Made by a program: the position numbers and the translations under genes. The notes below the pieces were generated by a model. That model ran no database searches and was not told the DNA's origin. It saw only the letters and a program-made list of their open reading frames with translations. DNA of 64,000 bases from Basidiobolus meristosporus CBS 931.73 (taxonomy: Eukaryota; Fungi; Basidiobolomycota), in contig MCFE01000150.1 of assembly GCA_002104905.1 (NCBI GenBank), positions 62,001 to 126,000 of the forward strand, in the 5' to 3' direction. The number at the start of each line of letters is the position of its first letter. The first letter of the stretch is position 1. This document shows positions 1 to 64,000 of the stretch, in pieces.

Positions 1-736
1 CAATAACCTCTGTGTTCAAACTGCTTGTGTCTCTGTCAATATGTCACTATGGTAAAAGCTCCTGCTTCTCTAGCTTCCTAGGTGCTCCAAGTGTCTCCAA
101 AGGCCTCTGTGTGTCTTGTGTACTACCCTGAAAAGCTCCTTGATGGCAGGTCTGAGATGTACTGTTGAAGGCAGGAGCTGTGATCAAATGCTAATCAATA
201 AGGTAGAAGTGTTACTAATAGAAGGGATGATTTATTGATGAGGGATTGCTTTCCCCTAAATACTTTTCCTGATTGCCAAGTGATTACCAATGACAAGGTT
301 CTAGAATATTCCAGGCATTGGTGGAATTCTTGATGACATCACTATGAGCTAAAAATATGCCAAGAATGTCCTGGGAGGTTCTAAAAGGCACAGCACATCC
401 AATCAATCAGGAATCAGTAGTCTGAAACCTGTGCAACATAGTGATACCATATATAATATTGAAATGGTAGAGATGGTAACACAGACCTAAGTCATGTGTC
501 ACGGGTACTGACATGGGTACTTGCCTTATGTAGTTACATATACTGATCACAAAGCTGAATAACATCTGGGATAACTAATGCCAATAACTAATCAGGGTAA
601 ACATCAAATGGGGATAATACTGATAATATGGGTAAAAGAAGAATGGGATAATACTGATAAGATAGAATATGGATAAGTATATCATAACAACTATATGAAT
701 AAACTTGTCTGCGGGAGGTATGTTTACCTTACCACA
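1..736 (-). mobile_element. Family D LTR (partial, runs off the window edge), inserted into Gypsy J gag-pol
   Basis: Minus strand begins TGTGGTAAGG at 736; colinear with LTR copies at 9776-10381 and 20796-21973. Confidence 0.85.
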
Positions 737-1957
737 ATATACCCTTATTTGGCATTGGTAGGACCATCTGGTTGACCTGAAGGGTTAATATCTCCTTCAA
801 TCCCTCTCACTAATCTTTGACTAGGGTTAGGGCAAGTCTCATTAAATTGGCTTTTGGGAGGGTTGGCTTCATCTCCTCTAGTACCTTCCTTATAGGGAGT
901 AGACCATGGGAGGACTTACTGGCACTTGTAGTTTGCTTCAATACTTCTTCCCAAGGCCCATCCTGTACTCCTCACTCACTTCTGTGCTCTTTCCCTTTGA
1001 CAAAGCCTCTACTATGGGTTCCTTCACCTCCCATCTAGAGGCATCATTTTGATGCTTCTTCTTCTGCACTTTGACTGCTCTGACAGAGGGTGGAAATTGA
1101 CTCAGTGCCATTGGCCACCTGGTAAGGGACTCTGTCCTTGACACCTTCTTCTCCTTTGTCTCTGGTATGGGCTCTTATCTGTACTGCTTTTCACATTTGT
1201 GGGCTCTGTGGCCTATTTCTCCAAATTCATAACACAGATATTGTTGTTGTGGTTGCTCCATCTGTTGAGTCAGGGCTTGTACCTGGACCTTTAGATCTAC
1301 AACAGGTCCCAGAGCTTATTTCCTTCTTTGGGGGCTTCTTGGACATTACTGATCTAGAGTTCTTGGTTCTTTTAGTGCAATTCCTCCAACTCATGGTCTT
1401 TTGTGGAGGCTTTTTTTCATTCCTTGGTGGGGATCCCCACTCTTTGATCATGTGTATCATTAATGGGTAGCCCCCATAGCAAAATGACCTCTCTTACTTG
1501 TTTGACTAACTCTTGAAGCATTTTACATCCCTGTTGCTCTTTGGATGCCCTATGTCTTATTTTGTAGTCTAAGCCCATGATGTAATACCTCATGAGCTGT
1601 TGTTTGGCAATTTTGTCATTTGGGAGACATCAAACCTGTGGCAGAAATAGCTTAATGTGGGCTTTGTAGTTCTCACTACTCTTTTTGTGAGGACAGTAGA
1701 AGGGCTTCATATTAGTATCCTTTGGCATATAGAAAGTGTGTCTTGTAGGCTTCTTCCTGAGCATCCCAGTCACCTTTAATTACATCATCCAACCCATAGT
1801 GCTATTGCCATCCTGACTCTTTCATATATCCTGCAAACTCCCTTACTTTCTTATCATCATTGCATCCTGCATCACTGCAACTCTCTCAGACTTGTTAAGC
1901 CACTCAAGGGCTTTCTCTCTTCCCTTTGTATGATCTCAGTTTGATTCTAGTAGTCAT
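737..1957 (-). pseudogene. Degenerate Ty3/Gypsy gag (element J)
   Basis: Frameshifted translation gives the gag core ALEWLNKSERVAVMQ..NDDKKVREFAGYMKESGW, a decayed zinc knuckle CYEFGEIGHRAHKC (~1190-1235) and a pre-protease-like linker cut by the D LTR at 736. Confidence 0.7.
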
Positions 1958-1998
1958 TACCTCACATGGGCTTATTTCTGCAGAGATTGTACCAAATA

Positions 1999-2241
1999 TG
2001 TGGGTCATTACTGACTGTTCTTAGTAGTTGGGAGAGCTTGGAGGTCAAATCAGTATTACTTAACTCAGAACTGCTCCAACAGAAGGTAGCAAGGAAATCA
2101 AGACTTATGCTTATAGCGTCAAAAGATTGTCCCCTTCCACTTGTTGCAGTTGGATATATATACATCTTACTGCAAGGGGCTTAGGTGATAGACAATGTCT
2201 TATAAAATAGTGGTATGGACATCTTCCTGCTATGGTAGCAT
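1999..2241 (-). mobile_element. Probable 5' LTR remnant of element J
   Basis: Minus strand ends ...CCACA followed by TATTTGG, the same junction as the Gypsy A LTR/PBS; TATATATA at ~2155; gag ATG about 40 nt downstream. Confidence 0.45.
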
Positions 2242-2372
2242 TGTAGTGGGGTCACAGTGAAACCAACTGACAGATGTGTTCATTCCCATATTTTCCACTT
2301 CCCTATTTCTCTACTATACTTATTTTAGTTTTATCACAATTGTCTTACTTGATCAGTACTATCCCATAAGCC
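2242..2372 (+). mobile_element. 5' fragment of a family A LTR
   Basis: TGTAGTGGGGTCACAGTG...TATCCCATAAGC aligns to the first ~130 nt of LTR 39245-40315. Confidence 0.8.
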
Positions 2373-3903
2373 GCCTGGAATACTAGGCTCAGAAGCTCCA
2401 TAAGACTTCCATAACTCAGAGTATTTAGCAACAGGTTCCATATCAGGAGTATTTTGGATACTTTCCCAGTCAGTATTGGTAGACCCTCTGGAGGGCAGAG
2501 GCACTTTTATTCTGGCAAATACAACACACACCGTGTATAGTTTTAAGCACTGTTTGACACAGAGGGTAATATCAAATGGCTTAGCAGGCCATTTGGTGGA
2601 AGTAGGCATGACAAAGCACTCAGGATAGAGAATCACTTGAAACTCACTAGGGGGGAGAAATGTGTGGCAAACTTAGCTTATATAGGAGAGGATTGCCCTA
2701 GATTACAATGCATTACAGCTCATAGTAAGCCAAGCAATAGAGTACTTAGCAATACTAACATCTTCCCTGTAAAGGAAAGGTTTGATAGGAAGAACTACAG
2801 ACTTTGGAGAATCAAGATACAGATCCACCTTGAGGAAAGAAAGCTTTGGAACATAGTAACAGGAAAGGAAGTTGAGCCCAAAGGAACAGTAGAAGATGTG
2901 GAGAAGTTTCAAGAGGAGGAGAGAAAGGCCTTCAATGCAATATGAATCAATGTGCAAGACTCCTTCATTGGACAAATCCATGCCTCAAATACTGCCACAG
3001 CAGCACGGGAATCCTTAGAGAAGTTCTTTGGAGCAAAATCAGTATCAAGCAAGCTTTATCTAAAACAAAAATTCCTTAACATGAGGAAGAAGCCAGATGA
3101 TGACATGCTATAACTCATCACCAGAATGAAGACACTTGCAGAAGAACTTTACAAAATTAATGCTGGTGAAGATGATGAAGAAATGATACACCGTCTGCTT
3201 TGCAGCTTACCAGAGAAGTATAAGCCACTCATACTTTCATTTGAAAGCAGAGGAGACAATTTGACTTTATACTATATCACAGGAAGACTTCTCCATGAGG
3301 AACTCAGATATAATGATCAAGCAGAGAAAATTGAGACAATGCTTTATTCAGCTCAGAGAGGCACACAGAAAAGAAGGGAAAGCAACAAAACCAAAGAAAA
3401 CCTGGTTCCTGTAACTTCTGAAAGAAGCCAGGACACTGGGCAAGAGAGTGCAAGAAGAAACCAGCAGACAAAAAACAAAAACTGGAGCAGGCAAACCATA
3501 TAACTACTGATGAAGAGCTATTTGTAACAGTACAAGTGAGTGCAAGTAACCAAAGTGATGAATGGTACATTGACTCTGGAGCATCACATCACACTTGTGG
3601 TATAAAGGAGTGGTTCAGCAACTTGAAGACTACTCCTGTAAGAAAGGTTTATATGGGAGACAACTCTGCACTGGAAGCTACCACTGGTGGGTCTATACTG
3701 CTAAATATGAGTGATATCTCAGGGCTACATCAGCAAAACTGACCAATGTACTCTATGCCCCTGGATTAGGCAAGAACCTACTCTCAGTCAGAAAAGCAAC
3801 TGCTCAGGGACTGAAATTTGTTTTTACTCAGATGAACTGCTCAACATTGAGTGAAAATGGACAAATATTAGCTTTGGGAATCAGAGATGACAATACATAC
3901 AAG

Positions 3904-6900
3904 TGTTACAAGTCTTAATATAAGAGTTTTAGAGGAATAGGGAGTTTAGCTAGTATTGTATTCACCAAAACCTGAACTGATCTTTATTGAAATTCCGGCA
4001 GCTCCTTATATACATTTTGCCAGATCACTTGCTGACTAATGTATTTCCTAATGTAGGCTGTGGCTGATGACTCATTTGATTGCTTCATCATCACTCAACA
4101 AGATCCTACCTAATATACCTATTTCTGCCTAATAAGGATCTGCTGATTCATTTGCTGACTAATGCCTGATATGATATATAATACTGATATACTGATAACC
4201 TAGCATATAACTAATTGACTTGACTAAAAACTGATCTAACTTAAATATTCAAGCAGCAGATCATAACATTCTCCCCTACTAAAGTATAGAGGGTTTTCCT
4301 GGATCTCTTTTCTTGTAATACCAATATCTTGATGCTTCAGTATTATTAGCAAGTGTTGCAAGCTTGAGTCTGTCCCTATGCACTAAGTCTTCCCAGATAT
4401 TGCCTTGTTTGTCCACTAGTTGGTAAGTTGCAAATGGACATTCTCTGATGATCTTGAATGGTCCCATCCCTTTTAGCTCAAACTTCTTCCAAGTGTTGTT
4501 TCTTAGCAATACAAAGTTCCCAACTGTCAATGCTTCTGGTGCCAAAGTCTTCCCAAATCTCTGCTTCATCTTTTCTGCACTATGAGATACTTTGGTCTGT
4601 GCCTCTTGACATCTTTGTTCCAGTTGATGGTGTCTACTTGACTGACTGAGTTCATTGTCAAAGGTGTGTGTAGGCTTTGGTTGTGTGAGATCTCCTGGAA
4701 TCCTTGATTCACATCCACACACTGGGTTAAATGACAATTGCTGGGTGGTGTTGTGTACTCTGACTCTGCATACAAAGAATGCTTGGTCTATATACTCATC
4801 CCATCCACCAACAACTCCATTTGCATACTTGGTCAGCATTTTTCCAAATAATCCATTATACTGTTCAGTGACTTCATTAGTTCTGGGGTGATATGGCAAG
4901 GTTTTCAAGTGTTTGATCTGCTGCATTTCCAGGTAAGCTTCCAATATCTTTGCCATAAAGTTTGCACCTCTATCAGATAGAATTGCTACAGGGCATCCAA
5001 ACTTCATAAGGATTTCATGGTAGATGAAAACTGCATCTTCTTGTTCACTGGCCATAGGTACAGCTTTAGCCACTGGCTATTTAGTGGCATGGTCAATTGC
5101 TATGGTCAATTGCTACTGGCTTCCAATAGTTACATTTCCTTGTAGTTGGCAGTCTTCCAGTAAAGTCAATTCCTCATCTTTCAAATGGTCTTACAGGCTC
5201 CAAGGGAAAGAGTTTAGTAGTTCTCTGTGGTTGGCCTTGGTTTATTTAGCAACTTGGGCATGTTCTCACTAGCTTCTCAATATCATGTTTCATTCTGAGC
5301 CACCATGCTCTGGCTTTCACAAGGGTATTGGTTCCTTCAATTCCAAGATGTCTATATCCATTGTGTGGCTTATGTATTAAATCCAGGCAAGCAACATAAA
5401 GGCAATAGGCAATAGGGCTTCCATCAGTAATTTACTAGGATGTTTCATCCTGTACCACAAATTTGCTGGCTCTATCCTGGATTATATTCTTGGTCATTTC
5501 ATCCACCTCATTAGAAATGGCTTGGTCCTCCATGTTCATTAGTAATAGGCTAGGCCCATTTGGTTCATGCACCAAGTTGAGTTGTGCAACTTATACTAAT
5601 CTTGATAAGGCATCAGCAACCATGTTGTTTTTCCCAGGGCAGTAGACAATTTCCAAAGCAAATTGTTGGATGTATTCACTCCATCTTGTCATTCTTCTAG
5701 AGAGTACCTTCTGAGTAAATACATACTTGAGGGAGGCATGATCAGTCTTGACAGTGCATTTGACACCTTCAATATAGCATCTACATGTCTTTAAGTTGTG
5801 TATTATAGCAAGCATCTGCTTCTCACACAATGGATAGTTTTGTTTTGCTGTGTTCAGTTTCTTGGACTTGAAGGCAACTAAGTAGTCCTCTTCCTTGTGT
5901 TCTTGGCTCAACACTCCATCAATTGCATAATCTGAAGCATCTGTGCACAGACAAAACTTTTTTCTGAAGTCAGGTATTCTTAAGCTTGGTGGCTTAGTAA
6001 GTTCATTCTTAGGTGTCTGAAAGGCAGTCTCTCAAGCAATGTCCCACTTGTAGGTATTGTTGTTCCTGAGGATATCAGCTAAAGGGTCTGCAATATTTGC
6101 AAAGGACCAGACAAATCCCCAATAATAGGAAACCATTCCAAGGAATGACCTGAGCTCTTATGTGCTATGGGGCTGCTTCAGACTCTTGATAACTTCAATC
6201 TTTTTTGGGTCTAAGGTTACTGCTGTGCTAGTTGCTATGTGTCCCAGATATTCCATGTGTTCCTTGAAGAATTCACACTTGGGTAGCTTGCCATATAGCT
6301 TGTTTGCTCTTAGCTTCTTCAAGACCTTTTCAACATGCACCAATTTATCCTCTTCTGTCTTGCTGTATATCAACATGTCATCTAGTTAGATTATCACAGA
6401 CTTGTCTAAGCACTCCTGGAAGACAGTCTGCATCAGGATCATGAATGTTGCAGGGGCATTGTTGAGGCCAAAACTCATGACTGGGTACTTGTAATGTCCA
6501 TATCTGGTCCTGAATGCTGTCTTAGGGATGTCATCTGGCTTCATCCTAATCTGGTTGTATCCAAACATGAGGTCAATCTTGCTGAATATGGTAGCTCCAT
6601 TGAGTTAGTCCAAAAGCTCACCAATCCAAGGTATGGGGTATTTATTCTTCATGGTAACTGAGTAGAGGGCTATGTAGTCAATGCAAATCCTAAGTTTTCC
6701 ATCCTTCTTCTTCACAAGAAATACTGGTGCTCCTCAAGGTGACTTGCTGGTTCTGATATATCCTTGCTTCAATAACTGATCCATTTGTCTCTTCATTTCT
6801 TCCAACTCCATTGGTCTCATTCCTTAAGGTTTCTTACTCACTGGAAGGCTATCTCCTGTGTCAATGGCATGATCCATATTTCTGACTGGTGGTAGGCTTA

Positions 6901-8814
6901 CAAGCTCATCTGGAAGCACTTCTGAATATTCCTTGAGAAGAGTCTGGGCTTTCTGGGGTACTGGAGTAGAGGAATCTCCCTCTAATACCTCCATGAGGAA
7001 CATCTGAGTGCCTTTTCTAAGTGCTCTACAGTACTGTGTCTTGTTAAGCTCACTTGTTTCACACACACTGGAATTGACCAAGTTGAGATCCAGTCTGGCA
7101 GGTAATAGCTCATAGGTCTTGTTGTCCTTCTGAATCTGAGTAGCATGGGTTCTCCAGTTGATTGATGGATTACAACAAAATAGCCAGGTTTTCCCAAGTA
7201 CAAGGTCAAACTTGCAGTTCCCAAATATATAGGCCTGTAGCTCTTCTTTATAGTCATTGATCTTCATTCTTACTGGCTGAGTAATACGGTTGATTATGTG
7301 AGAGTCCCCATCCGTTGTTGAGACTGAAGTTGTTTGGTGGGTTCCAAGTTGATTCCAGCTTTCAGAGCAAATTGCTCTGACATGTACTCATACAATGCTC
7401 CTGAGTCAATCATGATCTTGGCAGGTACTCCATTGATTACTGCATTCAAGTATAATAGCTTTCCTGAGTATGAGGTCATCTGGGATAGGTATCCTTCTGT
7501 CATATGAAAGGTAAGTCCTGAGCCTTCTTCAAGCTCACCCTCCATGTTACTATGCTCAAGGACTCTAGTATGGTTAAAGATTCTTGAGGGCTGGTGTCCA
7601 TTTCTTCTCTGCGGGCAGTGCTTTACAATATGTCCCTGCTGGTGGCCATTGAAGCAAGTTCTTTCTTGTTACATTCTTCTCAGGTAGAATTCTTCTGCAT
7701 AGTATCTATTTCAATTGGCACTGCATCTGATTGTCTTCTTTCATAGTGATTGTAGCCTCTTTGATTAGTCATTGTGGGCTTCCCAGCTTCAAAAATAGCT
7801 GAGTCATAGTCAATGAAAATTTTGATGGCTTCTTCAATAGTCTGGGGTCTTCAATAATTCACTTCCTGGTAAGTTTATTCTTTCAACCCATCTGTAAAGT
7901 ATTCCGCTTGATCCAGGAGGTCCATTCTTTCAGTTTGTCCAAGTTGACATGTATATTCATAGATGTACTCTAGAACCATTCCTTTCTGTCTGTATGTCTT
8001 CATCTTTCTTCTTAGTAGTGTCTGCTAGTGTGGAGGTTCAAAAGTAACCTGAATTTTCAACACAACTCATCCCAGGTAGAGATTGTAGAGCATCCCATCA
8101 CGGTGGCAGACCTATTCTTGTTGTGGTACCACTGAAGGCTGAATCTGCCAGGCAAGAGGCTGCATAATGTAACCTGCTTTCTGGAGCAATTCCTGTAGCC
8201 TTGAAAGCTTCTTCAATTTGGAAGAGCCAAGGTCCCAGGTTTTCACTTACTCCACCATGATAAAGGTTGGCCTTAACACTAAAGTTGCTCTTGACAGCAT
8301 TTTACTGGCTTTGGGCCAATGTAGTCATTCTTTGTTGCTGCTGAGCCAGCATTTGCTGCATAGCATTCTTCTATTCATGATTTTTGGACATCTTGAGGGA
8401 GGATACTTCTTTCTTTAGGGGGCAGGCTTCTGCTTATCACTGCTACCAATGTTACAAGTCTTTGTATAAGAGTTGTAGGGGAAAAGGGAGTTTAGCTAGT
8501 ATTGTATTCACTAAGACTTGAACTGATTTTATTGTGGTTCCAGCAGCTCCTGATATACATTTTGCCAGATCAATTGTTGACTAATTGTATTTCATAGTGT
8601 AGGCTGTGGCTGATGACTCATTTGATTGCATCATCATCACCCAATAAGATCCTACTTAATATATCTATTTCTGTCTGATAAGGATCTGCTGATTCATTTG
8701 CTGACTAATGCCTGATTTGATATATAATACTGATATACTGATAACATATTATAAAACTTATTGATTTGACTAAAAACTGATCTCACTTAAATATTCAAGC
8801 TGCAGATCATAACA
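3904..8814 (-). mobile_element. Ty3/Gypsy C1, full length but decayed; LTRs 3904-4268 and 8450-8814
   Basis: TG...CA LTRs of ~365 bp; PBS TGGTAGCAG next to the 8450 LTR; PPT AGTAGGGGAGAA at 4269-4280; gag, PR (MIDSG), RT, RNase H and integrase (SDRGANF) remnants. Confidence 0.92.
4279..5073 (-). pseudogene. Integrase core and C-terminus of Gypsy C1 (open 264-aa fragment)
   Basis: ILSDRGANF, PYHPRTN and GPFKII motifs. Confidence 0.85.
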
Positions 8815-9034
8815 CTCTCCCCTACTAAAGTATAGAGGGTTTTCCTGGATCTCTTTTCTTGTAATACCAATATCTTGATGCTTCAGTATTATTAGCAAGT
8901 GTTGCAAGCTTGAGTCTGTCCCTATGCACTAAGTCTTCCCAGATATTGCCTTGTTTGTCCACTAGTTGGTAAGTTGCAAATGGACATTCTCTGATGATCT
9001 TGAATGGTCCCATCCCTTTTAGCTCAAACTTCTT

Positions 9035-9510
9035 TTTAGGTCAATGTTGTGCAGGATGTGTACAAGCACAAAAGGTCTGAAGATATGCATCAGGTACCCA
9101 ATACCCATGGCACTCTAAAACTAACTCCTCTGGCTTGTAGCATGTCACAAAAATGCATGGCACTATCTTGGTCCACTGGTACTATCTGGCACTATATTTA
9201 AATATTAGCCCTAAAGTAGAACCTATATAAAGCACTTATAGTGCCAGATAGGGCTAGATTTAGAGTGCCATGGGTATTGTGTACCAGATGCATATCTTCA
9301 GTCTCTCTGTGCTCTTTTATGTCATGCACAATTTTGATACCAAAAAAAAGGTTAAAAAATTGATTTTCTCCTGCACTGTAGGTGAAACACAGGGGCTGCT
9401 TTGCATGAATATGAAGAACTCTATGCCACACTCTGTGGCCAAGTTTAGGTCTGCTATGACTCTCAGGCACACTATGGCACTATTTGGCACTCATGGCTCA
9501 ATGTGGCACT
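9035..9510. repeat. Foldback / MITE-like insert with inverted arms and 8 TGGCACT motifs
   Basis: 43-bp inverted repeat 9077-9119 / 9259-9301 (2 mismatches); inner inverted repeat TCTGGCACTATA / TATAGTGCCAGA; unrelated to the flanking pol. Confidence 0.7.
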
Positions 9511-9775
9511 ATCCAACGGTACAAGTCTATTAAATCCAGGCAAGCAACACAAGGGCAATAGGCAATAGGGCTTCCATCAACAATTTGGTAGAGTATCTCA
9601 TCCTGTACTACAAATTTGCTGGCTTCATCCTGGATTGTCTTCTTGATCATTTCATCCACCTCATTAAGATTGGCTTGGTCCTCCATGTACTTTGGTAATA
9701 GGCTAGGCTAATCTGATTCATGCACCAATTGGGTTGTGCAACTAGGTCCAATCTTGATAAGGTATCAGCAACCGT

Positions 9776-10381
9776 TGTGATAGAGTACTCATACCTCTCA
9801 CAGACCAGTTTATTCATATAGCCTTTATGATATACTTATCCATATTTTATCTTATCAGTATTATCCCATTCTTCTTTTGCCCATATTATCAGTATTTTGC
9901 CCATATCATGTTTACTATGATTAGTTGGATGTGGTGTGCCTTTTAGAACCTTCCAGGTCATTCTTGGCATATTCTTAGCTCATAGTGATGTCATCAAGAA
10001 TTCTACTGATGCCTAAGTTCTTCAAGAACCTTGTCATTAGTAATGAATTGGCAATCAGGAAAAGTAATTAAGGGATAGCAATCCATCATCAATAAATCAT
10101 CCCTTCTATCAGTAACACTTCTACTTTACTGATTACCAGTTGATCACTGTACCTGCCTTCAACAGCACATCTCAGACCTGCTATCAGGGTAGTGCACAAG
10201 AAACACAGAGGCCTTTTGAGACACTTGGAGCACCCAGGAAGCTAGAAAAGCAGGAGCTTTTACCATAGTACATATTGACAATGACACCAGCAGTTTAGAC
10301 ACAGAGGTTATTGCACCCATCAGACACCTCACACACCTTGAGTTGTGTAGCTTCTCCCAGGAGTACCACTACACCACCACA
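9776..10381 (+). mobile_element. Solo LTR family D (internally deleted)
   Basis: TGTGA...CCACA; 4-bp TSD CCGT/CCAT, restores the host RNase H sequence of C2. Confidence 0.88.
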
Positions 10382-10671
10382 CCATGTTGTTTTTTCCAGG
10401 GCAGTAGACAATCTCCAAGTCAAATTGCTCAATGTGTTCACTCCATCTTGTCATTCTTCTAGAGAGTACCTTATGATTGAATATATACTTGAGGGAGGCA
10501 TTAACAGTCTTCACAGTGCATTTGACTCCTTCAATATAGCATCTCCATGTCATCAAACAGTATATTATGGTAAGCATCTCCATCTCATGGACTGGATATT
10601 TTTATTCTGCTGAGTTCAGTTTCTTGGATTCAAAGGCAACAAGTTAGTTTTTTCCCTTGTGTTCTTGGCAC

Positions 10672-13600
10672 TCTTATGATCTGCCACTTGAATATTTAAG
10701 TTAGATCAGTTTGTAGTCAAATCAACTAGTTATTTGTTTAGGTTATCAGTATATGAGTATTTTCTATGAAATCAGTAACATTAGTCAGCAAATGAGTCAG
10801 TAGATCCTTATCAGACAGAAATAGATATATTAGGTAGGATCTTTTTTGGGTAATGATGATGGAATCAAATGAGTCATCAGCCACAGCCTACACTAGGAAA
10901 TACAATTAGTCAACAATTGATCTGGCAAAATGTATATCAGGAGCTGCTGGAATCTCAATAAAGATTAGTTCAAGTTTTAGTGAATACAATAATAGCTAAA
11001 CTCCCTATTACTCTACAACTCTTATACCAAGACTTGTAACATTGGTAGTAGCAATAACCAGAAACATCCCTCCTTGAGAAAGAAGAAGTCTCCCTCAATA
11101 TCAAAAAATCAAGAATGGACGAATGCTATGCAAAAAATCCTGGCCCAGCAGCAACAAATACTCCAGATCCTTAGCCAGCAGCAACAAGGAATGACTACCA
11201 TGACCCAAAGCCAGCAAAACCTTGTGAAGAGCAACTTTAGTGTGAAGGTCAACCGGTACCATGGCAGAGTCAATGAAGACCTGGGAACTTGGCTCTTCCA
11301 GATTGAAGAAGCTTTCAAGGGTAAGGGAATTGCTCCAGAACACAAGTTACATTATGCAGCCTCTTATCTGGCAGATGCAGCTTTGCAGTGGTGTAACAAC
11401 AAGAACTGGTCAGCCATAATGATGGGATGCTCTACAATCTCTACCTGGGATGAGTTTGTACTGGAAATTCAGGATGCCTTTGAGCCACCACACCAACAGA
11501 CACTACTGAGAAGAAAGCTGAAGACACTCAGACAAAAAGGAATGGTCCAAGAGTACATCTATGAATATAGATGTCTAATTGGGCAAATTGAAAGAATGGG
11601 CCCTTTGGATCAAGTTGAATACTTTATTGATGGGTTGAATGAAAGAACTTGTAAGGAAGGGAATCATCAAAGTCCTCAGACTACTAAATAAGCCATCAAG
11701 ATTGCCATTGACTATGACTAGCTATGTTTGGAGTTGGGAAGCCCACATTGACTAATCAGAGTGCCTACAATCACTATGAAAGAAGACAATCAGAAGCAGT
11801 GCCAATGGAAACAGATGCTATGCAGAAGAATCCTACCTCAGAAGAATGTAAGAAGCAAGGACTTGGCTTCAATTACCACCAGCAGGGACATATTGCAAAG
11901 TACTGCCCTCAGAGAAGAAATGGACACCAGCCATCAAGAACCTTTAACCATATTGAAGCCATGGCGCATAGTAATATGGAGGATGGACTTGAAGAAGACT
12001 CAGAACTCACCTTCCACATGACAGAAGAATTCCTATCCCAGATGACCTCAAACTCAGGAAAGCTATTATACTTGAATGGAGTAATCAATGAGTATCTGCC
12101 AAGATAATGATTGACTCAGGAACATTACTTGAGTACATGTCAGAGCAATTTGCTCTGAAAGCTGGAATCAACTAAGAACCCACAAAGTCAACTTCAGTCT
12201 CAATAGCAGATGGGAACTCTCACATAATCAACTGTATTACTCAGCCAGTAAGGATGAACATCAATGACTATGAAAAAGATATATAGGCCTATATATTTGG
12301 GAACTGCAAGTTTGACCTTGTACTTGGGAAAACCTGGCAATTTTGTTGTAATCCATCAATCAACTGGAGAACCCTTGCTACTCAGATTCATAAGGATAAC
12401 AAGGTCTATGAGCTACTGCCAGCCAGGCTGGATTTCAGCTTGGTCAATTCCAGAGAGTGTGAGACAAGTGAGCTTAGCAAGACAAAGTTCTGTAGAGCAC
12501 TAAGAAAAGGCATCCAGATGTTCCTCATGGCAGTATTACATGAGGATTCCTTGACTCCAGTACCCCAGAAGGTACAGACTCTTTTGAAGGAGTATTCAGA
12601 CATATTTCCAGAAGAACTTGTAGGCCTGTCACCAGTCAGAGACATGGATTATGCCACCAAAATAGGAGATAGCCCTTGAGTGAGTAGAACACCTTACAGA
12701 ACAAGTCCATTAGGGTTGGAAGAGATGAAGGGACTAATAGATCAGTTACTGGAGCAAGGATGTTGAAAAGGTCTTGGAGAAGCTAAGAGAGAACAAGCTA
12801 TATAGCAAGCTACCCAAATGTGAATTCTTCAAGGAACGCAATGAATATCTGGGACAAATAGCAACTAGCACAGCAGTACCTTAGACCCTAAGAAGGTTGG
12901 AGCAATCAAGAATCTGAAGCAGCTCCTTGGCATATCAGAGCTCAGATCATTCCTTAGAATGGTTTGCTATTATTGGAGATTTGTCAAGTCCTTTGCAAGT
13001 ATTGCAGCCCCTCTAACTGATATCCTCAAGAAAGACAATACCTACAAGTGGGACATAGCTTGTGAAACTGCCTTCCAGATGCTCAAGAATGAACTTGCTA
13101 AGCTGCCAAGCTTAAGAATACCAGACTTCAGAAAAGAGTTTACTATGTGCACATATGCTTCAGATTATGAAATTGGTGGAGTTTTGGGCCAAGAACACAA
13201 GGGAAAGGACTACCCTGTTGCCATTAAATTCAAGAAACTGAACTCAGCAGAACAAAAATATACAGTCCATGACAAGGAGATGCTGGCTATAATATGCTGT
13301 TTGAAGACATGGAGATGCTATATTGAAGGTGTCAAATGCACTGTGAAGACTGATCATGCCTCCCTCAAGTATATTTTCACTCAGAAGGTACTCTTTAGAA
13401 AAATGACAAGTTGGAGTGGACACATTCAGCAGTTTGACTTGGAGATTGTCTACTGCCCTGGGAAAAGCAACACAGTTGCTGATGCCTTGTCAAGATTAGA
13501 TCAAGTTGCACAATGCAAATTGGTGCATGAATCAGATTGGCCTAGCTTTTTACCAAAGTACTTGGAGGACCAAGCAATTTCCAATGAGGTGGATGACAAT

Positions 13601-15194
13601 ATCAAGAAGATAATCTAGGATGAAGCCAGCAAATTTCTAGTACAGCATAAGACACTTTATCAAATTATTCATGGAAGCCCTGTTGCCTATTACACTTATG
13701 TTTCTTGCCTGGATTTCATACTTAAGCTACACAATGGATATGGACATCTTGGAGTTGAAGGAACTTATAGCCTTGTGAAAGCCAGAGCATGGTACCCCAG
13801 AGTAAAACATGATATTGAGAAGCTAATGAAAACATGCCCAAATTGCCAAATCAACCAAGGCCAACCACAGAGAACTACTAAACTCTTTCCTTGGAGCCTG
13901 TAAGACCATTTGAAAGATGGGGAATTGACTTTACTGGAAGACTGCCAGCTACAAGGAAATGTAACTGTTGAAACCTAGTAGTAACTGACCATAGCAATTG
14001 ACCATGCCACTAAATAGCCAGTGGCTAAAGCTGTACCTATGGCCAGTAAACAAGAAGTTGCAAGTTTCATCTACCATGAAATCCATATGAAGTTTGGATG
14101 CCCTGTAGCAATTCTATCTGATAGAGGTGCAAACTTTATGGCAAAGATATTGGAAGCTTACCTGGAAATGCAGCAGATCAAACACTTGAAAACCTTGCCA
14201 TATCACCCCAGAACTAATGAAGTCACTGAACAGTATAATGGATTATTTGGAAAAATGCTGACCAAGTATGCAAATGGAGTTGTTGGTGGATGGGATGAGT
14301 ATATAGACCAAGCATTCTTTGCATGCAGAGTCAGAGTACACAACACCACCCAGCAATTGTCATTTAACCCAGTGTATGGATGTGAACCAAGGATTCCAGA
14401 AGATCTCACACAACCAAAGCTTACAGACAACTTAGAAGATGTGCTCAGTCAGCCAAATAGACACCATCAACTGAAACAAAGATGTCAAGAGGCACAGACC
14501 AAAGTATCTCAGAGTGCAGAAAAGATGAAGCAGATATTTGATAAGACTATGGCACCAGAAGCATTGACAGTTGGGAACTTTGTATTGCTAAGAAACAACA
14601 CTTGGAAGAAGTTTGAGCCACAATGAACAGGACCATTCAAGATCATCAGAGAATGTCCATTTGCAACTTACCAACTAGTGGACAAACAAGGCAATATCTG
14701 GGAAGACTTAGTGCATAGGGACAGACTCAAGCTTGCAACACTTGCTAATAATACTGAAGCATCAAGAAATTGGTATCACAATAAAAGAGATTCAGGAGAA
14801 CCCTCTCAACTTTAGCAGGGGAGAATGTTATGATCTGCAGCTTGAATATTTAAGCTAGATCAGTTTTTAGTCAAGTCAACTAGTTGTTTGTTTAGGTTAT
14901 CAGTATGTCAGTATTATCTATCATATCAGTAACATTAGTCAGCAAATGAATCAGCAGATCCTTATCAGATAGACATAGATATATTAAGTAGGATCTTATT
15001 GGGTGATGATGATGCAATCAAATAAGTCATCAGCCACAGGCTACATGAGGAAATACAATTAGTCAACAATTGATCTGGCAAAATGTATGTAAGGAGCAGC
15101 TGGAATTTCAGTAAAGAACAGTTCAGGTTTTAGTGAATGCAACACTAGCTAAACTACCTATTCCTCTACAACTCTTATACCAAGACTTGTAACA
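10672..15194 (+). mobile_element. Ty3/Gypsy C3 nested in inverted orientation in C2; LTRs 10672-11041 and 14826-15194
   Basis: Gag 11074-11691, PR, RT with a ~400-bp deletion at ~12761, RNase H 12959-13618, integrase 14021-14626, PPT GCAGGGGAGAA; TSD GCAC/GCTC. Confidence 0.9.
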
Positions 15195-18100
15195 GCTCAA
15201 TACTCCACCAAATGCATAATCTGAAGCATCAGTGCACAGAGTAAAGTCTTTTCTGAAGTCAGGTATTATTAAGCTTGGCAGCTTAGCAACTTCATTCTTG
15301 GGCAACTGGAAGGCATTTTCACAAGCTATGTCCCACTTGTAGGTATTGTCTTTCATCAGGATATCAGTTAGAAAAGCTGCAATACTTGCAAACAACTTGA
15401 CAAATCTCCAATAATAGGAAACCATTCCAAGCAATGATCTGAGCTCTGATATGTTGTGGAATTGCATCAGATTCTTGACAACTTCAACCTTCTTATGGTT
15501 TAAGGTTACTCCTGTGCTGGTCACTATGTGTCCCAGATACTCAATATGTTCCATGAAGAATTTGCACTTGGGTAGCTTGCCATAGAGCTTGTTCTCTCTC
15601 AGCTTCATCAAGACCTTTTCAATGTGCACCAAGTGATCCTCTTCTGTCTTGCTGTAAATTGATATATCATCTAGGTAGACTCTGACAAACTTGTCTAGGT
15701 ACTCCTGGAAGATTGTCTGCATCAGGGTCATGAATGTTGCAGGGGCATTGGTGAGGCCAAAATTCATGACTAAGTACCTGTGAAGTCCATTTTAGGTCCT
15801 GAATGCTGTCTTAGGGATGTCTTCTGGCTTCACCCTAATCTGGTTGTATCTTAACATGAGGTCAATCTTGCCAAATATAGGGGCTCCATTGAATTGGTCC
15901 CAGAGCTCATCAATCCAAGGTATGGGGTACTTATTCTTTATGGTAACTGAGTTGAGGGCTCTGTAGTCAACACACATCCTGAGTGTACCATGCTTCTTCT
16001 TCACAAGAAGTACAGGTGCTCCCCAGGGTGACTTGATGGGTCTGATATATCCTTGCTCCAGTCACTCATCTGTTTGTCTCTTCATCTCTTCCAACTCCAA
16101 TGGACCCATTCTCTAAAGTGTTTTACTCACTGGAGGGTTAGCTCCTGCTTCAATGGCATGATCCATGTCTCTCTCAGGTGGTAGGCTTACAAGCTCCTCT
16201 GAATATATGTCTGAATACTCCTTCAAAAGAGTCTGGACCTTATGGGGTACTGGAGTAGAGGATGCCTCCTCTAATACTGCCATGAGGAACATCTGGGTGT
16301 CTTTTCTTAGTGCTCTACAGAACTTTGTCTTGCTAAGTTCACATGTTTCACACAAGCTGGAATCTACCAAGTTAAAATCCAGTCTGGCAGGTAATAGCTC
16401 ATAAGTCTTGCAGTCCTTCTGGATCTGAGTAGCAAGGGTCCTCCAGTTGATTGATGGATTACAACAAAATTGCCAGGTTTTCCCAAGTACAAGGTCAAAC
16501 TTGCAGTTCCCAAATATATAAGCCTGTAGCTCTTCTTCATAGTCATTGATCTTCATTCTTACTGGCTGAGTAATACAGTTGATTATGTGAGAGGACCCAT
16601 CAGTTGTTGAGACTGAAGTTGATTTGGTGGGTTCCAAGTTGATTCCAGCTTTCAGAGCAAAATGCTCTGACATGTACTCATGCAATGCTCCTGAGTCAAT
16701 CATGATCTTGGCAGATACTCATTGATTACCCCATTCAAGTATAATAGCTTTCCTGAGTATGAGTTCATCTGGGACAGGAACTCTTCTGTCATGTGGAAGG
16801 TGAGTTCTGAGTCTTCTTCAAGTCCATCCTCCATATTACTATGCTCCATGGCCTCAATATGGCTAAAGGTTCTTGATGGCTGATGTCCATTTCTTCTCTG
16901 AGGGCAGTACTTTGCAATATGTCCCTGCTGGTGGTAATTGAAGCCAGCTCCTTGCTTCTTACATTCTTCTGAGGTAGGATTCTTCTGCATAGCATCTGTT
17001 TCCATTGGCACTGCTTCTGATTGTCTTCTTTCACAGTTATTGTAGGCACTCTGATTAGTCAATGTGGATTTCCCAACTCCACACATAGCTAGTCATAGTC
17101 AAGGGCAATCATGATGGCTTCTTTGGTAGTCTGAGGTCTTTGATAATTCACTTCCTTACGAGTTCTTGCTTTCAACCCATCAATAAAGTATTCAACTTGA
17201 TCCTGAGGGTCCATTTCTTCAATTTGACCAGGTAGACATCTATTTTCATATATGTACTCTTGGACCATTCCTTTTTGTCTGAGTGTCTTCAACTTTCTTG
17301 TCAGTAGTGTCTGTTGGTGTGGTGGCTTAAAGGCATCCTGAATTTCCAATACAAACCCATCCCAGGTAGAGATTGTAAACCATCCCATCATTATGGCTGA
17401 CCTGATCTTGTTGTGGTACCACTAAAAGCTGCATCTGCCAGGTAAGAGGCTGTATATTGTACCTTGCTTTCTGAAGCTATTCCCTTAGCCTTGAAAACTT
17501 TTTCAATCTGGAAGAGGCAAGTTCCCAGGATTTCATTGACTCTACCATAACACCAGTTAACTTTCACACTAAAGTTGCTTGTGACATGGTTTTGCTAGCT
17601 TTGGGCCATGGTAATCATTCCTTGTTGCTGCTGGCTAAGGATCTGGAATAACTGTTGCTGCTGGGCCAGGACATGTTGCATAGCATTCTCCCATTCTTGA
17701 TATTTAGACATCTTGAGGGAGGATTCCTCTTTCTCAAGGAGGGATGTTTCTGGTTATTGCTGCTACCAATGTTACAAGTCTTGGTATAAGAGTTGTAGAG
17801 TAATAAGGAGTTTAGCTAGTATTGTATTCACTAAAACTTGGACTGATCTTTATTGAGATTCCAGCAGCTCCTGATATATATTTTGCCAGATCAATTGTTG
17901 ACTAATCATATTTCCTAATGTAGCCTGTGGCTGATGACTCATTTGATTCCATCATCATTGCCCAATAAGATCCTACTTAATATATCTATTTCTGTCTGAT
18001 AAGGATCTGCTGATTCATTTGCTGTCTACTGCCTGAATTGCTAGATATTACTGATATATGAACAACCTAAACATATACCTAATTGATTTGGCTAAAAACT

Positions 18101-19852
18101 GATCTAACTTAAACATTTAAGTGCCAGATAATATCACAAGTTGCAGTGGAAGATCATTTTACCTGAGTATGCCAATATTACTGAAACTGATGACACTAAC
18201 TGGAAGACACGGCATAGAAGGCTAGACAGATTGGGGAATAAAAAATGAGCCAATTGATGAAAAATGAGCTTGTTTCAGGCCTAAATTACTCAATTACAGA
18301 CAAGTTGGGTATCTGTAAGGGAGGTTGATGTGGCAAACAAGCTAGGTAGCATATCAGGAGCTCAGGAGGTATTAACATCACCAAATATTGGCTATTGTAC
18401 ACTCAGTCACATGCAGTCCCATGATAACACCGTCCATTGTAGCCAAGAGTTACTTTATGATGTCAATTGATAATAAGACAAGATAAACAAGGGTATACTT
18501 TCTCAAAACAAAAAATGAAGCTTTGGAGATGTTTAAATAACTCATGAACATGGCAGAAACATAAACTGGGTGTAAATTGAAGTTACTTTGAAGTGACAAT
18601 GGAGGGGAATACTGTTCAAAGGAGTTTGCAAATACTGTGCATCTATTGTTATATCTCAACCAACCACTGTTCAACATACTCCACATCAGAATGGAGTAGC
18701 AGAGCATGCAAATAGAACAACGGTAGAGATGGGAAGACTGATGCTACATGACAAGGGAATGGACTACTAGTTTTGGGCTGAATCTGTTGCTATCACAGTA
18801 AACATCAATAATAGATGCCCAAGAACTGCACTACAGGATTTTATGCCCTTTGAAGCATACACCGGCAAAAAACCAGATCTCCAGCACCTCAGGATCTTTG
18901 GGAGTGATGACTTTTATCACATCCCTGACAAAAAACACTCAAAGCTGGATCCAAAGAGTAGAAAAGGGATCTTTCTTGGGTATTGTGATGATACCTAAGG
19001 GTATAGAGTGTATGATGGCAAGATTCAGAAGCTAATCAAGAGCAGGGACATTGTTTTTGAGGAAAATTCAGATTAAAAACCCACAGAAATCATTGACCAG
19101 CTGCCTAATTATGCAATCAACACTAATAAGGAAGATATGTACCAAACTCAGCCAGATACAGAGCATACTTCTGCCAGTTTCCAATCAGAGCAGATTATCC
19201 CAATTAGGATATTGACCAGAATAAGAAATGCCCCAGGATTCTGGTGGCAGACATCCAATGATCATGAAGAAGCTTATCTTGCCTTATGTGCCAAACCTCA
19301 GAATCTGGAACAGGCAATGCAAAGTCCCAATGCTACTTTGTGGCAACAAGCCATGCTGGAGGAGTACCAACTACTTATCAAAGCAAAAATGTGGGAACTG
19401 GTAGATTCACCAAATAGGTGAACGCCAATGAAATGCACATGGGCCTACAAAATCAAGATTACCTCAAATGGTACTGTTGATTAGTACAAGGCTATTTCCT
19501 GATCCAGGGAATAGACCTTAAGGAAACATTTGCTCTGGTTACCAAGTTTAACTCCATTAGAACAGCTCTAGCCCTGGCAGCTGTACACAGTCTAGATCTA
19601 CAACAAATGGATGTCAAAACACCCATGCTAAATAGGGATTTGCAAAAAACTTTATGTATGGAGCAACCAGAAGGTTTTACTGATCCAAAAGGCCCCTACA
19701 TGGTGTGCAAACTCAGGAAATTGTAGTATGGGCTTAGGCACGCACCTAGATCATAGTAAAACAAAATTACAAATATGTAGAGGAGATTGGGTTTGTTTGT
19801 AGCACTGTGGATCAAAGTTTTTATGTGAAACAGCTCAAAAAGGGCAAAATTG

Positions 19853-20220
19853 TGTTATGATCTGCCACTTGAATATATAAGTAGATCAGTTTTTATTCAA
19901 ATCAATTAGTTATATGTTTAGGTTTTTGGTATATCAGTATTATCTATCATATCAGTAACATTAGTCAGCAAATGAATCAGCAGATCCTTATCTGTCAGAA
20001 ATAGATATATTAAGTAGGAGCTTATTGGGTGATGATGATGCAATCAAATGAGTCATCAGCCACAGGCTACATGAGGAAATACAATTAGTCAACAATTGAT
20101 CTGGCAGAATGTATATAAGGAGCTGCTGGAACCTCAATAAAGATCAGTTCAGGCTTTAGTGAATACAATACTAGCTAAACTCCCTATTCCTCTACAACTC
20201 ATATGTCAAGACTTGTAACA
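19853..20220 (+). mobile_element. Solo LTR family C
   Basis: TGTTATGATCTG...CTTGTAACA, colinear with the other C LTRs. Confidence 0.9.
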
Positions 20221-20795
20221 CTTGTATGAATTGTGATTGCTGAATATCTGATTTCATTCTGAGTTTTTATGCTCCAGCCTTGACAAGGCTATAGGTTTCT
20301 TTAATTCCAGGATGTCCATATCTATTGTGTAGCTTATTTATTAAATCAACGTGAGTAACATAAGGGCAATATGCAATAGGCTTTCATCAACAATTTAGTA
20401 GAGTACTTCATCCTGTATTACAAATCTGTAATTTCATCTTAGATTATCTTCTTGGTCTCTTCATCCACCTGATCAGATGTGGACTGGTCCTCTAAGAGCT
20501 TTGGTAATAATATAGGCCAATCTGATTCATACACCTAGTTGAGTTGTGCAACTTGTTCTAGTCTTTAAAAGACATCAGCAACTATGTTGTTTTCCCTAGG
20601 CAGTAAATAATCTTAAAGTCAAGTTGCCAAATGTATTAACTCCATCTTGTAAATCTATGTGATAGTACCTCACAAGTAAATATATACTCTGAATGAGGCA
20701 TGATTAGTCTTGACATTGCATATGACTCCTTGAATGTTGCATCTCCAGGTCTTCAAGTGGTGGATTTTAGCAAGCATCTCCTTATCATGCTATGG

Positions 20796-21973
20796 TGTGG
20801 TGATGTAGAGGTACTCCTGGGAGGAGCTACACAACTCAAGGTATGTGAAGTATCTGATGGGTGCAATAACCTTTGTGTCTAAACTGCTGGCGTCTTTATC
20901 AATATGTCACTATGGTAAAAGCTCCTGCTTCTCCAGCTTCCTAAATGCTCCAAGTATGTTCAAAGGCCTCTGCGTGTCTTGTGCACTGCCCTGAAAAGCT
21001 CCTTGATGGCAAGTCTGAGATGTAACTGTTAAAGTTAGGTGCAGTGATCAACTGCTAATTAATAAGGGGAGAGTGTCAATTATCATAGGGATGACTTATT
21101 GATGAGGGATTCACTTCCTGTAAACACTTTTCCGGATTGCCAAGTGATTACTAATGGCAAGGTTTTAGAAAATTCAAGGCATTGGTGGACCTCTTGATGA
21201 CATGACTATAGGCTAAAAATACACCAAGAAGGTCCTGGAAGATTCCACAAAGGCACAACACAGCCACACAATTGGGGATTGGTAGTCTGAAACATGTGCA
21301 ACATTGAAATACCATATATTGCATTTAAATGATAAGGATGGTAACACAGAGTTAAGTCATGTGTCATGGGTACTGATGCAGGTACTGTTGCAATTTAAGA
21401 AGTGATTTGGATATAAGGAACTTATCAAGAAATAGTGATAATAGTTGAACTGTTGTTTATTCACCAAGAAGCTCAGTATTTATACCTTTGTAGAAGTAAT
21501 ACAGCTGCAACACTAAGTAGGGAGGGTTTCTCAATATTCAGGAGCATTCTGTAACAGTTTCAGGGTTAGTACATATTGTTTGGTAATAGTGCTAATTTGA
21601 TCCTGACTATAGGGGAATAAGCATAAGATCATATATCTGGAGAAAGTGGCGAAGTTAAGGCAGTAAATGAGTCCTACAGTGACTAAGACTAGCCTAGAAT
21701 TGTTAAGTAAATTTTTAGCTGCTGAATGATACAAAATAGTCCAATATTTCAACAGGTACTTGCCTAATGTAGATACATATACAGATCACAAAGCTGAGTG
21801 CATCTGGGATAACAATGCTAGTAACTAATCAGGGCAAATATCATGTGTGGATACTACTTATGATATGAGTAAAGGAAGAGTGAGAAAATACTGATAAGAT
21901 AAAATATGGACAAGTGCAATACAATACCTATATGAATAAACTTGTCTGTGGAAGGTATATTTACCCTACCACA
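20796..21973 (-). mobile_element. Solo LTR family D, itself interrupted by LTR E
   Basis: Colinear with 1-736; CATG on both sides but with 6 extra nt on the left. Confidence 0.85.
21386..21754. mobile_element. Solo LTR family E (Copia-like termini)
   Basis: TGTTG...CAACA, 369 bp, perfect 5-bp TSD GGTAC (21381-21385 / 21755-21759). Confidence 0.85.
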
Positions 21974-23059
21974 CATGACAGTCTTGTTCTGCAGAGTTGA
22001 GTTGCTTGGATTCAAAAGTAACTGGGCAGGCCTTTCCCAAAGGTTTTTGGCTCAGTATTCCACTGATTGCATACTCTGACCATCTGTTCATGGAGTAAAC
22101 TCTCTTATGAAGCTTGGTATTCTTAAGCATGGCAATTTAGCAAGTTCATTCTTGAGTATCTGAAAGGAAGCCTCACAGGCAATGTCTCACTGCAAGGTGT
22201 AGTCTTTCTTGGGAATATAAGTTAAAGGGTCTGCAACACTTGCACAGGACTTGACAAATCTCCAGCAATAGGGAGCCATTCCAAGGAACAATTTGAGTTC
22301 TGATATGCTCTGAGGCTGCTTCAGATTCTGGATGACTTCAACCTTCTTGGGATTTAAGGTCACTCTTGTGCTGTTCATTATGTGTTGCAGGTATTTATTG
22401 TGTTCCTTCAGGAATTCATACCTTGCTTGCTTACCATATAGCTTGCACTTGCTTTGCTTCTTTAAGACCTGTTTAATATTCATCAAGTGGTGTGCTTTTG
22501 TCTTGCTGTAAATCAATATGCTATCTAGGTAGATTACCAAAAACCTGGCAAAGTAACCCAGAAAGATGGTTTGCATTAATATTGTGAATGTTGCCAGGGT
22601 ATTGGTAAGGCCAAGAGTCTTGAATTAGTGCTTGTAATGTGCATAACTGGTCATAAATGCTCTCACTGGGATGTCTTTTGGTTTCACACTAATCTGGCTG
22701 TATCCTGTCAATCCTGTCCAATGTGGGTTGCACCATTGAGTTGGTCCAAAAGCTCATCAATCAATAGTCCGGAGTACTTGTTCTTCATGTTAACTGAGTT
22801 AAGGCTCTGTAGTCAATGCACAATCTAAGTTTACCATTCTTCTTACTTGCAGATGGCACTAGTGCTTCCCAAGGTGACTTGCTGGATCCAACATATTCTT
22901 GCTCCAATAACTGATCTCTATGTTTCTTCATCTCTTCCAGTGCCAATGGACTCATTCAGTAAGGTGTCTCTCTCACTGGACAACTATTTCCCGTGTCAAT
23001 GGCATGAATAGCATCCCTGACTGGTGGTAGGCTGACAGGCTCTTCTAGCTCTGCTCCAA

Positions 23060-24495
23060 AAGACACCACCAGCGGGTCTATACAGTTAAATATGAGTGAA
23101 ATCCAAGGGGCAACAGCAACAAAACTGACAGACATACTCTATGTGCCTGGAATAGCCATGGACCTACTCTTAATCAGTAAAGCAACTACTCAAGGACTGA
23201 AGTTTACTTTGACCAAGCTCATCTGCTCATTATTGAGTAAAAGTGGATGAAATTAGATTTGGGAATCAGAGATCACATTATATACAAGTTAAAATGCAAG
23301 GTCATTGAACCTGAGTATGCCAACATTGCAGAACCTGATCAAACTAACTGGGAGATGTGTTATAGGATGCTAGGACTTATTTGTAACAGAACGCAATCAA
23401 TTGGTGAAAAAGCAACTTGTTTTGGGCCTAAATTACTCAATTTTAACCAACTTTTGTGTCTGTATGGGATGCTCATATGGGAAAGAAGCTAGGGAGTGTT
23501 TCTGGTGCTCAGGAGGCATTATAACCACCAAAATACTTGCTATTGTGCTTTCAGATGTATGTGGGCCAGTGAGAACACTGTCAATTGGAGCCAAGAGATA
23601 CTCTACAATGTTTATTAATGATAAGACAAGATGTATATGGGTGTACTTTTCAAGACAAAGTACAAAGGTTTGGAGGCACTTAAGAACTTCAAGAACATGT
23701 CAGATACACAAACTGGGTATATATTGAAGGTACATTGAAGTGGCAATGGAGGAGAATACTATTCAAAGATGTTTGCAATACGCTACCCATCTATATGTAT
23801 ACTTCATGACATCACAGTTGCACATACTCCATAGCAAAACAAAGTAGCAGAATGTGCAAATAGAACAAGAGTAGAGAAAGGAAGATCTATGCTATTTGAT
23901 AAGGGAATGGACTACAGGTTCTGGGCTGAGTCTGTTGCTGCCACAGTATACATTAAGAATAAATGCTCAACAACAATAATACATGAATCTGCATGTTTTG
24001 TAACATATAAAGGCAAAAGACTGGACCTTCAGCATCTCAGGATTTTGGGCAGTGAGGTTTTTTATCACATCCCTGCCAAAAAAAGCCCAATCATGGGACC
24101 AAAGAGCAGAAAAGGATCTCTCTTGTGTAATATAAGGATACTAAAGGATATGGAGTGTATGGTGGCAAAGCTCAGAAGCTGATCAAGAGCACAGATAAAT
24201 CAAGACAACCTTAAATGGTACTATTGATATGCCAAGGCTAGATCTGTGGCTAACAGCTATCCCTAGATCCAGGGACTAGACTTCAAGGTAATATTTGCTC
24301 TGGTTGCCAGGTTTAACTCCATAAATGACAGTTCTTGCACTGGCAGCTGTACACAGTCTAGATCTACTTCAAAAGCATGTCAAACAGCTTTTCTAAATGA
24401 GATTCTGCAAGAAACTAAAAATATTGAGCAACCAGAACGTTTTACCAATCAAAATAGCCCCCATGAGGTGTGTTGACTTAGAAAATTGCTGTATG
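23060..24495 (+). mobile_element. Heavily degraded Copia G2 fragment (protease C-terminus, integrase, RT)
   Basis: LSDVCGP, YRFWAESVAATVYIKNKC, IFYHIP motifs; aligns to G1 with internal deletions. Confidence 0.75.
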
Positions 24496-24504
24496 GGCTA
24501 AATA

Positions 24505-27500
24505 CTGAGTTGGAATTTTGGTTTTTTACAACACTCCCACTCAGCTAAATGTAAACACTGACTAGTCCTAATTTTGACCTAAGATATTCAAACTTGTCTT
24601 TAGCTGATGGCTTGGTAAATATGTCTGCAATCATTTCCTCTGAAGGACAGTAAACTAAGCCAACTAAGTTATTCTCTATAGGCTGACATATGGAGTGATT
24701 TATAATATCTGTGTGCTTACTTCTAGCCTGAAAAGTTGGTTTTCTACCTCATTGTATACATCCTTAATTATCTTGAAATAAAGTAATAAGTGTTTTTTGA
24801 CATAGGCCTAAATCTGTAAGAAGCTTTTGTAAACACATGACTTCTTTTGTAGCTTCACCAGCTGCCACATACTCTGCCTATGTGGTTGAAAGTGCTATTG
24901 TTGGTTGCTTTCATAAATTCTATGAAATTGCTCCTTTACAGTAAAGAAAGGTGTATCCTGAGGTGGATCTTCTGTTTTCTAAATTTTTCCCCAATCAGCA
25001 TCAGAGTATCCCACAAGATCCTGTTCTGAATCTTCATAAGTGTATCTTAAGCAGATATCAGCAGCTCCTTTTAGGTATCTAAAAATCCTCTTAACTGCTG
25101 CAAATTGATCAGATCCATAGTTCTGATTGTGCTGGCTGACAACTCCCACTGAATATGAGATATATGGATTTGTTCCATGCATGATATACATCAGACTGCT
25201 GTCCATAGATTGATAGGGCAAGTCAGGGCTTTCAGATGGCACCAAGCTTTCTTGATTTGGTTGAGTTTTGACCATGATAAGGTTTGTCTCCATTGGGGTA
25301 GCTGCCAGCTTAGAGTTTTCCATTTAATACTTCTTTGGTATATCTTGAAAATATATTTGGATTGGCTTAGGGTGCTAGTCTTGGTACATCTGTCTATGGA
25401 GAACTTTATTCCTAAGTAGCAAATGAGTTCTTCAAGATTGGACATCTTGAACTCTTTAGATAGGCTGAATTTAGTCTCTTCCAATGTTGCTAGGTTATTG
25501 GTGACTATAATTAGATCATTCACATATAGGCCAGTAGTACTGAACTTGCTCTATCAGGCTTACAGTATATACTATAGTCAGCATTACTCCTTTTGAAACT
25601 TAAAGATTCAAATAAGAATTTATCATGCAATTGCAGGCTCTTGGTGATTGATTGAGACCATTTAGAAAGCTTTTAATCTTTCAGACCAAATTGGAGTTAT
25701 CTTAGCCAACAAGCCCATCAGGCTGGTTCATATACATGTCCTCATCAGGCGCTCCATTCAAAAATGTAGTTTTTACATCCACTTGATGAAAAAAGAACTT
25801 ACATTTAGCTGCAAAAGCCAATATTAATCTGATGGAATTAAGCTTGGTTACCAGTGCAAAGGTCTCAGTAGAGTCAAGTCCTTTTGTTTGAGAGTATATT
25901 TTGGCCACAAGTTTTGCTTTGTATCTTTCAACTGTTCCATCAGCCTTGTACTTTGTCTTAAAGACCCATCTGCCTGCATTGGATTTTATTTGATTGGTAA
26001 TTTGACCAAGTACCAAGTTTGATTTTCCATCAGGGCCTGTTACTCCTCAGTCATTGCAAATCTCCAAAGCTTTGTCTGAGGGCTATTCAGGGCCTCTTTT
26101 GCAGTCTGGGGGTCATCAATATGGACTGAATAGGCATAGGCTAAGTGTGTACCCTCATTGATATAGTAGTTTGGACTATTTCTTGTCAGGTTGGATCTCC
26201 AGGTATTTGATACTGGAATGATCACTTCTAGGATATTCCTGGGCACTGTTGCAGGCTGAAGTGTAGTAGTAGAGTTCTCTGGAGTGAAAAAGCTCTCATT
26301 GTCTTGATCTGATTCAACTCTGACAATTGGTGGACTTGAGATCAGATTTTTGTCATCATCTGATGCCATTATTTGTGAAAATTTTGAATTTTCAGCAAAC
26401 AACACATCCCTGGACTTGATCAGCCTCTTTGCTTTGGTATTGTAGAGTCTATATGACTTACTCTCATTGCAGTAGTCCAAAAAAATGTATTTTATACTTT
26501 TTGGCTCAAATTTTGACTGATTTTTAGGCAATTACTTGGCATATGCTGTACACCCATATAATCTTAGATATTCTGCGCTTGGTCTGTCTCCATATCATGA
26601 TTCAAATGGAGTAGAGTCACCAAGTATTCTGTTATAACTCCTATTTTTAAGACTTGCAGCTGCGGCAACTGATTCCACCCAAATATCATAGGTTAATTGG
26701 GATCATTAATTGTGGATCTTGTCATATTGATTATTAATCTGTTTGCACATTCTGCTACTTCATTTTGCTGTGGGGAGTATGGTACAGTATTCTCTTGCTT
26801 TATCCCATGAGTTTTACAGAAGTGCATGAAGAGTTTTGAGGTATATTCTCCACCTTTGTCAGAGCATATTTTCTTGATTTTTTTGCCAGTTTCTTTCTCC
26901 ACCATGACTTTAAACTCCCTTAGCTTAGACAGAGCTTCTTCCTTTCTCTCCATAAAGTAGACCTATGTGTATCATGTATAATCATCAATCAAGGTATTAA
27001 ATTCTTTATCCTGCCTAAGGATAAATTTTGCTTAGGTTCACACAGATCTGAGTGAAGTAGATCTAACTTTTTCTTAGTTTTGATTTACAAAGAGCTCTTG
27101 AATGGTTGTCTGGCTTGTTTCCCACATATGCAGGCTTCACAGAGCTCCAAATTAGCTGGGGGATGAATTTTTACTCCAGAAATTAGCTCATCTTTGATCA
27201 TTTTGCCCAAATAATCAAAATTGATGTGCCCAAATCTACTGTGCCAATGCTGTAGTGGGTCACTGTGACACCCACCAACAGATGTGCTCATTCCCATAAT
27301 TTCTACTTCCTTATTTCTCTACTACACTTATTATAGTTCTATCCCATTTGTCTTACCTAATCAATACTATCCCATAAGCTGGTTGACTATCATACCTGCT
27401 TACCTTATTGCATAAGTTATCCCTCACTTTATGTGAGATTACTAGCGGTAAGTGTGTTTATATTAGGCAAGTACCTGTGACACATGATTAACCCATGTTG

Positions 27501-29830
27501 CCATCCCTACCATTTCCATACCATATATGGTATCCCTATGTTACACAAGTTTTAAAGTACTGATTCCTGATCAGTTGGATGTGCTGTTCCTCTTAGAACC
27601 TTCTGGCATCTATTTAAGATACTTGTAGCTCATTATGAGGTGATGAAGATTTCTACTGATCTTTGGAGCCTTCTGGAACACCATGATTAATAATCACTTA
27701 GCCAGTGAGAAAAGTATATGAGGGAGGCAATCCCTCAGCAATAAATCATCATCTGTTTTATCAATATACTGACTTGTTGATTAGTATGATCACTGCTACC
27801 TGCAGCTACCTGAACTTCCTGCCCCCAACCACAGGACACTCCCAGGAAACTGCACTGACAGCCAACTGACCTTGGAGGCACTACTTGTGAGGAATACTCA
27901 GGGTAGGTATCTTTTATTATATCTTATTCTTTCCCAAGTTTGTTCCTGCACAGGCAAAGATATTTTTCTGTCTTTGTAACTATTGACCACAGCTGCATTC
28001 TTATCAAGTCCCTGCTAGTGGAGTTTACAGTTGTTTTGACTTTGGAAGCCTTAGTACATTGTAATCTCAAAGGATGCTGAGCCCAACACATACTTTTGTT
28101 AAGACACCAACTAAGTTGGGGATTGTAGCTTAATAGTTTTCCCTTGACAAACTTGTGGCTTTATTCCCCATCACATTAGATTAGGGATGGAATTCAAGTA
28201 CTCCTAGCAAGCTTTTGCCAGATGTTATTGCACCCAGTGAACACCCCACACATAAAACACTTGAGAAGTGTTGGATGTATATCTCCCTTGGACCTATATA
28301 CCACCACAATGCATTGGTGTTTCTTCATTTAAGTTACCAATATTGGCTTCCAGATATGAAGGACTATAAGTCAGCTTGTAAAGATTCTAATCTCTGATAC
28401 CCAGAGCAATATGGCACCATTTTAATCTGTGATCCTGCATTCAGAATTGTCAAAGTGGAAACTGAGTCCTTATGTGGTGGCCTTGCTTCCAGATAGTAGG
28501 TTCTTGGCTATTTCTGGTACAAAGAGTACTTCTTTAAAGGTCAGTGTATGGTTTCCTTCACTCTTGCTAAGGTTTACTTGGATAGTTCCTTCTGCCACTG
28601 CATCAAGTGTTCTCTTGTCACCCATGAAAACCTTCTTAATTGGAATTTCCTGATATTGAGTATAAAGTTCTTTTTGCATACAAAGTGTTGAGATGCTCCA
28701 GAGTCAATGTACCCCATCTGAGAATCCTTGTTTGTAGTTATATTTAGGTCAGATGTGAATGGTCTATCTTCAGTTGTTGCAGCCTCTCCATATTCAAGCT
28801 TTTTCTGCTGAATATATCTCTTTTTGAGGGACTGGTTGGACGTGTGTCCTTCCTTTTTCAGTATATATAAAATAGGTTGCTATTACATTTGAAAGGTCTT
28901 TGGTATCTTCTTTGTTGGTTATCATTGCTTTTTAAAGTACTTTCTTCTTCCTTCTTGTTGGTGCTTGATTTTCTTAAATCTTCATCAGGAGCCTTCCATA
29001 TACATAATTTAAGGTCATATCTTCAGTTCTGGACTATTGGGTTGCTACAAGGCCCTGAAATATGACTATCACATTATTCTGGATGGTAAATATCTCATCC
29101 TCATCAGTAGTTGATCCACCAACAGAATCCATCTCATCTGCCAGCAGGGTAGTTATACTAATATGATTTTTCATTTCTTCTCCTGGCGGCATCTTTGTAG
29201 CAAAGAATTTTCATCTTATACATTTTCTTAGCAGCTGAGCATGCCTGGTGGGTGACTTCTAGTGCCTTCCAGGCATTTTTTGCGGTTTTTGCTCTTGACC
29301 ACTGAATTAGCAATTTGCCTTTAACATTAAGGCAAATGCAGTTAGAGGCACTTTGTGCATTCCTCTGGTACTTCAAGGCTTCCTCTCCCACATTTTTAGC
29401 AGGGCATTCTTCTCCCCTGATAATATCCCAAAGGCCTCTTTCTTGTAGCAGCATCTTCATATTCACCTTCCACACTTGGTGCTTCAATCCATCTAGCTTT
29501 TCAGTAGAAGGGAAAATTCCCGTACAAGCAGTAGTAGACATTGCAGGGAGTGACAGCTTAGGGCATATAATCTGCTGTAAGAGTGTTGGAGGTATTGGAA
29601 GTGATTGGGAGGATAAGTAGATTATGTGGTTTTCACTTAATGATTTATTGAATGTAAAAGTAGTATTTATACTTTTACCTGGTCTTGGCATAGCAAACAC
29701 GTAGAATAGATTAAGGAAGGTCCTAAGAACATGTGTCCAAAGTTGAGTCTGTTTGGACAACTTTGCAAATTTTCATGTTCTGGGTACCAGGTATTTTGGT
29801 GCAAATATTCCAAGTAAATCCCAACAAGAA
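24505..29830 (-). mobile_element. Ty1/Copia F0, degenerate, both LTRs truncated
   Basis: Gag (29158-29560), integrase SDKGGEY (26693-26953), RT (24979-26016); decayed PBS GATTATATGCCC at 29561-29572; PPT and LTR start at ~24530. Confidence 0.88.
27251..28308 (+). mobile_element. Solo LTR family A (older copy)
   Basis: TGTAG...CCACA, 1058 bp, perfect 4-bp TSD ATGC. Confidence 0.92.
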
Positions 29831-29832
29831 AT

Positions 29833-32800
29833 TGTTCTAAAAATTTGTATTTCCACATGTATATTCACCTAACTTAGTCACTAAGATCATCACCTTCAAA
29901 TCCTAGAGAATACTGACTAAAGCTCCTTGTTGGGATTTACTTAGAATATTTTCACCAAAACACCAGGTACCCAGAACATGAAATTTTTCAAGTTGTCCAA
30001 ACAGCCCCAAACCTTGCACACATGTTCTTAGGAACTTCCTTAATCTATTCTACATGTTTGTTATGCCAAGACCAGGTAAAAGTATAAATATTATGTTTAC
30101 ATCCAATAAATCATTAAGTGAAACCACATAATCTACTTGTTCCCCAAATCACTTCCAATATCTCCAAAACTCTTACAGCTGGTTATGAGCCCCAAGCTGT
30201 CACTCTCTGCAATGTCTACTACTGCTATTACTGGATTTTTCCCTCTGCTGAAAAGTTGGATGGATCTAACAACCAAGTGTGGAAGGTGAAGATAAAGATG
30301 CTGCTACAAGAAAGAGGCCTTTGGGATATTTTCATGGGAGAAGAATGCCCTCCTAAAAATGTAGGAGAGGATGCCTTGAAGTACCAGATGAAAGAACAAA
30401 GTGCCTTTAACTGCATTTGCCTTAATGTTAAGGACATATTGCTAATTCAATGCTCAAGAGCAAAAATGACAAAGAATGCCTGGAAGGCATTAGAAGACAC
30501 CTTCCCATCATGTTCAGCTGCCAAGAAAATGTATCTGAGACAAAAATTCCTTACTACAAAGATGCTACCAGGAGAAGAAATGAAAAATCTAATTAACAGA
30601 ATTACCCTGCTGGTAGATGAGATGGAATCTGTGGGTGTACCAACTACTGATGAGGATGTGATAGTTACCATCCTGAATAGCCTGACAGACAAGTTTCAGG
30701 GCCTTGTATCAGCCCCAGAGTCCAGAACTGAAGATTTAACATTTAATTACATATATGGAAGGCTCCTGGATGAAGAATAAAGAGAATCAAGCGCCAATAA
30801 GAAGGAAGACAAAAATGCTTTAATAAGCAATGAAACCAGCAAAGGAGGTACCCAAGACCCTACAAAGGCAACAGCAACCTATTTTGTAACTACTGTAAAA
30901 GGAAAGGACACACATCAGACCAGTGTCTCAAAAAGAAAGATAATCAGCAAAAGAAGCCTAAATATGGAAAGGCTACAACAACTGAAGATAGACTATTCAT
31001 ATCTGCACTAAATATGACCACAAACAAGGATTCTCAGATGTGGTATATTGACTCTGGAGCATCTCAACACTTTACACACCAAAAAGAACTTTTTACCCAA
31101 TATCAAGAAATTCCAATTAAGAAGGTTTTCATGGGTAACATTAGAACACCTGATGCAGTGGGAGAAAGAACTATCCAAGTAAACCTTAGAGGCAGTGAAG
31201 GAAGCCTTACACTGACTTTCAAAGAAGTACTCTATGTATCAGAAATAGCCAAGAACCTACTCTCTGTAAGCAAGGCCACAGCAGAAGGACTCAGTTTCAG
31301 ATTTGACAATTCTGGATGCAGGATCACTGAGCAAAATGGTGCCCATATTGCTTTGGGCATCAGAGATCAGAATCTATACCAGTTGACTTATATTCCATCA
31401 TATCTGGAAGCCAATATAAGTGACTTAAATAAAGAAACACCAATGCTTTGGCATAGGATATTTGGACACATCAATTTTGATAATTTGAGTAAAATGATCA
31501 AAGATCAGCTAATTTCTGGAGTGAAAATTGATCCCCCAGCTAATATGGAGCACTGTGAAGCCTGCATATATGGTAAACAAGCCAGACAACCATTCAAGAG
31601 CTCTGGGTTAATCAAAACTAAGGAAAAATTAGATCTAATTCACTCAGATCTGTGTGGACCTATGCCAAATTTATCCTTAGGCAGGATGAAGTATTTAATC
31701 ACCTTTATTGATTATTATACAAGATACACATGAGTCTACTTCATGGAGAGAAGGCAATAAGCTCTGTCTAGGTTCAGGGAACTCAAAGCCATGGTGGAGA
31801 GAGAAACTGGTGGAAAAATCAAGAAAACACACTCTGACAATGGTAGAGAATATTCCTCAAAACTCTTCATCCACTTCTGCAAAATTCATGGGATAAAGCA
31901 AGAGACTCCTGTACCATACTCCCCACAGCAAAATGGAGTATCAAAACGTGCTAACAGAGCAATAATTCATATGGCAAGATCTATGATCCATGATAAAAAA
32001 TTATTCTATGATTTTGGGCAGAATCAGTTGCCACTGCTGTATACCGTAAAAATAGGAGTTTTAAGAGAATACTTTGTGATTCTACTCCATATGAAACATT
32101 GCATGGATACAGACTAAGTGCAGAACATCTAAGAATATTTGGGTGTACAGCATATACCAAAAAACTGGCTGGAAATCTGTCAAAATTTGAGCCAAAAAGT
32201 GTAAATGCATATTTTTGGGCTACTGCAATGAGAGTAAGGCATACAGACTCTACAATACCAAAGCAAAGAAGCTGATCAAGTCCAGGGATGTGTTGTTTGA
32301 TGAAAATTCCAAATATTCACAAAAAATGACATCAGATGATGACAAAAATTTAATCTCAAATCCACCAATTGTCAGGATAGAGTCAGAACAAAACAATGCT
32401 AATTTTTTCACTCCAGAGGACTCTGCAACTGTTGTTCAGCCAGAATCAGTGCCCAGGAATATCCCAGAAGTGCTCATTCCAGTATCAAATACCCAGAGAT
32501 CCAATTGGAGAAGAAATAGCCCAAATTATTATATCAATGAGGGTTCAAACTTAGCCTATGCCTATTCAGTCCATGTTGATGAACCCCAGACTGTAAAAGA
32601 GGCCCTAAATAGCCCTCAGACAAAGTCTTGGAGATCTGCAATGACTGAGGAATATCAGGCCCTGATGGAAAATTAAACTTGGGACTTAGTCAAATTACCA
32701 ATCAACCAAAAATCAATTGGATGCTGATGGGTCTTCAAGACCAAATACATGGCTGATGGTAAAGTTTAAAGATACAAAGCAAGGCTTGTAGCCAAAGGAT

Positions 32801-34280
32801 AGTCTCAAACAAAAGGACTTGACTATACTGAGACCTTTGCACCGGTAGCCAAGTTTAATTCCATCAGATTAATATTGGCTATTGCAGCCAAATATAAGTT
32901 TTTTATTCATTAAATGGATGTAAAATCTGTATTCTGGAATGAAGAACTTAATGAGGCCATATATATGGACCAGCCTTATGGGCTTTTTGACCAAGATAAC
33001 CCCCATTTGGTCTGCAAGCTTAAAAAGTCACTCTATGGTCTCAAACAATCACCAAGAGCCTGGAATTGCAAGATAGATTCTTATTTGGAATCTTTGAGTT
33101 TCAAAAGAAGTTATGCTGACTATAGTATATACTATAAGCCGGATAGAGCAAATCCAGTTCTACTAGCTCTATATGTGGATGATCTTATTATAGCCACCAA
33201 TAACCTAGAAACATTTGAAGAGACTAAGTCCAGCCTATCTAAGGAGTTCAAGATGTCCAATCTAGGAGAACTTAGTTACTACTTAGGGGTTAAATTCTCC
33301 ATAGACAAAAGTACCCAGACTATCACCCTAAGTCAATCCAAGTATATTCAAAATATACTAAAGAAATATAAAATGGACAACTGTAAACCAGCAGCTACCT
33401 CAATGGAGACAAACCTTAACTTAGTCAAAACTCAACCAAATCAAGCAAGCTTGGAGCCATCTGAAAGCCCTGACTTTCATTATCAATTCATGGTCAGCAG
33501 TCTGATGTATATCATGCTTGGAACACGTCCAGATATCTCATATTCAGTGGGAGTTGTCAGTCAACATAATCAGAGCTATGGATCTGATCATGTTGCAGCA
33601 GTTAAGTGGATTTTTAGATACCTAAAAGGAACTGCTGATATCTGCTTAAGATGTACCTATAAGGATGCAGAACAGGATCTTGTGGGATACTCTGATGCTG
33701 ATTAGGGACAAAATTTGGAAGACAGACAATCCACCACAGGATACACCTTTCTTTACTGTAAAGGCGCAATTTCATGGAATTCAAGAAAGCAAACAACTGT
33801 AGCACTTTCTACCACAGAGGCAGAGTAAATGGCAGCCTGTGAAGCTACAAAAGAAGCAATGTTGCTAAGAAAGCTTTTCACAGATTTAGGCCTATGTCAA
33901 AAAATGGCTATTACTTTATTTCAAGATAATCAAGGATGTATACAATTAGGTAGAAATCCAACTTTTTATGCAAGAACCAAGCACATAGATATCAGATATC
34001 ATTTCATATGTGAAGCTATAGAAAAAACTTATTTAGCTTAGTTTACTGTCCTACAGATGAAATGATTGCAGACATTTACCAAGCCATTAGCTAGAGACAA
34101 GTTTGAATATTGTAGGTCAAAATTAGGACTAGTCAGTGTTTACATTTGGCTGAGTGAGAGTGCTGTAAAAATCCAAAATTCCACTTAAATCTTCACCTAA
34201 CTTAGTCACTTAGATCATCACCTTCAAATCCTAGAGAATAATGACCAAAACTCCTTGTTGGGATTTACTTAGAATATTTT
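29833..34280 (+). mobile_element. Ty1/Copia F1; 5' LTR 29833-30180; 3' LTR is the shared split LTR (34161-34280 + 47367-47595)
   Basis: PBS GGTTATGAGCCC at 30181-30192; gag, WYIDSGAS protease, integrase, RT LYVDD and RNase H in Copia order; stops and frameshift. Confidence 0.92.
30181..30192 (+). promoter_or_regulatory. Copia PBS complementary to the initiator tRNA-Met anticodon arm (half-tRNA priming); second copy at 47596-47607
   Basis: GGTTATGAGCCC is the reverse complement of GGGCUCAUAACC in tRNA-iMet, as used by copia/Ty5-type elements. Confidence 0.85.
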
Positions 34281-35207
34281 TGTCATGATCACATGACAAC
34301 TATGAACACCCATGCCAAGTTTCAGCTTCCTAGCTCAATTTCTAAGAGATTCCTTCTGGAACCTTCTACCACCTTCCAGAAAGTTCCTGACCATTGCAAA
34401 CCATTGTTACACAATGGAACATTCCATGGAAGCTTTCCATTGTATTTTTCATAGTCCAGTACCATATATGGAAATACCAGGTCACATGACTTAGTCACAT
34501 GATCTGGTGACCCAATCCATTTCCCCCTCCTGTCTCAGTGCCGTGTCATCTATGTCATTATCCCCAGCACCATTGCTGTGCCTCACCCCACAACCCCATT
34601 AGTATTAGCTAATATCTCTTGGCATCAGTATAGCCAAAAAGTATATATAGTCCTATCCCCCCTTAAGTATTCCTCAGTCTGATAAACACAGGTCTTGAAT
34701 TAACAGCCTTGCCTTGAATCCTGTCTTGCCTTGATGGTCCACACCAAAGTCCTTTCCTGCTGTGCCTAGCTCTTCCTCCTGCCTTGTGTCTATTCATAAC
34801 AGTTTTATCAGACTCTCCTGACTTACCTGTGGATCCCTGCCTTCTGCCCAAAGTTTGAAGAAAACTTGTAAAAGGAATACTCACCGTAAGTATCACCCAT
34901 CATCTTTCTCTAGTCTTGTCCTATAAAGGCAAAGATACTTTATCTTTGTAAAACTATTGGTCAAAGCTGCATTCACTTTATTACCCTGCTGGTGGAGTTT
35001 ACAGTTGTTACAGTATTGGAAGCTTTAGTACAATACTCTATCAAAGGATGTTGAAACCAGTACCTTCTGAAGCAATGCTAACTTATTTAAGTTGGGGATT
35101 GTGGCTCCATAGTTGTATTCTTGACATACTAGTGGCTTTACAAACCCACAATCTAGTTTAGTATATTCCAGTATTCCTTGCAAGTTCATCCGCCTTCCTC
35201 AGCTACC

Positions 35208-36140
35208 ATGTCCAACCTAGCGCTGAACTTTGCCCAGCTCATGGCTGCCTTTACCCAACTGCAGCAAGACCATGCAGACCTCAGAAGCACTCTTGCTCAG
35301 TTCCAGAACCAAAGTGTCCAACAAACTAGCCATGTCCCAGTCTACCAAGAACCCAAGTATACTCCTGCTACCAAGTTCAATGGCTCTCAGAATGAATTCT
35401 GTGGCTTCATCAACATGGTGAAGAACAATCTTGCACTCCAGCCCAACCAGTACCCCACTGACCAGGCCAAAGTTGGTTTCATCTCCAACCTGCTTACTGG
35501 TACAGCTCTCAAGTGGTTCTCCCCATTAGTGGAGACCAACTCTCCCCTCCTCAGAGACTACCAAGCTTTTCTCACTGAAATGGAGCTAACATTTGGTAAC
35601 CTTGACCAAGCCAGAACTGCTGCCAACAAGATCAAGACCCTCAAACAAGGGAACAAACCAGCATCAGTCTATGCCTCTGAATTCTGACAACTCTCCAGTG
35701 ACCTCAGCTCCTGGGGTCAAGCAGCCTTGATAAGCCAATTCCAAGATGGCCTTAATGATGAAGTTTGTGATCTGCTACTCACACTCCCAGATCCAGATAC
35801 ATTGGTTGAAGCTATGCACCAAGCAATCCGGTGTGATAACAGACTATTCCAGAAGAAGCAAAAGAACCGTCAAAGACACATTCCTGTTGCAGTCCCAGCC
35901 CCTCCTGCTCCCCAAGTCACTCCAGAAGATCCTATGCAGATTGATAGTGCCAAATACAAGAAACTATCAAAGAGTGAAAAGTCCAGACGTCAACAAGCCA
36001 GCCTCTGTCTATACTGTGGCCAACCAGGTCACTTTGCCAAGTCCTGCCCCAACAAGAAGTCCAGCTTCAAGCTGATGCAGTCCTCCAGCAACCAACCTGA
36101 TTCAGATCTGCTGGGAAACTCCAATGTCCAGTTGCACTGA
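35208..36140 (+). pseudogene. Gag of Gypsy B (one in-frame stop at 35685)
   Basis: Retrotrans_gag-like core and CCHC knuckle; CGA>TGA-type stop. Confidence 0.85.
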
Positions 36141-36157
36141 CAGGCTTGCAACTGGAC
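36113..36157 (+). promoter_or_regulatory. -1 ribosomal frameshift signal of Gypsy B
   Basis: G GGA AAC slippery heptamer in the gag frame, 6-nt spacer, perfect 11-bp stem (36126-36136 / 36147-36157); pol is open in the -1 frame. Confidence 0.85.
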
Positions 36158-39100
36158 CCACCCATGAAAATCCAGCATATCCAAGAATCTTCCTTTGCCA
36201 CAAAATCTATCCAGTCCTTGAGAGTGCCTGTCAAAATCCAGATCCCTGACTCCAGTCCTGTCCCAGCCCTAGCCCTGATTGATTCTGGTGCTTCATCCTG
36301 TTTCATTGACCAAGCCTTTGTCCAGAAGCACTCTATTCCTGTTACCTTGAAATCCTGTCCAGTCCAAGTAGAAGTTATTGATGGAAGATCACTCTCCTCT
36401 GGTGCCGTTACCCATGAAACATGCTTACTCCAGCTGTCCAGTACTGCCCACCAAGAAAGAATCGCCTTCAACATCATCAACTCACCACACTATCCTATTG
36501 TGCTTGGAAGCTCATGGTTGAGCTACCACAATCCAAGTATTGATTGGAAATCCAAGATCCTGTCATTCACCAGATCCCACCAAGTCAACTCCATGAAATC
36601 TCCAGACCCTGATAACCATGAAAAGTAGGTTGCCAATAGTTGAACAGCCCAAGATACCTTGCCAGCTGAAGGAGCCCCCTCAGCAACTATACCAGCCAAG
36701 TATCAAGAGTTTGCCCATGTCTTTGACAAGAAGAAAGCAGAACTCCTCCCTGACCATTGGCCTTATGACTGCCCTATTGACCTTGAAGATGGAAAAGTCC
36801 CTCTATTTGGCCCAATATATAACCTTGCCCAGCCGGAGTTGCAAGAACTCTATGGTTATATTCAAGAGAACCTCCAGAAGGGTTTTATTCAGCACTCCAA
36901 ATCACCTGCTGGAGCCCCAATCCTCTTTGTCAAGAAGAAGGATGGCACCCTCAGAATGTGTGTGAACTACTGTGCTTTGAATATGATTACAGTCAAGAAC
37001 CGCTACCCCCTGCCCCTGATCAACACACTGTTGGATCAGCTATCTGCTGCCCAAGTCTTCACCAAGATAGACTTGAGAGGAGCTTACAATCTTGTCAGAA
37101 TCAAGCCTGGTGATGAATGGAAAACTGCCTTTTGCACAAGATATGGTCACTTTGAGTACAAAGTAATGCCATTTGGCCTCACCAATGCCCCTGCTGTGTT
37201 TCAACACCTCATGAATGACATATTCCATGAATACCTTGACCAGTTTGTGGTAATCTACCTTGATGATATTCTCATAGACTCCAAGAGCCAAGATGAACAT
37301 GATGAACATGTCAAGAAAGTATTGAGAAAACAAGACTCTGCCGGTCTCTATGCCAAGCTAGAGAAGTGTGAATTTGACCAGAGAGAAGTGGAATTTCTTG
37401 GTTACCTCATCAGCCCTGAGGGAACAAGAATTGACCCAAAGAAAGTTGACTCAGTCCAATCCTGGAAAACTCCAAGCTCAGTCAAGGAAGTACAATCCTT
37501 CCTGGGATTTGCCAACTTCTATTGCAGGTTCATAGCCAACTACTCCAAGATAGTCACCCCTCTGACAAAGCTTACCCAGAAGAATACACCTTTTGCCTGG
37601 AATGAGGAGCAATCCACCTCATTCAACCAACTCAAGAAATCTTTCCTGAAGGCCCCCCTGCTTGCCCACCCTGACCTTGAGAAGCAATTCATAGTGGAGA
37701 CTGATGCTTCTGATTTTGCCCTTGGTGCCATACTCTCCCAGTATGATGAGGACAATGTGTTGCACCCCATTGCATTCTACTCTCGGAAGTTTTCCCCTGC
37801 AGAGATCAACTATGATATCTATGATAAGGAGTTGCGTGCCATCATTGTAGCCTATGAGCAATAGAGACACTACCTGGATGGTGCAAAACACAAAATCCTA
37901 GTCTTCTGTGACCATAAGAACCTTGAGTACTTTGCAACTTCCAAAGTACTAAACCGGAGACAAGCTAGATGGTCACTCTTCCTGTCCAGCTTTGACTTTA
38001 CTATCATCTATAGACCTGGTGCAAAGCAAGGAAAGCCTGATGCCCTGTCCAGAAAAAAGGAATATGCCCTGGAAGAGGGAGATGATGCCTGTAGGCAAAT
38101 GGAACACCCATTGCTGAGCAAGAAACATTTTGAGATTCTTGCCACCCAGTCCTCAAGTCTTGTCATCCCTTCATTCCTAGTAGGGATATCAGAATCCCAA
38201 GCCTCTGATATGACTTCCAGCACCGTCAAGAAATATCTGGAATCCCCAGTTGGGCCCCCTCCCAAGTTCCCAAACATTCAGAACCTGCATTTGGTTAACA
38301 ACCTCATCTACCACAAGCAGCAGCTTTATGTCCCAGACCTTGCCACCCAGCTAGACATCATTAAGTCTTGGCATGATTCAATGGCAGCAGGCCACTTTGG
38401 TACTGCCAAAACCTTGAATGCTATCAAAAGAGATTTCTGGTGGCCTAGAATGATAACTCTTATCAAAGAGTACATTCTGACTTGTGATATTTGCAACCGT
38501 GCAAAACCAGCCAGACACCAGCCCTATGGACTTCTTCAGCCCTTGCCCATCCCCAAACACCAATGGAGATCTATATCTATGGACTTCATTACTGACCTCC
38601 CTGAGTCATGTGGCTTCAATGCTATACTTGTAGTGGCTGACTAGGTGACCAAGATGGCTCACTTTATCCCTTACTGTAAGAACACTGATGCAAAAGAAAC
38701 TGCTGCATTAGTCCTGAAGAATATTTTCCGCCTTCATGGTATCCCCAGTGATATTGTGTCAGATAGAGGCCCACAGTTTGTGTCCAAGTTTTGGAAACAC
38801 TTCATGCAATACCTTGGTGTTCAAGTCAAGCTCTCTACTGCCTTCCATCCACAGTCTGATGGCCAGACTGAAGGAATCAACCAGATTCTAGAGCAATACC
38901 TCCGGTGCTATATCAATTACCAGCAATACAATTGGGTTGATCTACTCCCTGTTGCTGAGTTTGCCTACAACAACTCAAGCCATAGTGCAACCGGTTTTAC
39001 ACCATTCTATGCAAACTATGGATTCCACCCTCAGTTTGATATCCAGATTCCAACAAACCCAATGAGCCCACATGCAGCTGAACATGCCAAAGCAATCCAG

Positions 39101-40319
39101 GACATCCAGAACACCCTCAAGGAAGAGCTATCCTTAGCTCAGGAAAGCTACAAGAAATTTGCCAATCTAAAACGGCATCCCAGCCCTGATCTTAATGAAG
39201 GAGATTCTGTATGGTTGCTCAGAAGAAACATCAGCACCAACCGCTGTAGTGGGGTGACAGTGACCCCCACTGACAGATGTGCTCATTCCCCTATTTTCTA
39301 CTTCCCAATATCTCTACTACACTTATTTTAGTTTTATCCCATTTGTCTTACCCAATCAGTACTATCCCATAAGCTGGTTGCCTATCACACCTGCTTACCT
39401 TATTGCATAAGTTACCCCTTACTTAATGTAAGATTACTAGCTACTAGTGCTTCTATATTAGGCAAGTACCCGCACCAGTACCCGTGTCACATGATCAACC
39501 CGTGTCACCATCCCTACCATTTCCATACCATATATGGTATCCCCATGTTACACAGGTTTCAGAATACTGATTCCTGATTGGTTGGATGTGCTGTGCCTCT
39601 TAGAACCTTCCGGCACCTACTTAGAACATTCTTAGGTCATTCTGATGTCATTAAGATTTCTATTGATATCCGGAACCTTCTGGAACACCATGATTAGTAA
39701 TCACTTAGCCAGTAAGAAAAGTATATAAAGGAGGCTCTCCCTCAACAATAAATCATCATCCCTTTTATCAATATACGAACTTGTTGATTAGTGTGATCAC
39801 TGCTACCTGCTGCTACCTGAACTTCCAACCCTAGACCACAGGACACTCCCAGGAAACCGCGCTGACAGCCAACTGACCTTGGAGGCACTACTTGTGAGGA
39901 ATACTCAGAGTAGGTATCTTTTATTATATTTGATTCTTTCCCAAGTTTGTTCTTGTACAGGCAAAGATATTTTTCTATCTTTATAACTATTGACCACAGC
40001 TGCATTCCTATCAAGTCCCTGCTGGTGGAGTTTACAGTTGTTTTGACTTTGGAAGCTTTAGTACATTGACATCTCAAAGGACGCTGAACCCAGCACATAC
40101 TTTTGTTAAGACGCCAACTAAGTTGGGGATTGTAGCTCAATAGTTTTCCCTTGACAAGCTTGTGGCTTTATTCCCCTTCACATTAGATTAGAGACAGAAC
40201 CCAAGTATTCCTAGCAAGCTTTTGCCAGAGGTTATTGCACCCAGTGAACACCCCACACACAAAACACTTGAGAAGTGTTGGACGTATCTCTCCCTTGGAC
40301 TTATACACCACCACATATT

Positions 40320-40337
40320 TGGCACCCAACGTGGGGG
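40320..40337 (+). promoter_or_regulatory. tRNA-Lys(CUU)-type primer binding site
   Basis: TGGCACCCAACGTGGGGG versus canonical Lys1,2 PBS TGGCGCCCAACGTGGGGC (16/18). Confidence 0.85.
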
Positions 40338-40455
40338 GTTCATACAAGCTCCCTAGGACCCAACAAGATTTACCTGAAGATTTGAGCTGTTATCCACCTA
40401 TTGAAAAGAGACTACCGATATTACCAAGATTACAACACCAACCTACCTGGCCAAA

Positions 40456-43400
40456 ATGAACTCTATGCCATTACCACTCTCACATGGAGCCCCACAGTTT
40501 GATGGAAAGAATGTGGAAAGCTTCATATTCAAATGGGAGAAGCTCTGCAAGATGTGCAGCCTATCTGAACAAGAAATGGCTGAAGACTTCCCCTACTACT
40601 GCACCGATGATATTACCACTAAGCTTCTCAGACAAGGAGACATTCTCACTGACTGGGCCTTAATGAAGACCTACCTACAGACCAAGTATGGTAGACCCCA
40701 GATATACTATGGAATTGAAGACCTCAGGCACTTTGGAAGAACTGGACTTTCCAAGCTACCACTTGAAGAGTTCATTCAACAGTGTGACAATATGGCCAAG
40801 CCACTCCTAGAGTCCCAGGCTATAACTGAGTTTACCATGACACTTTACCTTGCACAAGGGCTTCCCCAGGACTTGGCAAGGAAAGATGACTTACATGCAG
40901 CCAAGGATGACAAGTCTGGCATTCCTTGCTTTGCAGAGATGAAACGTGTTCTCCTAGAGGCAAAGCAAACTTCTACCTTTATGAGACTCCTGACATCTAA
41001 TGTGCCAGACCAGTCAACCAAGGAGCCAAGGAGTGCTGCTGCTGACAATCAGACCTACACTACCAACAGAATTGACCAACTTGCTGAAGAGCTACAAAAG
41101 CTAGCCCTCAAGATTAATGGCTCAGCCGAGGTTGCCACTGATGGACAAAGACCTTTGCCCAGGCACTGCATCTGGTGTGACTCTACTCAGCATGCCAGAC
41201 AAGAATGCTCAGAGCTTAGTCAGCTACTCAGAGAAGGAGCAGTACAGTTTGATGCTGATGGAATGCTTGCTGACAAGGAAGGAAGAAGGATTCCCACTAA
41301 TTTCCAAAGAGGAGGGATGAGAGCCCTTTTCCAGAAATCTGACTCAGCAACCAGAAAGATTACTTTTGATGCCCCTATTGGGACTCATAAAGTGAATCCA
41401 AGCAGCCCTGACAACAGACAACATGAAGTTGATGCCTTTGCTACCAAAAGACACCTTGCTGAAGAACCTGCCAAGCCCATCCTTAGAAGACCACGCTTTG
41501 AAGAACCTGAAGTTGTTATTGACAAGAGGCCTAGTATGCTGCCCACCCAAGATCCATTGCCTCACTTTCAGATGACCTCAAAGATAGCAAGCTACTCAAG
41601 CCCTCAACTGATTACTGAGAAGCTGCTGAAGCAGAACCTCACTTTGTCGGTTGGAGAAATCATGAGTGTATCCCCATCTGTTAGGAAGACCTTTGATGAG
41701 CAGCTTAGAACAAGACAACAAGCTGTTGAACATATGGACACTCATATAATTCAGACAAACCATGAAGACCACCAAAAGGATGACAACACTACTGAATATA
41801 AGACCTTTAACTCAGTTGTAAATGCTGTGGTGAAAGGGTATATATATGATGACCCTGTTGACTGCCATATTGACAGTGGCTCAGAGATTTGTGTTATGCC
41901 GCTAGACTTCTGGAAGACACTTAAAAGCAAGGAGCTACTGCCTGTTGATAGAGATATTGGATGGAACATGACCGATGCAAACTCAGGATCTAGTCCACTC
42001 TATGGTGTAGTACACAAGTTTCCTATTGAGGTACAAGGAATCAAGGTCTGGCTTCCCCTCTTCATCTGCCAGAAGGCAAACTTTGACCTTCTGCTAGGTA
42101 GACCATGGGAAGCCAGTACTAAGGCTACAACTACCAACTATTCCAATGGGTCAGTATGGTACACCATACAAGGATCCAACCCAGGACTACAGTCAACCTT
42201 CTGTGGTGTAACACCCAACAATAAGAGGACACATACTGCCTGCCAGAAGACACATCTTGTTATGGAAGAAGATGAAGAGCCTCACAATATACACCCCAAC
42301 ATTTGGAGCTGCTCATTAGGTATACAGGAGCAGACTGCTATGGTTCGGACAAAATACAAGACAGTAGAACAGATGATTAGACCATCACTTACACCTTTGA
42401 CTGATGGATCCCGACCTGCTGATTACATTAGACCACCAGAAGAAACACCAGATGATACACAACTTACACCTGAGAGACTTAAGCAACTTATCATTGGTGA
42501 TGGAAACCTTACACCAGAGGAGATACTATTATTTAAGGAGACCTTGAAAAGGCATGATAAGGTCTTCTCATATAATGACAAGGAGATGGGACTCTTAAAG
42601 ACATCAGTTGAAAAACCCATCAAGATTCATACAGTGCCCCACACACCCTGGTCATTTAAGCCTTACCCACTGCCCAGAGGACTCCAAGCTGATGTGCATG
42701 ACCTACTTAAGAAGAAGATAGAAGCTGGTATCCTAGAACCTTGCCATGGACCCTATGCTAACAGATGGTTTGTGACCAAAAAGAAGAATGGAAAGCTCCA
42801 ATTCATTCAAGACATGCAACCTGCAAATGCTGTCACTATCAGAGATGCTGCTATACCTCCATCTATTGATGACTTTGCAGAAAGCTTTAGTGGCCACTCC
42901 ATCTACTCAACATACGATCTCTACTCAGGATATGACCAGATTCCCCTTGATGAGACATCAAGAGATATGTTTGCGCTACAGACACCATTTGGACTATTAA
43001 GGATGACAAGACTCAGCCAAGGGGCTACAAACTCCGTGGCTCAGTTCCAGAGATGCATGGTGAATGTGCTATACCAGTTTATACTTGAGAAACTTGCTGT
43101 CTTTGTTGATGACATAGGCATCAAAAGACCAAAAACCCGGGACACCACTGGAGTCATGCCTGGAGTCAGAAAGTTTGTCTATGATCATATTTCAGACAAT
43201 GATGCCATATTAGGAGCCATTGAAGAAGCTGGACTCACCATCAGTGGTGAGAAAAGCAGCTTTGGTGTATCAGAGATATCCATTGTTGGACAAAAATGCA
43301 ATACCTTTGGTCGCTCACCTGGCAATTCCAAGACACAAAAGATATGCAACTGGCCTACCCCCACAAATCTAACACAAGCTCGTGGCTTTGTGGCAGCTTG

Positions 43401-45309
43401 TGGGTTCTTTAGGATCTGGATCCCAAGATTTTCTGAGATAGCAGAACCAATCTACCGACTACCGAGAAAGAATACCCCATTTATCTGGGGAGAAGAGCAA
43501 GAAGAAGCCATGCAATTACTGAAAGAGGCCTTAGTATCTCCACCAGTTCTAAGACCTCTTGACTATCAAAACACTGAATGCCCACCTATTTTGACAGTGG
43601 ATGCAAGCCCTATAGGAGCTGGAGCACTACTTGGACAAGATGATGAAGATGGCAATTGCTATGCCTGCAGATATGAGAGCTGCCTATTCTCTCTTAGAGA
43701 GCAAAGATACTCACAGATTAAAAGAGAACTACTAGGAGTTGTGAAGATGCTGAGGAAGCTGAAGTCACAACTCTACATGACACATTTTATCCTGGAGACA
43801 GATGCCAAGCCACTTATAGGAATGATCAACAAGCCTGACCTACCTGATGATGCCACAAACCAATGGATGGCATGGCTGAAAATGTTTGACTTTGAGGTCA
43901 GACATATCCCTGGCAAGACAAATGTTGTGGCTGATGCACTCTCCCGGAAGGGACCACAATTATTTGAAGACTTGGACCCTCACTTTGATGATATTATTGA
44001 TGCAGAGATCCGACGAATTGCCATCAAAGACCAAGAGAGAACTACCTGGAGTCTGATCAAGGAATATCTAAGGACTCTTAAAGAACCTAGTTGGATGGAA
44101 ATTCAGGAGTTTAGAAAACTCAGGAAGAAGGCACATCACTACTATCTTAAAGATGATCTTCTCTTTAAGCGAGTGAAGCCTGGACTTATGCCAAGAAGAG
44201 TAGTCACTACCCCTCAAGAGCAACTGAACATCATGACAAGTATCCACCAAGGAGAACCAGGAGGACATAGAGGACGAGAAGCCACCTACTATACCACAGC
44301 TCAGAGGTACTACTGGGAAAACATGTACTATGATATTCAACACTTTGTTGAGTCATGTGTAGCCTGCCAGAAGAGATCCTCCAAGTGTTATGAAGAACCA
44401 CTGCATCCTACTTACACAATCTGTTTATGGCAAAAGGTTGGTATTGACCTTGTCCACATGCCAACAGCTGGATCAAAAAAGTACCTGATTGTTGCTAGAG
44501 ATGACCTTAGTGGATGGGCAGAGGCTCAAGCCTTGCCCAACAACAAGAGCCATACCATATGGAGATTTATACTTGAAGACATCATCTGCAGATTTGGCTG
44601 CATCCAACAGTTTGTTGCTGACAGAGGAGAGATGACATCCCAAATGATCCAGGAGTTGTGCTCAAAGTACAAGATACACATTGCTTTTACAACCGCTTAC
44701 CACCCTCAAGCCAATGGAATGATAGAGAGAGGACATGGACCATTGGTGAACTCTCTTGTCAAGGCCTGTGAGAATAACACAACACTGTGGCCACAGCAAT
44801 TACATCTTGCACTCTGGGCAGATAGAATTACTACCAAGAGAACAACTGGATTATCACCATTCAAACTACTCTATGGACATGACTGCACACTACCAGTTGA
44901 GTTAAACACAGTCACTTGGAACTCATTGAATTGGAGATCCAATATGCAGACTGAAGACCTCCTTGCAACTTGCATACAGCAACTTGATCACCATGACTTG
45001 AATATCAGCAGAGCTGCTGAACAACTTAAGGATACACAACTAAAGAACAAGATGCCCTTTGACAAATCACACCCAACAAGACCAAAACCACTATCACTAG
45101 GAGACCCAGTATTACTCTATGATTCTACCTTGGACAAGCAATGGAGTCGGAAGTTTGACAACAAATGGACTGGCCCCTACCTCATTTCCAAAGTGATTGG
45201 AAATGGAAGTTATTACATATCTGAGCTTGACAACACCCAGTTGAGAGCACCAGTTGCTGGATATCGACTTAAGTTATTCAAGCATAGGAATTTTGCACAT
45301 GAAGATTAG
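40456..45309 (+). CDS. Uninterrupted Gag-Pol polyprotein of Gypsy A (1617 aa)
   Basis: Knuckle CIWCDSTQHARQEC; protease DSGSEI; RT FVDD; RNase H TVDAS; integrase H-H-C-C, GIDLV, YHPQANG; no chromodomain. Confidence 0.93.
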   Translation: MNSMPLPLSHGAPQFDGKNVESFIFKWEKLCKMCSLSEQEMAEDFPYYCTDDITTKLLRQGDILTDWALMKTYLQTKYGRPQIYYGIEDLRHFGRTGLSKLPLEEFIQQCDNMAKPLLESQAITEFTMTLYLAQGLPQDLARKDDLHAAKDDKSGIPCFAEMKRVLLEAKQTSTFMRLLTSNVPDQSTKEPRSAAADNQTYTTNRIDQLAEELQKLALKINGSAEVATDGQRPLPRHCIWCDSTQHARQECSELSQLLREGAVQFDADGMLADKEGRRIPTNFQRGGMRALFQKSDSATRKITFDAPIGTHKVNPSSPDNRQHEVDAFATKRHLAEEPAKPILRRPRFEEPEVVIDKRPSMLPTQDPLPHFQMTSKIASYSSPQLITEKLLKQNLTLSVGEIMSVSPSVRKTFDEQLRTRQQAVEHMDTHIIQTNHEDHQKDDNTTEYKTFNSVVNAVVKGYIYDDPVDCHIDSGSEICVMPLDFWKTLKSKELLPVDRDIGWNMTDANSGSSPLYGVVHKFPIEVQGIKVWLPLFICQKANFDLLLGRPWEASTKATTTNYSNGSVWYTIQGSNPGLQSTFCGVTPNNKRTHTACQKTHLVMEEDEEPHNIHPNIWSCSLGIQEQTAMVRTKYKTVEQMIRPSLTPLTDGSRPADYIRPPEETPDDTQLTPERLKQLIIGDGNLTPEEILLFKETLKRHDKVFSYNDKEMGLLKTSVEKPIKIHTVPHTPWSFKPYPLPRGLQADVHDLLKKKIEAGILEPCHGPYANRWFVTKKKNGKLQFIQDMQPANAVTIRDAAIPPSIDDFAESFSGHSIYSTYDLYSGYDQIPLDETSRDMFALQTPFGLLRMTRLSQGATNSVAQFQRCMVNVLYQFILEKLAVFVDDIGIKRPKTRDTTGVMPGVRKFVYDHISDNDAILGAIEEAGLTISGEKSSFGVSEISIVGQKCNTFGRSPGNSKTQKICNWPTPTNLTQARGFVAACGFFRIWIPRFSEIAEPIYRLPRKNTPFIWGEEQEEAMQLLKEALVSPPVLRPLDYQNTECPPILTVDASPIGAGALLGQDDEDGNCYACRYESCLFSLREQRYSQIKRELLGVVKMLRKLKSQLYMTHFILETDAKPLIGMINKPDLPDDATNQWMAWLKMFDFEVRHIPGKTNVVADALSRKGPQLFEDLDPHFDDIIDAEIRRIAIKDQERTTWSLIKEYLRTLKEPSWMEIQEFRKLRKKAHHYYLKDDLLFKRVKPGLMPRRVVTTPQEQLNIMTSIHQGEPGGHRGREATYYTTAQRYYWENMYYDIQHFVESCVACQKRSSKCYEEPLHPTYTICLWQKVGIDLVHMPTAGSKKYLIVARDDLSGWAEAQALPNNKSHTIWRFILEDIICRFGCIQQFVADRGEMTSQMIQELCSKYKIHIAFTTAYHPQANGMIERGHGPLVNSLVKACENNTTLWPQQLHLALWADRITTKRTTGLSPFKLLYGHDCTLPVELNTVTWNSLNWRSNMQTEDLLATCIQQLDHHDLNISRAAEQLKDTQLKNKMPFDKSHPTRPKPLSLGDPVLLYDSTLDKQWSRKFDNKWTGPYLISKVIGNGSYYISELDNTQLRAPVAGYRLKLFKHRNFAHED

Positions 45310-47366
45310 TTTGCTTTGACCCAAGTTCAAAGCTGAGAGGGGGGTGGATGTAGTGGGGTGACAGTGACACCCACTGACAGATGTGCTCATTCCCCTATTT
45401 TCTACTTCCCTATATCTCTACTACACTTGTTTTAGTTTTATCCCATTTGTCTTACCCAATCAGTACTATCCCATAAGCTGGTTGCCTATCACACCTGCTT
45501 ACCTTATTGCATAAGTTACCCCTCACTTTATGTAAGATTACTAGCTACAAGTGCTTCTATATTAGGCAAGTACCCGCGCCAGTACCCGTGACACATAATC
45601 AGCCCGTGTCACCATCCCTACCATTTCCATACCATATATGGTATCCCCATGTTACACAGGTTTCAGAATACTGATTCCTGATTGGTTGGATGTGCTGTGC
45701 CTCTTAGAACCTTCCGGCACCTACTTAGAACATTCTTAGGTCATTCTGATGTCATTAAGATTTCTATTGATATCCGGAACCTTCTGGAACACCATGATTA
45801 GTAATCACTTAGCCAGTAAGAAAAGTATATAAGGGAGGCTCTCCCTCAACAATAAATCATCATCCCTTTTATCAATATACGAACTTGTTGATTAGTGTGA
45901 TCACTACTACCTGCTGCTACCTGAACTTCCAACCCTAGACCACAGGACACTCCCAGGAAACCGCGCTGACAGCCAACTGACCTTGGAGGCACTACTTGTG
46001 AGGAATACTCAGAGTAGGTATCTTTTATTATATTTGATTCTTTCCCAAGTTTGTTCTTGTACAGGCAAAGATATTTTTCTATCTTTATAACTATTGACCA
46101 CAGCTGCATTCCTATCAAGTCCCTGCTGGTGGAGTTTACAGTTGTTTTGACTTTGGAAGCTTTAGTACATTGACATCTCAAAGGACGCTGAACCCAGCAC
46201 ATACTTTTGTTAAGACGCCAACTAAGTTGGGGATTGTAGCTCAATAGTTTTCCCTTGACAAGCTTGTGGCTTTATTCCCCTTCACATTAGATTAGAGACA
46301 GAACCCAAGTATTCCTAGCAAGCTTTTGCCAGAGGTTATTGCACCCAGTGAACACCCCACACACAAAACACTTGAGAAGTGTTGGACGTATCTCTCCCTT
46401 GGACTTATACACCACCACACCGCCCTTGTGACAAGTTGGATTTCAAGAAACTTGGTCCCTTCAAGATCAAGATGAAGCTTAGCCCTATAGTATATCAGCT
46501 ACAGTTACCAGCAAGTATGAAAATCCATGATACTTTCCATGTGTCCCTCCTGGAGCCATATTGTAGGAACACCTTGCCAAACTGGCAAGAAGCAAAGCCC
46601 CAAGCCATCCAGGTTGACCAACATCAAGAATTTGAAGTTAAACAGATTCTAGACTCCAAGTATATCCTGTCAAAGCTGTACTACTTAGTAGACTGGATTG
46701 GTTACAACCCAAGTGACCAAACATGGGAACCAGCTACCCATCTCACTAATTGTCAAGAACTAGTTACCCAGTTCCACCAACAATATCCTGCAAAACCTGC
46801 CCCAAAGGGAAACAGAGCTTTGCCTGGAAGTGGAGAATAGTGTCATGATCACATGACAACTATGAACACCCATGCCAAGTTTCAGCTTCCTAGCTCAATT
46901 TCTAAGAGATTCCTTCTGGAACCTTCTACCACCTTCCAGAAAGTTCCTGACCATTCCAAACCATCGTTACACAATGGAACATTCCATGGAAGCTTTCCAT
47001 TGTATTTTTCATAGTCCAGTACCATATATGGAAATACCAGGTCACATGACTTAGTCACATGATCTGGTGACCCAGTCCATTTCCCCATCCTGTCTCAGTG
47101 CCGTGTCATCTATGTCATTATCCCCAGCACCATTGCTGTGCCTCACCCCACAACCCCATTAGTATTAGCTAATATCTCTTGGCATCAGTATAGCCAAAAA
47201 GTATATATAGTCCTATCCCCCCTTAAGTATTCCTCAGTCTGATAAACACAGGTCTTGAATAAACAGCCTTGCCTTGAATCCTGTCTTGCCTTGATGGTCC
47301 ACACCTAAGTCCTTTCCTGCTGTGCCTAGCTCTTCCTCCTGCCTTGTGTCTATTCATAACAATTTT

Positions 47367-50300
47367 CACCAAAACACCAGGTACCCAGAACATGAAAATT
47401 CTCAAGTTGTCCAAACAGCCCCAAACTTTGAGCACATGTTCTTGGGACCTTCTTTAATCTATTCTACATGCTTGTTATGCCAAGACCAGGTAAAAGTATA
47501 AATACCACGTTTACATCCAATAAATTATTAAGTGAACACCACATAATCTACTTGTTCCCCAAATCACTTCCAATATCTCCAAAACTCTTACAACTGGTTA
47601 TGAGCCCCAAGCTGTCACTCTCTGCAATGTCTACTACTGCTATTACTGGAGTTTCCCCCTCTGCTGAAAAGTTGGATGGATCAAACTACCAAGTGTGGAA
47701 GGTGAAGATGAAGATGCTACTACAAGAAAGAGGCCTTTGGGATATTTTCATGGGAGAAGAATGCCCTCCTAAAAACGTGGGAGAGGATGCCTTGAAGAAC
47801 CAGATGAAAGAACAAAGTGCCTTTAACTGCATTTGCCTTAATGTTATGGACAAATTGCTTATTCAATGCTCAAGAGCAAAAATGACAAAGAATGCCTGGA
47901 AGGCATTAGAAGACACCTACCCATCATGTTCAGCTGCCAAGAAGATGTATTTGAGACAAATATTCTCTACTACAAAGATGCTGCCAGGAGAAGAAATGAA
48001 AAATCTAATTAACAGAATTACCCTGCTGGTAGATGAGATGGAATCTGTGGGTGTACCAACTACTGATGAGGATGTGATAGTTACCATCCTGAATAGCCTG
48101 ACAGACAAGTTTCAGGGCCTTGTATCAGCCCCAGAGTCCAGAACTGAAGATTTAACATTTAATTACGTATATGGAAGGCTCCTGGATGAAGAATTAAGAA
48201 AATCAAGCGCCAATAAGAAGGAAGACAAAAATGCTTTAATAAGCAATGAAACCAGCAAAGGAGGTACCCAAGACCCTACAAAGGTAACAGCAACCTATTT
48301 TGTAACTACTGCAAAAGGAAAGGACACACATCAGACCAGTGTCTCAAAAAGAAAGATAATCAGCAAAAGAAGCCTGAATATGGAAAGGCTACAACAACTG
48401 AAGATAGACTATTCACATCTGCACTAAATATGACCTCAAACAAGGATTCTGAGACATGGTATATTGACTCTGAAGCATCTCAACACTTTACACACCAAAA
48501 AGAACCTTTTACCCAATATCAAGAAATTCCAATTAAGAAGGTTTTCATAGGTGACAATAGTACACTTGATGCAGTGGGAGAAGGAACTATCCAAGTAAAC
48601 CTTAGAAGCAGTGAAGGAAGCCATACACTGACTTTCAAAGAAGTACTCTATGTACCAGAAATAGCCAAGAACCTACTCTCTGTAAGCAAGGCCACAGCAG
48701 AAGGACTCAGTTTCAGATTTGACAATTCTGGATGCAGGATCACTGATCAAAATGGTGCCCATATTGCTTTGGGCATCAGAGATCAGAATCTATACCAGTT
48801 GACTTATATTCCATTATATCTGGAAGCCAATATAAGTGACTTAAATAAAGAAGCACCAATGCTTTGGCATAGGAGATTTGGACACATCATTTTTGATTAT
48901 TTGCATAAATGATCAAAGATCAGCTAATTTCTGGAGTGAAAATTGATCCCCCAGCTAATTTGGAGCACTGTGAAGCCTGCATATACGGGAAACAAGCTAG
49001 ACAACTATTCAAGGGCTCTGGGTTAATCAAAACTAAGAAAAAATTGGATCGAATTCACTCAGATCAGTGTGGACCTATGCCAAATTTATCCTTAGGCAGG
49101 ATGAAGTATTTAATCACTTTTATTGATGATTATACAAGATACACATGAGTCTACTTCATGGAGAGAAGACAATAAGCTCTGTCTAAGTTCAGGGAGCTCA
49201 AAGCCATGGTGGAGAGAGAAACTGGTTAAAAAATCAAGAGAGTACGCTCTGACAATGGTGGAGAATATACCTCAAAACTCTTCATCCACTTCTGCAAATT
49301 CATGGAATAAAGCAAGAGACTACTGTACCATACTTCCCACAGCAAAATGGAGTAGCAGAATGTGCTAACAGAGCAATAATTGATATGGCAAGATCTATGA
49401 TCCATGATCAAAAATTATCCTATGATTTTTGAGCAGAATCAGTTGCCACTGCTGTATACCATAAAAATAGGAGTTATAGCAGGATACCTTGTGATTCTAC
49501 TCCATTTGAAGCATGGCATGGATGCAAACCAAGTGCAGAACATCTAAGAATATTTGGGTGTACAGCATATGCCCAAAAACTGGCCAGAAATCAGTCAAAA
49601 TTTGGGCCAAAAGGTGTAAAATGCATACTTTTGGGCTACTGCAATGAGAGTAAGGCATACAGACTCTACAATACCAAAGCAAAGAAGCTGATCAAGTTCA
49701 GGGATGTGTTGTTTGATGAAAATTCCACATTTTCACAAAACATGACATCAGATCATGACAAAAAATTGATCTCAAATCCACAAATTGTCAGGATAGAGTC
49801 AGAACAAAACAATGAGAGCTTTTTCACTCCAGAGGACCCTACAACCATGGTTCAGCCAGAATTAGTGCCCAGGAATATCCCAGAAGTGATCATTCCAGTA
49901 TCAAATGCCCAGAGATCCAACTGGACAAGAAATAGCCCAAATTACTATATCAATGAAAGTACAAACTTAGCGTATGCCTATTCAGTCCATATTGCAGAAC
50001 CCCAGACTGTAAAAGAGGCCCTAAATAGCCCTCAGACAAAGTCTTGGAGATCTGCAATGACTGAGGAATATCAGGCCCTGATGGAAAATTAAACTTGGGA
50101 CTTAGTCAAATTACCAATCAACCAAAAATCAATTGGATGCAGATGGGTCTTCAAGACAAAATACATGGCTGATGGTAAAGTTGAAAGATACAAAGCAAGG
50201 CTTGTAGCCAAAGGATAGTCTCAAACTAAAGGACTTGACTATACTGAGACCTTTGCATCGGTAGCCAAGTTTAATTCCATCAGATTAATATTGGCTATTG

Positions 50301-51925
50301 CAGCCAAATATAATTTTTTTATTCATCAAATGGATGTAAAAACTGTATTGTTGAATGAAGAACTTGATGAGGCCATGTATATGGACCAGCCTTATGGGTT
50401 TTTTGACCAAGATAACCCCCATTTGGTCTGCAAGCTTAAAAAGTCACTCTATGGTCTCAAACAATCACCAAGAGCCTGGAATTGCAAGATGGATTCTTAT
50501 TTGGAATCTTTGAGTTTCAAAAGAAGTTATGCTGACTATAGTATATACTATAAGCCAGATATAGCAAATCCAGTTCTACTAGCTCTATATGTGGATGATC
50601 TTATTATAGCCACCAATAACCTAGAAACATTTGAAGAGACTAAGTCCAGCCTATCTAAGGAGTTCAAGATGTCCAATCTAGGAGAACTTAGTTACTACTT
50701 AGGGGTTAAATTCTCCATAGACAAAAGTACCCAGACTATCACCCTAAGTCAATCCAAGTATATTCAAGATATACTAAAGAAGTACAAAATGGAAGACTGT
50801 AAACCAGCAGCTACCTCTATGGAGACAAACCTTAACTTGGTCAAAACTCAACCAAATCAAGCAAGCTTGGTGCCATCTGAAAGCTCTGACTTTCCTTATC
50901 AATCTATGGTCAGCAGTTGGATGTATATCATGCTTGGAACACGTCCAGATATCTCATATTCAGTGGGAGTTGTCAGTCAACATAATCAGAACTATGGATC
51001 TGATCATGTTGCAGCAGTTAAGTGGATTTTTAGATACCTAAAAGGAACTGCTGATATCTGCTTAAGATGCACCTATAAGGATTCAGAACAGGATCTTGTG
51101 GGATACTCCAATGCTGATTAGGGACAAAATTTGGAAGACAGAAGATCCACCACAGGTTACACCTTTCTTTACTGTAAAGGAGCAATTTCATGAAATTCAA
51201 GAAAGCAAACAACTGTAGCACTTTCTACCACAGGGGCAGAGTACATGGCAGCCTGTAAAGCTACAAATGAAGCAATGTGGCTAAGAAAGCTTTTTACAGA
51301 CTTAGGCCTATGTCAAAAAATGGCTATTACTTTATTTCAAGATAATCAAGGATGTATACAATTAGGTAGAAATCCAACTTTTTGTGCAAGAACCAAGCAC
51401 ATAGATATCAGACATCATTTCACATGTGAAGCTATAGAAAATAACTTAGTTAGCTTAGTTTACTGTCCTACAGATGAAATGATTGCAGACATTTACCAAG
51501 CCATTAGCTAGAGACAAGTTTGAATATTTTAGGTCAAAATTAGGACTAGTCAGTGTTTACATTTAGCTGAGTGAGAGTGTTGTAAAAATTTGCATTTCCA
51601 CCTAAATATTCACCTAACTTAGTCACTTAGATCATCACCTTCAAATCCTAGAGAATACTGACCAAAACTCCTTGTTGGGATTTACTTGGAATATTTTCAC
51701 CAAAACACCAGGTACCCAGAACATGAAAATTCTCAAGTTGTCCAAACAGCCCCAAGCTTTGCACACATGTTCTTGGGACCTTCCTTAACCTATTCTGCAT
51801 GTTTGTTATGGCAAGACCAGGTAAAAGAATAAATACCACTTTTACATTCAATAAATCATTAAGTGAAACCACAAAATCTACTTGTTCTCCAAATCACTTC
51901 CAATATCTCCAAGACTCTTACAACA
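47367..51925 (+). mobile_element. Ty1/Copia F2, in tandem with F1; 3' LTR 51578-51925
   Basis: PBS 47596; colinear with F1; 348-bp TGTTG...CAACA LTR preceded by AGCTGAGTGAGAG. Confidence 0.92.
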
Positions 51926-52353
51926 CTATTGAAGGCAGAAGAGCAAAGTTATCACAGCTTAAAACCAGTGACTTCCTTAAGAGGCTGTCACAAGCAATGG
52001 AGAATTCTCTAATCAAGAGGCAAAGTAATGTCAGGCTCATGGAAGGGTAGGTAAGGGAAAAGCAGGCAGAAACAGATGCACCAATGCAGCATATATCAAG
52101 GAAAAACTGTAGTACAATACAAGAAGCACTCAGTTGGGTTAGCAGAGGAGGACCTGGTAGTGATAAAGGGAAAGGATAAAAGTCTATTCAATCCAGAAAC
52201 AGAGGAGCATGAGAAAAAAAGTTGCAGTTCTCACCAATTAATGCTATCAACATGGTACAGTTTGACTCCAATAATTGCTATGATGATTTACACACAAGGT
52301 GACAGCTGTTTTCACCAGAGTTAGGAGCCTAGTCAGTTGAGCTATACTACAGC

Positions 52354-52665
52354 TGTTGTAAGAGTTTTGTAAGATATGTGGCTTCACTTATTGACTTATC
52401 AGGTATGAAAATGGTATTCATACTTTGACAAGGTTGTGGCAACATACCCCCACAAAATCTGTTCAGGAAGGTCCCAAGAATACATGAGCAAAGTCTATAA
52501 GCCCTTGGGCAACTAGGGGATTCTAGTGTTCTGGGTACATAGCATCTTAGTGAGAACATCCCTGGTAAATCCCCACAAAGAATTTTGTCTTGGGAAAGCT
52601 CATAAACCAAGATCCAAGTAGTCAAGTGGAGGTAAATATTAGGTGTAATTCCGAAATTTCCAACG
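52354..52665 (-). mobile_element. Diverged solo LTR related to Copia F
   Basis: Both ends align to the reverse complement of the F LTR termini; no TSD found. Confidence 0.65.
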
Positions 52666-52765
52666 TTATAGAGGCTTCACGAATATAGGAGATTGATTGA
52701 ACCATCAGGGCCCCGCCCAACTCCCAGTAGGAGTATGCTTCAACAGGGATCTGGATATGGAATAT

Positions 52766-53317
52766 GAGGAAACCCAACGGATTCGTGACACTAAACTTGG
52801 TCGACTTGTTATAGATGGTAGGGCCCAATTGATGGAGCAAATCTAGCGCATCTCCCTTCCTGCCAAGGAATCCCAAATCATCGATCATTTCCGCACTACT
52901 TTGAAAGATGAGGTTGGTAAAATCAAGCCGGTGCCAAAACAAACAACTAACGGCCAAAGAACCCGCTGCAAGACGTTTGTCCTCATCCGGGACTCCAACG
53001 GTCATGTCCGACTCGATGTCAGGTGCGCGAACGGAGTGGCGACTGCAATACGTAGCGCCATCGTCCTTGCTAAGCTTAACATCAGCCCAGCGCGCTGCAG
53101 GATCTGGTACTCCCGCTGCCCTCAACCCCAAAGTACTTTGCAACTTACTGGTATTACCGACGGCTACATTACCGCTCGTGGCTCAACCCGTACTTTGGGG
53201 AACTCTATCAAGGCAACATTTGTAGCCGTCGGCCATACTTGCGCTTTCTTGGCCCCTGATCTGTGGGCCGAGTCGGTTCCCCCACGGGTCCCTACCAAGA
53301 AACCTCGGACCACCTGA
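52766..53317 (+). pseudogene. RPS2: 40S ribosomal protein S2 (uS5) pseudogene
   Basis: TKLGRLV..SLPAKESQIID..LKDEV.KIKPV.KQT..GQRTR..DSNGHV..TRTLGN.IKATF..F L.PDLW; in-frame TAG at 52844; ~30-codon internal deletion; N-terminus missing; no introns. Confidence 0.9.
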
Positions 53318-53631
53318 GCAAGGCTTAGGATAACGCCGAGCGACAGTCCAATCCGACTACGGGGTCGCTTTAGACGCCAGTGTCGCGTGTCAACCCAACC
53401 ATATTGAATCCACTTTTATTGTACACAATCTATACTTTCACACGAGCCCAGAGATCTCAAGTTTGCTGATTTATCCGATGATCAGAAACAATAGATTACT
53501 ATTTCACGAAATATACAAGTCCCGCACGGGTGGCCACCGACTCCGCACAGCTAAGGATGGTCTGGAGGCGTAGTTCACCCTTGGAGCACGGAATCCGCAC
53601 CCTTATCACCTGAATGCCATCAACGGGAACC

Positions 53632-55427
53632 CTAGTTTTGAATGAAATTCGCCACTTCAAAGCAGATGGTGGTGATGCCGATCAGGATTTCGGCGGCTTT
53701 TACGGGTTGCAAGGTATGGTTGGTCTAGGTTCTTCGGGCGAAGTGGGAGTAGGGGCAGGAAGGCGCTTACCAATCAATATGATCACGATGTATTCCAGGG
53801 TCTCTCCTGTGGGCGAAACGATGTTTAGTGCAGTGAAAAGCGATTTATCAAGGGCGGCAGGGTTACCGTGGTTGCTGTTCAAGTGGTCCTTCAGCATCTC
53901 CAGCAGATCATTGATCACCGTGACTCTCTGGTTCAGCAGCTCAGCTCTCTGGGAGATCTCCAAGTACCCTGGATAAGAGGTGGATCAATATCGCGATCTT
54001 CAAGGCAACCAGTATGCCCACACACCTCGTATAGCACTGTACAGTGGCTGCTGTGCAGGTTCCGACCAGAATATCTCCGGCGTATCTAGAATGTTACTCA
54101 CCAGGTTCACGTTGATTCTCACGATGAAGAGCTTGTGAGAGTAAGTAAGGAGAGGAGATGGTCGGGACCCAAATGAGCAATTTACCTGACCAATCTTCGA
54201 GGTGATCGCATTTCTGATGCAGATATGGACAAAGCAGATTCAGCCGATGCTGTTCCGGGGGATTGGTGGAGACTACGTACCTGGACAGATGTACCTTCCC
54301 TGTCTCGGCCATGATCTGCGGGATGTGCTTCGTGTCATGGATGGTCTGGTCGACCAAATCCTCAAATAAAGTCATCTTCACCGACTGGGCAATGGCATGC
54401 GATATAGTCAACTTGACCATGTAGTTCCTAGGGTTCTTCAGCGATATGATGTCGTTGTAGATACTGCCAGACCCAAGTTAGCACGGCACCCTACCATGTG
54501 AAGAGACAGCAATCTTACCAGGGCTGGCACGAGGGGTCATACTGAAAGTTCAGCTCCTCCACCTTGATGCCCGACTCCTCTGCTCAAAGGTGATGCAACG
54601 TTTAATTTAAAGAGGAAGGCAAGCCGATCAGGCGAAGGGAACTTCCAAATTACCTAGTTTCTCTTGCTCAAACGCCTCGATTTCCATCAGAAGCTCTCGC
54701 TCCTGGAGCTCAGAGAATCCCCACATCACAATCACTCCGTAGTCAAAGAAAAATAGCTCCCCGATTTTCAAGGACTCGTCCATCTCGGGGGTCAGGCTTG
54801 GCGACTTCGCCTCTGTGAGTGGGGATGTCTTGGCTGATCCCGGGGAGTATGTGGCATTGATTTGGATGATCGTTGATTTGCTCTCGAACTCTAAAGATAT
54901 GGTCGCGTAAAGGCTAAACAGGTGTGAGGTCAGTGGATCGGGGCCCTGGGTTGACTGGCTGGTAGCCTACATACCACTCGTCTATTCGCTTGGGAGCAAT
55001 GTTGATGATGCTGTGTCTCCTGTTCTGCAGGTACTTCTGCAGCATGTCCATCCTGTACGAGCTATAAGGATGATTAGTAACCCTGATTAGCCCATGAGCC
55101 CACAGGAGATACCCACTTGGCTGTACAATAGGCCGTGACTCTCGGAAGATCCGTACGCTTCAGTTGAATCATCTTTTTCGCCTGCTGGGTACTCTGAATA
55201 GGTATCTGGGATATTTGGTTGTATACCTCCTCATCGCTGAAATTCTCCGTGACAAAGGCATCGTTTCCCTCGTCGGGAAACAACGCCAGCTTCTGGGAGA
55301 TCTTCGTTGTTCGGTTCGGGTGGGCTGACCGGTCACTGGAATCCTCCAGCGTCGAGTTGTAGGCGACCTTCTGCTGAATCATGCTCTGGGCAGAGAGTCT
55401 TTTTTTCCGATCGGTTTTCGGGTGCAT
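53632..55427 (-). CDS. RMD1: RMD1/Sif2-family DUF155 protein; exons 55427-55117, 55061-54975, 54913-54654, 54579-54519, 54463-54281, 54213-54186, 54131-54026, 53968-53867, 53806-53771, 53696-53632
   Basis: Manual splicing at GT-AG sites gives a continuous frame with LPRVTAYCTA, ELFFFDYGVIVMWGF, IYNDII, KLTISHAIAQSVK, LDTPEIFWSEP, YLEISQR.ELLNQR, LEYIVIILI. Confidence 0.9.
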
Positions 55428-58400
55428 GTTGTGTGACGGGATGGGTTGAGAGTACGAACAAAGCAATTTCGCCACTACAATGCGAAGAAAGAAGAGTTCG
55501 GCGGGTGTGGTATCGGGTCATTGCGTTCTCGCCGGGTTATTTATTCGCACGCGTTTTCCACACTGCCCGCTCTGCGTCGATTCTGCATTGTCGGCAAGGC
55601 AAGGGCCTAGGAATCGTTGATAGATTCCAATCTGATGCATTTGCCACCTTCTCTATCATTCGAATGCAAAGGCGCACCCTCAATCGAGGATCTAGGCGGA
55701 TCCTCTCTGAATCATATTGGAGGCTGCACTTGCACCCACGTATTTGTTGAGGTAGTCTGATCGTGGTCCGATCCCCGCAAAATCCCATGCCTAATGGCTT
55801 CATGTTGATCATGCAAGATGCCATCTCAGTTTACTTTATTTATTAAATTTCAATGAACCGGCCTAGCAAAAACCTGATTGATGTTTGACATTACCCACCG
55901 CATGCCTTATTTGGACATGTATCTGAGCGACCTTACGCATCAGGCCTGGTCGTTTACTAGCGTTTAGGTTTTATCAACCTCACCTGCAGCCATGCTTAGC
56001 CAAATACCGCATACTAAATGATTGCCTGATTTGCCTGCTGGAAAAACTCTCTCCTACTTGTTTCATAGGTCGCCAGGTTGTACCCCACGCCAGATATACA
56101 CCGCCTGTGTCGCACAAAGGCTGACGACTATGAGCCTGTCGCCGAAGTCGATTCGTAATCGCCGATGGCTCTTTACTCTTGGCCTGGACATGTCACTATA
56201 AGGTATGGTTTTTGGCTCCATTTGATGAGGCGATTGTTCGGCGCCAGCGTGTGGGCCCTCCCTGTACGGGAATGCTGGTGACGCCGGGTGGGACACACGG
56301 TACCATGGCAAGTGACCTTGTGAGATCCAGGCTGGTCGCCACGATCTTTATTTATGTGCTACTGGACACCAAGCTGGTAGCCTTACTGAGCGTTAGGCAC
56401 CTAGATATCGTGTAGCTCCTGGAGACCTTGCAAGCGGTTCTCTAGACGGTTGATTCCGTGGACTGTTGTCATGTTTGCCTGGAAGGACCAATGCAATCCC
56501 ACACCCGCCAAATCTCTTCGTTTGTTGTAGTGAACATCCTGCCCACGATGGGTCGAGCGCTAAAAAGTCTGTGAAACAGCCAAGGTCGCACCGTACTATC
56601 CTATATCATTCCAGAAAATCCTTCTGACCCACCGAGACTCGAAAGTGCTAAAACAAACTCCACTCGGATTTAATGGAAGGGTGTCACCAGCGCGTGCCTG
56701 TTACCACCACCCATTCCTAGTTCCAAGAGCTACTCAGAACCTCACCAGTAAGGAAAGTCTCTATTTTGTTCACATCCCATTCAGCGATTGCGTACGTAAC
56801 GTAGGATATATCGGAATCTCAAGGGCTACGGCATATCAGCGACGAATATTTTCACCATAGCCCCTCAGTGTTGGGTGGACCAAGGGAGCCCACCCTTCAC
56901 TGGCGTACATTGGCTGCATCATCCAGGACAGTGACATCCGCTTAGTGATGTGGCTGCTATCATAGAAATAGCCCACATCTTCAGTAGCAACGAGTATAGC
57001 TTCGCCGCACAGAAAGCTCCGTCAACGACATCAGCAATGGTAGGGAAGTGCAGGCAGACGCCCGACTGTAGCTTCTGTGAGGGTTCCTTATCTTCGGGTG
57101 GCACAAAGTTGCCGCCTGCAAAGATTTATCAATATCTATCTGCTAGATCTTGTTCAAAAGCAATAGCGGCTTCCCCATTTAGCTAGTCAGCATTTACGAA
57201 TCCAACAGTGGATTTGCCAACATCGAACACCATATTAGGATGCCCTACAGAGAAAGATCGAGGGATCAGGCGTGTAGAACCCAGCATCACCTAGCAGAAG
57301 GGATTTTATCTTGGCACATCGAGGAATGTGTACACCTTCCTCTAGAGGCAACCTTGGATAACATGATTCAACCGGCGCCCTATCACGGGGATGAAATCGA
57401 TTCTCTTATTAATAAGACCACTGCCTCTAGGGGTAATCATGTAACACGTTCAGTATGATTAGTAAGGGGAAACCGCGCAATTCTTATTCCGATACATACC
57501 GATGGGATGAGATTATTGGAGTTTGGATCCTGGTTCACTGTAATATCCCCGTATTCACCGCTCAGCCATGAAAGGTTGGAGGTTTAGGGTTGAAGTGAGT
57601 GTTACTTGACACAGCGATGGACCCCTTCCAATAGCCGCGCTGCATGGAGTAGATTTCATCTGCAGTTCACCATTGCAAATCGAATGATCATTCCACATCC
57701 AACACCAGATACCAAAAGCTCTAAATTGTGAGGACGTTCCCAGTCTTTTCTATCTAGATATCCGCTCCGGGAACATGCGGGAAACTCGATTTCGCCTTGT
57801 GTAGATCACACAACGTAGTAGGACTCGTCGTTGTGTGTGAGAGCAATGCGGCAACGCAAAAACACTCCAAGCAGGCAGCGCCGTTGGTTAGACACCAATC
57901 TCAACTCACTACTCGCTCAGGGCTGGAACAACAAGGATTTTGGGGATATGTGGGCCGGAGCAGGAGTATTGTGTGCGATTGGAGTGACTGCTCGGATGGC
58001 TGCTGTAAGGATGTGGAGGCCTAATGGGACTAATCCCCGTCCACAAAAGTTAGGAGGCGGCCCATTCCAGATGGGAGATAGGACCCCAATACCTAGTCCA
58101 TGTAGACTGTACAGCGCGCTAGATGGTAAATCTGCTTTGAGCCTGATGTCGAATGAAATGAGATCCCGGAATAGTAGATATGTATGCCTGATTGGATTGG
58201 ATTTTCACCTCTATTGGTTCACCCGTAGTATAATTATAGTTTGAGCGGAAGCTTATTCTCCTGCTAGAATTGTAAGGTTCTCATTAGTATCATTTCACAG
58301 ACACAAATATTCCCCGATCCTCGACGCTGGCCAATGGGGCGAACGCCATGGGTGGCACACCGAATCCGAATTATCTTATCGACCTTGCTTGTTAACTGCC

Positions 58401-58647
58401 CTTGGTGAATTCATGTCCATATTCAGCAGCCATTCGTCGAAATCGGATCCGCTACAGCCGTAATGGGCAATATCACCATACGCTGTCAAATCTAATCAAT
58501 GGGATTGATACCTAGCACCCGCCCTCCCTGCCATCTAGCCAACTGGTGCCAGGCTGAAAACTGAATAATCGGATTTACTCTCGAATTCTTCCTCATCTTG
58601 ATCTACCGGATTTTTGACTTGATCTAGGTTGGGTGGTAGGCAGCAGA

Positions 58648-58654
58648 TATAAAA
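58648..58654 (+). promoter_or_regulatory. TATA-like box upstream of the bZIP gene
   Basis: TATAAAA about 125 nt before the ATG at 58775. Confidence 0.5.
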
Positions 58655-58774
58655 GCAGGAGCCACTCATCGACCATTGACCGGACTTTCTCTTTCTTCAC
58701 CAAAACACTCCACCAGACCTACACGGGTACTTTCACCGTGCCATTTTGCCTTGCCCAGCAGCCATTCACTTGAA

Positions 58775-59604
58775 ATGAATCATGATTTAATGCATCAACG
58801 AGCTCTCTCCGGAGGCCATGATTACCATCAGTTTCATGTCCACGACGGGCAATCCAGGAATAGTTTACATCTCTGGAGCTCTGTTGTGGAGTCGTGCCTC
58901 GGCCCAGACCCAACCTCCTTTGGAGCTGTGAATGAGTTCCCCGTCAATTGCACACTAGGTAACCCCGTTTATATCCAGCGTATCTCCCTAACATTGCTAA
59001 CCAAGCCTGATGCTTAGCAACCAATGTCCTACGCGAAGACTCGACCCTAATGTCCAACAGCCACCTCTCTAATTTCGTATATTCACTCAATCCACAAACC
59101 CACCTTCCCTATTCACCTGATGTTGCTCCTACACCCGCCACAACTGGGGTCGCCTCACATGCACTACACACACCAAAGTCCTACTGGGGGGCTCACAACT
59201 ATGCTCCTATACTGCCCAATGGTGACCCGTATACCAACCTCCCGGTCATGAGCCCCGTTGTCCCCAGAAGAAGACGGGGTTCAAGCCGGGAAACATCGAT
59301 GACTCCATCCATGAGTAATCCAGAGCTATCAGCCAGATTGGAGAGCGACGAGGACAAAAGAAAAAGAAATACGGCGGCCTCGGCGCGCTTCCGCATCAAG
59401 AAGAAGCTCCGCGAGCAGGCGCTAGAGCAAACAGCCAAAGACATGTCCACCAAGGCCAACATGCTTGAGAGGAAGGTGAAAGAGCTGGAGAAAGAGATCA
59501 AGTGGCTCCAGTCCCTGTTAATCGACAGAGATCCGCACTTCATGGATCACCAGTCACCCTTCAGGAAGCGACCCTCCGAAGGGGTCACCGCCACCGCTCC
59601 CTAA
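58775..59604 (+). CDS. bZIP transcription factor, MetR/CYS-3/Zip1-like; exon 1 58775-58958, exon 2 59018-59604 (~256 aa)
   Basis: Basic region KRKRNTAASARFRIKKKLREQALE plus leucine zipper; 59-nt intron GTAACC...GCTAAC...TAG joins the upstream ORF in frame to ORF 59050-59604. Confidence 0.85.
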
Positions 59605-61869
59605 ATCCACACTCGCCAATTTACCGCTTGCTTAGCGGGTGTTAGTGCCCGTTACGTGCATGAGCAGCGTCTTTCATCAAAAAGTGTATATATATAGCCA
59701 TCACTCCTCTAGGTTAATTTAGACCATTCTTCATGAATCAAGCTATCCGTACCAGTAGCTTCTCTAATACAGGACGTTCTTCAGTTTTCAATCTATGTGC
59801 ACACTGGCAACAGTTAAGCAATGCTGATGGGCTCTCGGTTCATCGGCATCCTTCCTCCTACGACTGCATGTTGCGTACCCAGTATCCAGCATTCACATCT
59901 GAACCCCCCTTTGGAGTGTACATAGGATGCTAGGCTATCTGTTGAATAAATGACACTAATGTCCAATATAAGTCACCCATTTAAGCAACCATTCTGTGAT
60001 ACGGAGAAGTGTATTACACATCGCAAGAAGTCATTCCATGTCCCTGGCTTATGACACCATCAGGTTGACCTGGCCCGCTTGCTCCGTTGTTGAACATCCC
60101 GGGCTCGGGCTCGGGCTGGATCGTCAGCTGAGCCATTTCAGGGATGGCTATGAGACCTCATGTTTCAGATTGGCATTCCACCAAGCTATATGTCAAGATC
60201 ATGGTGAATGTTTGTCGGCTATGGTGACCCTACTACGGTAAAGGGAAGGCAATCCCCATTCCTAATGATTCCGCCATGGCACAAGATATGATGTTCAGAG
60301 ATGGCGTACAGCCAGATAGGGAGCACACGGATATGGATAGGCACCATGCGAACCCTATAGCCCTGGAATGAGTCATCGCAGTACGAATGATCCGATGGAT
60401 GTAGCGATGCTAATGGACGCGTGTCTATTGCATGAACAAACAACTCTTCAGGAGCCCGGAGTTGGATGTGAGCCGTGAATCTGTTGAGAAATTACGCGGA
60501 CGTGGGAAGAATGACATCCACCCCCATGGTATCGGTAACTTCATTTGCTTAACCAATCCCTGGGCCTTGACCTATTGGCGCCGGCGGCTTAGAAACGTTT
60601 GTTGGCAAGGGCTGCTCGCGGAATAGGCCAATACTACGAGATAAGCAATCTGGCAAGGCAACGCAGACCTATTCAAACGATCACTTAATTGGACAAGTCA
60701 CTCTTGATTGGATGGAGGAACCTTGTTTGCCTAGGAAATCAGTCCACTTTGGAAATAATCATACTCCTCCGTATGACCTGGCTGCCATTTTGATGGCATG
60801 CCATCCACTGCCTATCACACCACCACGAAGCCCGCTCCACTCTGCCGATTGGACCACTCGAACATCAGAATGGGATCTGAGTACATAATAAAGTAATAAA
60901 TCAGGACCTCATGCTGTCGATCCAAAGATAGCATGTGGTGACAAGCCAAGTCAACCTAACACAGCTTGCTCTAATTAGAGGAGAACATGATACGTGATTC
61001 CATATGGGCGGTGTGTAGATCCCCTGGATATAGGAGAATCTTGTTTGGTGCAGGGTAGTGGTCGGGGAAGGCAAGATTTTCGTACACACTTTGGGAGTAG
61101 GTATACTTGATACACCATACAAAACAGATCTATCGCCATTGTGATGTACATATGGGGAATCCCCTACTGCTCATAGCAAGCGAGATTGCCCGTTGGTATG
61201 TCTCTACAAGCATCCAGCTAACACACCTCGAGCAGTCTTTATGTATCCGAGCGAACATCAACTCAACTCACCAACTCACCTAAACGATGATAAATGGCCA
61301 TCATCCATTACAACTGTACCCTGAAAAACGAACCCCACATGCTCGCCAACTTGAACTCATGGCTACGCCATATAAATGATGGGTATTGCTGAAGAGACAT
61401 TTTGAATAGCACGGGTGATTCATGGAGTTTAAAAGCATATCGGACAACCCCCCCACGCGACGGTCACTTACTAACGTACCAAGTGGAGGAGTTCTCCAAA
61501 CGCCTTGGGTGAGAATCCATGGACTATTTGAGGGAGAAGGGTGTACTTGAGCATACCAAAATACTAAGCTATTCCAGGGCAAAATAGTGTAGGTACTTCC
61601 CTTCCCAACACTGTTCTTAGTTCAATTCTATCAGGACATCCACAGCAGTGCTACTAAAGCTTACTCCCAACTGCGCCCTACTGGTTGTAAAAATAGGCGT
61701 AGAGGTCATCATCAGCCCATCACTTGAGATGTACACAGTCCCTGAGCTGATTCATCCACCAGCCATCTGGAGCCTGGCTGGATCGGCTCTCAGCATATAT
61801 AAGGGCGTTGTGTTTCTGAGAACTTGCACTTATTCTTGCCTTGAGCGTGTTCGTTAGCCCAAACGGCCC

Positions 61870-62250
61870 TGGCGCACCTCTATCTACTCTATCGCTACCT
61901 AACAGTGTCTGCTGATAAATGGGCAACATTGGGCTATGCTCATACAATGACACCATCCATATAGCCAGAAACAGGAACTGAGTTGTGTCTGTGTCAGCAA
62001 TGAAACAGGTTGCATGGAATCATTTCCATGAGTAGATGGTGTACCAAGCTATCTCAGTGTCACTCTGCCCATTGGATCCATAGATTCGGACCAATCACCA
62101 ACAAAATAAGCGCAGATTAACAGTCAAGGATCACATATTGACCTTCCTCGGAAGGTTCCCAATATGTCCATCGTGGTATGAGAAAGGTGCATAGACATTA
62201 ATGACCTGTACTCAACCGCAATTCCTATAGCATCAGCCGTCATAGTCTAG
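61870..62250 (-). pseudogene. Possible ancient LINE APE-endonuclease relic
   Basis: VINVYAP (62185-62205), FVGDW (62091-62108) and RVDR (61879-61890) in the expected order, broken by stops and frameshifts. Confidence 0.3.
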
Positions 62251-64000
62251 ACCCAATAGACCCTTCCATGGTGTTTCCCGATATTCTCCACGAATCACGA
62301 GGACTCAAAATTACATGACTCACCTAAATATCAGGAATATTCGACCACCCCATAGCTAATCACAGGATACGAAACTTGAGCCACCCAGGATCAACCAACG
62401 AATGATCCTTCTAAACTCGCCGAAATCTTGCACTCCCCCATCTTCACTGCATTTAATCTTTCTCACAGCCAGCATTCATTGATTCTAACGCAAGGGAAAA
62501 GTAACCATGGTAAGATGGCCTTGAGCCCTAGTAACGGAGTACAGTGATTAGCGAAAGCAGTCGACGATGGCTATTCAATCGCCCCAGAGTAAGATTCAGT
62601 GGGTATCCGATACGATTCAGGTTTGGTTGATGATTGAGTCGTTGAGAAAATTACCCTGATCGTGCACCAGGACTGTTGACCTCATGCGAGTCAGCCTATA
62701 TTGAAATAAACAGGAGTTTAGCCAAGTAGGATAATATCCACCATACAGCGGTGCATTAATTGGTGCCGAAGCCGGATCCATATTACACAGCCATACAATC
62801 TCAAACAACTAGCAGTCTGCTATTTATTTACACGCTACATACTCCTATGCAAAACCACTTATTCTGGCCATAAATCGCCATCAATCAAGCCACGGAACAT
62901 AGGCCTACTCATGCCCTGTATGCTTCAGAACTTATCACGACCTGCAATATCGATAAACAGGCACAGAGCACCCGGCCAATCAGCGCCTGTGGTGCCAACC
63001 AAGCTTTCCTGAATCCCATCTCAAGCCTCAGTATTCTATGCGCTTCATCTCGAACTCTAGGCATACACCACCAAGCGGATCCGCCGCGGCCAATCGCCGT
63101 GGACGCTCGGTTTAGGAGGGGCAATCGTTTTCATTAATTGCATTTACACGCCGTCCATTTGGACCAGAAACATCGAAGCAACATCCCATTCAAGCCGTGG
63201 AATCGAAGGCCAACTAAGATTAAATTGGCCTTGCTGACCACCTATGATCTCATCCAAGCCCTTCGAACCCCCCCCCCCCTTCATGCGTCTAAAAACGGGC
63301 GGGGGATCACTATATTGATAGTACAAAGTCAGATGATGGATTATTCCTCGTGAAATATTCTCGACAATGAATCCGCCAGTTGAATCTGATCTGCTTTGAG
63401 ATGGATTTTCGCCCGTCAGCTAGATGAAATCAGAGGCATCGATCTAAATCCCATGTTATTCAAGGAACACCTCTTACTCAACTGGATGGGTCCCCAGACC
63501 TCTGGGAATATTTAATATCTTGTCGAAACATCATCCATTTTCGGCCAATCAGCGACCCCCAGTGGGGAGTGCTTTCAGTGGTGAAATTGAATTGTCGAGT
63601 TGCTGATCCAATCAAAATCCCCTGGAAATACTCGTGACTCCAGTGATTTCCACGATGGAGTAGATTTCCTATTCGTCTATTTCGAGCTCCCTTGAGATAA
63701 AGCCATCATTTATAAATACGTAAGATTTGCTTAATCAAGCTTGCTCAGGAGTCGACTTTATTTAAATCCGTACCGCTGGACCCCGTCTTTTGCTGCTTTT
63801 CCATAATTCAGTAGTCCAATATCTTGCCACTTGTTACCTGCCATTTCCTTTTCCCGTTGATCTAGTTAATTTTCGCCCTTTTTTTGTGATAATTCTGTAT
63901 TCTTTGGGTGGTTTTCATCGTCACAATATTCGCCTAGCAAACATCTCGGAGTAGTCTTCGTTCGTTTGCTTGTGTTGTGGTCACGTAGATACTATTGGGT

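What the first reader, a model, noticed from the sequence alone, without database searches (positions are those of the whole stretch)
34874..35184. Conserved structured-RNA module shared by two unrelated Gypsy lineages (leader of B, LTR of A)
B 34874-35184 (after the PBS, ending ~25 nt before the gag ATG) aligns to A-LTR 39898-40218, 46002-46322 and 27891-28211, while the LTRs and proteins of A and B are otherwise unalike. Invariant blocks (CCCTGCTGGTGGAGTTTACAGTTGTT, TTGGAAGCTTTAGTACA, TAAGTTGGGGATTGT, GTGGCTTTA) alternate with variable spacers of mostly conserved length. Nested pairings in A: AACTATTGA 39985 / TCAATAGTT 40137; GCTGCATTCC 39999 / GGATTGTAGC 40127; TGCTGG 40020 / CCAGCA 40090; hairpin CCAAC-TAA-GTTGG 40114-40126. 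B keeps each of these, mostly through G-U or compensatory changes (CCAGTA, GTGGCT, CTAACTT-ATTT-AAGTTGG). In both elements the module should lie in the 5' leader of the genomic RNA. Inference: a leader RNA element exchanged between families (packaging/dimerisation signal, IRES or an unrecognised ribozyme). I recognise no known RNA family.
Basis: partly seen in the sequence, partly recalled or inferred. Interest (0 to 1): 0.85.

Follow-up and report, generated by a model that had tools for sequence, protein, structure and literature searches.

The report
Shared helix-closed leader domain of retrotransposons
Two unrelated jumping-gene families in this fungus carry the same roughly 330-base stretch at the start of their transcripts; parts of it are clearly under selection, so it probably has a function, but its detailed RNA fold and its job are still unproven.

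Summary
B 34874-35184 aligns with A-LTR 39898-40218, 46002-46322 and 27891-28211 at about 70-76% identity. A and B otherwise share 24% RT identity and no detectable Gag similarity. B is a self-priming Tf1-like chromovirus; A is tRNA-primed.

New here:
- Conservation is blocky (runs test P<=1e-4). Three other LTR segments shared between families are not blocky.
- Homology stops at the outer edge of a 17-19 bp inverted-repeat closing helix (P about 0.001).
- A's 763-nt leader, module included, has no ATG (10 expected), so the module sits in a scanned, unspliced 5'UTR.

- Only one compensatory pair was found.
- Single-sequence fold z-scores are -0.6 and -0.9; the alignment z-score is -2.2 to -2.6.
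- The P1/P2 helices are predicted in A but not in B.

The module starts with GTAAGT/GTAGGT and ends near YAG, but A's lack of ATGs and the internal constraint argue against a constitutive intron. There is no Rfam match, and no RNA runs were on record.

Best reading: a cis-acting leader RNA domain passed between lineages by recombination, probably read by host machinery.

The scan noted this module in at least ten other windows of the same Basidiobolus genome, and two follow-ups reached similar verdicts.

The parts
34863..35186 (+). Module copy in the leader of element B, downstream of the PBS, ending 21 nt before the gag ATG at 35208.
   Evidence: Alignment; closing-helix ends.
39884..40226 (+). 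Module copy in U5 of the 5' LTR of element A. The core is 39898-40218; homology with B runs 39890-40220.
45988..46330 (+). Module copy in the 3' LTR of element A, identical to the 5' LTR copy.
27877..28219 (+). Module copy in an older solo A-type LTR (27251-28308, TSD ATGC), 7.8% diverged from A1.
34872..34881 (+). 5' strand of the closing helix in B. It pairs with 35170-35179, and an outer extension 34863-34868 pairs with 35181-35186.
   Evidence: 10-nt perfect complement, P<0.0002, duplex -19.5 kcal/mol. Pairing probability about 1.0.
39897..39905 (+). 5' strand of the closing helix in A. It pairs with 40204-40212, with extensions 39890-39895/40214-40220 and 39884-39887/40223-40226.
   Evidence: 9-nt perfect complement, P=0.0014, duplex -23.2 kcal/mol. 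Pairing probability about 1.0.
34886..34891 (+). 5'-splice-site-like hexamer GTAAGT in B. Its counterpart GTAGGT lies at 39910-39915 in A.
   Evidence: It is the only GTRNGT in each copy and sits 4 nt after the closing-helix strand.
39693..40455 (+). ATG-free zone of element A, 763 nt, running from just upstream of the TATA box to the gag-pol start codon and including the module.
   Evidence: 0 ATG against a mean of 10.1 in 5000 dinucleotide shuffles. The module alone gives P=0.011.
34281..34801 (+). 5' LTR of B, with the TATA box at 34642. The 3' LTR is 46841-47361 and the TSD is ATTTT.
34804..34814 (+). Self-priming PBS of B, complementary to 34676-34686, which lies 34 nt after the TATA box and is the inferred 5' end of the RNA.
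   Evidence: The chromodomain plus Tf2-1 SH3 domain fits the Tf1/Sushi group.
39245..40315 (+). 5' LTR of A, with TATA at 39722 and AATAAA at 39747. The 3' LTR is 45349-46419 and the TSD is CCGC.
40320..40336 (+). tRNA-type PBS of A (starts TGG, 4 nt after the LTR).
   Evidence: No self-complement of 8 nt or more is found in the LTR.
40456..45309 (+). Intact gag-pol ORF of A, 1617 aa, with DUF4100, one CCHC knuckle, RT, RNase H and IN.

Best explanation
The module is a discrete, helix-closed domain of about 325-340 nt in the 5' untranslated leader of the full-length, unspliced RNA of two unrelated Ty3/Gypsy lineages. It moved between lineages by recombination as a unit bounded by its own closing helix. 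In A it landed in U5, upstream of the PBS. In B it sits downstream of the PBS. About eleven sequence blocks of 7-26 nt have since been held by purifying selection in both lineages. The two elements share neither Gag, nor priming mechanism, nor LTR, so the domain most likely acts in cis through host machinery on the full-length transcript (stability, nuclear export or translation of an intronless or unspliced RNA). Recognition by a lineage-specific Gag is less likely. Shown: the homology, its sharp helix-bounded edges, the block-wise constraint, the leader position, and the lack of ATGs in A. Inferred: the RNA-level mode of action, the dependence on host factors, and recombination as the route of transfer.
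For: Homology is confined to the module, while RT is 24% identical and Gag shows no similarity. B is self-priming and Tf1-like; A is tRNA-primed. Mismatches are clustered (P=0.00015 and 0.0001). Three other LTR segments shared between families, used as controls, are not clustered (P 0.09-0.75). A1-versus-A3 changes avoid the columns that are conserved between A and B (8/219 versus 12/89, P=0.0035). GC content is equal in conserved and variable columns. The closing helix has a 9-10 nt perfect complement extended to 17-19 bp (P=0.0014 and <0.0002) and pairing probability about 1 in A1, A3 and B. The 5' hairpin is predicted in all copies (0.7-0.99). The alignment-level folding z-score is -2.2 to -2.6. 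Pairs in A's own fold fall in conserved columns (Fisher P=7e-4). A's 763-nt leader has no ATG. No reading frame is conserved. In a second species the R/U5 plus module part is abundant but U3 is not, and contigs carry the module in other contexts with break points near its edges. A precedent exists for a host-dependent RNA element acquired by recombination between retroviral lineages (PMC11379458).
Against: Single-sequence folding energies are ordinary (z -0.64 and -0.93). Helices of 9-10 bp are common in shuffled sequences. Only one compensatory pair was found, and there is no compensation signal. The interior helices are predicted in A but not in B. The column-shuffle z-score is modest and does not preserve dinucleotide content. 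B's copy carries two in-frame ATGs, forming a 38-codon uORF. There are no RNA data and only two independent lineages in the window. The function is untested.
Confidence: 0.5

Rival explanations
1. The module is a packaging or dimerisation signal of the genomic RNA, recognised by the CCHC nucleocapsid. Sharing it lets one family ride in the other's particles, or it simply works for both.
For: It lies in the leader between the TSS and gag in both elements. Both Gags carry one CCHC knuckle. It is a helix-closed domain with conserved blocks. Co-packaging would also explain transfer by template switching.
Against: The Gag proteins have no detectable similarity, and the priming systems differ, so one shared specific signal is less expected. 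No conserved palindromic loop is present: the AAGCTT in one block is broken in A3. There are no binding data.
Confidence: 0.2
2. The module is a spliceosomal leader intron, possibly captured, that is removed from the mRNA. The closing helix brings the splice sites together.
For: A single GTRNGT sits at the 5' edge of every copy (GTAAGT at 34886, GTAGGT at 39910 and 27903). YAG lies at the 3' edge (35171 in B, 40214 in A). The helix strands bracket these sites. B's module holds a uORF that splicing would remove. Other readers independently called the module intron-like.
Against: A's module is ATG-free, like the rest of its scanned leader (P=0.011), so it is present in the translated RNA. Invariant internal blocks of up to 26 nt are not expected in an intron. 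There is no CTRAY branch motif in A, and the only one in B lies more than 80 nt from the 3' end. The 3' site would be buried in a perfect 9-bp helix. Among the joints that were listed, no contig joint removes GT..AG (203 joints were not shown). A conserved GTRNGT this close to the edge has roughly a 0.05 chance of arising at random.
Confidence: 0.13
3. The module is a MITE-like or foldback DNA element with terminal inverted repeats that inserted independently into both retroelements and is now carried along, perhaps co-opted.
For: It has 17-19 bp imperfect terminal inverted repeats, and homology ends at their outer edge. The termini ACTTG...CAAG(T) faintly recall the AGACTTG termini noted for a DNA transposon family nearby (note s1-222244).
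Against: No target-site duplication of 2-9 bp flanks either copy. There are no copies outside A-LTRs and the B leader in 64 kb. Both copies are sense-oriented in a 5'UTR. Block-wise constraint and the lack of ATGs indicate function in the retroelement RNA.
Confidence: 0.08
4. The module is a DNA-level regulatory element, such as a downstream enhancer, an internal promoter or an antisense promoter, made of transcription-factor sites.
For: The pattern is short invariant blocks separated by variable spacers. Its position is just downstream of the TSS in both elements.
Against: Spacer lengths are almost fixed over 300 nt (16 gap columns). The ends form a long complementary helix. The shared U3 (promoter) segments used as controls do not show this block pattern.
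Confidence: 0.07

Closest known systems
Constitutive transport elements of simple retroviruses and endogenous retroviruses (MPMV CTE; the HML-8-derived CTE acquired by SERV-K/MER11, PMC11379458; conserved machinery, PMC4338338)
   Same: These are cis-acting, orientation-dependent, structured RNA elements of a few hundred nt. They work through host factors, so they are portable. One documented case was acquired by recombination between retroviral lineages.
   Different: Known CTEs lie near the 3' end and have twofold-symmetric internal loops that bind NXF1. This module lies in the 5' leader, matches no Rfam model, and has no tested export activity. The host is a fungus.
5' post-transcriptional control elements and packaging or dimerisation leaders of retroviruses and Ty elements (my own knowledge, not tested here)
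   Same: They are located in R/U5 or the leader between the TSS and gag. The leader is long, ATG-free and scanned. The sequence is highly conserved, possibly because segments serve alternative pairings.
   Different: Those elements are lineage-specific and co-evolve with their own Gag or RT. Here the same sequence serves two lineages with unrelated Gag and different priming, and it sits on opposite sides of the PBS.
Captured cellular modules in LTRs, such as the 5S-rRNA-derived module of Cassandra TRIMs (my own knowledge)
   Same: A discrete conserved RNA-like module is embedded in an LTR and is kept in all copies.
   Different: No cellular source was found for this module (Rfam and tRNA scans negative). 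It is also present outside the LTR in the second lineage.
Tf1/Sushi self-priming chromoviruses (PMC6317226)
   Same: Element B has the chromodomain plus Tf2-1 SH3 integrase tail and an 11-nt PBS complementary to the inferred 5' end of its own RNA.
   Different: This describes the carrier element, not the module. No such shared leader domain is described for Tf1.

Membership tests
Any Rfam 15 family (including self-cleaving ribozymes, snoRNAs, snRNAs, CTE-like and IRES models) | A covariance-model match at or near the gathering score | tested here: not met
   There are no gathering-level hits in the whole window. With E<=10 over both copies, only chance-level hits appear at 15.9-17.8 bits, against cut-offs of 37.5-60.
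Spliceosomal intron | A 5' GTRNGT and a 3' YAG at the ends | tested here: met
   GTAAGT at 34886 and GTAGGT at 39910 and 27903. CAG ends at 35171 and TAG ends at 40214. This is weakly specific, with a chance probability of roughly 0.05.
Spliceosomal intron | A branch-point motif CTRAY 10-40 nt upstream of the 3' site | tested here: not met
   A1 and A3 have none. The only one in B, at 35078, lies more than 80 nt upstream of the 3' end. A conserved CTTGACA block is a weaker candidate.
Spliceosomal intron | Removal from the mature RNA | not testable with these tools
   No RNA run is on record. Indirect evidence against constitutive removal in A is that the module is ATG-free like the rest of the scanned leader.
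MITE / TIR DNA transposon | Terminal inverted repeats | tested here: met
   A 9-10 nt perfect repeat, 17-19 bp imperfect.
MITE / TIR DNA transposon | A target-site duplication flanking the TIRs | tested here: not met
   No direct repeat of 2-9 bp lies outside the inverted repeats in A or B.
MITE / TIR DNA transposon | Standalone copies outside other elements | tested here: inconclusive
   None in this 64-kb window. The rest of the genome could not be searched. Contigs carrying the module in other contexts exist.
Structured cis-acting leader RNA of retroelements | Location in the transcribed leader between the TSS and gag, in sense orientation | tested here: met
   In B the TSS is about 34676, inferred from the TATA box plus self-primer. 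In A the TATA box is at 39722 and the ATG-free zone runs to gag. The TSS positions are inferred, not measured.
Structured cis-acting leader RNA of retroelements | Secondary structure conserved with covariation | tested here: inconclusive
   The closing helix and the 5' hairpin are shared and robust. Alignment z-score is -2.2 to -2.6. However, there is only 1 compensatory pair, no compensation signal, and the interior helices are predicted only in A.
Structured cis-acting leader RNA of retroelements | Purifying selection on the element | tested here: met
   Block-wise conservation is absent from control segments. Changes within family A avoid the conserved columns.
IRES | Cap- and scanning-independent initiation | not testable with these tools
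   Indirectly disfavoured: all three parts of A's leader are ATG-depleted, as expected for linear scanning.

The most novel reading that the evidence does not exclude
The module is an undescribed portable RNA domain of a fungus. It is a self-contained, helix-closed leader element that plugs retroelement transcripts into a host pathway, for example export, stabilisation or translation of intronless or unspliced RNA, perhaps involving its U1-type GTAAGT motif. Unrelated retrotransposon lineages trade it by recombination. This would make it a 5'-leader analogue of the retroviral CTE/PCE in an early-diverging fungus.
Probability: 0.3. Interest if true: 0.75.

Novelty: new variant of a known kind. 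Interest (0 to 1): 0.55.

Why it matters
If the domain works through host factors, it would be a compact handle on how early-diverging fungi treat intronless or unspliced retroelement RNA. It would also be a clear case of cis-acting RNA modules, rather than genes, being the unit exchanged between transposon lineages. It further provides a ready-made natural experiment: the same domain sits in U5 of a tRNA-primed element and after the PBS of a self-priming element. Position-independent function can therefore be tested directly.

Tried and rejected
**Collecting more copies for covariation failed**
- Protein searches with A gag (as part of the polyprotein and alone), A pol and B gag found no relative closer than 50% identity.
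- The exact-protein look-up found nothing.
- Two block patterns in metagenome contigs and one in viral contigs gave 0 hits.
- nhmmer at maximum sensitivity found no further copy in the window. The only near-hit is a borderline 56-nt match at 52422-52477 (E=0.017), which lacks all other blocks.

**RNA evidence**
- No RNA run holds the stretch.
- Laying DNA contigs from three organisms showed no clean GT..AG deletion among the listed joints, but 203 joints were not shown.

**Other ideas tested and dropped**
- Coding: stops occur in all six frames.
- Complementarity of the blocks to a shared tRNA primer: rejected, because B self-primes and A uses a tRNA.
- Long-range pairing of the blocks with other parts of either RNA: nothing consistent.
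- Unusual single helices: 9-10 bp helices are ordinary in shuffled sequences.
- Shunt-type uORF before the helix: there is no upstream ATG.
- GC bias as the cause of the link between paired and conserved positions: rejected.

**Steps not taken or not applicable**
- I did not type the 324-column structure into the count of structure pairs. The equivalent controls were scripted instead.

Full report
**Context**

The window is a nest of LTR retrotransposons.

- Element A runs 39245-46419, with 1071-bp LTRs that are 98.9% identical, a 4-bp TSD (CCGC) and an intact 1617-aa gag-pol ORF at 40456-45309.
- A is inserted in element B, which runs 34281-47361, with 521-bp LTRs and a 5-bp TSD (ATTTT).
- B in turn interrupts a tandem Copia-like element (29948-34280 is about 95% identical to 47362-51697).
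- An older solo A-type LTR lies at 27251-28308, with TSD ATGC.

These points rest.

A carries DUF4100, RT, RNase H and IN domains. B carries a Ty3-type capsid, protease, RT, IN and a C-terminal Tf2-1 SH3 domain plus chromodomain. Earlier notes of this scan name the genome as a Basidiobolus fungus. I could not verify that directly. A's best protein relatives are at most 50% identical and come from early-diverging fungi and plants.

**Checking the observation**

Outside this module, self-BLAST finds no similarity between A and B. Their RT/RNase H regions are 24% identical, and their Gag proteins give no alignment at all. The module, by contrast, is 69-76% identical at the nucleotide level, depending on the span aligned. 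It must therefore have been transferred between the lineages long after they diverged.

**Where the module sits**

- B has an 11-nt sequence directly after its LTR (34804-34814) that is perfectly complementary to 34676-34686, which lies 34 nt downstream of a TATA box at 34642.
- This is the signature of the self-priming Tf1/Sushi group (PMC6317226). It also places B's RNA 5' end at about 34676.
- The module therefore starts about 199 nt into B's RNA, after the PBS, and ends 21-24 nt before the gag ATG at 35208.
- A has an ordinary tRNA-type PBS at 40320-40336, a TATA box at 39722 and an AATAAA at 39747.
- From 39693 to the gag-pol ATG at 40456, a span of 763 nt, there is not a single ATG. About 10 are expected, and none of 5000 dinucleotide shuffles had as few.
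- Each of the three parts of that leader is individually depleted, and the module alone gives P=0.011.

I read this as follows. Transcription of A starts just after the TATA box. The module lies in U5, once per RNA. Ribosomes scan through it to reach gag. The module thus lies in the 5' leader of both elements but on opposite sides of the PBS.

**Is it constrained?**

Mismatches between A and B are strongly clustered: 50 match runs, P=0.00015, with a longest run of 26. On the extended alignment the sum-of-squares test gives P=0.0001.

Three other segments of the A LTR that are shared with other LTR families in this window at 74-88% identity serve as controls. None shows significant clustering (P 0.09-0.75).

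An independent comparison within family A gives the same picture. A1-versus-A3 changes fall preferentially in the columns that also differ between A and B (12/89 versus 8/219, P=0.0035). GC content is the same in conserved and variable columns. No reading frame is open across the module.

The module is therefore not neutral captured DNA. About eleven blocks of 7-26 nt are held in both lineages. Within family A the whole transcribed R/U5 is more conserved than U3 (6-9% versus 13-14% divergence). By that measure the module does not stand out from its U5 neighbours.

**Edges**

- In B, 34872-34881 pairs with 35170-35179, and 34863-34868 pairs with 35181-35186.
- In A, 39897-39905 pairs with 40204-40212, with outer extensions.

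A perfect complement of 9-10 nt between the two 30-nt ends has P=0.0014 (A) and P<0.0002 (B). The full helix is 17-19 bp, at -23.2 and -19.5 kcal/mol. Its pairing probability is about 1.0 in A1, A3 and B.

Contigs from the same and a related species carry the module in further contexts, with break points near these edges. One contig diverges at 40222, and others start aligning at about 39866 and 39902. The unit that was exchanged is therefore bounded by its own closing helix.

**Interior structure**

- Single-sequence folding energies are ordinary (z -0.64 and -0.93).
- Contiguous helices of 9-10 bp are typical of shuffled sequences.
- RNAalifold finds 84 pairs but only one with a two-sided change.
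- A column-shuffle test of the consensus energy gives z=-2.2 for three sequences and z=-2.6 for A1 plus B. This is suggestive but not strong, and the shuffle does not preserve dinucleotides.
- Pairs in A's own fold lie preferentially in conserved columns (Fisher P=7e-4).
- More of A's pairs survive in B than under position-randomised nulls (P=0.003 or less).
- When the changed columns are held fixed and only the new base is randomised, there is no excess (P=0.23 for the MFE fold, 0.07 for the centroid). B's own fold shows no such association.
- The features that are robustly shared are the closing helix, a 5' hairpin (probability 0.7-0.99 in all copies) and the sequence blocks.
- Indels fall in predicted loops.

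With only two independent lineages in the window, covariation cannot be decided here.

**Intron-like signals**

Every copy begins, 4 nt after the helix strand, with the only GTRNGT in the module (GTAAGT in B, GTAGGT in A). Every copy also ends near a YAG. Other first readers also called it intron-like.

Several points argue against a constitutive intron:

- The module in A is ATG-free, like the rest of the scanned leader.
- The invariant internal blocks are not expected in an intron.
- A lacks a CTRAY motif.
- The 3' site would be buried in a perfect 9-bp helix.

B's copy does contain two in-frame ATGs, forming a 38-codon uORF, so splicing in B cannot be excluded. The GTAAGT may instead act as a U1-binding site without splicing; this is inference only. 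No RNA run was available, and the listed contig joints show no GT..AG deletion form, though the list was truncated.

**Other rivals**

- A MITE-like insertion would explain the inverted termini and the sharp edges. However, there is no target-site duplication and no standalone copy in 64 kb. Both copies are sense-oriented in a 5'UTR, and the interior is constrained.
- A DNA-level enhancer does not explain the near-fixed spacing or the terminal complementarity.
- No Rfam family matches, ribozymes and snoRNAs included, and no tRNA-like gene is present.

**Mechanism**

The two carriers share neither Gag, nor priming mechanism, nor LTR. I therefore favour a cis-acting RNA domain that is read by host machinery acting on the unspliced full-length transcript, affecting its export, stability or translation. 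A shared packaging or dimerisation signal is the main alternative.

Transfer of a host-dependent RNA element between retroviral lineages by recombination has a documented precedent (PMC11379458). The need for retroelements to export unspliced RNA is well established (PMC10309623 and PMC4338338).

**Standing**

The scan has noted this module in at least ten other windows of the same genome. Two earlier follow-ups concluded it is a shared structured leader RNA.

My tests agree that it is a real, shared and constrained leader element. They add the closing helix, the ATG-free leader, the self-priming versus tRNA-priming contrast and the block-pattern controls. In this window they do not reproduce support from matching mutations for the interior fold.

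Noticed in passing
window 34642-34814: Element B is a self-priming, Tf1-like chromovirus. An 11-nt PBS at 34804-34814 is complementary to 34676-34686, which lies 34 nt after a TATA box. This pins the RNA 5' end without any RNA data.
   Followed up: yes
window 29948-51924: The insertions are nested three deep. A sits inside B, and B sits exactly at the internal/LTR junction of a tandem LTR-internal-LTR-internal Copia-like array (29948-34280 is about 95% identical to 47362-51697). Each insertion has a clean TSD (CCGC, ATTTT). An inverted third copy of the same Copia-like element (24511-29828) is split by the solo A-type LTR (TSD ATGC).
   Followed up: partly
window 39245-40315 versus 45349-46419: The 12 differences between A's two LTRs are not spread evenly. 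Eleven lie in U3 (513 nt), one lies just before the module, and none lies in the last 418 nt. The binomial P is about 0.002. This is unexplained; possible causes are a mutational hotspot, gene conversion, or a replication-derived heteroduplex.
   Followed up: no
window 39245-39757; 226-533(-), 2242-2371, 9918-10101, 21226-21386(-): A's U3 is itself a mosaic. 39453-39757 is shared at 76-79% with another LTR family in the window, and 39245-39374 is shared at 88% with a fragment at 2242-2371. Exchange of LTR segments between families is therefore common here. Unlike the module, these segments show no block-wise conservation.
   Followed up: partly
window 52422-52477: A borderline nhmmer match (E=0.017) to the 3' part of the module includes a 15/17 match to the CTTGACAAGCTTGTGGC block. 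No other block is nearby, so it is probably chance.
   Followed up: partly
window 39722-40312 (contigs of run X5, organism B): A related species holds the R/U5 plus module part of the A LTR abundantly at 13-18% divergence. It holds little of the U3 or of the B-type leader module, although B-type LTR sequence is abundant there.
   Followed up: partly
window 35048-35161: B's module contains a 38-codon uORF with two in-frame ATGs that ends about 45 nt before the gag ATG. It is absent from A1. The first ATG corresponds to ACG in A1 and ATG in A3, a CpG-type transition.
   Followed up: no
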